From a virus (taxonomy: Duplodnaviria > Heunggongvirae > Uroviricota > Caudoviricetes), in the IMG/VR virus record IMGVR_UViG_3300028048_000115, positions 18,061 to 82,060 of that record: a stretch of 64,000 nt of DNA; one strand, given 5' to 3'. The position numbers and the translations under genes are program-made. Shown in pieces: positions 1 to 64,000 of this stretch. How positions within the stretch are numbered: position 1 is the first letter of the stretch; the number at the start of each line of letters is the position of its first letter. The notes under the pieces are model-generated. The model made no database searches. It was not told where the DNA came from and saw nothing but the letters and a program-made list of their open reading frames with translations.

Positions 1-9148: not shown

Positions 9149-9370
9149 ATGGTTGATGTAGAGAAAACAATAACACTAACTGATGAAGAATTAAAAGAAC
9201 TAAAAGGATTATTGAACGTAGCAATTTCGGATTGTTTAGATGGTTCAATCATTGCACCCTTTGAGGATCTACGAAAAAAAGAAATTAAGCAAGCCAATGA
9301 ATATAAAAAACTTTACAACAAAATTTTTGACGCTGATAAAGTCATTGAACCTATAGACACGGAGGAATAA
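9149..9370 (+). CDS. hypothetical protein
   Basis: ORF track. Confidence 0.3.
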   Translation: MVDVEKTITLTDEELKELKGLLNVAISDCLDGSIIAPFEDLRKKEIKQANEYKKLYNKIFDADKVIEPIDTEE

Positions 9371-9612
9371 TGAATAGACCAGCACCAAAGCCAGGTGAAG
9401 TTTTTAAACACTTCAAAGGAAATCATTATAAAATTTTGGCGATAGGCCACCATTCAGAAACTAAAGAAAAGATGGTCGTATATTTCGACTTATCAGGAAA
9501 GAATAGTACCATTGATGATCCTTGCATAAGGCCTTTGGATATGTTTATGTCAGAGGTAGATCATAACAAATATCCAAATGTTGAACAGATGTACAGATTT
9601 GAAAGGGTTTAA
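9370..9612 (+). CDS. DUF1653-like small protein
   Basis: FKHFKGNHYKIL...HSETKEKMVVY pattern. Confidence 0.45.
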   Translation: MNRPAPKPGEVFKHFKGNHYKILAIGHHSETKEKMVVYFDLSGKNSTIDDPCIRPLDMFMSEVDHNKYPNVEQMYRFERV

Positions 9613-9774
9613 AAGCATTAACCAGGATAAAGAATGAACAAATTTTTAATATTCCTCTTATACGCTATTCTTTCAGTTTGTATTGCCAGTTTGGTTCTAG
9701 GTTTTACGTTCTGTCTAATATCAGTTCATTAGTGAAATTGTAAAAGCGCTCAAGATTGGGTGTTTTTGACAACT

Positions 9775-9900
9775 GCTGAAGACTTATAAATATTTTAGAC
9801 GTTAGTCCTCTCACTCTCCGAGAAGCGAAGACCTATAAATATTTTCAGACCTCTGCATTAGTCCTCTCACTCTCCGAGAAGAGACGAAGCCGAGGTCTTA
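9775..9900. repeat. local direct repeats (agtcctctcactctccgagaag x2; cttataaatatttt-agac x2) in a non-coding stretch
   Basis: read directly; shares a ctccgagag core with the IS right-end sequence. Confidence 0.5.
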
Positions 9901-10009
9901 TATTTTGGATAAAACTTACCTTAACGAAATCCTACGAAAAACTTGAAAAACTTTTAAAATGGTTTATACTTAATATAACAAATGCACTCAACAATTCAGG
10001 AGATTAAAA

Positions 10010-10303
10010 ATGGTTCCAGAATATAACTTTAATGGTGGGTACATATCTGAAGCCCATACAAAGCAGAAAATAGTAATGATGGATGGATCTGTTTTTGAAA
10101 AAGAAAAATTGATTATTACCCAAGAAGCAATAGATAAAAATAGAAAGGAAAAGTTATTAAAACTTATTCAGTCAAAAATGGCAGAAATAACAAGTATTCC
10201 TGTAAAAGATGGTTTTGAAGTCGAGCAAGCTTTTGAAATTATTGGAAAAGCAAAATCACTTGAGGAGCTCTTAAATATGTATATTCACAATGGTCAAAGA
10301 TGA
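10010..10303 (+). CDS. hypothetical protein
   Basis: ORF track. Confidence 0.35.
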   Translation: MVPEYNFNGGYISEAHTKQKIVMMDGSVFEKEKLIITQEAIDKNRKEKLLKLIQSKMAEITSIPVKDGFEVEQAFEIIGKAKSLEELLNMYIHNGQR

Positions 10304-10389
10304 ATAAATGTGATGTACATCACAAAATATAATTGTTTTTTGTATTATAATAATTATGTAAGTTGATTTGAAATAGAGAGGAATAGAAA

Positions 10390-10902
10390 ATGAAATATTT
10401 AGTTACTGACCCTTGCTATCTGTTACACATGCTAGACTCTGAAGAAGAGCGAGACGATCTTTGGAGTTACGTGTGTGACGCTGACTTAATGCAGTATTCC
10501 GAAGAGAAAAATGCTTCAAAGAGAATGTCTGATGTTTTAGGAGTTAATATCCTGAGAATTTCTGATACAGGCTATGGTGATTGGTCAAATAGAATTAGAT
10601 CATTTTCAAAGCACATTAAAATTTTATCACCAGAGTTCTATGCCGATGCTGGTATGATGTGTGTAGTGGAAATCAACGAGAAGTTAGAAAATTACCTAAA
10701 AGACCATTCTATCGGAGCCATCTTCGAGAGTGACGAGCCAATTGCCGTAGATGTAGATTACAGTAATAGAAGTTGGTATGTATTAAAGATTACAGACGTA
10801 AATGGTTGGCATGATTACGCTACTTCTGAAGAGCCAGAAGAAGATGATTGGTTTGAGGAAGAGGAATACGAGGAGAATGAGGAATTTGATGAAGAGGAAT
10901 AA
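10390..10902 (+). CDS. hypothetical protein with an acidic C-terminal tail
   Basis: ORF track; promoter module upstream. Confidence 0.4.
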   Translation: MKYLVTDPCYLLHMLDSEEERDDLWSYVCDADLMQYSEEKNASKRMSDVLGVNILRISDTGYGDWSNRIRSFSKHIKILSPEFYADAGMMCVVEINEKLENYLKDHSIGAIFESDEPIAVDVDYSNRSWYVLKITDVNGWHDYATSEEPEEDDWFEEEEYEENEEFDEEE

Positions 10903-10916
10903 GATTTAATGCAGAA

Positions 10917-10943
10917 AGCACTCAAGATTGAGTGCTTTTTTAT
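10917..10943 (+). terminator. intrinsic terminator AGCACTCAAGATTGAGTGCT plus a T-tract (conserved terminator family)
   Basis: hairpin plus T6; the same stem is reused at 16493, 17185(-), 30548, 38528, 46243, 49780 and 54735. Confidence 0.7.
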
Positions 10944-10944
10944 A

Positions 10945-11100
10945 TTCATTTTTTGGATCCATTTAAAATTTTTGTATTTCCTATATATATAGAATATATA
11001 AATTTTTGTGTTTACACTTAATTTTTTGGATCCATTTAAAATTTTTTTGGATCCATTTAAAATTTTTTTGGATCCATTAAAAAATTATTGTGTCTGTACA
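10945..11100. repeat. array of the TTTTTTGGATCCATTTAAAATTTTT direct repeat (4 copies) plus an AT palindrome tatatatagaatatata
   Basis: read directly. Confidence 0.8.
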
Positions 11101-11123
11101 ATATAATTATTCAGTCTTTTTGA

Positions 11124-11192
11124 AAAGTCTTTATAAATCAATAACTTAGTAAGAGAACTATTTTTGTTAAGTCTTTGATTTATAAAGACTTT
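11124..11192. repeat. structured element: 18-bp perfect inverted repeat AAAGTCTTTATAAATCAA ... TTGATTTATAAAGACTTT around an approximately 33-nt loop
   Basis: read directly; further copies at about 17213-17285, 31365-31440, 38573-38635 and 54833-54900. Confidence 0.75.
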
Positions 11193-11210
11193 TTAAAAAA
11201 GCATTAAAAA

Positions 11211-11226
11211 TGTGATTTACATCACA
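11211..11226. promoter_or_regulatory. CRP-consensus-like palindrome TGTGATTTACATCACA upstream of a promoter
   Basis: perfect TGTGA-N6-TCACA; similar sites at 10309, 22357, 25555, 34381 and 54921. Confidence 0.5.
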
Positions 11227-11311
11227 AAAATAATTAAAAATTGTTAAAAATGTTTTTAAATGATCTATAATATAAATGTAGTGAAAAGTTGATGTATGAA
11301 GGAATGAAACT

Positions 11312-11650
11312 ATGTTAAATGTACAGATTGACGAATCAGACGCTTTAGAAATGCTTGTTAACCGCGTTTCTTTTTGGACTGATGATAAAGATACCATTAG
11401 ACTGTTCCGAAATATGTATTCTGGTTATCTTGATAACGGGGTATTTAATGGTGGGAATTTTGATGTAAAGGCTATTGTGGACAACGATTACACCAATTGG
11501 TGTGAAGTGATTGATGAAACTGATCCAAACTTCAGAACCATTATGGAGGCCGCTCGTAATGACGAATACGATCTAAGTTGCGAAGATGTTGGGTACTCAA
11601 CTATTGAGGCCTATGACGGAGATAAGGGATTAATTTTAGTAAGATATTAG
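11312..11650 (+). CDS. hypothetical protein
   Basis: ORF track. Confidence 0.35.
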   Translation: MLNVQIDESDALEMLVNRVSFWTDDKDTIRLFRNMYSGYLDNGVFNGGNFDVKAIVDNDYTNWCEVIDETDPNFRTIMEAARNDEYDLSCEDVGYSTIEAYDGDKGLILVRY

Positions 11651-11652
11651 TT

Positions 11653-11952
11653 ATGCTGTTATTGCTTATAGGTTGTATAATTGTTGCTTTGATCTTACCT
11701 TTACTTTCCACTGATTATATTTGGTATGACAAAAAGACAGGATTAAAGTACACTTTAACAGATCGAAGTATTACTACCGAGTGGGATTATAAAAGCCCAC
11801 TCACATTATTAAGACTCTTACATTTAGCCCTTCAATGTGAAAGAAACCCAGAGCAACGAAATAAATTTATTAAGCAATATAACAGATTGAAGAAGTCATT
11901 GGAAAATGATGGATATGATGTTTCAGCATTTAAGGATTATGAAATTAAATGA
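11653..11952 (+). CDS. hypothetical membrane protein
   Basis: ORF track; N-terminal hydrophobic segment. Confidence 0.35.
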   Translation: MLLLLIGCIIVALILPLLSTDYIWYDKKTGLKYTLTDRSITTEWDYKSPLTLLRLLHLALQCERNPEQRNKFIKQYNRLKKSLENDGYDVSAFKDYEIK

Positions 11953-12018
11953 TACCTTTATGACTATTATTTCCTCGTATTATTTAATAATTTGTAGCAT
12001 TTTAAAGAGGAGTAAAAA

Positions 12019-12417
12019 ATGAAAGAATTAGTAGAATACACAACCCATAATTTATATGGTTTATTTAAGCCAGAAGAAGTCTGCTTTGTTGTAGATATAG
12101 ATTATGAATATATAAGTGAACTTTCATATATTACAGACGATATGTTGGACGCTGTGGACGAAGCAAAAGAAAATGATTATAAGATTTTTGTCTTCACAAA
12201 AAAGTTCACAAAAGATTGCATGGATACCGAAAGACTTTTCCAGGATATGATAGAAAATCTTGAAGAAGAAGGATTAGATAGAAATTATGTGCTTTATCAC
12301 ATGGAAGAAAACGGTAAGAAAGAATTTGCCGAAATGATTGAGAAGTGGTTCAGAAAGAACATTGACCAAACTTATTGGTTCATGGATAGACTTCTAGGAA
12401 CTCTAAGATTGAATTAA
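12019..12417 (+). CDS. hypothetical protein, paralog A (related to 12653-13075)
   Basis: paralogous to the downstream gene (ELVEYT..NLYGL..DKIF.YTKKF.KDC...LENLEEEGLD). Confidence 0.45.
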   Translation: MKELVEYTTHNLYGLFKPEEVCFVVDIDYEYISELSYITDDMLDAVDEAKENDYKIFVFTKKFTKDCMDTERLFQDMIENLEEEGLDRNYVLYHMEENGKKEFAEMIEKWFRKNIDQTYWFMDRLLGTLRLN

Positions 12418-12434
12418 AATCAAGAGGAAAAAGA

Positions 12435-12665
12435 ATGAATGAAATAACACTAACTCTTAAACTTGATACTGTACAAGGGATCATTTATATGATTGAAAAT
12501 CGTATTGATAACCTTCAATACAAAAAACTTGAAATGTACAGAGGTCAACCAATAGAAAAAAGAATTAATAACTATATTGAAAGATGGAAAAACCGTCTTA
12601 ACGAATTAGAAGCATTTATGCCTAAAGACAATTGTGAACAAGAGGAAAAAGAATGGAAGAATTAG
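12435..12665 (+). CDS. hypothetical protein
   Basis: ORF track. Confidence 0.3.
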   Translation: MNEITLTLKLDTVQGIIYMIENRIDNLQYKKLEMYRGQPIEKRINNYIERWKNRLNELEAFMPKDNCEQEEKEWKN

Positions 12666-13075
12666 TAGAATACACAATGAATAATTTATATGGCCTAGTT
12701 AAACCCTATGGTAAATTTGAAGCAGAAGAGCTTTGTTATGTTGTAGAAGTAGATTATGACTGTATAGATAATGAGCTTTCATATACTACAGACAATTTAA
12801 GCCAAGCGTTATCCAAAGCAAAAGAAAATGATGATAAGATTTTCATCTACACAAAAAAGTTTGCAAAGGACTGTCTAAATACCCATAAGATTTTTGAAGA
12901 TACGTTAGAAAACCTTGAAGAAGAAGGATTGGACATTGGTTTTGTAATAGGTGGTATCGAAGAATATGCTGAGGAAAAATTTACAGAACTAATCAATATA
13001 TGGTTTAAAAAATATGTCGGAAACGATTATTGGTTCCCAGATAGACTTCTAGGAACACTTAAAACAGGAGATTAG
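12653..13075 (+). CDS. hypothetical protein, paralog B of 12019-12417
   Basis: sequence similarity to 12019-12417. Confidence 0.45.
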   Translation: MEELVEYTMNNLYGLVKPYGKFEAEELCYVVEVDYDCIDNELSYTTDNLSQALSKAKENDDKIFIYTKKFAKDCLNTHKIFEDTLENLEEEGLDIGFVIGGIEEYAEEKFTELINIWFKKYVGNDYWFPDRLLGTLKTGD

Positions 13076-13420
13076 ATGATGGGTGATGTGTTAATTATTT
13101 TGATTGCATTTACGGTTTGTATGACTATCATAATTAACTGTTCAAGATAGAGGTTAAATGATGGGTGTTGTAGCAATTATATTTACAACTTAAACAACCA
13201 GAAAGATATGATCCTAAAGGATCATATATGAATGGTTGTACTATAAATAAGAATAATATAGGTATGGGACGTACCAAATTTAAGCATGTGGAGATTGATA
13301 AAAAGATCTCTGAAGCAATTTAGGGATCTAATCAATCAAAGAAGCATGAAGCATCTACCCTTTAGGGTAGATGTAGTTCACATTTATAGTCTTTATGTCT
13401 GTTCAAGATGAGGATTAAAA

Positions 13421-13624
13421 ATGAAAATATCACAGTATATGCAGTATTTAAAAATACTGCAGGACAGGTACGGAGATATTGATGTTAAGACTAAATTCAC
13501 TTTTGAAACTTTAGGTCTCTATGCTTATGAATACAATACTGAATATGAAAATGCAGGAAAACCTAAATATGATAATAAGGACAAAAGCGTAATTATATAT
13601 AAAGAGATGGTAAATCTTGATTAA
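13421..13624 (+). CDS. hypothetical protein
   Basis: ORF track; RBS. Confidence 0.3.
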   Translation: MKISQYMQYLKILQDRYGDIDVKTKFTFETLGLYAYEYNTEYENAGKPKYDNKDKSVIIYKEMVNLD

Positions 13625-13903
13625 GGAATTTTAAAATGTCTATTATGAGTGTTATAGGAATTAAAATATATGATTGAATTATTTACTTTTACAATGATTA
13701 CCGCACTTTACATACAAAAGTATGGAATCCGTAAATACTTATGTTTATGGGTTATCTGTTTTGTATTAGAGATTTTATTTAAATATATTTAAAAGTTTTG
13801 ATTTTAAATAGGTTGGACTAAAGAAAATAGCATAAGCACCCTGTATGTAGAAGTTAGGCTTTAAGCTCATAGTCATACAGGGTAAGATAGGGAAGAATTA
13901 AAA

Positions 13904-14119
13904 ATGGGTGTTTATACAATTTATGAGTTTTATGGTTTTGTACAAAACATAGCTATTAGTGGTGCCATTGTTTCTGGCGTATTTTTATTATTCTCCACTT
14001 TAACTTTACTCAATTATAGTCCGGAAAAATCAGAAATAATTTTCTGCATTGTTAATACATTGATATTTGCTGTTTGCTTATTTTGTGGTGTTTATATGAA
14101 TTATTTACAGGTAAGGTAA
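13904..14119 (+). CDS. small hydrophobic membrane protein
   Basis: ORF track. Confidence 0.3.
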   Translation: MGVYTIYEFYGFVQNIAISGAIVSGVFLLFSTLTLLNYSPEKSEIIFCIVNTLIFAVCLFCGVYMNYLQVR

Positions 14120-14139
14120 CCTTTTGGAGTGTTAGAATA

Positions 14140-14376
14140 ATGAAATTAAAACATATTATTAGATTTCTTGATATGATGAATTTGGATGCTGACGTTTTCG
14201 TTCGTTTCGGAGAAGGATCCAACGATTATTATGTTCCTTTTGAGGATTTAACACTAAGAGATTTTGCAGATGGCATTTTTGGGTTTAAAAAGGAATATAC
14301 ATTAAACCTTAAAAGGGTGGTTACCGATGAGAGTGAAAATCCTAAATTATTTGTAGAACTGAATGAAGACTATTGA
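14140..14376 (+). CDS. hypothetical protein (internal start with RBS ggagtg chosen)
   Basis: ORF track. Confidence 0.3.
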   Translation: MKLKHIIRFLDMMNLDADVFVRFGEGSNDYYVPFEDLTLRDFADGIFGFKKEYTLNLKRVVTDESENPKLFVELNEDY

Positions 14377-14389
14377 TTTTATATAAACT

Positions 14390-14630
14390 CAATGGATAAA
14401 AATATGAGTCTTTAGGCTCATACAGACATTGACATTCCAATAATTATATTATATAATATTTATATAAAAACAAATTTTAAAATTCGGTGAGTCTGTTGTT
14501 CACAACAAATCTCACCAAACTCTTGGGAAGGACCTCTCGGAGTATAAAGCCTTCAAACATTTGTGTTACACACAGTTTGAACTACTTTCTAAATGGAAGC
14601 ATCAACCCTTTAAGGTTGATGTAGGTCACA
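14390..14630 (+). mobile_element. miniature IS200/IS605-type element (left end plus right end of the TnpB IS at 57511-58966, no tnpB); carries a TnpB omega-RNA-like right-end sequence
   Basis: left end caatggataaaaatatgagtctttaggctcat and right end ...ggaagcatcaaccctttaaggttgatgtaggtcaca both match the full element. Confidence 0.7.
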
Positions 14631-14669
14631 TTATAAAAATATTATAATTAAAAGAGAGGGAATAAGACA

Positions 14670-14867
14670 ATGAGAAAGCTTGAGATTAGAGATTATTATA
14701 CAGGCAAAGCTAAGTACGTTAAGTTAAACAGCAAAGCTTGTGACTGTTCAATAGATTACAGAGTCGAGGACGACAAAATAATCATAAGGGACCACTATTC
14801 ACAAAAAATCCTTCAGAGAGTGAAGGCTCCAGAATATTCATTTCAAATGAATATCGTTGATTTTTAA
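14670..14867 (+). CDS. hypothetical protein
   Basis: ORF track. Confidence 0.3.
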   Translation: MRKLEIRDYYTGKAKYVKLNSKACDCSIDYRVEDDKIIIRDHYSQKILQRVKAPEYSFQMNIVDF

Positions 14868-14887
14868 TTTTTAGAGGTGTTAAGAAG

Positions 14888-16051
14888 ATGAGAAATTTAG
14901 CATACGCCGTAACTGTTTCTAAGGTAGAAGACATCAAGGGTAAAGATAAAATTGGTCTTTTACATTTTAAGGAAAATGCCTATACTGTTATTGGATCCAA
15001 AAATATTAAACCAGGTGATGTTGTTTGTTATTTTGAGGTGGATAGTATTCTTCCAGAAATTCCAGTATTTGAATTTTTAAGAAAGCGCTGTTATAATGAA
15101 CGAGTCCATGGTTTTTTAATCGGAAAAATGAAGCTAGGTAAAGTTTACTCATTCGGATTGGTAATGACATCTGAAGAGTTGCAGACAAAGATTGAAGCTG
15201 GAAAGGTTTACGATAAAGTTTTCAATGTTCGTAAGGACGAGGACCGTTATGACGCTTCACCAAAACAGTTTGACGGTACCAAGTTAGTACGTGTTCGTAG
15301 TTTCCCAGTTGATTTAATTCCAAAGAGTGATGAGGACAATTTATTGAATGATCCATCAAAACTTGATGAGATTAAAGGCAAAAAGGTGTACACTTCAATT
15401 AAACTTGAAGGAAAGTCAATGACTGTATTTTTGGATAAAAGGGAAATTCTATCTGACGTTAAGACATACCTCGGTGAAGTCGGAAAAGAGATTAGTAATA
15501 TTTTTAAACCTATTATCCATAGAAATTTTGCACAGGTTCCTAAAAAGATTTCAAAGTGTTTCAAAAATATTAAGGCGCTAAAGAACCCTATCCATTTCGG
15601 AAAAAAACTTGCAGTATTTGGAAGAAATGTGGAAGGTGACAATGAAATGTATAATTTCTGTCAGCGACTTGTACCTTTCTTTGAGAAGCATCCTGACTTA
15701 ATTTTACAGGGTGAGTACACTTCTCCTAAAGTCCAAAAAGGAATTTACAAAGATGGTGAAAATTTCAATATCTATAGAGTTCGTAATGGCCTAAGAGATT
15801 TAAACCCTGATGAATATTGCGAAATGATTAATAATGCAGGAATTAAAGGTTTAAGGACAGTTCAGTACATTGATGTTGACCTTAACAAGTACGACCTCGA
15901 AAGTTTACAGGAATTTGTTGATAATTTAAAATTTAAAGAAGGTAGCTATCTTTTAGATCATAAGGGTAATAAGAACCACGAAGGCATTGTTATTAGAACT
16001 GATGATATGAAAATTCATTTTAAAGTAAAAAGCAGGGAATACAAATTATAA
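14888..16051 (+). CDS. putative ATP-dependent RNA ligase-like nucleotidyltransferase
   Basis: candidate motif I KLEG, motif IV EGIVIR, motif V KVK; N-terminal OB-like segment. Confidence 0.4.
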   Translation: MRNLAYAVTVSKVEDIKGKDKIGLLHFKENAYTVIGSKNIKPGDVVCYFEVDSILPEIPVFEFLRKRCYNERVHGFLIGKMKLGKVYSFGLVMTSEELQTKIEAGKVYDKVFNVRKDEDRYDASPKQFDGTKLVRVRSFPVDLIPKSDEDNLLNDPSKLDEIKGKKVYTSIKLEGKSMTVFLDKREILSDVKTYLGEVGKEISNIFKPIIHRNFAQVPKKISKCFKNIKALKNPIHFGKKLAVFGRNVEGDNEMYNFCQRLVPFFEKHPDLILQGEYTSPKVQKGIYKDGENFNIYRVRNGLRDLNPDEYCEMINNAGIKGLRTVQYIDVDLNKYDLESLQEFVDNLKFKEGSYLLDHKGNKNHEGIVIRTDDMKIHFKVKSREYKL

Positions 16052-16121
16052 TCTAAAAAAAATTTGAAAATTCTTTTAAATTGTATTATAATAATAATGT
16101 AAAAGAGATGATAGAGAGGAT

Positions 16122-16487
16122 ATGACAATGGAAAAGACATTTAAGGGTAATTTTGAAATCACCTTAGTCAAGAAGACCGGAAAGAGAAGAATTCCACACA
16201 CCAGACAGTGGAGAGAAGTTACAACTACTTCAACCTATGTGAAAGGGTTAGATAATGTTAACTTCTTTATGTACAATGATTTTGGTGATCGATGTGTGTC
16301 TTATTCTCTTGATGTTCTTAATGAAAATGAGGTTGAACTGCTTAAATCTAAGATTTCAGGAGATACCTCAAAGTACGACAAAATGAAATACGGTGAAAGA
16401 GAGGCAAGACTCTTTAACGACAGTACATTATTCGTAGAACTTGCTAAGGCATATACTGAATGGTACGGGGTTGAAGTTAGGGATTAA
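16122..16487 (+). CDS. hypothetical protein
   Basis: ORF track; promoter module upstream. Confidence 0.35.
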   Translation: MTMEKTFKGNFEITLVKKTGKRRIPHTRQWREVTTTSTYVKGLDNVNFFMYNDFGDRCVSYSLDVLNENEVELLKSKISGDTSKYDKMKYGEREARLFNDSTLFVELAKAYTEWYGVEVRD

Positions 16488-16524
16488 GAAAAAAGCACTC
16501 ATTTTTGAGTGCTTTTTTATTTCA

Positions 16525-16690
16525 TTTTAAATTTTTTGGATCCATTTAAATTTTTTGGATCCATTTAAAAATTTTGTGTTTACACAATGCTTTTAAATTT
16601 CTATATATTGAATATATAAATTTTTTTGTGTTTACACTTAAATTTTTTGGATCCATTTAAAATTTTTGTGTTTTCACAATATCTAACATT
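16525..16690. repeat. array of the GGATCCATTTAAAA repeat (3 copies) plus an AT palindrome and tgtgtttacac motifs
   Basis: read directly. Confidence 0.75.
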
Positions 16691-16736
16691 TCCAAACCAA
16701 TTAATAAAATTTATGATAGATTAAAAGGAGAATAAA

Positions 16737-16991
16737 ATGAATTTTGGTGAAGCATTAAATGCAGTTAAGAATGGTAAAAAGGCTAAGCGTTCAGGTTGGA
16801 ATGGTAAAGACCAATTCATTGAACTTGCTACTAATGTATCTTTTGTTAGACCAAACGGTGAAGTTGTAAATGTAAATCATAAAGATATGGGCAACAAAGC
16901 TATTGCATTCCACGGCACAAGTGGTATCCAGTTAGGCTGGTTAGCATCCCAATCTGATATGTTATCTGAAGACTGGATAATTCTTGAATAG
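16737..16991 (+). CDS. DUF2829-family small protein (Tad2-like candidate anti-Thoeris sponge)
   Basis: MNFGEALNAVKNGKKAKRSGWNGK...WLASQSDMLSEDW pattern typical of DUF2829. Confidence 0.45.
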   Translation: MNFGEALNAVKNGKKAKRSGWNGKDQFIELATNVSFVRPNGEVVNVNHKDMGNKAIAFHGTSGIQLGWLASQSDMLSEDWIILE

Positions 16992-17329
16992 GAATTAAAT
17001 AATGCGAACAACAAGAATTTATGATGCGGTTTCACGTTCAATTTATAAAGATAAAATATTTAGATATCCGAATTCACGGTCAGATGCGTTAGTTATTTTT
17101 TATAAAACATTATTTAATACATTGGTTAATCCACAGAAGTCAATAGACCTTAAAATGTATCTGAAGTCTTGATTAAAGCCAATAAAAAAGCACTCAAAAA
17201 TGAGTGCTTAAATAAAAAGTCTTTACAAATCAAAGACTTAACTAAAATAGATCTTTAACTAAGTTATTGATTTATAAAGACTTTTAAAAAACGTTAAAAA
17301 ATACTGAATAATTATTGTGTAAACACAAA

Positions 17330-17425
17330 AATTTTAAATGGATCCAAAAAAAAATTTATATATATTCTATATAGATACATTGTGAAAACACAAAAATTTT
17401 AAATGGATCCAAAAAATTTTAAACA
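17330..17425. repeat. GGATCCATTTAAAA repeat copies in reverse orientation plus an AT palindrome
   Basis: read directly. Confidence 0.7.
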
Positions 17426-17599
17426 CCCAGGAAATTTCATTCTTCCTCGTCGCCCTTTCCGAAATGCTTAAAAAATATAAACAAACTTTCGTCAATCATT
17501 TTTAATCCTTCAAAAGAGGGAAAAACTTTTTGTGGGAGTTTGCGGGATATTCAGAATTTTGTTGTAATTCTGAAAGCTGCTTTAAATTTTCTAATGAAA

Positions 17600-18079
17600 T
17601 CATTTTAAAAACTGTTTTAAAATATAAGATTTTTCTTTAACCCAGAATGAAGCAATATCATCAATTTTTGAAATCAAAGCGTCATTAAAAATGCAAGCTC
17701 TCAACATTTCGAGCGCTTGAAGAATATTTGAAATAACGGTTCTCATACCTTCAAAAATAGATTTTTCAGTTCTTAAATAAGCGTTTGAAATTCCTTCCAT
17801 TCTTGAAGAATTTAAGTTAATAATTTCGCCAGTACTGTACATACCAACCAATTCTAGGATATAATCCAAATCTTCATTTGCTTGTTTATAATATTTATCA
17901 AGCATTTCGTGGGAAGTTTTGAAAGACAAACCCCAAGAATTGACGTGTAAATATAACAAATCATTGCGACATTTTGAAACAATGCTTATGACATTTCCAA
18001 GCTGAGTTAAATCAACATCTGAAAGGTCATAACCCTCGTTAAGCTTTTTAAATTTCATTTTAAAAACCCTTATTGACAT
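17600..18079 (-). CDS. Dps/ferritin-like protein (putative)
   Basis: four-helix pattern L...LHVNSWGLSFKTSHEMLDKYY...DLDYILE resembles Dps. Confidence 0.4.
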   Translation of the reverse strand: MSIRVFKMKFKKLNEGYDLSDVDLTQLGNVISIVSKCRNDLLYLHVNSWGLSFKTSHEMLDKYYKQANEDLDYILELVGMYSTGEIINLNSSRMEGISNAYLRTEKSIFEGMRTVISNILQALEMLRACIFNDALISKIDDIASFWVKEKSYILKQFLK

Positions 18080-18114
18080 TTTATATACATTTATTTATAA
18101 TTTATAAAAGAAAA

Positions 18115-18567
18115 ATGAACTATATTGGATTAAATAAATACGACACCGCAAATGGCCCAGGAATAAGAGTTTCCCTGTTTGTGAGTGGTTGCACATTACA
18201 TTGTAAAGGTTGTTTTAACCAGGAGTCCTGGGATTTTAATGGTGGTAAAGAATTTACATCAGAAACTTTAAACGACATCATTAAAACCCTTAAGGAGCCT
18301 CATATTTCAGGTTTTTCTATTCTTGGTGGTGACCCTTTAGAGCCCGAACACTTTAATGATGTTTACAACATTGTAAAGACTGTTAAGAAAGAGGTTCCAG
18401 ATAAAACAATTTGGTTATGGACTGGAAGACTTTACGAAAAGGTTAAAGAGAATAGGATCCTTGATTACGTTGACGTTTTAATCGATGGACCCTTTAAAAT
18501 TGATTTGAAAGGAAACCTAAAATACAGAGGAAGTTCAAATCAAAGAATTATATTTTTAAAGAGTTGA
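18115..18567 (+). CDS. nrdG: anaerobic ribonucleoside-triphosphate reductase activating protein (radical SAM)
   Basis: NGPGIRVSLFVSGCTLHCKGCFN motif; GGDPL. Confidence 0.8.
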   Translation: MNYIGLNKYDTANGPGIRVSLFVSGCTLHCKGCFNQESWDFNGGKEFTSETLNDIIKTLKEPHISGFSILGGDPLEPEHFNDVYNIVKTVKKEVPDKTIWLWTGRLYEKVKENRILDYVDVLIDGPFKIDLKGNLKYRGSSNQRIIFLKS

Positions 18568-18828
18568 AATTTTTTTAAATTGATCTATAATAGAAATAGA
18601 GAGATTTTTTAATGAGAGGAAACATTCTTTGCTACTTAAAGTGCTGTTCCTAAATCAGCACTTCAGAGGAGAGTGAATACCCATAATTGGAGTTATTATA
18701 CAGTTTGATGTTTTAAGGATAATCATATTTTTGAATGGCAATGTGGTGCTAATGTGAAATAACATTTTTAGATAGCATACCTAATCTATATAAAGTTACA
18801 GTTTTGAAAGTGAATTTGAAATTAAGGA

Positions 18829-19791
18829 ATGATTATAGGAGCAAAAATGAGAAAAATTACAAAAACCCATACCGGAATTATAGTTTCAGATACCGATTTA
18901 GGTATTGAATACTTGTATGTTGGAGACTATGGAAAAGAAAACAACATCAAGGCAGATTTTCTTGGCTATACAAAAAGAATTGAAAAGGTTGAAAATACGC
19001 CTATAGATATTACCGAAAAACTTGTAGTAACTGTAAGCACACAAAAAGGTTGTTGTGAAAAATGTAAATTCTGTGATTGCCATAAATTAAGTTTTAAGGG
19101 CAATTTATCACTTTCAGAACTCGTACACGAAGTTACTTGTGGAGTTGCTTTATCTAAAATTAACAAAGGACAACGCTTAAATGTTCATTTTGCAAGAATG
19201 GGTGAACCAACATACAATTTTGATGTTATAGAATGTGCTAAAATTTGTGGTGAGATTTATAAAAATCAATTTAAAGAATACCACCCCGTTGTTTCTACAA
19301 TGTTACCTAGAGGAAATAAAAGATTAAAAGAATTTCTATTAAGGTGGTGTGAACTTCAGGATAATAATTGGAACGGTGGAATTGGCTTACAATTTTCTAT
19401 CAATACTTTAAATGAGAATGATAGGAATGAGATGTTTAGAAATAGGTCTTTATCTTTGCAAGAAATTTCTGACTTGATAAAGGAATTACCAAAACCAAAA
19501 GAAAGAAAATACACTTTAAATTTTGCCGTAACGTCAAAGTGCGATTTAAGTGTTAAGACAATGAATAGATACTTTGATAAAGAAAAGTGTATTGTAAAGA
19601 TAACACCAATACACGAAACTAAAGAAGCAGTTGAAAATAATTTTGAAATTGTTAAAGATTTTGATGTGTATGAGCAATTTGAAAAACCTTTAGTTTTAGA
19701 CGGTTGGAATGTTATTGTTTTTGTACCTTCTCAAGAAGAAGATAGCGATAGAATTACTTGTGGAAATTCTTTAATCGCTTTTGAAAATTAA
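18829..19791 (+). CDS. radical SAM protein, RlmN/Cfr-like
   Basis: VSTQKGCCEKCKFC (CxxxCxxC) and a downstream MGEP motif resemble RlmN/Cfr. Confidence 0.45.
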   Translation: MIIGAKMRKITKTHTGIIVSDTDLGIEYLYVGDYGKENNIKADFLGYTKRIEKVENTPIDITEKLVVTVSTQKGCCEKCKFCDCHKLSFKGNLSLSELVHEVTCGVALSKINKGQRLNVHFARMGEPTYNFDVIECAKICGEIYKNQFKEYHPVVSTMLPRGNKRLKEFLLRWCELQDNNWNGGIGLQFSINTLNENDRNEMFRNRSLSLQEISDLIKELPKPKERKYTLNFAVTSKCDLSVKTMNRYFDKEKCIVKITPIHETKEAVENNFEIVKDFDVYEQFEKPLVLDGWNVIVFVPSQEEDSDRITCGNSLIAFEN

Positions 19792-19871
19792 TGGGAATAA
19801 AATGTATTTCTATCATAGAATACATATTGACAAAGTTGAAGTCAGTTGTAAATATTTTTCAAGGAGAATAA

Positions 19872-20420
19872 ATGACTGACGATTTATTAGATTATATTCA
19901 CCAATTCGGAATGACTTCCTTGCTAGAAAAAGCAAGAAATTTTAAAAGTTATCCTTTAGCAATTCCAAGTTATAAACTTAAAACAAAAGCAAAGCTGGTA
20001 AGAGAAATTGATACACTAATAGACCACGATATTCCTGTCTTTATTTTTTGCTACAAAGATGATTTTACCGAATCAGGTTATGATAAAATACCTCACGGAG
20101 ACAATGTTACATTTGTTTTAATCGAGGAAAAAGATTTTACCTACAGAGGTCTTTATTACAAGTCAATTCAAGGTAAACGCTCGTTTATTCAAGACTGGAT
20201 GCTTGAGCACAACCATAAAATTTATTTTATTTGTGATGATGACTGCAACGGAAAAGGAAGATTTTTAATTTCCGAAAACCCAAGAAAAATAATCACGACT
20301 GACCTTAGTGTAATGCTTAAACTTGCTTCAGAGATTTCAAATTATCTTCCAAAAGATTGGCCATTATTATCGCTTGGTTGCAATATTGATCATTGCCTGA
20401 TGATGAATGGTAATTTTTAA
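19872..20420 (+). CDS. hypothetical protein
   Basis: ORF track. Confidence 0.35.
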   Translation: MTDDLLDYIHQFGMTSLLEKARNFKSYPLAIPSYKLKTKAKLVREIDTLIDHDIPVFIFCYKDDFTESGYDKIPHGDNVTFVLIEEKDFTYRGLYYKSIQGKRSFIQDWMLEHNHKIYFICDDDCNGKGRFLISENPRKIITTDLSVMLKLASEISNYLPKDWPLLSLGCNIDHCLMMNGNF

Positions 20421-20525
20421 AAATGGAAGATTTTTTCTCCAATTAGTATTGTAATTTTTTTAAATTGATCTATAATAGATATGTAAAAGAGATTTTTTGA
20501 GACTGTATATGAGAGGGAATGAAAA

Positions 20526-20879
20526 ATGAATATTGGTGTTAAGACAGAGAGAGTTTTTAACGAGCTTTACAATGACAATGCTTTTACTTTTGAGGGTTTA
20601 TCACTTACTGATGACCTCCTCGAAATGTTAAACAATGTGTTTGAAGAGAACGATTTACTTGCCAAGCCAATCGAAAATCTTTATGTGCTCAAGGGTGAGT
20701 ACATCAACAATCTTTTAAATCTTACTGGTGATAATCGTTATCCTGATGATTTAACAATTATTTCTATCAAGCTAGATAATTTCAAGAATTTTGGAAAACT
20801 TGCAATTTTTAAGCTGAAGATTGGTGCTCGTTGGTTTAACGACATCGTTGATAACAATTTAAGAAGAGAAGGACGCTAA
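20526..20879 (+). CDS. hypothetical protein
   Basis: ORF track. Confidence 0.35.
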   Translation: MNIGVKTERVFNELYNDNAFTFEGLSLTDDLLEMLNNVFEENDLLAKPIENLYVLKGEYINNLLNLTGDNRYPDDLTIISIKLDNFKNFGKLAIFKLKIGARWFNDIVDNNLRREGR

Positions 20880-22306
20880 TGGAAATTTTAAACGAAAAAG
20901 GTGCTATCGGCTTTAACACCACTTATGACCCAATTTTAGATCTATTCGCAAGCGTTGGGGGACTTGCACCTCAATCAGAGGTATCAGAGAAATTAAAGGA
21001 TACCTTACGTCTTGCAGTAACTTTCAATCCAGTTGAGAGCGCTATTGTTCTGTTCAATTTACGTGACAGATTGGAGGGAATGGGTTATCGCAATATTTTT
21101 AGAACCTTATTTAAGAGCACCCTGGGTTACTGTAATGATTATAAAAAGTTAATTCCTTTAATCCCAGAGTACGGAAGATGGGACGACCTATCAGCACTAA
21201 TAGGTGTAAACAAGGAAATCGATGAACTAATCATTGATATTGTTAAAAAGCAGTTAGCAGAGGATTTAATTTCTGAGGCTCCAAGTCTTTTAGCTAAGTG
21301 GATGCCAAGTATCAATACTTCAAGTTCAGAAGCAAAGAAGTTAGGAAAATTCTTTGCAAAGAACTTAGGCCTGTCTGAAAAGAATTATAGACAGACCTTA
21401 ACCCGCTTACGCTCAAAAATTAAAATTATTGAGAATAATTTAAGAACAAGGGACTATTCCTTTGATTATTCTCACGTGCCTTCACTTGCAATGAGCAAAT
21501 ATAAAAACGCTTTTGAGAGAAACGACTCTGAAAGATATTCTGATTATCTCAATGACGTTAAGACAGGTAAGGCAAAAATTAACACCTCAACTCTTAACAT
21601 TGTGGATATGGCTAAGTCTGTAAGAAAAGGTGGAAGAGACCTCGTTAATATTCAGTACGATAACTTACCTGATTTCGGAGAATGTAATGCCTTAGTATGT
21701 ATGGATGGTTCAGGAAGTATGTATCATAGCCGCAACGGCGTTGAATGTATTGACGTAGCAAAGGCATTAACCGTTTATTGTTCAGACAGAAACAAAACTT
21801 ATAAAAACCAGTTCATCACTTTTGGTTCCTATGTTAATTTTGTTACCTTAAAAGGCAAAACTTTTTCAGAAAAGATTGAGGAATTAGACCAGTACGATGA
21901 CTGTGGAACCACTAATTTTGAAAAGGTATTCTTAGAGATTTTATCCCACGCAAAGATGTATCACTTAACTCCAGAGCAGATGATTGATACCTTAATCGTG
22001 GTTTCCGATATGCAGTTTGACGATCCATGTTGCTTCAAAAATAAGAACAAGTCCGTTTACAGAAAACTCCAGGATATGTTCAAAGAGGAAGGTTTTGAAA
22101 TGCCTAAGTTAGTGTTCTGGAATGTTTCAACTGCTAGGGCACTCCCAATCACAGTTGATGATTACAATGCAACCATTTTAAGTGGTTGGTCACAGAATAT
22201 GGTAAGATACCTCCTAAGTGGTGAAGACATCACTCCAAGAATGGTGTTAGAGGAAGTGACAAAATCACCTAGATACACAAAAATTGCGGAAGTTTTAAAT
22301 GCGTAA
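20879..22306 (+). CDS. vWA-domain protein (MIDAS DGSGSM), possibly TROVE/Ro-like
   Basis: VCMDGSGSM MIDAS motif in the C-terminal half. Confidence 0.45.
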   Translation: MEILNEKGAIGFNTTYDPILDLFASVGGLAPQSEVSEKLKDTLRLAVTFNPVESAIVLFNLRDRLEGMGYRNIFRTLFKSTLGYCNDYKKLIPLIPEYGRWDDLSALIGVNKEIDELIIDIVKKQLAEDLISEAPSLLAKWMPSINTSSSEAKKLGKFFAKNLGLSEKNYRQTLTRLRSKIKIIENNLRTRDYSFDYSHVPSLAMSKYKNAFERNDSERYSDYLNDVKTGKAKINTSTLNIVDMAKSVRKGGRDLVNIQYDNLPDFGECNALVCMDGSGSMYHSRNGVECIDVAKALTVYCSDRNKTYKNQFITFGSYVNFVTLKGKTFSEKIEELDQYDDCGTTNFEKVFLEILSHAKMYHLTPEQMIDTLIVVSDMQFDDPCCFKNKNKSVYRKLQDMFKEEGFEMPKLVFWNVSTARALPITVDDYNATILSGWSQNMVRYLLSGEDITPRMVLEEVTKSPRYTKIAEVLNA

Positions 22307-22444
22307 TATGAAAATGTTATTGGTCTTCAGGCCAATAGCATTTAAACATTTTGAAATGTGATCTAAATCACAATAAAAAATAGTTGTTTTCTTATTATAA
22401 AGATATTATAATTATTATGTAAGTTGATTTTGAGAGGAAATAAA

Positions 22445-22951
22445 ATGTGCGAATTATTTGACAAAAAAGATGTTAAAAGTTGGACTACTTGTTCTGAAGT
22501 AAGAATAAGCGAAGAGGGATATTTTGGTTATAACTTACTAGATTTAGAGTACCGCATTAAAAATGAAAACCCTAAAAAATTGTCTGGAATAAATGAAATT
22601 TCAGCTCATACATTTAAAGCTGAGGGTGCATGGTATCCATTCTTTTTACCATTAGACAGAGTTAAGAAACAAGACTCAAAATATAGACCGTTAAAAACTT
22701 TTGATGAGCTTTTTAATTTCTTAATGCCGGATAGCGATGAGGATGATACCGACAGAAAAGCAGAATTGCTTTTAGGAAAAGTATATCAATTAAGGCATAA
22801 ATCAACAGGTAATGTGAGTTATAGATCTTTTTACTCTATTAACCTAACCGAGAATGGTATTTTAATAAACGGTTTGGATTTAGAATATATTTTTGAAATA
22901 TTTGAAATTAAAAAAGATGGTAAATGGGTTCCATTTGGAATTGCGAATTAA
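22445..22951 (+). CDS. paralog family member 1 (C-terminal W[VI]PFG motif family)
   Basis: shared motifs GYFG, YRP.KT..ELF.F, C-terminal WVPFGI. Confidence 0.5.
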   Translation: MCELFDKKDVKSWTTCSEVRISEEGYFGYNLLDLEYRIKNENPKKLSGINEISAHTFKAEGAWYPFFLPLDRVKKQDSKYRPLKTFDELFNFLMPDSDEDDTDRKAELLLGKVYQLRHKSTGNVSYRSFYSINLTENGILINGLDLEYIFEIFEIKKDGKWVPFGIAN

Positions 22952-22968
22952 AAAGTTAGGATAACAAA

Positions 22969-23517
22969 ATGAAAATTTGTGATGTAAAAACTTGGGCCAA
23001 CAAAGATGATGTTAAGGTAGGCGATGAAGGATATTTTTCCAACGACATTTGTTTTTTAGAAAAAATTATAGAAAGAGATTTTAAACGCAAAATTAAGCAT
23101 ATAGATCCATTTAGAGGTAACTGTTTTGTTGCCGAAATAGATGAAAACGAACCTAGTCGCTGTTCTGCATATTCAGGTTATTCTTTCTTTATGCCTGCGG
23201 ATAAAGTTAGAAAGTCAATGTACAGACCGATAAAAACTTTTGAGGAGCTTTTTAATTTTTTTGTACCAAATTTTGATGAGGAATACTTTGGTTTAGGTGA
23301 CGGTGAATATGATACATATAAAAAGACAGAGCTCCTACTAGGACTTACAATTGCACTCAAACGAAAAGCAGGCAATTTTATTGAGGTGTCATTTATTCAG
23401 AATATTTTATTTCTTGACAAAGATTTATGGCTAAATGGCAGACTTTTAAAAGACCTTTTTATGGACTATGAAATTCAGATGAACGGTAAATGGGTTCCAT
23501 TTGGAATTAAGGATTAA
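22969..23517 (+). CDS. paralog family member 2
   Basis: same motifs. Confidence 0.5.
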   Translation: MKICDVKTWANKDDVKVGDEGYFSNDICFLEKIIERDFKRKIKHIDPFRGNCFVAEIDENEPSRCSAYSGYSFFMPADKVRKSMYRPIKTFEELFNFFVPNFDEEYFGLGDGEYDTYKKTELLLGLTIALKRKAGNFIEVSFIQNILFLDKDLWLNGRLLKDLFMDYEIQMNGKWVPFGIKD

Positions 23518-23519
23518 AG

Positions 23520-24056
23520 ATGAAAATTAACAATGGTGATATTTTTAGTTGGTCCAATTGTAATGATGTAAAAATTGGACAGATGGGATATTTTGCATTT
23601 GACATTGAAGAATTAGACAGTAAAGTTGGAAATACGGAACCAATGGAACTTGTTGATATTGATAGTAAATCAGGGACTCCATTCCAAGCTTTCGAAGATG
23701 AAAAATTAGAATATTATCCATTCTTTTTACCTTTTGAAAAGGTAGAAAATTACAGACCTTTTAAGAATTTATTAGAATTTTACAAGGTTGCTTTAAATCC
23801 TAATTATGAAGAGCCACTTATTGATGATGAAGAGGGTTTAAAAGCAATTATAGAATACCTTATCGTTGGACAAGTAATTAGAATTAAGCGAATTGGTAGT
23901 GATGAATACATTCCAAGATCTCATCTGATTACGTGTGCTAGCTATAAGGATAACAGTATTTACCTTGACGATTATTGCACTCTTAAATATCTACTTGACC
24001 ACTACAAATTATACAAAAATGGTGAGTGGGTTCCATTTGGTGTAGAAAAGGAATAA
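23520..24056 (+). CDS. paralog family member 3
   Basis: same motifs. Confidence 0.5.
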   Translation: MKINNGDIFSWSNCNDVKIGQMGYFAFDIEELDSKVGNTEPMELVDIDSKSGTPFQAFEDEKLEYYPFFLPFEKVENYRPFKNLLEFYKVALNPNYEEPLIDDEEGLKAIIEYLIVGQVIRIKRIGSDEYIPRSHLITCASYKDNSIYLDDYCTLKYLLDHYKLYKNGEWVPFGVEKE

Positions 24057-24057
24057 A

Positions 24058-24576
24058 ATGGATAAGATTTTTAATAAAGAAGATGTGTTCACTAACATAA
24101 CTGCTGAAAACGCTAAAGTAGGCACAGTAGGATTTTTTGGTTATGGTCTGCAAGATTTAATTACTGCTGTGAAAGAGAATGATTTTCACGTATTATCAGA
24201 TGTTGACCAAACAGCACATTGTTTTAAGGCAAGTGACAACTGTTGGTATATCTTATTTTTACCATTATCCAAAGTCCTTAAACAACGTAAATACAGACCT
24301 TTTAAAAGTATTAGTGAACTGTTTGGTTTTCTAATGCCAGAGAATGAAGAAACTGATAACTTAAAAATGGTTGAAAAATTACTAGGCAAAAAAATTATTC
24401 TGAAGAACCCCGAAAATGGTCAATTCAAGGCTATGTTTATTCAAAATATTGAGTTCAATAACGATAGCAGTGATATAAACTTAAATTGCTTGTCTTTGGA
24501 ATATTTATTTAATATATACAAAGTTCTAATAAATGATTACTGGATTCCTTTTGGAGTAGAAATAAAAGATGAGTAA
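24058..24576 (+). CDS. paralog family member 4
   Basis: same motifs. Confidence 0.5.
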   Translation: MDKIFNKEDVFTNITAENAKVGTVGFFGYGLQDLITAVKENDFHVLSDVDQTAHCFKASDNCWYILFLPLSKVLKQRKYRPFKSISELFGFLMPENEETDNLKMVEKLLGKKIILKNPENGQFKAMFIQNIEFNNDSSDINLNCLSLEYLFNIYKVLINDYWIPFGVEIKDE

Positions 24577-24769
24577 AAGTTTATGCCAGCAACTAAAAGA
24601 ACAAGGCTTAAAATTCAATGATGGTATGATTTCAGAACGGTTTGAAGAAATGTTATATACCATTGAAGACTTACATCTATATGGATATATCACGGACGCT
24701 GAACACAAGAGGATTAGACAGAGATTTTTTAAGGATTTAGAAAATTTTACTTCCAAAATTGAGGAATAA
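24569..24769 (+). CDS. small hypothetical protein
   Basis: ORF track. Confidence 0.3.
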   Translation: MSKSLCQQLKEQGLKFNDGMISERFEEMLYTIEDLHLYGYITDAEHKRIRQRFFKDLENFTSKIEE

Positions 24770-25001
24770 AATGCAGTATCCAAACCCAAATCATTATGAT
24801 TGTCCTAATGATTACTATAATGCGGTAGACATATACTTTGAACAGTTAAGCATAGTTATGAAATTGAAGAACCAAAGTATGCCTATGACAAAAATAAAAA
24901 TGATTATTCAGAACGCTTCAAATACGGTAAATACAATAAATTTTTATCCTAGCAAAAAGAAGGCTTATATGTCCTTATTAAGGATAAATAAGAAAAGTTA
25001 A
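24759..25001 (+). CDS. small hypothetical protein
   Basis: ORF track. Confidence 0.3.
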   Translation: MRNKMQYPNPNHYDCPNDYYNAVDIYFEQLSIVMKLKNQSMPMTKIKMIIQNASNTVNTINFYPSKKKAYMSLLRINKKS

Positions 25002-25038
25002 GGAATTAACCTAAATACAAATCAAAAAGGAAATAAAA

Positions 25039-25548
25039 ATGGATTTATTTGATAAAGCAGATGTTCTTACTTGCATAACAGCAGATAAAGCTGTGGTAGG
25101 AACAAAGGGATATTTTGGAGATTGCTTACAGGGGTTAATTACCGCTGTGGAACATAATAATGTTCAAGCATTATCAGCTGTTTATAAAACTGAGGTTTAT
25201 TGTTTTAAGAATGAACACGGACAGAATTATAATTGCTTTTTACCAGCGAATAAAGTTAGAAAGACGACATACAGACCAATCAAGAATATTAAAGAACTCT
25301 TTGCTTTTATGATGGCTGATGGCAATGAATATTCAGAGGAAAAAATGGTAGATATCTTAATGGGTCAGCGTTATGTACTCAAAAGCAAACTCAATAATGT
25401 CATAAAATATCATACTGTAAATTCCTTATATATAGAGTCCGACGGAATGGTAACTCTTGATTACTTAGATTTAGATGATTTATTTGATTATTACGAGTTT
25501 AAGAAGGGTGATAAATTTGTGCCATTTGCTATTGAAGAAAGGAAATAG
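25039..25548 (+). CDS. paralog family member 5
   Basis: same motifs (C-terminal FVPFAI). Confidence 0.5.
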   Translation: MDLFDKADVLTCITADKAVVGTKGYFGDCLQGLITAVEHNNVQALSAVYKTEVYCFKNEHGQNYNCFLPANKVRKTTYRPIKNIKELFAFMMADGNEYSEEKMVDILMGQRYVLKSKLNNVIKYHTVNSLYIESDGMVTLDYLDLDDLFDYYEFKKGDKFVPFAIEERK

Positions 25549-25630
25549 TATTTTTGTGATCTAGGTCACACAATTATTTTTTATTCTGTTTTATAATATA
25601 TTTGTAAGAAAGATGAGGGAGAATAGAAAA

Positions 25631-26173
25631 ATGAAACTATTTAATAAAGAAGATGTTTTAACAGGCATAACTGCTGATAAAGCTGTTGTGGGAATGAAGG
25701 GTTTTGTCGGAGATAGTTTATCTGCGTTAAATGACAAGATAAGGCGAAATGATGTGAGCACCCTAACAGACATTGTTGGGAACTGTGCTTATTGCTTTGA
25801 AGTTGATCATAAAGAACAGCTTTATGCTTTCTTTTTGCCTGGCGAAAGAGTTATGAAACCAACATACCGACCAATAGCAACGGTTGATGAACTCTTTGAT
25901 TTTATACTTCCTGAATTTGAATTAGTAGGCGATGAATACGGAAAGCAGGTTGACTCATATAGAAAGGCTGAAATTCTGTTAGGCAAAAAATTAGTGTTAA
26001 AGGATTTAATCAATAACCGAACAAAAGTTACACTCATTCAAGACGTTGATTTTAGCAATGATGATGCTGATAGCAGTAATATATATTTAAATAACTTGTC
26101 ACTAGAATATTTATTTAACAACTTCAAAATTCAAATTAACGGTGAATTTGTACCATTTGGAATTGATGAATAA
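25631..26173 (+). CDS. paralog family member 6
   Basis: same motifs; own promoter module upstream. Confidence 0.5.
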   Translation: MKLFNKEDVLTGITADKAVVGMKGFVGDSLSALNDKIRRNDVSTLTDIVGNCAYCFEVDHKEQLYAFFLPGERVMKPTYRPIATVDELFDFILPEFELVGDEYGKQVDSYRKAEILLGKKLVLKDLINNRTKVTLIQDVDFSNDDADSSNIYLNNLSLEYLFNNFKIQINGEFVPFGIDE

Positions 26174-26398
26174 ATGAACTGGTTTATTTGGTTATTGGGC
26201 ATTTGTGTCCTATATGTATGTATGATTTTAAACACTCTTACCGAAATTAAACTGAATGAGCGTTTAAATGGATTTGAACAGCGTTTAAATAAAGCTGAAC
26301 AGCGTTTAAACGAAGTTGAAAAAAGTATAGATAATCAGCAGAAAATTTTGGAAATGCTGGAAACTTTTGAAACTGGAGGCATAATTGAAGACTTTTGA
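26174..26398 (+). CDS. small TM plus coiled-coil protein
   Basis: ORF track; N-terminal hydrophobic segment, repeated ERLN.. heptads. Confidence 0.3.
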   Translation: MNWFIWLLGICVLYVCMILNTLTEIKLNERLNGFEQRLNKAEQRLNEVEKSIDNQQKILEMLETFETGGIIEDF

Positions 26399-26966
26399 TT
26401 TAGGTGACATTGTTTATTTTAAGGATAAGCGATTTGTTAAAAATGGTGACTTAGGATATTTTACCGACAATGAATATATGATGTTCTATGAGGTTAATTA
26501 TACCGAAAGACTCATCAATAAGATTGTTGGGTTTAATGAGGAAACGCAGAAATTTAAAACTGAAAGCGGTGAATACAGTCTGTTTTTACCACTTGAAAAA
26601 GTAAGAGTGCATAGTCCTACTTTAAGACCTTGTGAAACCGTACAGGAAGTTTTAAATGTTCTGAATGGTAATTATATTGATAAAACTCTAGACCTGTCAA
26701 TGACCAAAGAAGAAGCAATTTCAAGACTCAATGGAAGGATAATTCATTGGATTATTGACAGCATTGAAGAGGACGTAAGCATTGTTGAAGTTCATACAAA
26801 TGTTGGCGATTTCATTACAGGAGAAAAGAAAAATTACGGAGTTTCAGACCAGGGTTATATTTACCTAACATTTGAAAATTATGCAGATTATACAGAACAA
26901 CTGATAAATGCAAGAATTAAAGTTAATGGGTCTTGGATTCCATTTGGTATTCTTGAAACAAGGTGA
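26385..26966 (+). CDS. paralog family member 7 (most divergent)
   Basis: GYFTDN, LRP, C-terminal WIPFGI. Confidence 0.45.
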   Translation: MKTFDLGDIVYFKDKRFVKNGDLGYFTDNEYMMFYEVNYTERLINKIVGFNEETQKFKTESGEYSLFLPLEKVRVHSPTLRPCETVQEVLNVLNGNYIDKTLDLSMTKEEAISRLNGRIIHWIIDSIEEDVSIVEVHTNVGDFITGEKKNYGVSDQGYIYLTFENYADYTEQLINARIKVNGSWIPFGILETR

Positions 26967-27044
26967 GGTTAAGTATAAATATGTTATCAATATGGGCACC
27001 ACAATTGTGGTGCTCAAGTCAATTATAAATGGTGAAACATAACA

Positions 27045-27479
27045 ATGGCTATTAAATTTAAAAATTGCATAAACGAAAAGGCTTTTGCTGATTGTCCGAT
27101 AACATCTCAATTATTAACTGCACTTCAAAAAAGTTTTGAAAAATATCGCACCAAAGAAAAATACAAGAATGTATTAGGTATGGTAAATACGGATTTTGCC
27201 GGTAGTTTAAATGTGACCGATTTGTTCATTAGGGAAGATAATTACGAGAACACCGTAGGTTTCTATGCTGTCTGTGCCAAATATGAAGCTATGGCTGATT
27301 TCATTAAAGGAAGGATCCACAGTGGTGAATTAAATAGTTCAATTACATCAACTGAAGAAGCATATAATATATTAAAAAACCTGCACAAACATATATATTG
27401 GGATCACGACGGCGAAAAGACCGTAAAGAAGCAAATCCCTATTATATTTCAAGACATTGAGAATGAATTAAAATTATAA
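27045..27479 (+). CDS. hypothetical protein
   Basis: ORF track. Confidence 0.35.
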   Translation: MAIKFKNCINEKAFADCPITSQLLTALQKSFEKYRTKEKYKNVLGMVNTDFAGSLNVTDLFIREDNYENTVGFYAVCAKYEAMADFIKGRIHSGELNSSITSTEEAYNILKNLHKHIYWDHDGEKTVKKQIPIIFQDIENELKL

Positions 27480-27531
27480 GGTTAAATTTCGAAATAGGGT
27501 TTTTAAAAGCATAAATATCTGGGCACCACAT

Positions 27532-28089
27532 TTGTGGTGCTTAAGTCAATTATATGAACTTAAAATGTTAAATCTTAAATCTTCCGATATTCCAAAAATA
27601 AGATCTGAAATTCTAAAAGAGCAGAATTACACTTGTCCTCTTTGCGGAAAACACATTACAGAGCAAGACAGAATTACTTTAGACCATCAGCACAAGCAGA
27701 GAAAATCTGATAACAATGGCGAAAACGGAAACGGTCAGGTTAGAGGTGTTTTGTGTGCTGACTGCAATGTATCTGAAGGAAAAATCTGGAACTCAACGAG
27801 CAGATTTCAAGGTGCTAGAACTCCACAGGACCGTATAAACTGGTTAAGAAAACTGATTGAATATTACTCAAAGGATCCATATCCTTATATACACCCAACA
27901 GAAGTGCAAAAGGAACCAGAACTTTCTAAAAAGAATTTTAACATTTTATTAAAAAGGTTTAAAGAAAAATATCCAAAGAAAAAACCTATTGAATATCCAA
28001 AATCAAAAAAGATGACCGCAACATTAAAACCTTTATATGAAGAATTTGAGATAAATCCTTATAATGGGACTGTTATTGAACGCACCTAA
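27532..28089 (+). CDS. recombination endonuclease VII (Holliday junction resolvase, T4 gp49-like)
   Basis: CPLCGK...LDHQH...GQVRGVLCADCNVSEG matches the Endo VII zinc and catalytic motif. Confidence 0.75.
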   Translation: MWCLSQLYELKMLNLKSSDIPKIRSEILKEQNYTCPLCGKHITEQDRITLDHQHKQRKSDNNGENGNGQVRGVLCADCNVSEGKIWNSTSRFQGARTPQDRINWLRKLIEYYSKDPYPYIHPTEVQKEPELSKKNFNILLKRFKEKYPKKKPIEYPKSKKMTATLKPLYEEFEINPYNGTVIERT

Positions 28090-28391
28090 ATTTCTGTTCT
28101 AATCAAACATAAATGTATATAAATAAAATATAAATATTTAAAAAGAAATATATGAGCTAAAAAGACTCATATTTTTATATAAAAAAGGTTTTAAAATGAT
28201 AACATTATTATTAATAGCATTTATGTTTTTTGGAGTTTTGATAAGTTTATGGTATTCAACAAGAATTGTTATAGATCTTAAAAAGACCAAACTTAAACTT
28301 GCTTGTTGCTCATATAAAGTTTCAACAATTAAAGAGCAGCTTACCGTGTTTAAAGCATCCTTAAAAGAGATCGACCGCAAAATTTCAATAA

Positions 28392-30536
28392 TTGAACAGA
28401 GTGTCCACAATGATAAAATTTAAGCAGATTTTAAACGAAAAAACACGCCTCGCAAAGGAATTGGATAGAGTTGAGAACGAACATGGTTCCGCAAATGCTA
28501 GTGAAGCGAAGAAACGTGTTTTTGGAAAAGCAAAAGGTCAAGCATTAAAAACTTGGTTAAATTCAAGAAAACAATACGACAAAAACGTAACAATGAAGGA
28601 TGCCCCATCCAGTATTAAAGACGCCAAAAACGCTGATGAACTTAGACAAGCCATTTCAAGGTGGAAAAACGACAAAAATTCAATTCTTAAAAACGGTTAT
28701 ATGACCGTTGCCTCATTACTTAGAGCAAATGACACCTCAGGCAAAGAAGGTGCAGAGTTAGAAAAACAGCACCGTGAAGAAAAAACTGGATCCGAAACCC
28801 CACAAGAAGAAACTTCACCAGATGGTAGTGATGAAACTCAATCAACTGAAATCACATCACAAGAGCAACCAACTGAAACTTCATCAGATGGTAGTGATGG
28901 AACTCAATCAACTGAAATCACATCACAAGAAGGTAGTGCTGAAACATCATCAGAAGGTAGTGCTGAAACAACATCAGCCGGTAGTAATGAAGAACTTTTA
29001 AAAAAGTTAAAAAATGGTGATGACCTTTCAAAAGAAGAACTTGAAAAACTTATAGAAATCGGAAAGGACGACCCAAATATTTCTGCTGAGGAATATTCCG
29101 CTTTAATGAAACAAAAAGATAAAGTGGAAGATGACCTGAACGCCCGAGACTTAGAAATGCAGAAACGACATAAGAGAGAAAAAAGCGTAGCAGATGCCAA
29201 CGAAGCATTCGCAAAAGCACTTGATGAATTTTTACAATCGTTTGGCTTTGATAGCAGATTTAAAGAAAAGGCAACAAGCAATAAAGAAGAAATTGAAAGA
29301 CAGCACGAACGTGACAGAAAATTAATTGAGCAGGAACGAAGTTTACAAGAAAAAACAAAATTAATCAAAGAAATGAATAAATCAGATTTTAGTTCATTAA
29401 GAAAAGCACAAAAAGAAAAAGAAACCGCGGAAATGGAAAAGATTGAAAAAGCTGGAAAACAGGAATTAGAAAATACTTTATCTGATCAACTCAATACAAA
29501 AATTGAAGAATTTAAAAATGGCCTTGAGGGAAATAATAAAACTCTTTTGGACACCATTAATGCTAATGAAAATGCTTTAAAGGACGCCGAAGAAAAATAT
29601 TCTAGTGCATTGTCAGAACTTGGAGACAATTTTAAGGATATAGACTTAAACAAAGCATTAGAGGCAGATGATAGTGTTCCTGATGAGGAAATAGTTGAAA
29701 TTTTTGGTGAATACTCAGCAGATGACGAAGAAGAGGAAATCAAACTCCCAGTTATGTATTTAAAGATGAGTATTGAGAAACTTAAAGAAACACAACCTAC
29801 CGTTGATGTAAAATATAAACCGCTAATTCAGCGACTTATTGTAACAAAGGAAAAGATTAAAACATTACAGGACGCTCAAAATAATGTTAGCACTTCAAAA
29901 TCAAATTTGGAATTATCAAAAAATAGTAATCCCGAACTTGTTAAACAACGTGATGAACTTTTAAGAGCATATAGTCCTGGTGGTGAAAAATATTTAGAAA
30001 CAGAAAAAAATATTAAAGAAAAAATAGAGAAAAGGAAAAAACAGAAGCAAGAAGAATTAGAACAGGAAAAATTGATCGCAGAAAAAAATTTAAAGGAAAA
30101 GGTTGTAGATGTTCGTTCCGAAATTAATGATATTCAAAAAGGTCTTTTAAAAACTTTAAGAGAATTGAGTAAGGTTGATTATGGCGAAAACCCTATATTA
30201 TTTATGGCTTTACAAAACGAAATTGAAAGCAAGACAGAGAATTTGAAAGCAAAAAACGAGCAATATAATAGTACCCTTGCCTCACTTGGTATAGATGTGA
30301 AATCACAATCTGAAGAAGACAAACTTTTTGGAAAAGAAAAATCTTTTGGAAGTAGTAAACCTTTTGGAAAAGAAAAATCTTTTGGAAGTAGTAAACCTTT
30401 TGGAAAAGATAAACACGCTAAAAATGAAAGTTTAAAGATTAATAAGTACGAAAATAAGAAAGCATTATGTGAATACTTGAAATTACGAAAAACAGATACT
30501 TTTAAATACAGAAAAGAATTTTTTGAAAGACTTTAG
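28392..30536 (+). CDS. large coiled-coil protein with acidic Ser/Thr-rich tandem repeats and a C-terminal KSFGSSKPFGKEK repeats
   Basis: ORF track; internal nucleotide tandem repeats at about 28800-28980 and 30330-30420. Confidence 0.5.
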   Translation: MNRVSTMIKFKQILNEKTRLAKELDRVENEHGSANASEAKKRVFGKAKGQALKTWLNSRKQYDKNVTMKDAPSSIKDAKNADELRQAISRWKNDKNSILKNGYMTVASLLRANDTSGKEGAELEKQHREEKTGSETPQEETSPDGSDETQSTEITSQEQPTETSSDGSDGTQSTEITSQEGSAETSSEGSAETTSAGSNEELLKKLKNGDDLSKEELEKLIEIGKDDPNISAEEYSALMKQKDKVEDDLNARDLEMQKRHKREKSVADANEAFAKALDEFLQSFGFDSRFKEKATSNKEEIERQHERDRKLIEQERSLQEKTKLIKEMNKSDFSSLRKAQKEKETAEMEKIEKAGKQELENTLSDQLNTKIEEFKNGLEGNNKTLLDTINANENALKDAEEKYSSALSELGDNFKDIDLNKALEADDSVPDEEIVEIFGEYSADDEEEEIKLPVMYLKMSIEKLKETQPTVDVKYKPLIQRLIVTKEKIKTLQDAQNNVSTSKSNLELSKNSNPELVKQRDELLRAYSPGGEKYLETEKNIKEKIEKRKKQKQEELEQEKLIAEKNLKEKVVDVRSEINDIQKGLLKTLRELSKVDYGENPILFMALQNEIESKTENLKAKNEQYNSTLASLGIDVKSQSEEDKLFGKEKSFGSSKPFGKEKSFGSSKPFGKDKHAKNESLKINKYENKKALCEYLKLRKTDTFKYRKEFFERL

Positions 30537-30545
30537 AATATAGAA

Positions 30546-30575
30546 AGAAAGCACTCAAGATTGAGTGCTTTTTTG
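30546..30575 (+). terminator. intrinsic terminator AGCACTCAAGATTGAGTGCT plus T-tract
   Basis: hairpin plus T6. Confidence 0.7.
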
Positions 30576-30589
30576 TGTTCACACAAATG

Positions 30590-30900
30590 TAATATTATTT
30601 TAAATTTCTATATATATAGAATATATAAATTTTTTGTGTTTACACAATTATTTTTTGGATCCATTTAAAATTTTTTGGTTCACACAATTATTTTTTGGAT
30701 CCATTTAAAATTTTTGTGTTCACACAATTATTTTTTTGGATCCATTTAAAATTCTTTTAAATTTCTATATATAGAATATATAAATTTTTTGTGTTTACAC
30801 AATTATTTTTTGGATCCATTTAAAATTTTTGTGTTCACACAATTATTTTTTTTGGATCCATTTAAAATTTTTTGGTTCCATTTAAAATTTTTTGGAGTCT
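30590..30900. repeat. largest array of the roughly 40-bp direct repeat unit (gtgtt[ct]acacaattattttttggatccatttaaaattttt), at least 6 copies, plus AT palindromes
   Basis: read directly. Confidence 0.85.
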
Positions 30901-30977
30901 AAATTTAATTAAAAATGTTTTTTTTTTAAAATATAAATAAATTAAAAATGTTTTTATAAAATATAAATAAATCAAAA

Positions 30978-31313
30978 ATGTTTAAAATGGGAAAACTTAT
31001 GAGAAAATTTTCAAAATTGATTTTAGAAGATTCATTTAATAGTAAGAGGATTGAAAAATTTTTAGTAGCAATTGCTAAAGATTCGAAGGACTTTAAGTGG
31101 GAGATGAGTGACCTTGATTTTGATGAGGTTTTTGAAAAAGGCGAAGGTGATTTCTTAACTTGTTTAACAAGTTTGAAGAAAGCAGCTGATTCAAGAAAAC
31201 TTGATACAATTGGAATTGTATTTCTTAAAACTGCCCGACCTGGCGATGACATCATTCTTAAATATGAACCAAAGAAGAAAAAGTGGTCATTATTTACATT
31301 AGCTGATATTTAA
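30978..31313 (+). CDS. hypothetical protein
   Basis: ORF track. Confidence 0.35.
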   Translation: MFKMGKLMRKFSKLILEDSFNSKRIEKFLVAIAKDSKDFKWEMSDLDFDEVFEKGEGDFLTCLTSLKKAADSRKLDTIGIVFLKTARPGDDIILKYEPKKKKWSLFTLADI

Positions 31314-31553
31314 TTTTAAAGCTCCTTAATTAAGGAGCTATTTTTGTCTATAAATTATTCAGTCTTTTTAAAAAGTCTTTATAAATCAATAACTTAGTAA
31401 GAGATATATTTTTGTTAAGTCTTTGATTTATAAAGACTTTTTTATTTTGTGAAAAAATTGTTAAAAAATATTTGCTTTTCTTATATACACATATTATAAT
31501 TATTGACATATTAATTTTATGGTGCTTGAGAAATATTTTAAAGGAGCGTTTAA

Positions 31554-32450
31554 ATGGATAAGCAAGACGTTGAATTAATCAAACCAGCTTTAATTTGGAT
31601 TTTTTTATTTTTATTTGGTGTTTTGTCCTTTTTCAACATTTATTTCATTGACGAAGGAGAAAGGTGTGTAAAAACAACCTTTGGTGAGGTGTCTGGAACT
31701 TGGGAACCAGGTTTACACTTTAAATTCCCATTGTTTCAGAGTGTTGAAGTTTATAATGTTAGGGTGCAAAAAACTGTTTTTGGTGATACTGAAAATATTT
31801 TAACGGCATATACAAATGACCAGCAGATTATCAAATCATACGTAATTTCGATAACCTGGAAGTATGACGCCAATAGAATTGCCGAAGTTTATAAAAATTT
31901 TGGAAGTTCAAGGTCTGATAATTCTGTGTTTTATACTGTTGTTTCACCATTGGTTCAGCAGACATCGAAGACTATTCTTGGTCAATACACAGCAAGTACA
32001 ATTGTTCAGGAAAGAGCAAAGTTAGAGAGTGCTTTAGACATTAAACTTAAAGAACAGTTAGCAAATTATCCTATTTCCGTAATTGGTGTTCAGTTAGAAG
32101 ATGTTAATTTTTCTGAAACCTATGAACAGGTAATTGAGCAGACCGCTCAGAAGAAAATGGAAATTGATAAAGCAAAAAACGAATTGCAGAAAATTGAGAT
32201 TGAAAGTAAGCAGGCTGTTGCAAAAGCAGACGCTGAAAATAAGGCAATTAAATTGCGAGCTGACGCTGACGCTTATCAGATTGAAATTAAAGCAAAGGCA
32301 GAAGCAAACGCAATTAAGTTAAAAGCAGAAGCACTTAAAGCAAATAAAGAACTTATTGATTTAACAATTGCAGAAAAATGGAATGGTAATGTTCCACAAA
32401 CTGTAATCGGAGATAAAGGTTCGTTAGTTCCATTGCTTAAGGTTCAATAA
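31554..32450 (+). CDS. SPFH/band-7 (prohibitin/HflC-like) membrane protein with C-terminal coiled coil
   Basis: N-terminal TM, then FIDEGERCVKTTFGEV...HFKFP..Q.V, then an Ala/Lys/Glu-rich coiled coil. Confidence 0.6.
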   Translation: MDKQDVELIKPALIWIFLFLFGVLSFFNIYFIDEGERCVKTTFGEVSGTWEPGLHFKFPLFQSVEVYNVRVQKTVFGDTENILTAYTNDQQIIKSYVISITWKYDANRIAEVYKNFGSSRSDNSVFYTVVSPLVQQTSKTILGQYTASTIVQERAKLESALDIKLKEQLANYPISVIGVQLEDVNFSETYEQVIEQTAQKKMEIDKAKNELQKIEIESKQAVAKADAENKAIKLRADADAYQIEIKAKAEANAIKLKAEALKANKELIDLTIAEKWNGNVPQTVIGDKGSLVPLLKVQ

Positions 32451-32486
32451 TCATTTAAGGGGACTTTTAAAAAGTCCCTTTTTTAT

Positions 32487-32580
32487 GAACTCTCGGAGTG
32501 TGACCTACATCTACCTAAAGGATAGATGCTTCCATTTAGAACTAATTCCAGTTCAAACATTTAGGACTTGTGTTACACTA
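32487..32580 (-). mobile_element. partial copy of the IS right end (hairpin plus variable segment) in minus orientation
   Basis: tgtgacctacatctacctaaaggatagatgcttccatttagaac... matches the right end at 57511. Confidence 0.55.
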
Positions 32581-32686
32581 AGCGCCATAAAAATTTTTTT
32601 TAAAAAAATATTTGCTTTTCTTATATAACATATTATAATTAATATGTAAGAAATTTTAAAATCTTATAAGTAAGAGGAAAGAGAGA

Positions 32687-33028
32687 ATGTTTAATTTTGA
32701 AGAAATTACCGAAAGAACAATGGAAATCACCAAGAACATTGAAAAGGCAAAGATTAGAGAACTTTTAGAAAAGGGTCATGGATTTGCTGTTATTCGTGAC
32801 AACGGTACTCTTGACATTTTTGGTGTTTGTGGATTTGCTGTTATCAAGTTTCGTGATTACAGAAAGGCATTTGCAAGAGCTTGGTTAAAGGAAAGTGGTT
32901 CAAGATCTTACTTTAGCAGTTGTTCAACCCAGGAACTTTCTATTCAACGTGAATGTGCTAACAAGGTTTGTGAATATCTTAACAAAACCTATAATGCTGA
33001 CGCCTACGTTTATTCTTGGGTTGATTAA
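32687..33028 (+). CDS. hypothetical protein
   Basis: ORF track; promoter module upstream. Confidence 0.35.
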   Translation: MFNFEEITERTMEITKNIEKAKIRELLEKGHGFAVIRDNGTLDIFGVCGFAVIKFRDYRKAFARAWLKESGSRSYFSSCSTQELSIQRECANKVCEYLNKTYNADAYVYSWVD

Positions 33029-33091
33029 AGAGTCACACTTTATAAATGTTTTATATATTATAGTAAAAAGTTAAATGTGAGGAATGTTATT

Positions 33092-33430
33092 ATGTGTATC
33101 AAAATTATTGGTGATACCAATTCAAAAATGCTTTTAAATAATGTTTGCCCATCAATTATCTCCAAAATCAACAGCGTTCTAAAAAAGTTAGATGTTTATG
33201 ACGCCATTCAACTTTGTTCAAAAATTGAGAATGAGTTGGGTTCTGGAATTGTGATTGGTAATGTTTGTCCTTTCTGCGGAAAACTTTCAACTGTTAAACT
33301 TAATAAAAAGCAGATGGATGCCTATGCAGAGTTTTTAAATGGAAATATCAGAGTTCAGGAAATTCCAAATTTAACCCCTGACGAAAGAGAGGTTTTACTT
33401 ACTGGAATTTGTGATGACTGTTGGATTTAA
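33092..33430 (+). CDS. zinc-ribbon protein (CPFCGK...CDDCW)
   Basis: two CxxC pairs. Confidence 0.35.
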   Translation: MCIKIIGDTNSKMLLNNVCPSIISKINSVLKKLDVYDAIQLCSKIENELGSGIVIGNVCPFCGKLSTVKLNKKQMDAYAEFLNGNIRVQEIPNLTPDEREVLLTGICDDCWI

Positions 33431-33521
33431 GGTTATAATCTATGCTTGTTAAAATTATAATTGTTTTGTACGTTTTATTTTTAATGCTCGCATTTTTTAG
33501 TCCTATGTTTTAGAGGTAAGC

Positions 33522-34001
33522 ATGAGGTACGTCTGTTCTGATTTGCATTTAGGAAGTGAGTATTGGAGTAAGGAAAGAGGATTTGCAACTCCAGACGAAA
33601 TGGATTTATACATTATCTCTAAGTTAAAGGAAAAAGTAAAAGAAGGAGATAAACTGTACATTTTAGGTGATGTTGCAAATTCCAAAAAGTCGTTGAAATT
33701 GCTTTCAGAGGTTCCTGGAAAGAAAGTTCTTGTCAAGGGAAACCACGATGTTTTTGAACTCAAGCACTATCTTCCTTATTTTTACGATATTCGTGCTTGT
33801 ATTGCAACGTATGACAAAAACAAAAATACGGTTTTATTGTCACATTTTCCAATACACCCAGATCAGTTTTCAAGGTATATCAAAAACGTTCACGGACATA
33901 TTCATAGAGTTTCTGATTTACCACAGGATAAAAGATATTTTGCGGTATGCTATGACATAAGAAAAGATTTTTTGTATTCTTTTGATGAGGTTGTAAACTA
34001 A
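33522..34001 (+). CDS. calcineurin-like metallophosphoesterase
   Basis: SDLHLG, GDV, GNHD motifs. Confidence 0.65.
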   Translation: MRYVCSDLHLGSEYWSKERGFATPDEMDLYIISKLKEKVKEGDKLYILGDVANSKKSLKLLSEVPGKKVLVKGNHDVFELKHYLPYFYDIRACIATYDKNKNTVLLSHFPIHPDQFSRYIKNVHGHIHRVSDLPQDKRYFAVCYDIRKDFLYSFDEVVN

Positions 34002-34120
34002 AAGGTACCTTTTAGAGCCAAAGGGACCTTTTAAAATATTGAAAAAGGGACTCTAAAAGTCCCTTTTAAATTTCAATTTAACAAAGGGTCGCAAATGCGA
34101 CCCTCTATTTTAAAATACTT

Positions 34121-34321
34121 TTAGTTCTGTTCAATTTTTAAAACATCATCTCTAACTACCCAATAAAACTCAACATAATCCCCTTCTGGATCAATGTCTT
34201 TTAACCACTCTTCAACAGGCCCGTCAAATAGAACAATATCAAGTTTATTGTCGTACATAAAAACCCTTTTAACGTTTTTCTCTTTAACTTCTTTTAAAAC
34301 TTCTTTGATGTTCATTTTCAA
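34121..34321 (-). CDS. small hypothetical protein
   Basis: ORF track. Confidence 0.3.
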   Translation of the reverse strand: MKMNIKEVLKEVKEKNVKRVFMYDNKLDIVLFDGPVEEWLKDIDPEGDYVEFYWVVRDDVLKIEQN

Positions 34322-34432
34322 TTCTCCTCTCTTAAAAATCTCTCTTACACTTATATTATATAATATTTTACAATAAAGAATGTGATCTAAATCACATTTT
34401 GATTATATAAATATACTAGAGGTAAAAATAAA

Positions 34433-35695
34433 ATGTTATTTAAATATTTAATGGAAGCAGGTCTTAACATCAATGGCAAAACATATCCAAAATTTGGAAA
34501 TGCTTTAATTTGTGCGGGTGGTGCTGGTTGTTTTGACGAAAACACACTCGTGAAAACTAATGAAGGGTACAAACGAATAAAAGACATTAAGACTGGCGAT
34601 CTTGTGGAAACGCTTAACGAAAATACAAACGTTTCCGAATTTAAGGAAGTTGAAGAATTAAAGGCATTTGAAAGCACAAAACCTATGATTAAGTTAACTT
34701 TTGACAATGGCGAAGAAGTAATCTGTACTGAAGACCACGAATTTTTAGTTGATGGCAAATGGGTAATGGCAAAAGATTTAAAAATTAAAAAAGAATATAT
34801 CAAAAATTATTCAAAAACAGTTTATGACCTTAAAATCAAAGACAACCATAATTACAAAATTACAGAGTCTGATTTAATAGTTCATAATTCAGGTAAGGGT
34901 TTTGTTCTCAATAATGTGTGTTTATTCCAGGGAAGAACTTTTGACGTTGATAACATCAAAAAGAACCTAATCAAAATGAAAGATACCACCGTAATTTATA
35001 AGAAGTATCTTGAATGGAGAAAACAAAATCCTTCAGCACCAGAAACCATCAATGACCTTAAACTTGAGGAGCCTGAGCACGTTTCTTTACTTCACAAATT
35101 CTCATCTGAAATGGGTTATGGTGACGCTGTAATTAAAACTTTTATCACAAATGCTTCATTATTACCTGCTGATAGAAAACCAAATGTAATTTTTGACTGC
35201 ACTCTAAAATCATTTTCAGATTTGACGGATTTTAAGAAAATGCTTGACTTAGGTGGTTATGACCCTAAAAATATTCATTTAGTTTGGGTGCTAAACAAAT
35301 TTGAAGTTGCTTTGAAACAAAATGATGAAAGAGAACGAAAGGTTTCCATAAATGTTATGTTCAAGACTCACGAGGGTGTTTCCGAAAATCTTAGCAATAT
35401 CCTTAAAGATTTAAACTCTATTCGAAACATTGTTGATGGCGATATTTGGATTGTTCCAAATCAAACTAAAGTTGATAATGACTCGGTTGTTTCATTAAGA
35501 AAAACCTTTAGTGGTAAAGAAGTAAAAAGCGTAAGGTACGTAAAAGAATATTCCGCTTATCAAGTAAAGAAATCTGGTAAAGCACCAAAATCTTACGATG
35601 AAATCTGTTCCGATGTGATTGATAATCTCCATAAGTCTAAGATTATTGATAAAATCAAGGATTACGTTCCAGTTTCAACAAAAGATAATTGGTAA
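34433..35695 (+). CDS. P-loop NTPase or nucleotide-kinase-like protein interrupted by a mini-intein in the Walker A motif
   Basis: extein junction ICAGGAG|CFDEN...IVHN|SGKGF reconstitutes GGAGSGKG; Hint domain blocks present. Confidence 0.6.
   Translation: MLFKYLMEAGLNINGKTYPKFGNALICAGGAGCFDENTLVKTNEGYKRIKDIKTGDLVETLNENTNVSEFKEVEELKAFESTKPMIKLTFDNGEEVICTEDHEFLVDGKWVMAKDLKIKKEYIKNYSKTVYDLKIKDNHNYKITESDLIVHNSGKGFVLNNVCLFQGRTFDVDNIKKNLIKMKDTTVIYKKYLEWRKQNPSAPETINDLKLEEPEHVSLLHKFSSEMGYGDAVIKTFITNASLLPADRKPNVIFDCTLKSFSDLTDFKKMLDLGGYDPKNIHLVWVLNKFEVALKQNDERERKVSINVMFKTHEGVSENLSNILKDLNSIRNIVDGDIWIVPNQTKVDNDSVVSLRKTFSGKEVKSVRYVKEYSAYQVKKSGKAPKSYDEICSDVIDNLHKSKIIDKIKDYVPVSTKDNW
34529..34888 (+). other. 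mini-intein (about 120 aa, no endonuclease domain)
   Basis: begins with Cys, ends in HN, next residue Ser; TGD.V, EDHEF and VHNS blocks. Confidence 0.6.
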
Positions 35696-35742
35696 GACTG
35701 GATAAATTTTTAAACATTATAAATACAATAAAGGAATAATTA

Positions 35743-36315
35743 ATGGATATTGTTGAAACTGCCGATAAGTTAGCAGAAAAGATCAATAAAATTTCTGCTT
35801 CTTTTTCCGAGCAACTTGAAAACGCAAATGCCTTAATCGTTCAGGGAGATGAACTTGACAGCCAGGCTGCCGAAGTTATCAAAGACGTGAAAGAACTGCC
35901 GGCACAGGAATATCGTTTCAATCTGGATTTATTACCTCAAATTTTAAATCTTGAGAATATGATGTCAGATGTAAAATATATCCGTGAAACCTTGCAGGAA
36001 AATTCAACTCTAGGAAGAAGACTTTTAAAGGTAATTTCTCAAGAAATTGAGTTTGAGCCAAATGCTGAACTGCTTGCTTCGTATTCTCAACTTTCAGCAA
36101 CTATAACTGACAATATGAGATTATATCTTTCCTGTTATAGAGATATATCACATATTTTAATAAACATTGCAAAATTGACTAGGGAAGCACAAAAAGAAAT
36201 CAACACCCAAAACAATATTCAAGTTAATATCCAAACACCAAGTTCAGAGGTTTTGAGCACCGCTGACTTAATCAAACAATTATCAAATCTTAAAGGAGAA
36301 AATAATGATAACTAA
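35743..36315 (+). CDS. hypothetical protein
   Basis: ORF track; TATAAATA-like box upstream. Confidence 0.35.
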   Translation: MDIVETADKLAEKINKISASFSEQLENANALIVQGDELDSQAAEVIKDVKELPAQEYRFNLDLLPQILNLENMMSDVKYIRETLQENSTLGRRLLKVISQEIEFEPNAELLASYSQLSATITDNMRLYLSCYRDISHILINIAKLTREAQKEINTQNNIQVNIQTPSSEVLSTADLIKQLSNLKGENNDN

Positions 36316-36703
36316 AAAACCTTGCATTTGTGGATGCCCAACAAATTGCACTTGTAATCAAAATTCAGAGGGTTCATATATCGTTGTTGAACCATTTTGG
36401 TTACAGCACGTTATGCTTAAAAAAGACCAAGTAATTCACGGACCAGTATCACCAAGATGGATACAATTAGGACTGATTAAACAGTATTCAGTTAAGACTG
36501 CAGCTGCTAAAAAAGCAGCCGAAACTGCTGTTAAGACTGCAAAAGTAGATGAAAGCACCAAGAAAGTTGAAACTAAAGTATCTAAACCTGAAAAGGTAAT
36601 TGAAACCCCTAAATGCGATACCGTAATTGAGGTTCCACAGCCATCAGAGGTTGTTCTTAACGAAGTTGCAAAAACTGAATTAAAGGATTTAACAAGGAAG
36701 TAA
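36305..36703 (+). CDS. hypothetical Cys-rich N-terminus, Lys/Ala-rich protein
   Basis: ORF track; ATGA overlap coupling with the upstream gene. Confidence 0.35.
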   Translation: MITKKPCICGCPTNCTCNQNSEGSYIVVEPFWLQHVMLKKDQVIHGPVSPRWIQLGLIKQYSVKTAAAKKAAETAVKTAKVDESTKKVETKVSKPEKVIETPKCDTVIEVPQPSEVVLNEVAKTELKDLTRK

Positions 36704-36737
36704 AACTCTTTATGGTGGATGCTTCTTAGAACAAAAA

Positions 36738-37469
36738 TCACCACCCAAATGGGTCTTTTTCTTCTGTATTAACAACTGACTTAAATTCCCTCTTATCAAG
36801 ATTTGGCTCTTCATAAACCTTAACGGAATTTAAGTCTTTTACCTCTGCTTCGTATTGGAGTTCTTCCTTTTCCTTGAGCAGAGTTTCAAAATAACCGTCG
36901 AGCACGTCATAATTTTCGTACTGAATTTCGGTGTCCTCTTTACTTTCAGTTTCTAAAGTATTGATCAAATCGGAATTATTCATATTACCCTCAAAATCGT
37001 GGAGCTTAAATTCATAAGCACGTAAAGTAAGTTTATAAGCACTCTTAGCATCCGAATATGCCCAAAGATTGTTGATACCTGGCACTTGCCATTCAACGTT
37101 TGTAATTTCCATAACCTTGTTTGAAGGGAAAATCACCAAAGATGAAAGCATTGTGTGCATATCAAGATTATATTTTGAGACCTCTTTAGCACTTATAAAA
37201 ACTTCACAGCTGTCTTGAATGTTTAGACCAAAATCGGAAAACATATAATTTCCTCTATCAAGGTCATCGGCATTTGATGGCAATAAATGAACATCAAAAA
37301 TGTTTTTATTGTCTGTTTTGACAGAACTCCAATCACCAAAAACCTCAATATCTACATTGTTTTTGTCGGTGACCAAAATTTTAGCGTCAATACCGTAAAG
37401 TCTGATTGCTTCGTCAATTAAATTAACGTTTAAAACGTATTCGTTTTTATGAGTAAAATTAAAATTCAT
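36738..37469 (-). CDS. hypothetical protein
   Basis: ORF track. Confidence 0.4.
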   Translation of the reverse strand: MNFNFTHKNEYVLNVNLIDEAIRLYGIDAKILVTDKNNVDIEVFGDWSSVKTDNKNIFDVHLLPSNADDLDRGNYMFSDFGLNIQDSCEVFISAKEVSKYNLDMHTMLSSLVIFPSNKVMEITNVEWQVPGINNLWAYSDAKSAYKLTLRAYEFKLHDFEGNMNNSDLINTLETESKEDTEIQYENYDVLDGYFETLLKEKEELQYEAEVKDLNSVKVYEEPNLDKREFKSVVNTEEKDPFGW

Positions 37470-37485
37470 GGTTTATATATAAAAT

Positions 37486-37728
37486 CAATGGATAAAAATA
37501 TGAGCCTAAAGAGTCAATATATAGATATTGAATTTCTATTAAATATATTATATAATATTTATATAAAAACAAATTTTAAAATTCGGTGAGACTGTTGTTT
37601 ACAACAAATCTCACCAAACTCTTGGGAAGGACCTCTCGGAGTATAAAGCCTTCAAACATTTGTGTTACACACAGTTTGAACTACTTTCTAAATGGAAGTA
37701 TCTACCCTTTAGGTTGATGTAGGTCATA
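37486..37728 (+). mobile_element. miniature IS200/IS605-type element (left end plus right end, no tnpB), copy 2
   Basis: near-identical to 14390-14630. Confidence 0.7.
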
Positions 37729-37798
37729 TATAATAAAAAGTTTTAAATATTTATTATTTGTTTAAAATGTTTTATAATAAAAATGAAATTTTTGAGAA

Positions 37799-37996
37799 TT
37801 GGAGAGAAATGTGTTAAAGTTCCTTGGTATTTTAGTAATAGGTTTAATGTGCTACAAAATCTGTACATTTGGAGTTAAACCCTATTTTGAGTGTTCATTA
37901 AATACATACACTTTGGAAGAGTGCAAAACTATGACCAATGGAAATTTGATTGGATTTGTAAAATCAGCAAACATTGCTGTGTTTAAGGAAGATTAA
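37799..37996 (+). CDS. small membrane protein
   Basis: ORF track. Confidence 0.3.
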   Translation: MERNVLKFLGILVIGLMCYKICTFGVKPYFECSLNTYTLEECKTMTNGNLIGFVKSANIAVFKED

Positions 37997-38010
37997 AGAG
38001 GAATATCAAA

Positions 38011-38274
38011 ATGACAGAAGAGCAATTTGATACTTTAATGGCTTGCAAGCCGTTAGTTTCTAAGATATTTAAAGATATATCAAAAATTGAGCTTGATTTA
38101 TATTTTCAATATGTATATTTTCAATTAAGCCAAACACCAGAAGAAGAAAGGATAAATGGTAAGGTAAAACAACTAAATACATTTATTTCACATTTAAGTA
38201 ATATTGTATTGTCTCTTGACTATATAATAAGCGAAATAAACATTATAGAGGAATTTCAAAATGACAGAACATAA
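38011..38274 (+). CDS. hypothetical protein
   Basis: ORF track. Confidence 0.3.
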   Translation: MTEEQFDTLMACKPLVSKIFKDISKIELDLYFQYVYFQLSQTPEEERINGKVKQLNTFISHLSNIVLSLDYIISEINIIEEFQNDRT

Positions 38275-38521
38275 AAAAGTAATGAAGTTTTTAAAAAGAT
38301 TTAAAAAGAATTGGACAAATCAGGAAATTCCTGATTTTATGATCAATAATAATACTTTACTTGCAGAGCATAAAAGGTTTCTTTATGAAATTAGAATCTT
38401 AAATGAATATGTAGCAGTTTATCAATGTTTTGAAGACGAGACACAAGAAAAAATTTGCTCATCAAAGGTTTCAAGAAAATATCTTGATGATCTTATTTTC
38501 TGGTTAAATAAAAACGCTTAA
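38261..38521 (+). CDS. hypothetical protein
   Basis: ORF track. Confidence 0.3.
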   Translation: MTEHKKVMKFLKRFKKNWTNQEIPDFMINNNTLLAEHKRFLYEIRILNEYVAVYQCFEDETQEKICSSKVSRKYLDDLIFWLNKNA

Positions 38522-38851
38522 TTTTGAAATTTGAGCACTCATTTTTGGGTGCTTTTATGTGAATTTTTTAAAAGTCTTTATAAATCAATAACTTAGTTTT
38601 TAGTTAAGTCTTTGATTTGTAAAGACTTTTTTATTTAAGTACCAAAAATAGTTGTTTTTTTTTAATATAAAGATTTATAATTAATATGTGAGGAGAAAGA
38701 AAATGAAAGTTTTACGTTTTAACATACTTGGTACTCAACTGTGAAGGTCGCCCAAATGGTACAAATTGCCAACAAAGAATTAAATAGAATAAAATGGTTT
38801 TTAAGAAACTTGAAAATCCAAATAATGCTAATTTAAGCGAGGTTCGATAAA

Positions 38852-39289
38852 ATGTCAATGTGGACAAACGTATATGGTGCAATTAAGGTTTATTGCACGG
38901 AACCAAATTTCGAAGAATTGCAGATAAAAACCGTAATTGAAAGTCTTCCAGAAATTACGGGTTCTGAAGAAAACGCAGAAGTTAAATACATCAGACTTGA
39001 CCAGATTGGTGGTTGTCATTACATTGACGATAATCAAATTAAGGAATATCCTTATTATATGGTAGTCATTTCTGGTGCATTACGAGATAAATATGCCGAG
39101 GAAACAATAACTGAAGTCAAAGATTTTTTAACCATTTTGGGTCAGCGAATTAGTATCATCGGTGGTACGGTTAAGATTTCTGATTACAGCGAAAAAGTCA
39201 TTTTGGATGCCGAAGATTTTTCTGCTAAGAATTTTTGGTGTGGTTCTTGGTTTAGGGATAAGTTAAAAAGTTTAGGAACCAGTTTCTGA
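38852..39289 (+). CDS. hypothetical protein
   Basis: ORF track. Confidence 0.35.
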   Translation: MSMWTNVYGAIKVYCTEPNFEELQIKTVIESLPEITGSEENAEVKYIRLDQIGGCHYIDDNQIKEYPYYMVVISGALRDKYAEETITEVKDFLTILGQRISIIGGTVKISDYSEKVILDAEDFSAKNFWCGSWFRDKLKSLGTSF

Positions 39290-39595
39290 TAATGTTCTAT
39301 GGACACCTTAAAATGTCTGTACAGACAAAATATTTGCGAGGAACTTTATAAGTACAAAAGAAAAGGAGGTTTAAATGAGTGATTTTTACGACCAAAAGCA
39401 ATTAGTGGATTCCGAATTAATCACAATTAAAGATGTTAATTCATTCATTAATAGACGTTTCAAAACTGAAGATGGTGCTCACTATTTTTTTTATGAAAAT
39501 CATTGAAATGCTTGTAAACGACAACGAAAAATTGCATTTGGAAATTGAAAATCTTAAAAAAGCATTGACAAATAATTATAATGTTATATAATATA

Positions 39596-39700
39596 AATGT
39601 AATTTCTGTTATACAGAAAATAATTGATAGAGGTCTTTTGTACAGACCAAACAGAGTTAAACAAAAGTGTTAAAATTTTTTTAATACATTTGAGTACATT
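39596..39700 (+). mobile_element. solo right-end copy of the first TnpB element (matches 3100-3225)
   Basis: ttctgttatacagaaaataattgatagaggtcttttgta(c/t)agacca... is shared with the tnpB 3' end. Confidence 0.65.
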
Positions 39701-39743
39701 GTTATATAATATAAATGATGTTGATTTGATATAGAGGCGAGAA

Positions 39744-40094
39744 ATGAGATACGAACTTAAAAACCCTGAAAAATTTAACTTCGGTGTTTGTGCAAACTCA
39801 AAGTACGAGTTAACAGAAGTGCTTAAAGAAGTTCTTACCGATAATTCTGCTGAGGAACTTTCAGATTTAGTTGAGAATTGCGAGGGTAGGGAATTCGTTG
39901 ATGAAATGAGCTACGCCGATTGCAAAGAATATTTAACCGAAAATTTTGATGAGTCCGAAGACAAAGAAGATATGCTTGACTCTTTAGAGGACTCTATCAA
40001 TGCTCTTGAGGGTTATAAAAACCCAAAGTTATTAAAAATCGCACGAGATTTAAAACGTGTTAAGGAGTTATTAAACCTATCACTTGTTTATTAA
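39744..40094 (+). CDS. hypothetical acidic protein
   Basis: ORF track. Confidence 0.35.
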   Translation: MRYELKNPEKFNFGVCANSKYELTEVLKEVLTDNSAEELSDLVENCEGREFVDEMSYADCKEYLTENFDESEDKEDMLDSLEDSINALEGYKNPKLLKIARDLKRVKELLNLSLVY

Positions 40095-40104
40095 AGGAGA
40101 AATA

Positions 40105-40527
40105 ATGTTATCATACTTATCTTTGATGTACGCATTAATGACCGTACACCCGTCTGAAATATCGTTTATTGAGGACTTTCAAAACTACACTAAATTGAGG
40201 TCCACTTCTTACATTGCTACTGCGTACCACATCAATTCCTGTGGTAAATCTAAATCCCATCCTAGTTATGGAATAACTGCAAACGGCACCAATGTAAGAG
40301 GAATTGAAGATTGGACTAAAAGATACATAGCAGTAGATCCTAACCTTATCAAATTAGGTTCAAAAGTGTTTATTGAATTTCCTGACGATTATGCTTATAT
40401 GTCAGGTGTTTATACTGCTGTTGATACTGGTGGAAAAATTAAGAACAGACACATTGATGTGTTTTTTGGAACCAAACACGAAGACTCTATGAAATTTGGC
40501 GTTCAGAATGTAAAAATTTATATGTGA
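40105..40527 (+). CDS. 3D-domain (MltA-like) peptidoglycan-hydrolase-like protein
   Basis: YTAVDTGGKIKNRHIDVFFG motif. Confidence 0.5.
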   Translation: MLSYLSLMYALMTVHPSEISFIEDFQNYTKLRSTSYIATAYHINSCGKSKSHPSYGITANGTNVRGIEDWTKRYIAVDPNLIKLGSKVFIEFPDDYAYMSGVYTAVDTGGKIKNRHIDVFFGTKHEDSMKFGVQNVKIYM

Positions 40528-40528
40528 A

Positions 40529-40668
40529 ATATGAACCTTTAGGCTCATATACAGAAACTCTTGGGAAGGACCTCTCGGAGTATAAAGCCTTCAAACATTT
40601 GTGTTACACACAGTTTGAACTACTTTCTAAATGGAAGTATCTACCCTTTAGGGTTGATGTAGGTCACT
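40529..40668 (+). mobile_element. truncated miniature element (left-end hairpin fused to the right end), copy 3
   Basis: atatgaacctttaggctcatatac is followed directly by the right-end sequence. Confidence 0.6.
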
Positions 40669-40733
40669 TGTAATTATGATATATTATGATATAATATAAT
40701 TATGAATAACGACTTTTTTGGAGATGAAATAAA

Positions 40734-41135
40734 TTGTATTCAAAGGTAATTGGAATCCCTGATTTTGTTCCTCGTGAGGACAATGTAGAATTAGAAAACT
40801 GTATTAATACTGAAAAATACGTTAAGTTAATTCAGGAAATAAATGCTTCTAAAGTATCAGAAGCAGAAAAGAAATTTTTAAGACTTGCGGCAACCCGTTG
40901 GATCCAGTTCAGATATGACAACGTTGCTCAATATTTTTGTACTAAGTCTAGTCCAGAAATGCAGAAAATGTTACAACGGTTAGCTATGGTATTAATTGAT
41001 TTTGATGACGCCTTGGAAAACGGTTTAACAAATGCCCAGAAGTTTGTTTATGATCTTGCAAAAGAGCAATATGCTAAACTTGATAGATGGGACTTTGAAG
41101 AAGACCAACCAGAACTCTCAAATGGAGATAACTAA
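40734..41135 (+). CDS. hypothetical protein (TTG start)
   Basis: ORF track. Confidence 0.3.
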   Translation: MYSKVIGIPDFVPREDNVELENCINTEKYVKLIQEINASKVSEAEKKFLRLAATRWIQFRYDNVAQYFCTKSSPEMQKMLQRLAMVLIDFDDALENGLTNAQKFVYDLAKEQYAKLDRWDFEEDQPELSNGDN

Positions 41136-42223
41136 TGTATCAGTGGTATAAAAATCTCAAAGAATGTATGACAGGTTATGAAAGACCTGTTGTAAAACCT
41201 AGGGATTTTCTTGTTTTGATTGCTTCGTATGGTAGACCAGAGGGTTTACAAAATATGACAATGAAAACATTTAAACCTTTCTTAGATAAAGTAGATTACC
41301 GAATTATGGTTTCTGATGATGATAAAACATTGCCTAAGTATCTTGAGATGTACGGTGATAAGGTTTATGTTTTCAACAAAGACCAAGTTCTGAAAGAAAG
41401 CAATGCTGATACTGCCGATGTACTCAACATCAAAGGAGTTATTTTCTTTGAGAGAAATGTTGAATTTAAGGTAGCCAAGGAACTCGGTTATCGTTATTTT
41501 ATGCACTTGGAAGATGACTACCTTTCAATGTCATACCGTCTTGTAAGAAATAACGGTGCCGTTCCTAATTGTAAAATGAACCTAGAAAAATTTGACGAAA
41601 TTTGCGAGATGTATTTTAGGGTTTTAGATACTTCTCCATTTTTAAATGCAGTCTGTATGGCACAGGGTGGAGACTATGTAGGTGTTGCAGATAATACATT
41701 TATGAAGCAGGGTTATCTTTTCAAAGGAATGAATATTTATTGCTTTGACACAGAAAAAGAGTTTAAATTAACTGGAAGAATTAATGAGGATGCTAGTGCA
41801 TATTACATTAATGGTAAAATCGGAAAGTTAATGCTAACTCCTTTTATGATACAATTAACGCAGTTGCCAACACAGAATAACAAAGGTGGTGTTTCTGATA
41901 TTTATAAACGTTTTGGTACCTATCTGAAGTCAATCTATACGATTATTCAGAGACCTGATAATATGAAAATTGGTATCTTTACAACAAATAGTGGAACAGG
42001 AAAAGATAAATATGATACCAGAAGATTGCACCATCAATGTGATAAAAAGATGTGCTTTACTAAAATCATTTCATCAAAATATGCAAAGGGAACTATTCCG
42101 TATTCTGATGTTGAACAACCAGATTTGGATCCTGATTTCTATAATCAGAAAAACTTTTTAGAATTACCTGAACCAAATGTTGATGATGTTTACATTGAAG
42201 CACGTTTAACAGATGAATGGTAA
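41135..42223 (+). CDS. hypothetical protein
   Basis: ORF track. Confidence 0.4.
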   Translation: MYQWYKNLKECMTGYERPVVKPRDFLVLIASYGRPEGLQNMTMKTFKPFLDKVDYRIMVSDDDKTLPKYLEMYGDKVYVFNKDQVLKESNADTADVLNIKGVIFFERNVEFKVAKELGYRYFMHLEDDYLSMSYRLVRNNGAVPNCKMNLEKFDEICEMYFRVLDTSPFLNAVCMAQGGDYVGVADNTFMKQGYLFKGMNIYCFDTEKEFKLTGRINEDASAYYINGKIGKLMLTPFMIQLTQLPTQNNKGGVSDIYKRFGTYLKSIYTIIQRPDNMKIGIFTTNSGTGKDKYDTRRLHHQCDKKMCFTKIISSKYAKGTIPYSDVEQPDLDPDFYNQKNFLELPEPNVDDVYIEARLTDEW

Positions 42224-42303
42224 ATTTTAAAAAAATTGTGTTGACATTGTTTTGAATTTTTGATATATTAAACATAATGAATTTTTAGTGAATTGGAGAA
42301 ATT

Positions 42304-43287
42304 ATGAAAATTCTTGGAATTGATATTGGATATGGTGACAACAAAGTCATCTTTTGTACAGAAAACGGTGAACCAATTAAGAAGTTTAAATTTCCTTCTG
42401 TGATTGGTATCACAAAGAAAAATGAATACATCAAGGACCCAAAGGTCTATGATTTCAAAGACAACTCTTATTATGTAGGTGAGGATGCTCTTGCACTTCC
42501 ATCAGAAAACATCATTGATATTACAGAGTACAAGAACCTTGAGTTTTACGCTCCACTATTTCTTGCTCACGCAATCAAGATGATTGGTGATACTCCTGAT
42601 GTTATTGTTTCAGGTCTTTCAAAAGCACAAATTCAGAATAGTGGTTATTTCAAAGACGCTTTATCTGAATTTATTGTTAATAATGTTCGCTACAAGTTTA
42701 GTAACATTTTCATTATTCCACAGGGTGCTGGTTCAAAACTTTGTATTGACAAGTACGGCACAGACTTCCCTAATATTGAAACCCAGTTTAGTGGTAAAAC
42801 TTCATACGTTGGTGTTGATATTGGTTTTTCAACTTTAGATTTGTTTAGAGTCATTGACGGAAAGACAAGTGCTTCTGTTTTTGAGGGTATTGAAAACGAA
42901 GGTATTACTAAGATTGCTTCAAAGATTGCTTCCCTAATTTTTGAGAAGCACCAGAGGAAAATTTCACTTCACGAAGCAAAGGACATTTTAGGTTCCAACT
43001 CTTATAAGTTAAGAGGTCAGATTTTTGATTACTCAAAGGAAATTCTTGAAATTAAGAAAGGTTACATCAAGGGTTTACTTGAATTAGTCGAGGAAAAGTA
43101 CGGCAATATTTTAGATAAGTGTGATTATATTTTCTTATCAGGTGGTGGTTCCGCTTTCTTCGTTTCAGGTAACTATATGAATATGCAGATTTTGGTACCA
43201 AAGAGTAATTACGAATTTTATAATGCTATTGGTCAAGCAATGTTTGGTCAAGAACAGGTTAGAAAAAATAAGTTGACAATTAATTAA
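42304..43287 (+). CDS. actin-like ATPase (ParM/StbA-like)
   Basis: N-terminal ILGIDIGYGDNKV phosphate-1 motif; second motif GVDIGFST. Confidence 0.5.
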   Translation: MKILGIDIGYGDNKVIFCTENGEPIKKFKFPSVIGITKKNEYIKDPKVYDFKDNSYYVGEDALALPSENIIDITEYKNLEFYAPLFLAHAIKMIGDTPDVIVSGLSKAQIQNSGYFKDALSEFIVNNVRYKFSNIFIIPQGAGSKLCIDKYGTDFPNIETQFSGKTSYVGVDIGFSTLDLFRVIDGKTSASVFEGIENEGITKIASKIASLIFEKHQRKISLHEAKDILGSNSYKLRGQIFDYSKEILEIKKGYIKGLLELVEEKYGNILDKCDYIFLSGGGSAFFVSGNYMNMQILVPKSNYEFYNAIGQAMFGQEQVRKNKLTIN

Positions 43288-43330
43288 ATTGTGTTATTAT
43301 ATATAAACAAATTAATGATTTGGAGATAAA

Positions 43331-44032
43331 ATGTTTAATAAAGAAAGTATTGATTTTTTAAAGACAATGAGCCACATTTCAAACTCAATGGTTTTAAACT
43401 ATCCTGTTACTTCAGGTAAGACCGAGAGTGCTGATGTTGCTTATAAGTTTGACTTATCAAAGTTTGACACAGACGGATTTGAGGGACAGATTGGTATTTT
43501 CAATCTATCTGCCTTCTTAAATATCTTTAGTTTATGTTCAGATGACCGAACAGTATCAATCAATGATAACATTATTACTGTTTCTGATGATACTACTTCC
43601 GTGAATTATTTAACCTCTGCTACTTCAATTTTAAGTCAGTATGAGTACGGAAAAGAGCAGTTTGAGAAGTTATTAACATTCCCAAGTGTCCTTGAAATGG
43701 AATTAACTTCTGAAGACCTAAGAAAACTCAAGAGCGCCTCAAGTGCATTAGGTGAGTTAGATACCGCAGTTATTTCCTCAAGTGACGAAGGTGTTGAGTT
43801 ATCTTTAACACAGATTGGTAAGTTTAAACAGTCATCAAATTCCTTTAAGATTAAGAAGAACGCAAGTGCTTCAAAGATGTTCAGTATCGGAATTATGCTT
43901 GAAACTCTATCAAAAATTCCTCAGGCAAATTACAAGATGGTTGTAAAGTATAACGAGTCTAAGGATGCTTATAGAGTGATTTTATCTACTGAAACTCTTT
44001 CAATTATGGTTTCAACAAAAGCAATTGTGTAG
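43331..44032 (+). CDS. sliding clamp (T4 gp45-like)
   Basis: length about 230 aa; FLK...INSxxVL and NLSAFLNIFSL resemble gp45 as recalled; sits in the clamp/SSB/RNase H cluster. Confidence 0.6.
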   Translation: MFNKESIDFLKTMSHISNSMVLNYPVTSGKTESADVAYKFDLSKFDTDGFEGQIGIFNLSAFLNIFSLCSDDRTVSINDNIITVSDDTTSVNYLTSATSILSQYEYGKEQFEKLLTFPSVLEMELTSEDLRKLKSASSALGELDTAVISSSDEGVELSLTQIGKFKQSSNSFKIKKNASASKMFSIGIMLETLSKIPQANYKMVVKYNESKDAYRVILSTETLSIMVSTKAIV

Positions 44033-44132
44033 ATTTTAGGTTTGCAGATTTTCCTTAAAAATCTGTGGTTTGCAGATTTTCCTTAAAATTTGTGTTGAAT
44101 TTATTTTGATTTTTATTGGAGATTTTTTGAAA

Positions 44133-45068
44133 ATGTCAGATTCATTTGATTTTAGTTCAATCGTGGCCAACTTAGGTGCAAATCCTTTTGAGAACAAGGA
44201 AAAGTCATACGTTGATGAGCGCTTCTATACTTTACCTAAAAATTCAGACGGTTCAGGTTCCGCAATTATTGCATTACTTCCTGACTCTAATATGATCCCT
44301 ATTATCAAGATGTTAAAACTTGATACTACTATTGAACGCAACGGACAGCGTAGATGGGTAAATATGTACTCACCTAAGACTATTGGTTTACCTTGCCCAT
44401 TTGCAGAAACTTATTATAATCATTATAATGAGGATCCAGAGAGTGCAAAGAGATTTAAGCCAAAGGAAAAGTACATCTGTAACATTAAGGTAATTAAGGA
44501 TCCTGCAAAGCCAGAGAATGAAGGCAAGATCTTCCTTTATGAGATGTCAAAGACAATTGCAGAGAAGATTTCCTCAATGGTATCTGTTTCAGAAGAGCAG
44601 AAGGCAATGGGTATTTCTCCAAAGGAAGTGTTTAATCCTTTATCAGGTTGGGTATTCAACTTAAAGTGTTATAAGAAGAAGGAAAACGGTATTACCTCTT
44701 ATGACAATTCAGAGTTTATTCAGTTACCTAATGGTAGAAATATCTATTCAGATAAGGGTGACCCTGTTGCTTTAAGAGCTGCCGATGTGCAGAAGACATA
44801 TTCATTAAAGGATATGCAGAAACCAGAGGCATTCAAGTCATACGAGGAACTTACTGAAGAACTGAAAAAGGTTTGTCGAGGACTGTTTGGAATTGGTGGT
44901 AATTCATCAACACCAGTAAACACAGCGCCAACAACAAGTACTCCAACTTCTGATGTTGCAAATGCTCCAAGTGTGAATGTATCAACTCCTGCTCAGGCAG
45001 AACAGGCTCCTCAGCCTGCTCAGACACCTCAGTCAGGAAGTCTTGACGCTTTATTAAACAGTCTCTAA
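44133..45068 (+). CDS. ssDNA-binding protein (T4 gp32-like) with a low-complexity C-terminal tail
   Basis: gp32-like N-terminal pattern plus Pro/Thr/Ala/Gln-rich tail; internal start with RBS ggagat. Confidence 0.55.
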   Translation: MSDSFDFSSIVANLGANPFENKEKSYVDERFYTLPKNSDGSGSAIIALLPDSNMIPIIKMLKLDTTIERNGQRRWVNMYSPKTIGLPCPFAETYYNHYNEDPESAKRFKPKEKYICNIKVIKDPAKPENEGKIFLYEMSKTIAEKISSMVSVSEEQKAMGISPKEVFNPLSGWVFNLKCYKKKENGITSYDNSEFIQLPNGRNIYSDKGDPVALRAADVQKTYSLKDMQKPEAFKSYEELTEELKKVCRGLFGIGGNSSTPVNTAPTTSTPTSDVANAPSVNVSTPAQAEQAPQPAQTPQSGSLDALLNSL

Positions 45069-45158
45069 AATAATATCTTAATTTTTTGAGGACACTTTAA
45101 GTGTCCTCTTTTTTCATAATAAATATGATGTTATATAATAATTAGGATATTATAAAAT

Positions 45159-46235
45159 ATGATTTTAGTTGATTTTTCTGGGTTTTTATTCCAGAATATT
45201 TTTGGTGCTATTAATGCAGTAAACCCTAAGGTAAACGAGGAAACGGGTAAATATAACGCAAAAGACTTTATGCCTGTTGCAAGAGCATTTATTCTTTCTG
45301 CAATTATTAAAGCACAGGAAGAATACTCGGTACTTAAAGGTGATGTGTGTATTTGTCTTGATAATACAAGAAACGGAAATTGGAGAAAAGAGTTTTTAAG
45401 CTCTTACAAAGGTTCACGTAAAGAAGGAAGAGAACAGTCTGAAATTCCATTTGACGAGGTATTTGAGGACATCAATGAATTTGTGGAGCAACTAAGAGAG
45501 AACACTCCTTGGCGAGTTGTTGATGTTCCTAGAGCAGAAGCAGATGACGTTATTCTTTGTATAGCAAAGCATTTTGCTAAGAAGGAACCTGTGATGATTT
45601 TAAGTTCCGATAAAGATATGATTCAAGCACAAAAACACGGCGATGTTGTTCAATTTTCCCCTTTAACAAAAAAGTGGTTAACTCCCGAAAGTAAAGGTGG
45701 TGATATGAACTTTTGGTTAACCGAACACGTAATCTTAGGTGATGACGCTGATGAGGTTCCAAGAATTACATTTCATACAGAGTTTTCGCACAATTTTGCC
45801 AAATATCTTAAAGAAAATAATTTAAATTATACACCTAAAACTTTTAATAATTTAATTCCTGAAGAACAGTTATTGATTATTGATAATTATAATGTTTTAG
45901 ATAAAAGGGGTAATAAAGACGTTTGGAAAAATCCACGATTGGGTCCTACAACAATTCAAAAAATGATTGAAAATGGAACCATTGAAGAGTGGTTGGACAG
46001 CAACGAATTATATCGTGAAAATTACGAAAGAAATAAACGTTTGGTACTTGATGATTATATTCCAGAGGATATTTACAATTCTGCGGTTGCTAATTATTTA
46101 AACTCAAAGAAAAGTATAAACAAAGATAACACCATTCAGTTTAAGGAATATCTTAAAACCCACGGGTTAGAAAGATTTTCATTGAATTTGCCACTCAACT
46201 TTATTGCAAGTGGATTAGATTGGGACGATTTATAA
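45159..46235 (+). CDS. rnh: RNase H / 5'-3' flap endonuclease (T4 rnh-like)
   Basis: ILVDFSGF, CLDNTRNGNWRKEFLSSYKGSR, EADDVI. Confidence 0.8.
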   Translation: MILVDFSGFLFQNIFGAINAVNPKVNEETGKYNAKDFMPVARAFILSAIIKAQEEYSVLKGDVCICLDNTRNGNWRKEFLSSYKGSRKEGREQSEIPFDEVFEDINEFVEQLRENTPWRVVDVPRAEADDVILCIAKHFAKKEPVMILSSDKDMIQAQKHGDVVQFSPLTKKWLTPESKGGDMNFWLTEHVILGDDADEVPRITFHTEFSHNFAKYLKENNLNYTPKTFNNLIPEEQLLIIDNYNVLDKRGNKDVWKNPRLGPTTIQKMIENGTIEEWLDSNELYRENYERNKRLVLDDYIPEDIYNSAVANYLNSKKSINKDNTIQFKEYLKTHGLERFSLNLPLNFIASGLDWDDL

Positions 46236-46303
46236 TTTTTAGAGCACTCTTTTGAGTGCTCTTTTTATAAATATTATAAATTATTTTATACAGGAGTTTT
46301 TAA

Positions 46304-46495
46304 ATGTTAGGTTTAGATATATTAAAAAAGTACGATCAAAAACTTAAATCATTTGTAAATAGCAAAGTTATACCACCAGAAGCAACCGAAACAGAAGTAA
46401 CTAATATTTTTGGTTCATCTGGTTCAAATAATCAAAAACCACAAGATAAGCCATCTTTAATTGATAATACCGAAAGCGGTGTAAGTGAATATTAA
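46304..46495 (+). CDS. small hypothetical protein
   Basis: ORF track; TATAAATA box upstream. Confidence 0.3.
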   Translation: MLGLDILKKYDQKLKSFVNSKVIPPEATETEVTNIFGSSGSNNQKPQDKPSLIDNTESGVSEY

Positions 46496-46507
46496 AGGAG
46501 TTTAATA

Positions 46508-47773
46508 ATGTCTATTTTTTCATCAAAAATTTTTACCTTTGTTAATTCATTTCAGGAAGTTCCAAATGTAAATCTGTATTTTTATAATAATGCAGGTGAA
46601 TTATTAAATGACGTTTCCGTGACTCCAGTTGTTACTGAAGAAGGTTTATCAATTCCTCAGTTTTCATACGATGGCGAAATTAAATCAGTTTCATGGGTTG
46701 CTACAGGAAAGTTTAACAGTTCATTAGAAACAGACGATGTTCAAGACGAATTAAAAGGTCAGATTGACGCTAACGAAAACTTTAATGACATTACAGTCAA
46801 TGGTTTCTGTTATACTACCGGTCTTGCTAATGTGGATGCCTACAAAAAAGACGGAACTTATGCTTGGCAGTTTTCAAGAAATCAAACTGGATCCGTAGAT
46901 TTATTTATTGGTCAGAAAATCGTTGTTCCTAAGTCCACAATTTTCAATAACTCTGGTGTACTTTTAAGAAAAGACAGTACAAAAGGTACAAAGACAACCT
47001 ATATTGTTTCAGCACTTAGTTCACGTTTTAAACTTAGAGCAAACATAGCTGATGGTGCAGAAGACGTAAAGAATGGTGTAATTTCAGCTGGCCTTGATGG
47101 CAACTTTGGTGTTATGAGAAATGACAGTATTGTTGAACAGAAATGGAACAAATCTGATTTGAACATTGGTGTTGCCGTTGGAGATTATATCTTTATTAAG
47201 GAATACTCTGGCAAATTCTGTAAGTTCATTTCTGAAGGAATTACTTTACAAGACGCCAACGGTCAAGTCGTGGATAGTACATACGAATGTTATTGCCAAC
47301 AGGAAAACGGTGGTGTTGAATTTTTAGTAAGTGCTGTTTCTGAAAATTGGACTTTCTCATTTGTTGAGGCTATTGCTCCTAATACAATTACCAAAGATGA
47401 CAACTGCCGTGTAAATCTTTGGAAATTCAACGAAGAGAGTGGAACACAGCAGAATTTCAACGGATTAAATGGTAGTGCTTGCACAACTGTTACAACCGAC
47501 TTTTTGACTGATGAAGTAAGTATTGAAATTTGTCCTAAGAACCCAAATGCTGGTTCAGACGTTGTTTATGGTGATTTATCCTGGGTCAAATTGAACGGTA
47601 CATTCATCAGTTTAGATGGTTCAGAAATGATAGATACTGTTAATCACGCTGAAATCACAGCAACCGATATTACACTCACATATAATCCTGAAACAGGAAG
47701 ATTTAATGTGTCCAATATCTTTACTGGATATAAGATTGTAATTACTGCAAGTTCACCAGTTTATAGTGAATAA
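46508..47773 (+). CDS. hypothetical protein, probably a virion structural protein (late)
   Basis: ORF track; late-promoter-like box upstream. Confidence 0.35.
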   Translation: MSIFSSKIFTFVNSFQEVPNVNLYFYNNAGELLNDVSVTPVVTEEGLSIPQFSYDGEIKSVSWVATGKFNSSLETDDVQDELKGQIDANENFNDITVNGFCYTTGLANVDAYKKDGTYAWQFSRNQTGSVDLFIGQKIVVPKSTIFNNSGVLLRKDSTKGTKTTYIVSALSSRFKLRANIADGAEDVKNGVISAGLDGNFGVMRNDSIVEQKWNKSDLNIGVAVGDYIFIKEYSGKFCKFISEGITLQDANGQVVDSTYECYCQQENGGVEFLVSAVSENWTFSFVEAIAPNTITKDDNCRVNLWKFNEESGTQQNFNGLNGSACTTVTTDFLTDEVSIEICPKNPNAGSDVVYGDLSWVKLNGTFISLDGSEMIDTVNHAEITATDITLTYNPETGRFNVSNIFTGYKIVITASSPVYSE

Positions 47774-47851
47774 TTAGAAAGTGCCTAGAAAATAGGCACT
47801 TTATTCAAAATGTTTTAACCAGAAAAAGGCACTTTATTCAAAATGATTTGA

Positions 47852-48328
47852 CTAAACTTTATTCAAGCGGAATTGCAACAAAAGTCTGGTCATAATTATT
47901 ATTATATTTTCCGTTGCAATTGTAGCCGTATATTTTAAATTTAGTTCCTTTCTTAACCCAAAAATCCAAAACAATAGGAGCAACGGCACCACGGCGTTGT
48001 TGTTCGTTCCAATAGACAGTCTTATCATTTTCATCTAATATATTAACACTAATTGCTGAACCAGGTTCAGTCGCACGAGCAGTAATATGAATTAAACAAT
48101 CAAATTCGGTAGTGTATGTGTAAGTTATATTTCCACTTGTTTCAAAAATAATATTTTTCCGTTATTAACAATAGGTGCTAAATTTTTTGCTTTACTGTAA
48201 TTTGGTAACATATTTCCTATCTCTAAAATTTTAAAAATATCTGTGTTGTCAGCAACGCCTAAAATATTTTCGGTAGTGTGTTGCTGTGTTAACTCTGTAA
48301 ATTTAGATAATGTTTCTAAGCTTATCAT
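47852..48328 (-). pseudogene. frameshifted gene whose N-terminus is homologous to the DGR target protein (divergently oriented)
   Basis: MISLETLSKFTELTQQ... versus MITLENLKDYFDLQEQ...; two ORF fragments 48125-48328 and 47852-48034 in different frames. Confidence 0.45.
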
Positions 48329-48451
48329 TGTAAAATACTTTCTTTAACTTGCTCTTGTTGTAACTCTGTAAACTGTTTAAGTGAATTTAAATCAATCATA
48401 ATTTTTTTAAATGTTTTTATAAATATATTTATATAACATTGAGGACAAATA

Positions 48452-49768
48452 ATGATAACTTTAGAAAACTTAAAAGATTATTTTGACTTGCAAGAACAAA
48501 ATAATCCTATTGTTATTGCCAGCTTAACAGATTTATTGGGGGTTATTCAGATGGCAGGAGATACATATACTAAGGCTGAAATTGACGCTAAAATTCAAGA
48601 AATCAAGGACACCATTAGTTCAGGTATAAAATTAAAAGATGTAGTTTACGGTTTCCGTATTCGTGTAGAGCAAGACAGCTCTTGTAGTGTTTCTTACTTA
48701 GAGGATGCCATTGGTGCCACACCAGCATTTATGAATTTCTCAAACGGCTGCTTTAATTACGGTTCTTGGAAAAAGGCATTCTTTATGCCTAGACCTTGTA
48801 TGTTGAAGTTTGATGGTACCGTCGATTATTACTTGGATCCTGACGATTTTGAATATCGTTCAGACGGAGTAACTCCTTCAGACGTTGCAAATGAGAATTA
48901 CGAAGGAAATGCGATGATAGAGTGGAATAAAATTTATTATAAGATTGTTCCACTTGAAGGTCGTGATGGTTGTGCTGATATTTTCATTTCAGACCACAAA
49001 GCAGACAACGACTATGTGTGCTATTCATTTATTGATAACAATGGAAATGAGAAAGACCATTTCTACACTCCAATTTACAATGGTACCGTTATCAACGGAA
49101 AATTAAGAAGTTTAAGTGCTAAAACTCATACTGTTAATGTAGCTGAAAATGTTTTGTGCAATTATGCAGAGGCTAACGGTGACGGTTGGAGTGCAGAAAC
49201 ATACGTGGATAGAGTTCTGATTAATTGCTTATTAGTTTTAATGGGTAAGTCTCTAAATTCACAGAAAATCTACGGTTACGGACATTACACAGGTGGTTCA
49301 AGTGCTTCAAGTAATTACAAGACAGGTCTGTTAAACCGCAGAGGTATGTTCTGGGGTAGCACAGGCAACACTGGTGTCAAAGTCTTTGGTATGGAAAATT
49401 ACTATGGTGAAGTTTGGAGACCAAATCTTGGTGTTATGAACCTCAAGGGTAAGTATTACATCAAGTTACACGGTCCTTATAATACCACAGGTGAAGGATA
49501 CACAGAAGCAGGCAATGTTCCTAATGCGAGCGCCAGTTACATCACTAAGATGAATTTTGATAACAACCTTATGTTACCTATTGCCGTTGGCGGGTCAGAG
49601 AACACATACTATGCTGACGGTATGTGGTCTAATAACTCCCAGGACGATATGCTCTTCAGTGGCGGTAGCTCCGGCGTTGGTTTGGTTGTTGGTGCCTTTA
49701 CGTTTACCGTAGCCGATGTGGCATCGATTTCCATCTGGGCCTACGGCGCCTCTTGCTCCTACAGGTAG
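48452..49768 (+). CDS. DGR target protein (variable protein; probably a tail fiber or receptor-binding protein) with the VR at its C-terminus
   Basis: 3' end matches the TR with A-specific mismatches; TATAAATA late box upstream. Confidence 0.75.
   Translation: MITLENLKDYFDLQEQNNPIVIASLTDLLGVIQMAGDTYTKAEIDAKIQEIKDTISSGIKLKDVVYGFRIRVEQDSSCSVSYLEDAIGATPAFMNFSNGCFNYGSWKKAFFMPRPCMLKFDGTVDYYLDPDDFEYRSDGVTPSDVANENYEGNAMIEWNKIYYKIVPLEGRDGCADIFISDHKADNDYVCYSFIDNNGNEKDHFYTPIYNGTVINGKLRSLSAKTHTVNVAENVLCNYAEANGDGWSAETYVDRVLINCLLVLMGKSLNSQKIYGYGHYTGGSSASSNYKTGLLNRRGMFWGSTGNTGVKVFGMENYYGEVWRPNLGVMNLKGKYYIKLHGPYNTTGEGYTEAGNVPNASASYITKMNFDNNLMLPIAVGGSENTYYADGMWSNNSQDDMLFSGGSSGVGLVVGAFTFTVADVASISIWAYGASCSYR
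49661..49760 (+). repeat. DGR variable repeat (VR)
   Basis: about 100 bp matching the reverse complement of 51009-51108; all about 15 mismatches fall at TR adenines. Confidence 0.8.
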
Positions 49769-49866
49769 TTCATTTCTGCTTAAAGAGCACTCAAAAGAGT
49801 GCTCTTTTTTGAAAATGTTTCCCCGATGAAAACGTAATTTTCGGAAATTTAAAGGTTCCAATTTTT

Positions 49867-50895
49867 TCAGGTTCCAAATCTCACTACTGTATTTAATAAA
49901 ATTTGTTCCTTTTTCTTTGAATTTTTTGCTTTATCGTGGTTAGAAATAATTTTTCGGCACTTATTAAAATTGAAATTCAAGTGCTCCTTGGAATATTCAT
50001 AAGTGTCTGTGATTTTTAAAAATCCCCAATATGGAAGTGTTTGACGAGCATCAAAAACCGTCATTCGCTTTTTCTTTTTGACCTTTCTGACCTTTCTCCT
50101 GATTTTGCTTAATAATCTCTTTCTAAGAGTTGTCCTATTGTCATAAAATCTGAAACCAAGGTAATCGGCAAAATCACCATTACCGAAACAACCAATTTTG
50201 AAATTTGGTTTTATTTCTAGTTTGAGATCTGCTAAATACATTTTAATAAGTTCAAATTTTACAAGCAAATCTTCCTTTGTTTTTTCAATGAAAAGCATAT
50301 CGTCCATGTATCTACAATAAAAAGGTATCCTCAATACCTCTTTTACCCAGTGGTCGAATTTGCTTAGATAAAAATTTGCGTACCACGGACTCGTATAAAA
50401 TCCAATAGGCAAACCTGGACTGTATGAGTCTATAATTTTAAATAATTCCTGTTTAAATTCAAAGTCAGCAATTATTTTTAATTTTTCTTTTAATATATTA
50501 TGATCGATATTTTCAAAAAAGTGTTTAATGTCAATCTGCAAGAAGTAATAATCGCCGTGTTTCCTGATAAATCCCTCAACCGCACTTTTAGCAGAATGTA
50601 AACCTCTACCAGATATTGACGAACAAATCAACCTATAAAAACTTTTTCTAAAAATAGGTTTAAGAATATTCATTTGAGCGTGCTGAACTACCAAGTCGGT
50701 GGGACTAGGTACCACAATAGTACGTTTCTTGTGAGACGTGTGGTCAAAGAAAGTCACAGGTTTAGCAACTGATGGAACATAGTTCCTAAGCATTTCTGTT
50801 GTGAAAATTTTTGGAGCTCTTTTAGCAGTATTAACTGCAATAGCAATGTTATCTTCGGAAAGATACATTCCCATAAGATGTTTATAAGATTTCAT
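49867..50895 (-). CDS. DGR reverse transcriptase
   Basis: GLPIGFYTSPWYANFYL (DGR-type motif 4) and YMDD box. Confidence 0.85.
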   Translation of the reverse strand: MKSYKHLMGMYLSEDNIAIAVNTAKRAPKIFTTEMLRNYVPSVAKPVTFFDHTSHKKRTIVVPSPTDLVVQHAQMNILKPIFRKSFYRLICSSISGRGLHSAKSAVEGFIRKHGDYYFLQIDIKHFFENIDHNILKEKLKIIADFEFKQELFKIIDSYSPGLPIGFYTSPWYANFYLSKFDHWVKEVLRIPFYCRYMDDMLFIEKTKEDLLVKFELIKMYLADLKLEIKPNFKIGCFGNGDFADYLGFRFYDNRTTLRKRLLSKIRRKVRKVKKKKRMTVFDARQTLPYWGFLKITDTYEYSKEHLNFNFNKCRKIISNHDKAKNSKKKEQILLNTVVRFGT

Positions 50896-51008
50896 TTTCT
50901 CCCTTTGTAAGGTTCTAATTAAATACTACTGACAGCTCAAGGTTCTTACGCTTGATGCGGGAAAATTTCGGGTCCAAAAAACCACAAGTAATCTTAGAAT
51001 ATTATTTC

Positions 51009-51108
51009 GGAGAAATGAGGAGCAAGAGGCGCCGTAGTTCCAGTTGGAAATCGATGCCACATTGTTTACGTTAAACGTAAAGGCACCAACAATCAAACCA
51101 TTGTTGGA
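51009..51108 (-). repeat. DGR template repeat (TR), AAC/AAT-rich
   Basis: encodes ..NNGLIVGAFTFNVNNVASISNWNYGASCS..; Asn codons sit at the positions that vary in the VR. Confidence 0.8.
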
Positions 51109-51264
51109 GTTACCGCCGGGGACCGGCAAAGGTACCAATATATTCACTCTAAGATTCAAAACTATTTATTACTTATGGAATTTAAATACAAATTTTTAAA
51201 ATATGTTGACTATTTTATAAAAAGTTCTATAATGTAAATGTAACAACGAAATGAGAGAAAAAAA

Positions 51265-51780
51265 ATGAAAGTATTTGAAGAAATGATTACCGCCCTAAAG
51301 ACTCTGAATATTCCTGTTGCAGATAACATTGAATTTAAGGTTGTTGATAAATTTCCAAAAAGGTCAACTCTCGGAAATTGCTCTCAAAGAGAAACCAAGT
51401 TTATTATTAGAGTGCGTTCCGATTTAAGTGATTCAATATTTCGTTCCACGATTGCTCACGAGCTTATTCACACCTGTCCAGGTTGTTTCAATCATAGATC
51501 AAAATTTAAAAGGTACGCTTCAAAAGTTAATAAGGCTCTTGGTTTAAAATGTGGTTACCACGAAGTTGGACCACAAAACTTAGAAAAATACAAGTACGTT
51601 ATCCGTTGCAAGTGTTGTGGAACTCTTGGTGCTTATAACAGATTAAACAATAAACTCAAAATGATTGCTCTCGGTTTACCAGGTATTAAATGTGCAAAAT
51701 GTTATGGAAATCAATTTGAGTTTGTGAATGGCAGTGGCAATGCCAAGAAGTTAAAAGAGGACTTTGAAGAAGAACTTTAA
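51265..51780 (+). CDS. SprT-like zinc metalloprotease domain protein
   Basis: HELIH (HExxH) and multiple CxxC. Confidence 0.45.
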   Translation: MKVFEEMITALKTLNIPVADNIEFKVVDKFPKRSTLGNCSQRETKFIIRVRSDLSDSIFRSTIAHELIHTCPGCFNHRSKFKRYASKVNKALGLKCGYHEVGPQNLEKYKYVIRCKCCGTLGAYNRLNNKLKMIALGLPGIKCAKCYGNQFEFVNGSGNAKKLKEDFEEEL

Positions 51781-52310
51781 GAATACACATCAAAAACATT
51801 TTTATTTTCTGGCACCGATTTTGCTTTAACAATGTCGTGCCAGTCGTATTTAATGGTTACACTCATATCTTGAGTGGTTCCATTGTCTGTTGTATCTAAT
51901 GACAAATCCCCGATGTTTTCAATTAAGCAGTTGTGGAAATTTTCAGTAAATAAAATATTTCCTTTATTATTATAAACATTTATATACAAGTCAAAAAATC
52001 TTGGTGCGTATGTAGCACTTGTGGAATGCTTTGATTTTAACATATCATTGTAAAATAAATCATACACCTTAAAATCTTCATCAATTAAAACATTGAAAGT
52101 TAAATCCCCGTGGGAATACGTAGAAGAAGGAAGATTGTGCTTCATTCCTTGTGATGAAGTTTCAACTAATGAGAAAGATAAACCAGGTAACGAAACGGAC
52201 TTAATGTAAAATTCCATTCCCTGAAATTGAGGGCTACCTGCAATAAAGTTAGTTTTTTGAGCAAAATTTAAAGTATTATTTTCCATTTTTTGGTATTTAA
52301 GTATTGACAA
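51777..52310 (-). CDS. hypothetical protein, possibly a gp19-like tail-tube-fold structural protein
   Basis: weak pattern similarity only. Confidence 0.3.
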   Translation of the reverse strand: MSILKYQKMENNTLNFAQKTNFIAGSPQFQGMEFYIKSVSLPGLSFSLVETSSQGMKHNLPSSTYSHGDLTFNVLIDEDFKVYDLFYNDMLKSKHSTSATYAPRFFDLYINVYNNKGNILFTENFHNCLIENIGDLSLDTTDNGTTQDMSVTIKYDWHDIVKAKSVPENKNVFDVYS

Positions 52311-52360
52311 TTTATAATATTTATTTTATTATATAATTAAAATATTTTAAAGGATAAAAA

Positions 52361-53182
52361 ATGCGACACGATTATACAAACGAATTAGAATTAAAATCAA
52401 TTCTAATCCGAATTAAAAATGCCCGAATTGAGCACAATACGGTCAAGACTGCTAAGACAATTCCTAATAACGAAAAGGCGTCTTTAATCAGGAACCGAAG
52501 AATTGCAAAGTATATTCTTTGGAATTCAAGACTTCAGCACACAAAAAAGACCAGCAATCCAAAGAAGGCAAAGGAAGTCCAAGAATTTTTAAAAACAAGA
52601 ATTATTGAACTCTCGGAATCCACTTCAATTGACACAAAAAATTATGAGAAGTTTGGAAACATTGTTATGACAATGGTAAGACATATTCTCACTAAGGCCC
52701 AGTTCAGAGGATATTCTTACTACGATGACTTTATGAGCGACTCCGTTTATAAGGTTTTAAAATATCTTGATAATTTTGACCACACAAAAAAGTCTAAGAT
52801 TTCTGGTCAATCTGTAAATGCGTTTGCTTATCTTTCAACAATTATTCATAATGCTATTATATATATTATCAAGAAGAAAAAGAAGGAACAGCAATTTATT
52901 CAGGAACAGGTAAACTATAAGCGTATTGAAATGGGGTTACCAATTATTAACTTTGATGTTAAAGACGATACCGAGCAAAGGTTCGTTAAGGTAAGTCCTA
53001 AAAACACAGTTAAAAAGATTTCGGATGCTATTGAAAATAACAAAGAATTTATTAAATCAAAAAATAACACTCTCAATATTGAGTACATCACAGATGAACC
53101 TTTGGATATTGATGAGTTGATTGCTATTCAGGAATACAAAAAAATGTACAAAAACGTTAAAATTACGGAAGGTATTGAGTAA
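52361..53182 (+). CDS. late sigma factor (T4 gp55-like) with an N-terminal extension
   Basis: GYSYYDDFMSDSVYKVLKYLDNFDHTK...NAFAYLSTIIHNAIIYIIKKKKKEQ parallels the gp55 core. Confidence 0.6.
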   Translation: MRHDYTNELELKSILIRIKNARIEHNTVKTAKTIPNNEKASLIRNRRIAKYILWNSRLQHTKKTSNPKKAKEVQEFLKTRIIELSESTSIDTKNYEKFGNIVMTMVRHILTKAQFRGYSYYDDFMSDSVYKVLKYLDNFDHTKKSKISGQSVNAFAYLSTIIHNAIIYIIKKKKKEQQFIQEQVNYKRIEMGLPIINFDVKDDTEQRFVKVSPKNTVKKISDAIENNKEFIKSKNNTLNIEYITDEPLDIDELIAIQEYKKMYKNVKITEGIE

Positions 53183-53445
53183 TGGAAGAGCAAATGGATA
53201 GACTTTATGCAGAGTTGACAAAACAGCTGCTAGAATACATTATGGAAATACGTTCAGAAACCCCTGATACACCTTTGGTTGAGATCATAACAGATTATTG
53301 TTTCAAAAATGATATTGAACCAGAAATGGCAGGTGACGCTATTTCACAGGATTTTTATTTCAAGCAGTTCATTGAAACAGACTGTAAAGCATTTTCAGAA
53401 TTTAACAACAAACCTTTAGCAACCGTTAAACTTGAGGAGTGGTAA
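53182..53445 (+). CDS. hypothetical protein
   Basis: ORF track. Confidence 0.3.
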   Translation: MEEQMDRLYAELTKQLLEYIMEIRSETPDTPLVEIITDYCFKNDIEPEMAGDAISQDFYFKQFIETDCKAFSEFNNKPLATVKLEEW

Positions 53446-53690
53446 TGACAAGAGAGGAAATTGACGCTTATGCTGACGCTAATGAGGTACCTATTATTCT
53501 TTTTGATGGTCTTGATGAAGCAGTTATTGGTATTTCAACTGATGACAGAGCTGTTTACTCATACGAAAGAATAATTAAGGTGCTGTCAAAAGATATGAGT
53601 TACGAAGAAGCAATGGAATACGCTGATTTTAACATTGTTGGGTCTTACATTGAAAATGGTCCTATTGTAATTTATGAGGAAGTTATATGA
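53439..53690 (+). CDS. hypothetical protein
   Basis: ORF track. Confidence 0.3.
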   Translation: MVMTREEIDAYADANEVPIILFDGLDEAVIGISTDDRAVYSYERIIKVLSKDMSYEEAMEYADFNIVGSYIENGPIVIYEEVI

Positions 53691-53920
53691 AATATGCAGA
53701 TTTAAAAAATTTTTTAAGAACTTTTAAGAACGCTAAAATTAATATTTTTGAAATTCCATCAGGTGCTAAAATTTTGACACACGGCAAAACAAATGTAAGA
53801 GTTTCCTTTTTTGAGGGTTCTTATTTCATTGTTTGTACCGATAGCAAAAATTTGTACGTAACAAAAGCAAATGTTGGTACCAAGAAATTTAGGTTAATTC
53901 AGGAGTTTCTCAATGTCTAA
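53687..53920 (+). CDS. hypothetical protein
   Basis: ORF track. Confidence 0.3.
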   Translation: MKYADLKNFLRTFKNAKINIFEIPSGAKILTHGKTNVRVSFFEGSYFIVCTDSKNLYVTKANVGTKKFRLIQEFLNV

Positions 53921-54104
53921 AAAATTTTTGCTTTATTTTGGAAGATGGCAATTATCAACTTTTGTGCTTGCGGGTCCAATTTTTTTACTTGAACAGTTTG
54001 GTCTTTCTGCTGTACCAAATTTGATAATTGCACAATGTATTGGCTGTTTAATTTTCTATCCTATTGATAAATATATTTTTAAATCTCGGAGTGAAAATTC
54101 TTGA
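53913..54104 (+). CDS. small membrane protein (holin candidate)
   Basis: two hydrophobic segments; precedes the spanin-like pair. Confidence 0.3.
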   Translation: MSKKFLLYFGRWQLSTFVLAGPIFLLEQFGLSAVPNLIIAQCIGCLIFYPIDKYIFKSRSENS

Positions 54105-54454
54105 TGTATTTAAAAGGAATTGCAACGTTAATAATATGTTTTGTTATATCTTATTATATAATAGATTATAATAAAATTAAAACTCAAAATACCGTTTTAA
54201 CGTCACAAGTTAATGTTTTGGAACTTGAAATTAAAAATTCAAATGATAATTTTAAGTTCATTCTTGCTAATTCTAACAGACTTGCAGAAGAAAAAATAAA
54301 GCTAGAAAAGGAAAATACAAAACTTTCAGAAAAACTTTCTCAGCTTGAGGGAGTAATTGAAAAGGGTGCTGAAAAACACCCTAAATTGATTTCAAAAATT
54401 CTTACCAATTCCGTTAAGAATTTGAACACAGAAATAAAGGAAGCGACAAAATGA
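54101..54454 (+). CDS. i-spanin candidate (N-terminal TM plus coiled coil)
   Basis: TM at the N-terminus, heptad-rich remainder; overlaps the lipoprotein gene. Confidence 0.45.
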   Translation: MMYLKGIATLIICFVISYYIIDYNKIKTQNTVLTSQVNVLELEIKNSNDNFKFILANSNRLAEEKIKLEKENTKLSEKLSQLEGVIEKGAEKHPKLISKILTNSVKNLNTEIKEATK

Positions 54455-54717
54455 AATATTTACTTTTGTGCTTATTTTTGGTTGGTTGCACAACAATTAA
54501 AGAGGTTCCAGTTGAAATTAAAAAGGAACCACTAAGACTTGAAGATCCCAAAATGCTTGACCTTAAAGATTTTGATATTTTCTTGAAGGAAAAGGACATT
54601 TGTATTACACCAGCAAGTTATAAAATTCTTGCTCAAAATATGCAAAATATTAAAAGTTATATAATACAGCTACGTTCTGAAATAAAAATGTATAAGGAAT
54701 ATTACGAAAGCAATTAA
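54451..54717 (+). CDS. o-spanin candidate (lipoprotein, lipobox LVGC)
   Basis: signal peptide MKYLLLCLFLVGC. Confidence 0.45.
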   Translation: MKYLLLCLFLVGCTTIKEVPVEIKKEPLRLEDPKMLDLKDFDIFLKEKDICITPASYKILAQNMQNIKSYIIQLRSEIKMYKEYYESN

Positions 54718-54920
54718 AGGAATCCTTTTAAAAATAAAGCACTCAATTTTTGGGTGCTTTTTATTTTTTATTCACTTAAAAATTTTTGTGTTTTCATACT
54801 ATAATTATTCAGTATTTTTTACGTTTTTTAAAAAGTCTTTATAAATCAATAACTTAGTTGAAGATCTATTTTTGTTAAGTCTTTGATTTATAAAGACTTT
54901 TTATTTAAGGGAATAAAAAA

Positions 54921-54936
54921 TGTGATTTTTATCACA
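54921..54936. promoter_or_regulatory. CRP-consensus-like palindrome TGTGATTTTTATCACA followed by a MotA-box-like promoter
   Basis: read directly. Confidence 0.45.
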
Positions 54937-55022
54937 AAAAACAATTAAAAATGTTGTTTTCTTATAATAAAGATGTATAATTAAAATGTAATTTGAATTG
55001 AGATTTATTTGAGGACTTAAAA

Positions 55023-55361
55023 ATGTATCACGTTCCACGTTATATGCCAAATGGCGAAGAATACGTCACTCCATTCCAGATGGACTTTGACATTGCAGAT
55101 CACTTTGGAATTAAAGCAGTTAAAGATACTTTTGAACGTGCTTTCAAGTCTTGGAGAAGTGATATTGAGTACGTTACCGAACTTGCAATTACTTTAAATC
55201 TTAGAAGTTGGTTCTGGTGTGAGTGTCCAAAGAGACCAGATAATATGGAACTTTCAAAACTTTATGCAGACCTTTACTACAAGGTTCGTGATTGGGTTTA
55301 CTCAAAGAAGGCAAGTTTCACCCAGGAAGATTTAGATTACTATTTCAGAATGACAGATTAA
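55023..55361 (+). CDS. hypothetical protein
   Basis: ORF track. Confidence 0.35.
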   Translation: MYHVPRYMPNGEEYVTPFQMDFDIADHFGIKAVKDTFERAFKSWRSDIEYVTELAITLNLRSWFWCECPKRPDNMELSKLYADLYYKVRDWVYSKKASFTQEDLDYYFRMTD

Positions 55362-55370
55362 GGAAATTAA

Positions 55371-56660
55371 ATGGAAACCATTATTAAAATTTTAGATGAA
55401 ATTAGAAGCAACTCATCAACAAAAGCAAAAGCAGAGTTATTAACCCAGAACAAAGATAATGAGTTGCTTAAAAAGATTTTAAAGTATTGTTATGATAGCA
55501 TTTCTTATGTTTATGGAGTTTCAACCTATACCATTGAAAAATTCAAGGAAGATGGAACCTCTGAATTAGATATGTTTACTCTCTTAGATAAGCTAAATGC
55601 TAGAGAGTTTACAGGAAACAAAGCACTTTCAGAGTGCAAAAAGTTTGTTAATTCAAATGCTTATTGGGACGTCTTTTACAGAATTATTGACCGAGACTTT
55701 AAGCTAGGTGTTTCGTCAAAAACATTAAACAAGATTTGGAAGAATTTAATTCCAACTCCAAATTATTGTAGGTGCTCAACATTTTCAAAGGGTGTAAAGA
55801 TAGAATATCCTGCAATAGTTCAGTTGAAGTGCGATGGCACCTATCGTGAAGCACAGGTAATGAACGGTATGTGTAAGTTTAGAACCCGTTCAGGTGAAGA
55901 ATACGAAAACCCTGTGCTTTCAGAAATTATGAAAGATTACCCTGAGGGCGTTTACACAGGTGAGTTCACTATCGGAAGAGCAGATGAACCAGATACAGAT
56001 AGACTAATTGGAAATGGTTTAATCAATTCTAATAACCCACCTTTTGAAAAAATTCATTTTACAGTTTGGGATTACCTAAGCATTGATGAATATAACCTCA
56101 AAACAAAGTCAAAATATATAACTCGTTTTGAAAGACTTGTAAACATTCTCGGTAAAGATGAGCTTGTCAATATTGTTCCAAGTGTAGTTGTTTCTGATGA
56201 AAATAGTGCTTTAAAAGTTGTTGCTAATTGGATGGCAAAAGGTTTAGAGGGCGGTGTTCTTAAAGACCCCAATATGACTTTTAAGAATGGAACCTCTAGG
56301 GAACAGTTCAAAATCAAGTTAAAGGTTGATGTTGAAATGCGTTGTACAGGTTTCAAGTTAGGAACAGAAGGAACCAAGTACGAAGGAAAAAACAAAGTCA
56401 TCTTATTTGAGAATGACGAAAAGACCATTATCGGACAATGCTCTGGAATGACCGATGCAATGATTGAAGAAGTTACAAAGCACCCAGAAAAGTACATTGG
56501 AAAGATTGTGAGTGTTCAGTTTAATGACCTGATAAAAGCAACTGGTTCAAAAACATATTCATTAAGTCACCCAAGATTTGCTGAGTGGAGAGATGATAAG
56601 GATAGCTCCGACACTCTCGAAAAGGCATTTGAATTAAGAGATATGGCAAAAAATTTATAA
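55371..56660 (+). CDS. ATP-dependent DNA ligase
   Basis: motif I KCDGTY, motif IV EGGVLK, motif V KIKLK. Confidence 0.7.
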   Translation: METIIKILDEIRSNSSTKAKAELLTQNKDNELLKKILKYCYDSISYVYGVSTYTIEKFKEDGTSELDMFTLLDKLNAREFTGNKALSECKKFVNSNAYWDVFYRIIDRDFKLGVSSKTLNKIWKNLIPTPNYCRCSTFSKGVKIEYPAIVQLKCDGTYREAQVMNGMCKFRTRSGEEYENPVLSEIMKDYPEGVYTGEFTIGRADEPDTDRLIGNGLINSNNPPFEKIHFTVWDYLSIDEYNLKTKSKYITRFERLVNILGKDELVNIVPSVVVSDENSALKVVANWMAKGLEGGVLKDPNMTFKNGTSREQFKIKLKVDVEMRCTGFKLGTEGTKYEGKNKVILFENDEKTIIGQCSGMTDAMIEEVTKHPEKYIGKIVSVQFNDLIKATGSKTYSLSHPRFAEWRDDKDSSDTLEKAFELRDMAKNL

Positions 56661-56760
56661 AAAAAGTATTGACTTTTTTATAAGATTGTTATATTATAAT
56701 ATTACATTGTGCAATGTCGCACAATGTTTTTAAAAAGACGCTAAGTCTGAGGAGAAAAAA

Positions 56761-56982
56761 ATGACTGATTATGACGTGTTTGTTAGTGACGCAGACTTAT
56801 GCGTTGGTAAAATTCGTGATCGTATTTCACGTTTGGAGGGCATTAGAAATACCGTAAAGGAAGACCCAAAGTATGCCAAGGATATTTCAGATGAAAGTTT
56901 TTTACTTTTACTTGAAATGTACGACTGTATTTCTAATATTGTGGATGCTTTAGTAGAAATGAAGGATAAGAAGAATGACTGA
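56761..56982 (+). CDS. small hypothetical protein, paralog A
   Basis: similar to 56975-57211 (MTD..DAD..V...RD.I.RL). Confidence 0.35.
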   Translation: MTDYDVFVSDADLCVGKIRDRISRLEGIRNTVKEDPKYAKDISDESFLLLLEMYDCISNIVDALVEMKDKKND

Positions 56983-57211
56983 TTTTATGGAAGAAAAGTT
57001 AGATGACGCCGATGTCGCTGTTGCAAATATGCGTGACGGCATTGACAGATTGTTAAATGCTTATGAACTTGTTGGTAATGATCCAGACTATAATGACCAA
57101 TTAAGAGAAATGACATTTGACATTCTAGGCGATATGATGTGTGCTCTTGAGGAAGTGTACTCTGTTTTAAGAGCAGCTATGAAGGAGAAGGATAATGCTT
57201 CAGGAAATTAA
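56975..57211 (+). CDS. small hypothetical protein, paralog B
   Basis: similarity to the upstream gene. Confidence 0.35.
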   Translation: MTDFMEEKLDDADVAVANMRDGIDRLLNAYELVGNDPDYNDQLREMTFDILGDMMCALEEVYSVLRAAMKEKDNASGN

Positions 57212-57212
57212 G

Positions 57213-57515
57213 ATGAAATCTTCGGAGTTTAAACCTCTTGATGATTTTCTTTTAATTAAGCCGGACATTGCAAAGAATGAGGAAGTCACAAATGGTGGTA
57301 TCATTCTTAACTATCAGAAATCTGTTTTAATGAGACCTTGCTCTGGAACTGTTCTGGCAGCCGGCGAAAATTGTGAGAATATCGTTGCGGGGGATTATAT
57401 TGTATTCCCTGATACCGATGGAATTGAGGTTAAATTTGAAGACTCTGATAGGTCTGTTGATTATCCGCAGTTTATGCTTTTAAGGTATAAATCTGTGATT
57501 GGAAAGAAATTGTGA
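57213..57515 (+). CDS. GroES-like co-chaperonin (T4 gp31-like)
   Basis: FKPLDDFLLIKP...TNGGIIL...GTVLAAGEN...GDYIVF GroES-fold pattern. Confidence 0.55.
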   Translation: MKSSEFKPLDDFLLIKPDIAKNEEVTNGGIILNYQKSVLMRPCSGTVLAAGENCENIVAGDYIVFPDTDGIEVKFEDSDRSVDYPQFMLLRYKSVIGKKL

Positions 57516-58966
57516 CCTACATCTACCCTAAAGGGTAGATGCTTCCATTTAGAACTACAGAAGTTGTAATTCTAGTTCAGACATCTGGGACTTGTGCGTA
57601 GCACAGAAATCCAGATGTTTGAAGGCTTTATACTCCGAGAGGTCCTTCCCAAGAGTTTGGTGAGATTTGTTGTAAACAACAGTCTCACCGAATTTTAAAA
57701 TATTAATTGCTGAATTATAATCTCTATCAATAATATTACCACAGTTACACTTTAGTGTACGGTTGGTAACATCTTTCATTTCTGGATGCCTTTCTCCACA
57801 TTTAGAACAGACCTGAGAACTTGGATAATATTTGTCTGTATAGACAATTATGTCTCCAAACTTCTCAGCATTTTCTTCTAACTTTTTGAGAAAATAACTC
57901 CATTGTAGCAAACTTATAGACTTTCCATGATTTCCACCTTTAGTGGAAGTTTTGGAATCCTTATAAGAAGTATGTTCAGCCATTTCTTTAAGGTCTAAGT
58001 TCTCAATAACTATCAGCTCATTGTGTTTACACAAATTTCTTGATAACTTGTTGATATAATCAACTTGGATATTATGAGCTCTTTCAAATAATTTGTTACG
58101 CTTCATCGTGATACGATGGACTTTAACGGAGACCTTACGCTTTTTCTTAGATTTGTTTCTCATCTTTGAAATAGCAGTATTTAAAAAATCAATTTTATTT
58201 TGGAGTAATTCCATCTTAGATCTCTTTGTTAAGAACTCTGGTGCATTTGCACCAAAACTATCAACGAAGAAATCTTTTAAAGAAAAATCTAAACCAATAT
58301 GACCATTTTCTACACGGTCTTCGTAAACCTTGTCGACCTCGACAAGTAACGATACTTTGTAAACTCCAGTTTTGGTTCTTTTAATAGTTCCTGACTTAAT
58401 TTTGCCGTTTAAAATTCAGGTTTAATATTTTTACAGTTGAAATGAACATTTCCTACCTTTGGAATTTTCACGTATGACTTTGACTTACAGTCAGGATTAT
58501 ACGAAAGTTTTAAATTATTACTATAAAAATAATCTGAATGAGCCTTTTTAGATCTGAAACTAACTAATCCAACTTTTTTGCCTTTTGCTCTTTTTGACCT
58601 ATTGATTTTATTGGTCTGTTTAAATTTATAAAGAACTTGTTGGATAGACCAAGAATAAGAACCTAAAAGAAATTCGTACTCCGTACGCAATTCTTTATAA
58701 TCCTTATAATTTGGTGCTCTATTTTCTTTAAGTGCTTTTAAATATTCTTCTACATATTTGTTATAGATAAATCTACAATCATTTAAATGTTTATCTTAAA
58801 GCAGTTTTTGAGCACTATCAGGCTTTAGTTCAAGAACTAAACCTCTGATAATCTTGGTCATTCAAATTCCTCTATTTAAAATTTGTTTTATATAAATATT
58901 ATATAATATAATTATTAGAATGTCAATGTCTGTATATAGTCTAAAGGTTCATATTTTTATTCATTG
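57511..58966 (-). mobile_element. IS200/IS605-family TnpB-only element (left end at 58966, right end at 57511), with tnpB disrupted
   Basis: ends match the miniature copies; the right end overlaps the TGA of the upstream gene. Confidence 0.7.
57555..58860 (-). pseudogene. tnpB: tnpB (RuvC-I IGLDFS, zinc finger CSKCG...CNCG, RuvC-III RDYNSAINI) split over at least 3 frames
   Basis: ORF fragments 58409-58690 and 57555-58214 plus an out-of-frame RuvC-I segment. Confidence 0.6.
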
Positions 58967-59153
58967 GGTTATATAATTTATATTTAATAAAAAATCAAGA
59001 ATTTTGATTGCACATCAAACATAAAAACCCTCAATGAAGAGGGTTGTTATTTGTACCATTTTAGTGAGTTCTTTTAGATTGAACTCTTTATTCCTCTATT
59101 AAGAGTTTTTATAATGAATTTAAAAGAGCGATACAAAGTATCGCTCAATTTAG

Positions 59154-62100
59154 TTACATACTTACACGGTCTTTTATTTCTGACATTTTAGCGTCATTCA
59201 TTCTTGTGGATCCATTAACATTAGAATAGCCTAGATAACCACAGACTCTTGAAATTGTTGTGGTATTAGAACTTCCACAATGAGGACATTTGTTTCCGCC
59301 ATTTTGATAATCAAACCCACACTCATTGCAATGTGAACTATCAAAGTTTACACCTTGATAAAAACCTTTCTGCATACCTCTAACAATAATTGTTTTAAGT
59401 GCTTCAAGATTTTCTGGATTATCAATTCTTACGTACTGAATGTGGCCACCATTTACTTTATGGAAACACTCAAACTCAGCATCCTGCTTATCAACTGGTG
59501 TAATATTCGCACCCACGTGACAATGGAATGAGTTTGTGAAATAATCACCAAAACGGGTGTCGCCTGTTAACTCAGCGTACTGAACTGCTTGTTTTCCACA
59601 AAGACTTTCTGCTGGGGTACCATAAAGTGCGTATAAATGATTATCTTCCTTTTTAAATTTTTCTATCTTTTCTAATATAAAATCAATAACTTTTGAAGCA
59701 AATTGAGATTTGTCTTCATAAATTGTCTTGCCGTTCCAAAGAACCGTACTTTCATTTAACGCAGTAATTCCAAAACTTGATGTCATATAACGGGTTAAAT
59801 TGCCTATGCAGTCGTCTGGATTTAAAGTACCACCGTAAAAACCACCTTGAGTGAACGCAAGTGGATTTGTGGATGCCTTGATACTTGCGATAAAGTCATA
59901 ACGCTTGCACAAAAATTGTCTAATTGTCTGTAAGCGACTTTCTAAAAGTGACCAAAACTTTGATTTCCATTCGGAACCAAATTCTTGTTTTGCCACTGCC
60001 ATAATTACAGGAATATTCAATGATACAGCACCAATGTTACATCTTCCAACAGTAATACTTTCTTTAGTTTCTGGATCCTCCCAATGAGATAGGTAAGCTC
60101 TACAATTATGTGAAGCAACTCCAGAAAATACAAATGTTTCGGACTCCGTTTGGACATCATAAGAATAACCAACTTCATTATCAGTCTCAATATTTGTAAT
60201 CTTAATAGGTTCCTCATTTTCATTCATTAAAAATGAATTGGTCTCTAATTCATTCGCAAGAATTTGACCGTTGTCCGTAACAAATGGGTGGTCTTCGGTA
60301 ACCCTGATTGTTGCACCGTTTTCAAATGTTATCTTTAGCCAATTAGTAACATTCTTATTCCTGATAATTCTCTTTAGTTTTGTGTATGTGCCATCAATAT
60401 CTTGAATACTAATATTAAAGCTTTCTAAATCAAGAACATCAGAAACTTCATTGCTAAAGGTATCAAATGTATTTTTAACTTCTTTATGAGTTACTGATAA
60501 TTTCAAATCAGCGTAATCGTTGCTTCTAATCTTATCTTCCCATAAATCAACAATTTCAATTCCTAATTGTTTTGCGTATTCACGTTTTTCCTCGTGATAT
60601 TTTGGTCCTCTCTTGTGATATCCTTTCTCTGAATATTCGGTATCAGAATTTTTTGAATGAGTAGCAAAATCCTGAACTTCAATTCCATAATTTAACTTAG
60701 GGAAAAATACATCAATTTCATAAGTTTTACCGTTGAAGGTAAATTTAGAATTGCGGACAAAGTCCTTTTCAGTTAAGCATTCCTCTTTATACATCTTTTC
60801 TGTATAACCAGAATATTTTAAGTCATCTACAAGTTTAAGCTCCAAATATGAATCCCAAATGTTAAACAGCGATACGTCATAACCTCGTTCAACTCGTACA
60901 TTTCTCCTTGGGAATTGGATTCCAAAATGTTCTTCAAAATCAATTCTGCAAGGTTTTCTTCCAATAGTTTCCTTGAATTTTCTTGCCCAAAGATTTACTA
61001 GATCACCATCAAATGAGGCATAACCGTTTTCTGAAAAATTATGCTCATTTAATATCTTTTTTGAACCCTTTGAGTGCTCAAACTTGGTTTCTAACCAATT
61101 TGCAGGTCTTCCATTTTTTTGGTAATAATGATTAAACAGGTCACCAATTTTTACATTGCTAAAATACTTTGAGCGCTTGATATTCACTCTTTCGTTGTAA
61201 TCAATACAACCCATTGGTGAAACAATAGTGCCGTAATTTTTAAATTCTTGAGCAACTTTGTTATGATCAATATCTCCACTTAAAGAGAGGTAATCAGGGT
61301 ACATACATTTTGCAGATGTTTTGATACAGTCGTCAAATAATTCTGAACTGTATTGATCATTAGCGATTTGGTTTTCATCATATAGATAAACCAATTTTGG
61401 AAACACTACTGAAACACCGTTGTGTCCTTTCTTACGTGTTTTTAAAATACTCTTTCCAATCTCTTTCAACCAAAACTTATCATTTTCAGAAATGTTGGTA
61501 TCCCATTGACCAAAGGTTAATGTTGTAAATGCAAAATCGCCTCTTGAGCAAGGTACTGTATTGAGTTTTAATTCTAATGATTGGAAACCTTGTTTTAACT
61601 CTGTAATAGTATCTTCAATAGCGTATCGTTCAGCGTCTAACTTATTGATACCTCTGTGAATATGAATATCAATGCTTCTGTTAAAAGACTTTTTAACATA
61701 AGGTAATAAAACCTTATCAATTTCAGCAAGAGTAAAACCACCAAATTGCTGAGCAGTGGCAACAAGAGTAATATCTCCAATAACCTGTAATGCAGACAAC
61801 ACGCTTTTAGGTTCATTATAATGAATGTTTGACATTGTGAAACCGTCTTTTAAAACGTTACCAATATCAAAAAGACAGCAGTTGATGGAACCAAAAATCA
61901 TATCACGCATATCGTGGATATAAATGTCACCTCGTTTTGTTAGGAACTTTTCTGTCTTGTTTAATTCAAATTCTTGATATAATCTTTTGGTTGTTGAACC
62001 TCTTATTAATGAACCCTTTGTACTGATTAAACTTGAGTCAAAATTTGCGTTCTCACGGTCACCTAAGTGAATAATGTCATCTGCTTCTTCCTTGAGTTTT

Positions 62101-62387
62101 CTCCAAGTAGCGTAATCGGTTGCTTTGTAATTTCGGTATCCGTAATATGCTTCTGCAATATCGTTATAGTTAAAATGTTTTAAAGCATTAACAACAATGC
62201 TGTGAATTTTAATTGTGCTAATACTTTCGGCATTTACCATTGTTTGACAATACTCCGCAATTTGAGTGAGAATATTGTTAGGAATGCTTTCACCTATGTG
62301 GTCTGCGGCCTTGATGATTGCATTGATGATTTTAGAATTATTCCAAAATTCTGTTTCATCATTTTTCTTAATAACTCTAATTGGCAT
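59154..62387 (-). CDS. nrdD: anaerobic ribonucleoside-triphosphate reductase with an inserted intein
   Basis: ATP-cone at the N-terminus; glycyl-radical RVCGY and Zn CPHCGS at the C-terminus; extein junction VSPMG|C...HN|CRAYLSHW. Confidence 0.85.
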   Translation of the reverse strand: MPIRVIKKNDETEFWNNSKIINAIIKAADHIGESIPNNILTQIAEYCQTMVNAESISTIKIHSIVVNALKHFNYNDIAEAYYGYRNYKATDYATWRKLKEEADDIIHLGDRENANFDSSLISTKGSLIRGSTTKRLYQEFELNKTEKFLTKRGDIYIHDMRDMIFGSINCCLFDIGNVLKDGFTMSNIHYNEPKSVLSALQVIGDITLVATAQQFGGFTLAEIDKVLLPYVKKSFNRSIDIHIHRGINKLDAERYAIEDTITELKQGFQSLELKLNTVPCSRGDFAFTTLTFGQWDTNISENDKFWLKEIGKSILKTRKKGHNGVSVVFPKLVYLYDENQIANDQYSSELFDDCIKTSAKCMYPDYLSLSGDIDHNKVAQEFKNYGTIVSPMGCIDYNERVNIKRSKYFSNVKIGDLFNHYYQKNGRPANWLETKFEHSKGSKKILNEHNFSENGYASFDGDLVNLWARKFKETIGRKPCRIDFEEHFGIQFPRRNVRVERGYDVSLFNIWDSYLELKLVDDLKYSGYTEKMYKEECLTEKDFVRNSKFTFNGKTYEIDVFFPKLNYGIEVQDFATHSKNSDTEYSEKGYHKRGPKYHEEKREYAKQLGIEIVDLWEDKIRSNDYADLKLSVTHKEVKNTFDTFSNEVSDVLDLESFNISIQDIDGTYTKLKRIIRNKNVTNWLKITFENGATIRVTEDHPFVTDNGQILANELETNSFLMNENEEPIKITNIETDNEVGYSYDVQTESETFVFSGVASHNCRAYLSHWEDPETKESITVGRCNIGAVSLNIPVIMAVAKQEFGSEWKSKFWSLLESRLQTIRQFLCKRYDFIASIKASTNPLAFTQGGFYGGTLNPDDCIGNLTRYMTSSFGITALNESTVLWNGKTIYEDKSQFASKVIDFILEKIEKFKKEDNHLYALYGTPAESLCGKQAVQYAELTGDTRFGDYFTNSFHCHVGANITPVDKQDAEFECFHKVNGGHIQYVRIDNPENLEALKTIIVRGMQKGFYQGVNFDSSHCNECGFDYQNGGNKCPHCGSSNTTTISRVCGYLGYSNVNGSTRMNDAKMSEIKDRVSM
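60105..61208 (-). other. intein (about 368 aa) in NrdD carrying a Vsr/PD-(D/E)xK-like endonuclease domain
   Basis: starts CIDYNERV, ends VASHN before Cys; internal IDVFFPKLNYGIEVQDFATH resembles the Vsr fold. Confidence 0.6.
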
Positions 62388-62997
62388 TATTGGTGTCCTT
62401 CTTTGGTTTTTCAAAAATTGCTTTTTTAATTGCGTTTAAATGTGCTTTACGGGAGTCTAAACCATTTAGGCCACCGTTAATTCTTTTTGTAGTAACCGCA
62501 AGATCACGTTCACGACTTAACATATTGATTTTCCAAAACCAAATTGCACTCTTAACAGCACCCTCAACGGTACTGAAATAGTCAGGATCGGTAACGTCAA
62601 GTGCTTGCATTGCAAGAGTATAATTTCGTTTTCCTGTTAACTGAATTAAACCTCTTCCTCTGTATTTCCAACCATCACCAGAGTATTCATCACCATTTCC
62701 CATTCTGTTAGCATAAACAACATTTGCGATTTTTTCTGGTCGTCTTACATAGTCTAATGGGTTTCTTGGAACATAGGTATATACAAAGTATTTTGGAAAC
62801 ACTCTCTTTAAGCCTTCTAAAGAATAGTTTAAATTTTCAACAACAAATCTAAACCCTCCAGACTCGTGGGCACATTGTGCTAAGAAAATAAGTTTGTTTT
62901 CATCTTCCCAAGGTTCCTTATCTAACTCTTCTGCAAGTTTTTCGATAATGCCAGGAATAGCATTGGGATACGCTTTCTTAATTTTAAGAATATCCAT
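62377..62997 (-). CDS. endolysin, glycoside hydrolase family 19-like
   Basis: AQCAHESGGF...GRGLIQLTG..NY motifs. Confidence 0.6.
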   Translation of the reverse strand: MDILKIKKAYPNAIPGIIEKLAEELDKEPWEDENKLIFLAQCAHESGGFRFVVENLNYSLEGLKRVFPKYFVYTYVPRNPLDYVRRPEKIANVVYANRMGNGDEYSGDGWKYRGRGLIQLTGKRNYTLAMQALDVTDPDYFSTVEGAVKSAIWFWKINMLSRERDLAVTTKRINGGLNGLDSRKAHLNAIKKAIFEKPKKDTNNAN

Positions 62998-63200
62998 TTT
63001 TCCATCTCCAATTACGATCTGTTTAACGTGTCTAATTATCCTTAAACACGTTATTAAAAAATATCTTTTTATTGTCATTTATTTATTTTAACACAGTTTT
63101 ATTAAAAGGTCTAATGTATTTATTGTTTTTTGAGTCCTTTTAAAATATAAATATTTCTTAAAACTAAAAATTTATAAATATTTAAAAAAGGAGTTTTTTA

Positions 63201-64000
63201 ATGTTATCAGATCTAAGAAAGATTTTTACAGATGAAATCATAGAGCATTATAAAAACAATAAAGATTTAATAACACACGAGCTGCTCGTAAAACTAAGAT
63301 CATACGGTAACGAAGGAAAGCAGTTAGCACTTGATATTCTTGATACAGAGAAAACACCAGATAATTATTATCTTGACGCTTATGGCGGAAAAATTGCTTT
63401 CTTAGGGGACAGAGAAATTAAGCGTCCTTTCACAAAAATGAAGTTAGCACAAATTCATATTGAGGAACTCAAAAAGTGTGCTGATGACCTTAACTATTTC
63501 CGTGAAAATTATATCAAAATAAGAACTAAAGACGGAATTAATTTTCCAGAAATGAGACCTTATCAACAAGGGTTTTTGGATGCCTTAACTTCAGAATACG
63601 AAACCATTGTTTCGTTGCAGCCAAGACAGTCAGGTAAGTCGGTAACCACTGCCATTTATATGACTTGGTTATTCAACTTTGACCACGACAAAAATATGGG
63701 AATTTGTGCTAACAATATAAAACTTGCAAAAGAATTTTTAAATAATGTCCGAAATATGTTTTACGGGTTGCCGATGTGGATGAGGGTCGGTGTGAGTGTT
63801 TGGAACAAAGGTTCGATTGAGTCCGAAAACAAAATGAGAGTTCTCACAGACAGTCCTTCCGAAAATTCATTTCGTGGTTATACTATCAATTTCTTAGTTA
63901 CAGACGAAACCGCATTTATTAAGCAATCAGTATTTTCTGCTTTTTCAGACTCTGTTATGCCTTCACAATCCGCATTATCCTGGAAGAAAAATCTTTTTAT
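63201..64000 (+). CDS. terminase large subunit (gp17-like), 5' partial (continues beyond the window)
   Basis: Walker A QPRQSGKS, VWNKGSIE, Walker B FLVTDE; TATAAATA box at about 63173. Confidence 0.8.
   Translation, partial: MLSDLRKIFTDEIIEHYKNNKDLITHELLVKLRSYGNEGKQLALDILDTEKTPDNYYLDAYGGKIAFLGDREIKRPFTKMKLAQIHIEELKKCADDLNYFRENYIKIRTKDGINFPEMRPYQQGFLDALTSEYETIVSLQPRQSGKSVTTAIYMTWLFNFDHDKNMGICANNIKLAKEFLNNVRNMFYGLPMWMRVGVSVWNKGSIESENKMRVLTDSPSENSFRGYTINFLVTDETAFIKQSVFSAFSDSVMPSQSALSWKKNLF

What the first reader, a model, noticed from the sequence alone, without database searches (positions are those of the whole stretch)
57511..58966. TnpB-only IS200/IS605 element inserted at the stop codon of the gp31-like gene, with a decayed tnpB
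Seen directly: the element is bounded by a left end (caatgaataaaaatatgaacctttagac..., hairpin) at 58966 and a right end ending ...catctaccctttagggtagatgtaggtcaca at 57511. The final right-end bases overlap the TGA of the GroES-like gene. The tnpB reading frame is split over at least 3 frames, though RuvC-I, zinc-finger and RuvC-III motifs are all still recognisable. No tnpA is in the window. The right end downstream of tnpB is where an omega-RNA would be encoded.
Basis: partly seen in the sequence, partly recalled or inferred. Interest (0 to 1): 0.6.

Follow-up and report, generated by a model that had tools for sequence, protein, structure and literature searches.

The report
Dead TnpB transposon in a phage
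A small guide-RNA-carrying transposon of a well-known bacterial type sits exactly on the stop codon of a phage chaperonin gene; its nuclease gene is truly broken, but its promoter and guide-RNA part are intact, so it is an ordinary but unusually well-documented relic.

Summary
The finding holds, with corrections. Window 57512-58972 (minus strand, 1461 bp) is a TnpB-only IS200/IS605-type element in a low-GC T4-like phage.

**What is damaged**
- tnpB has two lesions, not a three-frame split: TTA>TAA at codon 22 (58796-58798) and a 1-nt loss in a T-run (58411-58414).
- Both lesions recur in an independent assembly, so they are real. The TAA also occurs in a copy in another phage.
- This copy's left-end hairpin is lost.

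**What is intact**
- The RuvC D-E-D residues and the zinc finger.
- The right-end hairpin.
- A 180-nt structured ωRNA-like region with compensatory changes across copies.
- A perfect sigma-70 promoter in the left end.

**Insertion site**
- Element-free sites in 98-100% identical relatives show insertion 3' of TTTAY with no duplication.
- At gp31 the change is TTA TAA to TTG TGA, so the protein is unchanged.
- Eight element-free relatives carry TTTAY plus a perfect 20-nt match to the would-be guide.

**Other copies and context**
- Five ωRNA-bearing miniatures and one remnant lie in the window.
- No tnpA was found.
- The sequence on the far side of the element does not match the element-free relatives.
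- No independent contig spans 57737-57745.

This is a new member of a known kind. Interest is moderate.

The parts
57512..58972 (-). Whole element (1461 bp): left end, tnpB pseudogene, ωRNA region and right end.
   Evidence: Boundaries come from element-free sites in relatives and from comparing independent copies.
58973..58976 (-). Target / transposon-adjacent motif TTAT directly 5' of the left end. The family consensus is TTTAY.
   Evidence: Element-free sites for M1 (TTTAT|), M5 (TTTAC|) and gp31 (TTTAT| or TTTAC|) are. Left flanks of L004, L005, L008, L026 and L027 all end in TTTAT.
58862..58972 (-). Left end (111 nt), starting ATAACCCAATGAATAAAA. The subterminal hairpin at about 58934-58954 is degenerate in this copy.
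   Evidence: Alignment shows a 3-nt deletion in the 3' arm. The DNA fold is 0 kcal/mol, against -4.6 to -10.8 in four of five sister copies.
58898..58926 (-). Perfect sigma-70 consensus promoter, TTGACA-17-TATAAT, inside the left end and facing tnpB and the ωRNA.
   Evidence: 12 of 12 consensus matches. The -10 TATAAT is kept in all full and miniature copies.
57555..58861 (-). tnpB pseudogene. The repaired product is about 435 aa with RuvC D-E-D and zinc finger conserved.
   Evidence: The closest intact relative is the 450-aa ORF in L004.
58796..58798 (-). In-frame nonsense codon TAA at codon 22, where intact relatives have TTA (Leu).
   Evidence: Also present in L038 and in the L005/L036/L037 copy in another phage.
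58411..58414 (-). Frameshift: a T4 run where intact relatives have T5 (GAATTTTTAAAC > GAATTTTAAAC). The shifted frame stops at 58409-58411.
   Evidence: Identical in the independent assembly L038.
57512..57691 (-). ωRNA-like scaffold (180 nt). It overlaps the last ~135 nt of tnpB and runs to the right-end boundary.
   Evidence: MFE -70.9 kcal/mol, z = -7.56. 37 consensus pairs, 10 with compensatory changes. Covariance-model score 194 bits. No Rfam family matches.
57520..57541 (-). Right-end subterminal hairpin CATCTACCCTTTAGGGTAGATG, followed by the terminal TAGGTCAC. The transposon-encoded motif is TCAC.
   Evidence: DNA fold -8.3 kcal/mol. Compensatory changes in L001, L003 and L024. Motif count against chance.
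57492..57511 (-). Flank that would form the ωRNA guide (AATTTCTTTCCAATCACAGA). It is antisense to the last codons of the gp31-like gene.
   Evidence: By position, following the rule for TnpB ωRNAs (PMC8612924, PMC10055086). A perfect 20-nt match preceded by TTTAY occurs in 8 element-free relatives.
57195..57515 (+). Cpn10/GroES-like (gp31-like) gene. The third base of its last Leu codon and its TGA stop come from the right end.
   Evidence: Pfam Cpn10 2e-10. Element-free alleles read AAA TTA TAA and the filled allele AAA TTG TGA, giving the same protein.
14383..14629 (+). Miniature M1: left end with promoter fused to the ωRNA and right end; tnpB deleted at an 8-nt microhomology (ATTTTAAA).
   Evidence: (169 bits). 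The element-free site is in L015, L016 and L018.
37477..37727 (+). Miniature M2. It has the same internal deletion junction as M1 but sits at another locus.
   Evidence: (166 bits).
40522..40667 (+). Miniature M3: a shortened left end plus an ωRNA lacking its first stem. It supplies the last codon and stop of ORF 40084-40527.
   Evidence: 120 bits. Also present in the 98% relative L009.
32500..32623 (-). M4: a fragment carrying only the right end and the 3' part of the ωRNA.
   Evidence: 55 bits.
13187..13381 (+). M5: a 195-bp miniature with a divergent interior but the same type of left-end and right-end hairpins.
   Evidence: 30 bits. Clean element-free site ...TTTAC|ATTTATAG in L015 and L016.
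9120..9161 (+). M6: a ~42-nt remnant made of the left-end start fused to the right-end hairpin 3' arm.

Best explanation
This is a non-autonomous, TnpB-only IS200/IS605-family insertion sequence (IS1341-like layout) in a T4-like phage genome, and this copy is a relic.

**How the family works**
- *Shown:* copies insert as a unit 3' of TTTAY, with no target duplication. They have similar subterminal hairpins at both ends and a conserved TCAY terminus.
- *Inferred:* this is the signature of single-strand 'peel-and-paste' transposition by a Y1 TnpA supplied in trans.
- *Shown:* a sigma-70-type promoter in the left end faces tnpB. A structured RNA region overlaps the tnpB 3' end and runs to the right-end boundary.
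- *Inferred from ISDra2 and ISGst work:* that transcript is processed into an ωRNA whose guide is the first ~16-20 nt of flanking DNA. Intact TnpB with this ωRNA cuts TTTAY-plus-guide sites. Those are the vacated donor site, or the element-free allele in a co-infecting relative. Recombinational repair then restores or copies the element (homing).

**State of this copy (shown)**
- tnpB is knocked out by a nonsense codon and a frameshift.
- The left-end hairpin needed for excision is lost.
- The promoter, ωRNA scaffold and right end are intact.
- The insertion replaced TTA TAA by TTG TGA, so the chaperonin is unchanged.

**Consequence (inferred)**
The copy can no longer make nuclease and probably cannot be excised. 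At most it supplies an ωRNA to a TnpB made elsewhere, as the five miniatures would.
For: **Identity**
- Pfam TnpB domains.
- 1e-31 to 1e-34 matches to solved ISDra2 TnpB, with D/E/D aligned.
- 410 relatives at E <= 1e-20; the 120 best listed are 397-443 aa and 76-91% identical.

**Lesions are real**
- Intact L004, L026 and L027 have TTA and T5 where the window has TAA and T4.
- The independent assembly L038 has both lesions.
- L005, at another locus in another phage, shares the TAA but has its own different 1-nt deletion. Frameshifts therefore piled up independently after the nonsense mutation.

**Transposition signature**
- Element-free and filled pairs for M5, M1 and gp31.
- TTTAT or TTTAC flanks at 10 or more copies.

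**ωRNA**
-.

**Promoter**
-.

**Left-end hairpin loss**
-.

**Guide and motif match in element-free relatives**
-.

**No tnpA**
-.

**Known precedent**
- Non-autonomous tnpB elements and ωRNA-bearing PATE-like miniatures acted on in trans are described in PMC10055086.
Against: - No RNA or activity data exist. ωRNA expression, guide length and the motif are inferred.
- The right-end hairpin is also a DNA-level TnpA site, so part of the 'RNA' covariation may reflect DNA constraints.
- No TnpA source has been identified.
- The sequence beyond the left end (NrdD side) is not what follows gp31 in element-free relatives, which carry a block of at least 3.5 kb there.
- No independent contig spans 57737-57745: L029 stops at 57737 and L038 at 57745. 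The two halves of the element are therefore joined only in the window itself. That join could be a collapse of two copies.
- The five L038 SNPs cluster at 58119-58233, which hints at mixing between copies.
Confidence: 0.85

Rival explanations
1. The dead full-length copy and the miniatures are kept because they are working ωRNA genes. Each is a promoter plus scaffold plus a locus-specific guide. An intact same-family TnpB, made elsewhere in this phage genome or by a co-infecting relative, loads them. It then cuts element-free alleles of competitor phages. That drives homing of each insert and local exclusion of the competitor's markers, as T4 free-standing homing endonucleases do.
For: - The promoter (12/12) and ωRNA are intact while tnpB and the left-end hairpin have decayed.
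- Two independent deletion types both fuse the left-end promoter directly to the ωRNA start. One has the junction ATTTTAAA (M1, M2, L012). The other has TAATATTT (L004a, L004b, L008, L027a).
- M1 and M2 share one junction at two loci, so the miniature spread after losing tnpB.
- A related phage contig carries one intact tnpB, one dead copy and at least three miniatures together.
- An intact 91% relative occurs in the same sample as L038.
- Element-free relatives carry the motif plus a perfect guide match.
- Element-free M1 sites show a motif variant (TTTAA) and a guide-position mismatch.
- Non-restorative homing has been shown for plasmids and proposed for phages (PMC11870625, PMC13565253).
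Against: - There is no intact same-family tnpB in these 64 kb. The only intact TnpB-like gene (1939-3171) is 22% identical and unlikely to use this scaffold.
- Retention of promoter and ωRNA may only reflect recent decay.
- Microhomology alone can explain the deletion junctions.
- M2's left-end hairpin is also decayed, and M3 and M4 are truncated.
- The polymorphism sample is tiny.
Confidence: 0.2
2. tnpB is actually intact and the two lesions are sequencing or assembly errors.
For: - One lesion lies in a homopolymer (T5>T4).
- The element is a multi-copy repeat in a metagenome-type assembly, and contigs break inside it.
Against: - Both lesions are identical in L038, from a different sample and assembler, with 5 SNPs elsewhere.
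- The TAA is a substitution, and it is shared with a copy in another phage.
- That other copy carries its own separate frameshift, as expected for a pseudogene lineage.
Confidence: 0.04
3. The gene is still expressed through recoding: read-through of TAA and a -1 shift at the T-run.
For: - The shift site is a short slippery-looking run (GAA TTT TAA).
- All catalytic residues downstream are preserved.
Against: - The site is not an X XXY YYZ heptamer.
- The perfect re-pairing slip (+1) leads to a stop after five codons.
- More than 100 relatives encode the protein in one frame with TTA and T5.
- The TAA lineage has acquired different frameshifts in different copies.
- The rest of the window reads normally with TAA as stop.
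Confidence: 0.02
4. The present gp31-element-NrdD arrangement arose by ectopic recombination between two copies, one at the gp31 stop and one downstream of nrdD. That deleted or rearranged the intervening block. On this view the element is a recombinant and marks a synteny breakpoint. This adds to the best explanation rather than replacing it.
For: - The right-end flank equals the element-free gp31 site, and the left-end flank equals a different TTAT site.
- That second site's element-free form (...AAATTAT|ATTTAAAAAAATG) appears in L040, from the same sample as the filled L029.
- Element-free relatives have a 480-aa gene block after gp31 that is absent from the window.
- A second synteny break falls exactly at the right end of M2 in L012.
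Against: - The same pattern would come from an assembler collapsing two copies.
- L040's 89-nt tail could not be placed.
- No contig spans the element.
Confidence: 0.45

Closest known systems
Non-autonomous TnpB-only IS200/IS605 elements (IS1341-type layout), such as the ISGst families of Geobacillus stearothermophilus and ISDra2 of Deinococcus (PMC10055086, PMC8612924)
   Same: - TnpB with RuvC D-E-D and zinc finger.
- The ωRNA overlaps the tnpB 3' end and runs to the right-end boundary.
- Subterminal hairpins at both ends.
- Insertion 3' of a 4-5-nt motif (here TTTAY, close to IS608's TTAC) with no duplication, and a terminal TCAY motif.
- No tnpA next to the gene.
   Different: - It sits in a lytic-type T4-like phage genome.
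- The close family (over 75% identity) was seen only on phage-like contigs.
- This copy is dead: a nonsense codon, a frameshift and a lost left-end hairpin.
- No cognate TnpA is known.
PATE-like / ωRNA-only miniature IS605 derivatives (PMC10055086)
   Same: M1-M5 keep the ends and the ωRNA, lack any ORF, and must rely on TnpA and TnpB in trans.
   Different: Here two independent deletion types both join a left-end promoter directly to the ωRNA. The copies lie in phage intergenic regions directly after stop codons.
Free-standing homing endonuclease genes of T-even phages (SegA-G, Mob; reviewed in PMC13565253)
   Same: Presence/absence polymorphism between near-identical co-circulating phages, placement between conserved genes, and a predicted cut site in the element-free allele.
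   Different: Recognition would be RNA-guided rather than protein-based. The inserted unit is a transposon with its own ends. No activity has been shown, and in this copy the nuclease gene is broken.
TldR, nuclease-dead TnpB-derived RNA-guided repressors in prophages (PMC10705468)
   Same: TnpB homologue plus ωRNA carried by a phage.
   Different: TldRs are intact ORFs with mutated RuvC sites and no transposon ends. Here the RuvC residues are conserved but the ORF is interrupted and the transposon ends are present.

Membership tests
IS200/IS605 family (TnpB-only, IS1341-like group) | Encodes a TnpB (OrfB_IS605 / RuvC plus zinc-ribbon) protein. | tested here: met
   Pfam PF07282 8.9e-17, PF01385 2.4e-7 and PF12323 1.5e-5 on the repaired translation. 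ISDra2 TnpB matches at about 1e-31.
IS200/IS605 family (TnpB-only, IS1341-like group) | Inserts 3' of a specific 4-5-nt target, without target-site duplication and without terminal inverted repeats. | tested here: met
   Filled and element-free pairs: TTTAC|M5|ATTTATAG, TTTAT|M1|ATTATAAAA, and TTTAT or TTTAC|full|AATTTC.
IS200/IS605 family (TnpB-only, IS1341-like group) | Subterminal imperfect palindromes (hairpins) at both the left and right ends. | tested here: inconclusive
   The right-end hairpin is present (-8.3 kcal/mol) and covaries. The left-end hairpin is present in M1, M5, L004 and L027 but lost in this copy (0 kcal/mol).
IS200/IS605 family (TnpB-only, IS1341-like group) | Mobilised by a Y1 HUH transposase (TnpA), in cis or in trans. 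| not testable with these tools
   No Y1_Tnp in 40 window ORFs or next to 5 relatives. The rest of the genome and the host were not available.
Active TnpB RNA-guided nuclease (OMEGA system) | Uninterrupted ORF. | tested here: not met
   TAA at codon 22 and a -1 frameshift at 58411-58414, both reproduced in L038.
Active TnpB RNA-guided nuclease (OMEGA system) | RuvC catalytic D, E and D, plus the zinc finger. | tested here: met
   GLDFS, VIENL and IDRDYN align with D191, E278 and D361 of ISDra2 TnpB. CSKC...CNC is present.
Active TnpB RNA-guided nuclease (OMEGA system) | A structured ωRNA encoded at the tnpB 3' end and right end, with its guide taken from the flank. | tested here: met
   z = -7.56. 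10 of 37 pairs are compensatory. The covariance model finds the full copy and M1-M5 and nothing convincing elsewhere: the remaining matches score under 28 bits and overlap the same elements, bar one at 10 bits. Expression was not tested.
Active TnpB RNA-guided nuclease (OMEGA system) | RNA-guided cleavage of targets next to the adjacent motif. | not testable with these tools
   Only the predicted substrate was found: TTTAY plus a 20/20 guide match in 8 element-free contigs.
TldR (domesticated nuclease-dead TnpB) | Intact ORF with inactivated RuvC, and loss of the transposon ends. | tested here: not met
   The ORF is broken, the RuvC residues are conserved and the ends are present.
IStron (group I intron plus IS605) | A group I intron ribozyme at the 5' end. 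| tested here: not met
   No Rfam family at gathering or at E <= 10 beyond noise.

The most novel reading that the evidence does not exclude
A TnpB/ωRNA family so far seen only on phage-like contigs may work as an RNA-guided homing and competitor-exclusion system among co-infecting T4-like phages. The dead full-length copy and the promoter-ωRNA miniatures would then be a dispersed set of guide-RNA genes served in trans by one intact TnpB. The many copies would also act as recombination points that reshuffle phage genome modules.
Probability: 0.2. Interest if true: 0.75.

Novelty: new member of a known kind. Interest (0 to 1): 0.4.

Why it matters
The layout is textbook: a TnpB-only IS605-type element with its ωRNA, plus PATE-like miniatures. 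The copy in question is a pseudogene, so the finding itself is ordinary.

What gives it some value is the natural material around it:
- Near-identical phages from about a dozen samples are polymorphic for the insert.
- The element-free alleles carry exactly the motif and 20-nt sequence that the element's ωRNA would target.
- The insertion is silent for the host gene.
- Intact relatives 91-93% identical are available.

Together these make the proposed but untested idea of RNA-guided 'non-restorative' transposon homing between co-infecting phages directly testable. They also supply a defined adjacent motif (TTTAY) and scaffold for a compact ~430-aa TnpB.

Tried and rejected
- **Close phage relatives.** Megablast of the region against GenBank phages found nothing. 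Protein mode found only relatives at 31% identity or less.
- **Rfam.** Nothing at gathering threshold or at E <= 10 beyond noise, so no curated ωRNA family fits.
- **gp31-like gene in IMG/VR.** No relative.
- **Metagenome scan for the left-end flank.** Nothing.
- **Scans for the TAA allele.** Only the already known L005 copy.
- **Exact-protein look-ups.** The 219-aa C-terminal ORF and ORF 40084-40527 are not on record.
- **TnpA seed from phage c-st.** Its 'OrfA' is 219 aa and annotated as similar to an ORF of transposon ISC1913; from its size I judged it an IS607-type serine recombinase rather than a Y1 TnpA, so it was not used as a probe.
- **Bacterial genome scan for the family.** Only small contigs of one fecal 'Bacilli' MAG, probably binned phage, so no host and no autonomous copy were identified.
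- **L040's 89-nt tail.** It could not be placed in any fetched locus.
- **Programmed frameshift or read-through, and assembly error.** Both considered and rejected; see the rival explanations.
- **The second TnpB-like gene (1939-3171) as a trans helper.** Rejected because it is only 22% identical.
Full report
**Setting.** The window is 31.9% G+C. It encodes T4-like functions:
- a split family-B DNA polymerase, closest (48%) to Vibrio schizo-T4 phages;
- an ATP-dependent DNA ligase, NrdD with an intein, NrdG-like radical-SAM, endonuclease VII and dUTPase;
- a Cpn10/GroES-like gene at 57195-57515.

No GenBank phage matches at the DNA level.

**The observation.** On the minus strand between the Cpn10-like gene and nrdD lies a TnpB gene. 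Translating the three minus-strand frames shows the following:
- The ORF starts at 58861.
- It reads 21 codons, then meets an in-frame TAA (58796-58798).
- It continues in the same frame to ...NIKPEF, then stops at 58409-58411.
- It resumes in the -1 frame (LNGKIKSG...) and runs to the stop at 57555-57557.

So there are two frames and one nonsense codon, not three frames. With the two lesions repaired, the 435-aa product hits Cas12f1-like_TNB (8.9e-17), OrfB_IS605 and HTH_OrfB_IS605. It aligns over its whole length with ISDra2 TnpB structures (about 1e-31). The RuvC D, E and D (GLDFS, VIENL, IDRDYN) and the zinc finger are conserved.

**Are the lesions real?**
- IMG/VR and ENA hold close relatives, and L004, L026 and L027 are intact (450, 441 and 427 aa; 90.5-93% nucleotide identity to the window element).
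- These read TTA where the window has TAA, and GAATTTTTAAAC where the window has GAATTTTAAAC.
- In the large protein collection, 410 relatives have E <= 1e-20. The 120 best are 76-91% identical and 397-443 aa.
- L038 is an independent assembly (ENA ERZ27252073) covering window 64000-57745. It is 99.92% identical with no gaps and carries both lesions.
- A copy at a different locus in a different phage contig (L005/L036/L037) shares the TAA. It has the normal T-run and its own separate 1-nt deletion.

The simplest reading is that the nonsense mutation came first. That lineage then still spread, or spread its allele by gene conversion, and frameshifts accumulated independently. This is pseudogene behaviour. 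It argues against both sequencing error and recoding.

**Ends and target.** BLAST and a covariance model find six further relatives of the ends in the window:

| Copy | Coordinates | Strand |
|---|---|---|
| M1 | 14383-14629 | + |
| M2 | 37477-37727 | + |
| M3 | 40522-40667 | + |
| M4 | 32500-32623 | - |
| M5 | 13187-13381 | + |
| M6 (42-nt remnant) | 9120-9161 | + |

Relatives of the same phage from other samples supply element-free sites:

| Site | Element-free | Filled |
|---|---|---|
| M5 | ...ATTATATTTAC\|ATTTATAG | ...TTTAC\|AACTTAAAC...GTAGTTCAC\|ATTTATAG |
| M1 | ...GATTTTAT\|ATTATAAAA | ...TTTTAT\|ATAAACTCAATGG...GTAGGTCAC\|ATTATAAAA |

From these pairs:
- The family inserts 3' of TTTAY with no duplication.
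- It begins ATAA(A)CYCAATGR and ends GKTCAY.
- Left flanks of L004, L005, L008, L026 and L027 all end in TTTAT.
- Applied to the full copy, the element is 57512-58972, with TTAT at 58973-58976.

**The stop-codon insertion.** From the window's own flanks I predicted an element-free site GGAAAGAAATT|ATAA..., that is AAA TTA TAA. Seven contigs carrying exactly the same 106-aa protein read precisely that (L028, L030-L035). An eighth, 98% relative reads AAA TTG TAA (L011). The filled allele reads AAA TTG TGA. The right end therefore supplies the third base of the Leu codon and the stop, and the protein is unchanged. Homologues all end within 1-4 residues of ...IGKK, apart from three with longer C-terminal tails. 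The filled junctions occur in at least four samples (L029, L043, L038, L039, L041).

**ωRNA.**
- The 180 nt from TCGGTGAG to the right-end boundary (57691-57512) fold at -70.9 kcal/mol, z = -7.56.
- In an alignment of 15 copies, RNAalifold predicts 37 pairs, 10 of them with compensatory double changes. One example is the stem TTCAAACAT/ATGTTTGAA changing to TTTTAAGTG/CACTTAAA.
- A further stem (AGAATYAAA/TTTRATTCT against ACAGTCAGA/TCTGATTGT) covaries by eye.
- The covariance model scores the full copy at 194 bits and M1-M5 at 169, 166, 120, 55 and 30 bits. The other matches are under 28 bits and overlap the same elements, apart from one at 10 bits.
- Rfam has no matching family.
- The flank that would serve as guide (AATTTCTTTCCAATCACAGA) is antisense to the last gp31 codons. 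It is found, 20/20 and preceded by TTTAT or TTTAC, in all eight element-free contigs.

**Left end.**
- The left end carries a perfect TTGACA-17-TATAAT promoter facing tnpB.
- The subterminal hairpin present in M1, M5, L004 and L027 (-4.6 to -10.8 kcal/mol) is destroyed in this copy by a 3-nt deletion (0 kcal/mol).
- The right-end hairpin is intact at -8.3 kcal/mol.

**Miniatures.**
- M1 and M2 share one internal junction, at the 8-nt repeat ATTTTAAA. It removes tnpB and fuses the left-end promoter region to the ωRNA start.
- Four miniatures in other phage contigs share a second, different junction (TAATATTT) that places the ωRNA 9 nt after the -10 hexamer.
- Identical junctions at different loci mean the miniatures moved after losing tnpB, that is, in trans.

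**No transposase.** None of 40 ORFs of 100-260 aa in the window hits Y1_Tnp. Neither do the neighbours of five family members, all on phage-like contigs carrying gp5, PAAR, gp13, ArdA and lysozyme genes. A scan of 185,579 species genomes found the family only on small contigs of one fecal MAG.

**A complication.**
- Beyond the target TTAT, the window's left flank (nrdD side) is unrelated to what follows gp31 in the element-free relatives. Those carry a 480-aa gene block of at least 3.5 kb there.
- L040 comes from the same sample as the filled L029. It shows the nrdD-side flank joined to other DNA exactly at the left-end boundary.
- This fits recombination between two copies at two TTAT sites. 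It would equally result from an assembler collapsing two copies.
- No independent contig crosses 57737-57745.
- A similar break lies at the right end of M2 in L012.

**Comparison with known systems.** Every feature matches the non-autonomous IS200/IS605 tnpB elements and PATE-like ωRNA miniatures described in bacteria (PMC10055086, PMC8612924). Homing into element-free alleles of co-resident replicons has been shown for plasmids and proposed for phages (PMC11870625, PMC13565253). I found no report of it in phages.

**Verdict.** This is a correctly recognised but ordinary relic of a known kind. Its interest lies in the population context rather than in the copy itself.

Noticed in passing
window 1939-3171 (+); 3094-3156 and 39593-39655: A second, intact TnpB-like ORF (410 aa; OrfB_IS605 1.1e-18, Cas12f1-like_TNB 1.7e-11). 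It is only 22% identical to the studied one, lacks a CxxC zinc finger, and has G where the canonical RuvC-II Glu aligns (possibly a rearranged active site). Its 3' end is duplicated at 89% identity at 39593-39655, so this second family may also have an ωRNA-only copy.
   Followed up: partly
window 49867-50895 (-): A 342-aa ORF with a reverse-transcriptase domain (RVT_1, 2.8e-17) in a T4-like phage. It could belong to a group II intron, a retron or a DGR; this was not examined.
   Followed up: no
window 59154-62414 (-) and 34433-35695 (+): NrdD carries an intein with an inserted endonuclease-like segment (1077-1086 aa). A separate 420-aa ORF has Hint/intein-splicing domains. The genome is rich in selfish elements.
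   Followed up: no
window 41135-42223 (+): A TET-associated glycosyltransferase domain (TAGT, 6.7e-13), which suggests hypermodified DNA bases in this phage.
   Followed up: no
window 10950-11100, 16510-16700, 30610-30920; also 17207-17357, 31354-31457, 38543-38646, 54758-54997: Intergenic clusters of ~20-nt repeats containing GGATCC (TTTTTTGGATCCATTTAAAA) alternating with TTTGTGTTTACACAAT motifs, plus a ~100-nt repeat family. They are shared with other phage contigs (L005, L026, L028) and may be regulator-binding arrays.
   Followed up: no
window 9120-9161 and ORF starting at 9150: The M6 remnant (left-end start fused to the right-end hairpin arm) provides the ATG and first five codons (MVDVE) of the downstream ORF.
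   Followed up: no
window 40517-40527: M3 is also inserted at a gene end. ORF 40084-40527 takes its last codon and its TGA from the miniature's left end. The 98% relative L009 reads ATG TAA there.
   Followed up: partly
L015, L016 and L018 at the element-free M1 site (equivalent to window 14382/14630): Element-free alleles differ at exactly the predicted motif (TTTAT>TTTAA in L016) and at position 10 of the M1 guide match (A>G in L015). This is what escape from RNA-guided cutting would look like, but n = 3.
   Followed up: partly
L012 positions 1-1217 against window 37728 onward: A 98.7% relative loses synteny with the window exactly at the right-end boundary of M2. This is a second case of a breakpoint at an element end.
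   Followed up: partly
window 22424-26173 (+): A tandem array of six or seven paralogous ~170-190-aa genes with conserved C-terminal ...GKWVPFG motifs.
   Followed up: no
L044 7378-8262: A flagellin gene (Flagellin_N/C) sits on a phage-like contig 1.7 kb upstream of an intact family TnpB. It recalls TldR-fliC associations, but nothing was tested.
   Followed up: no
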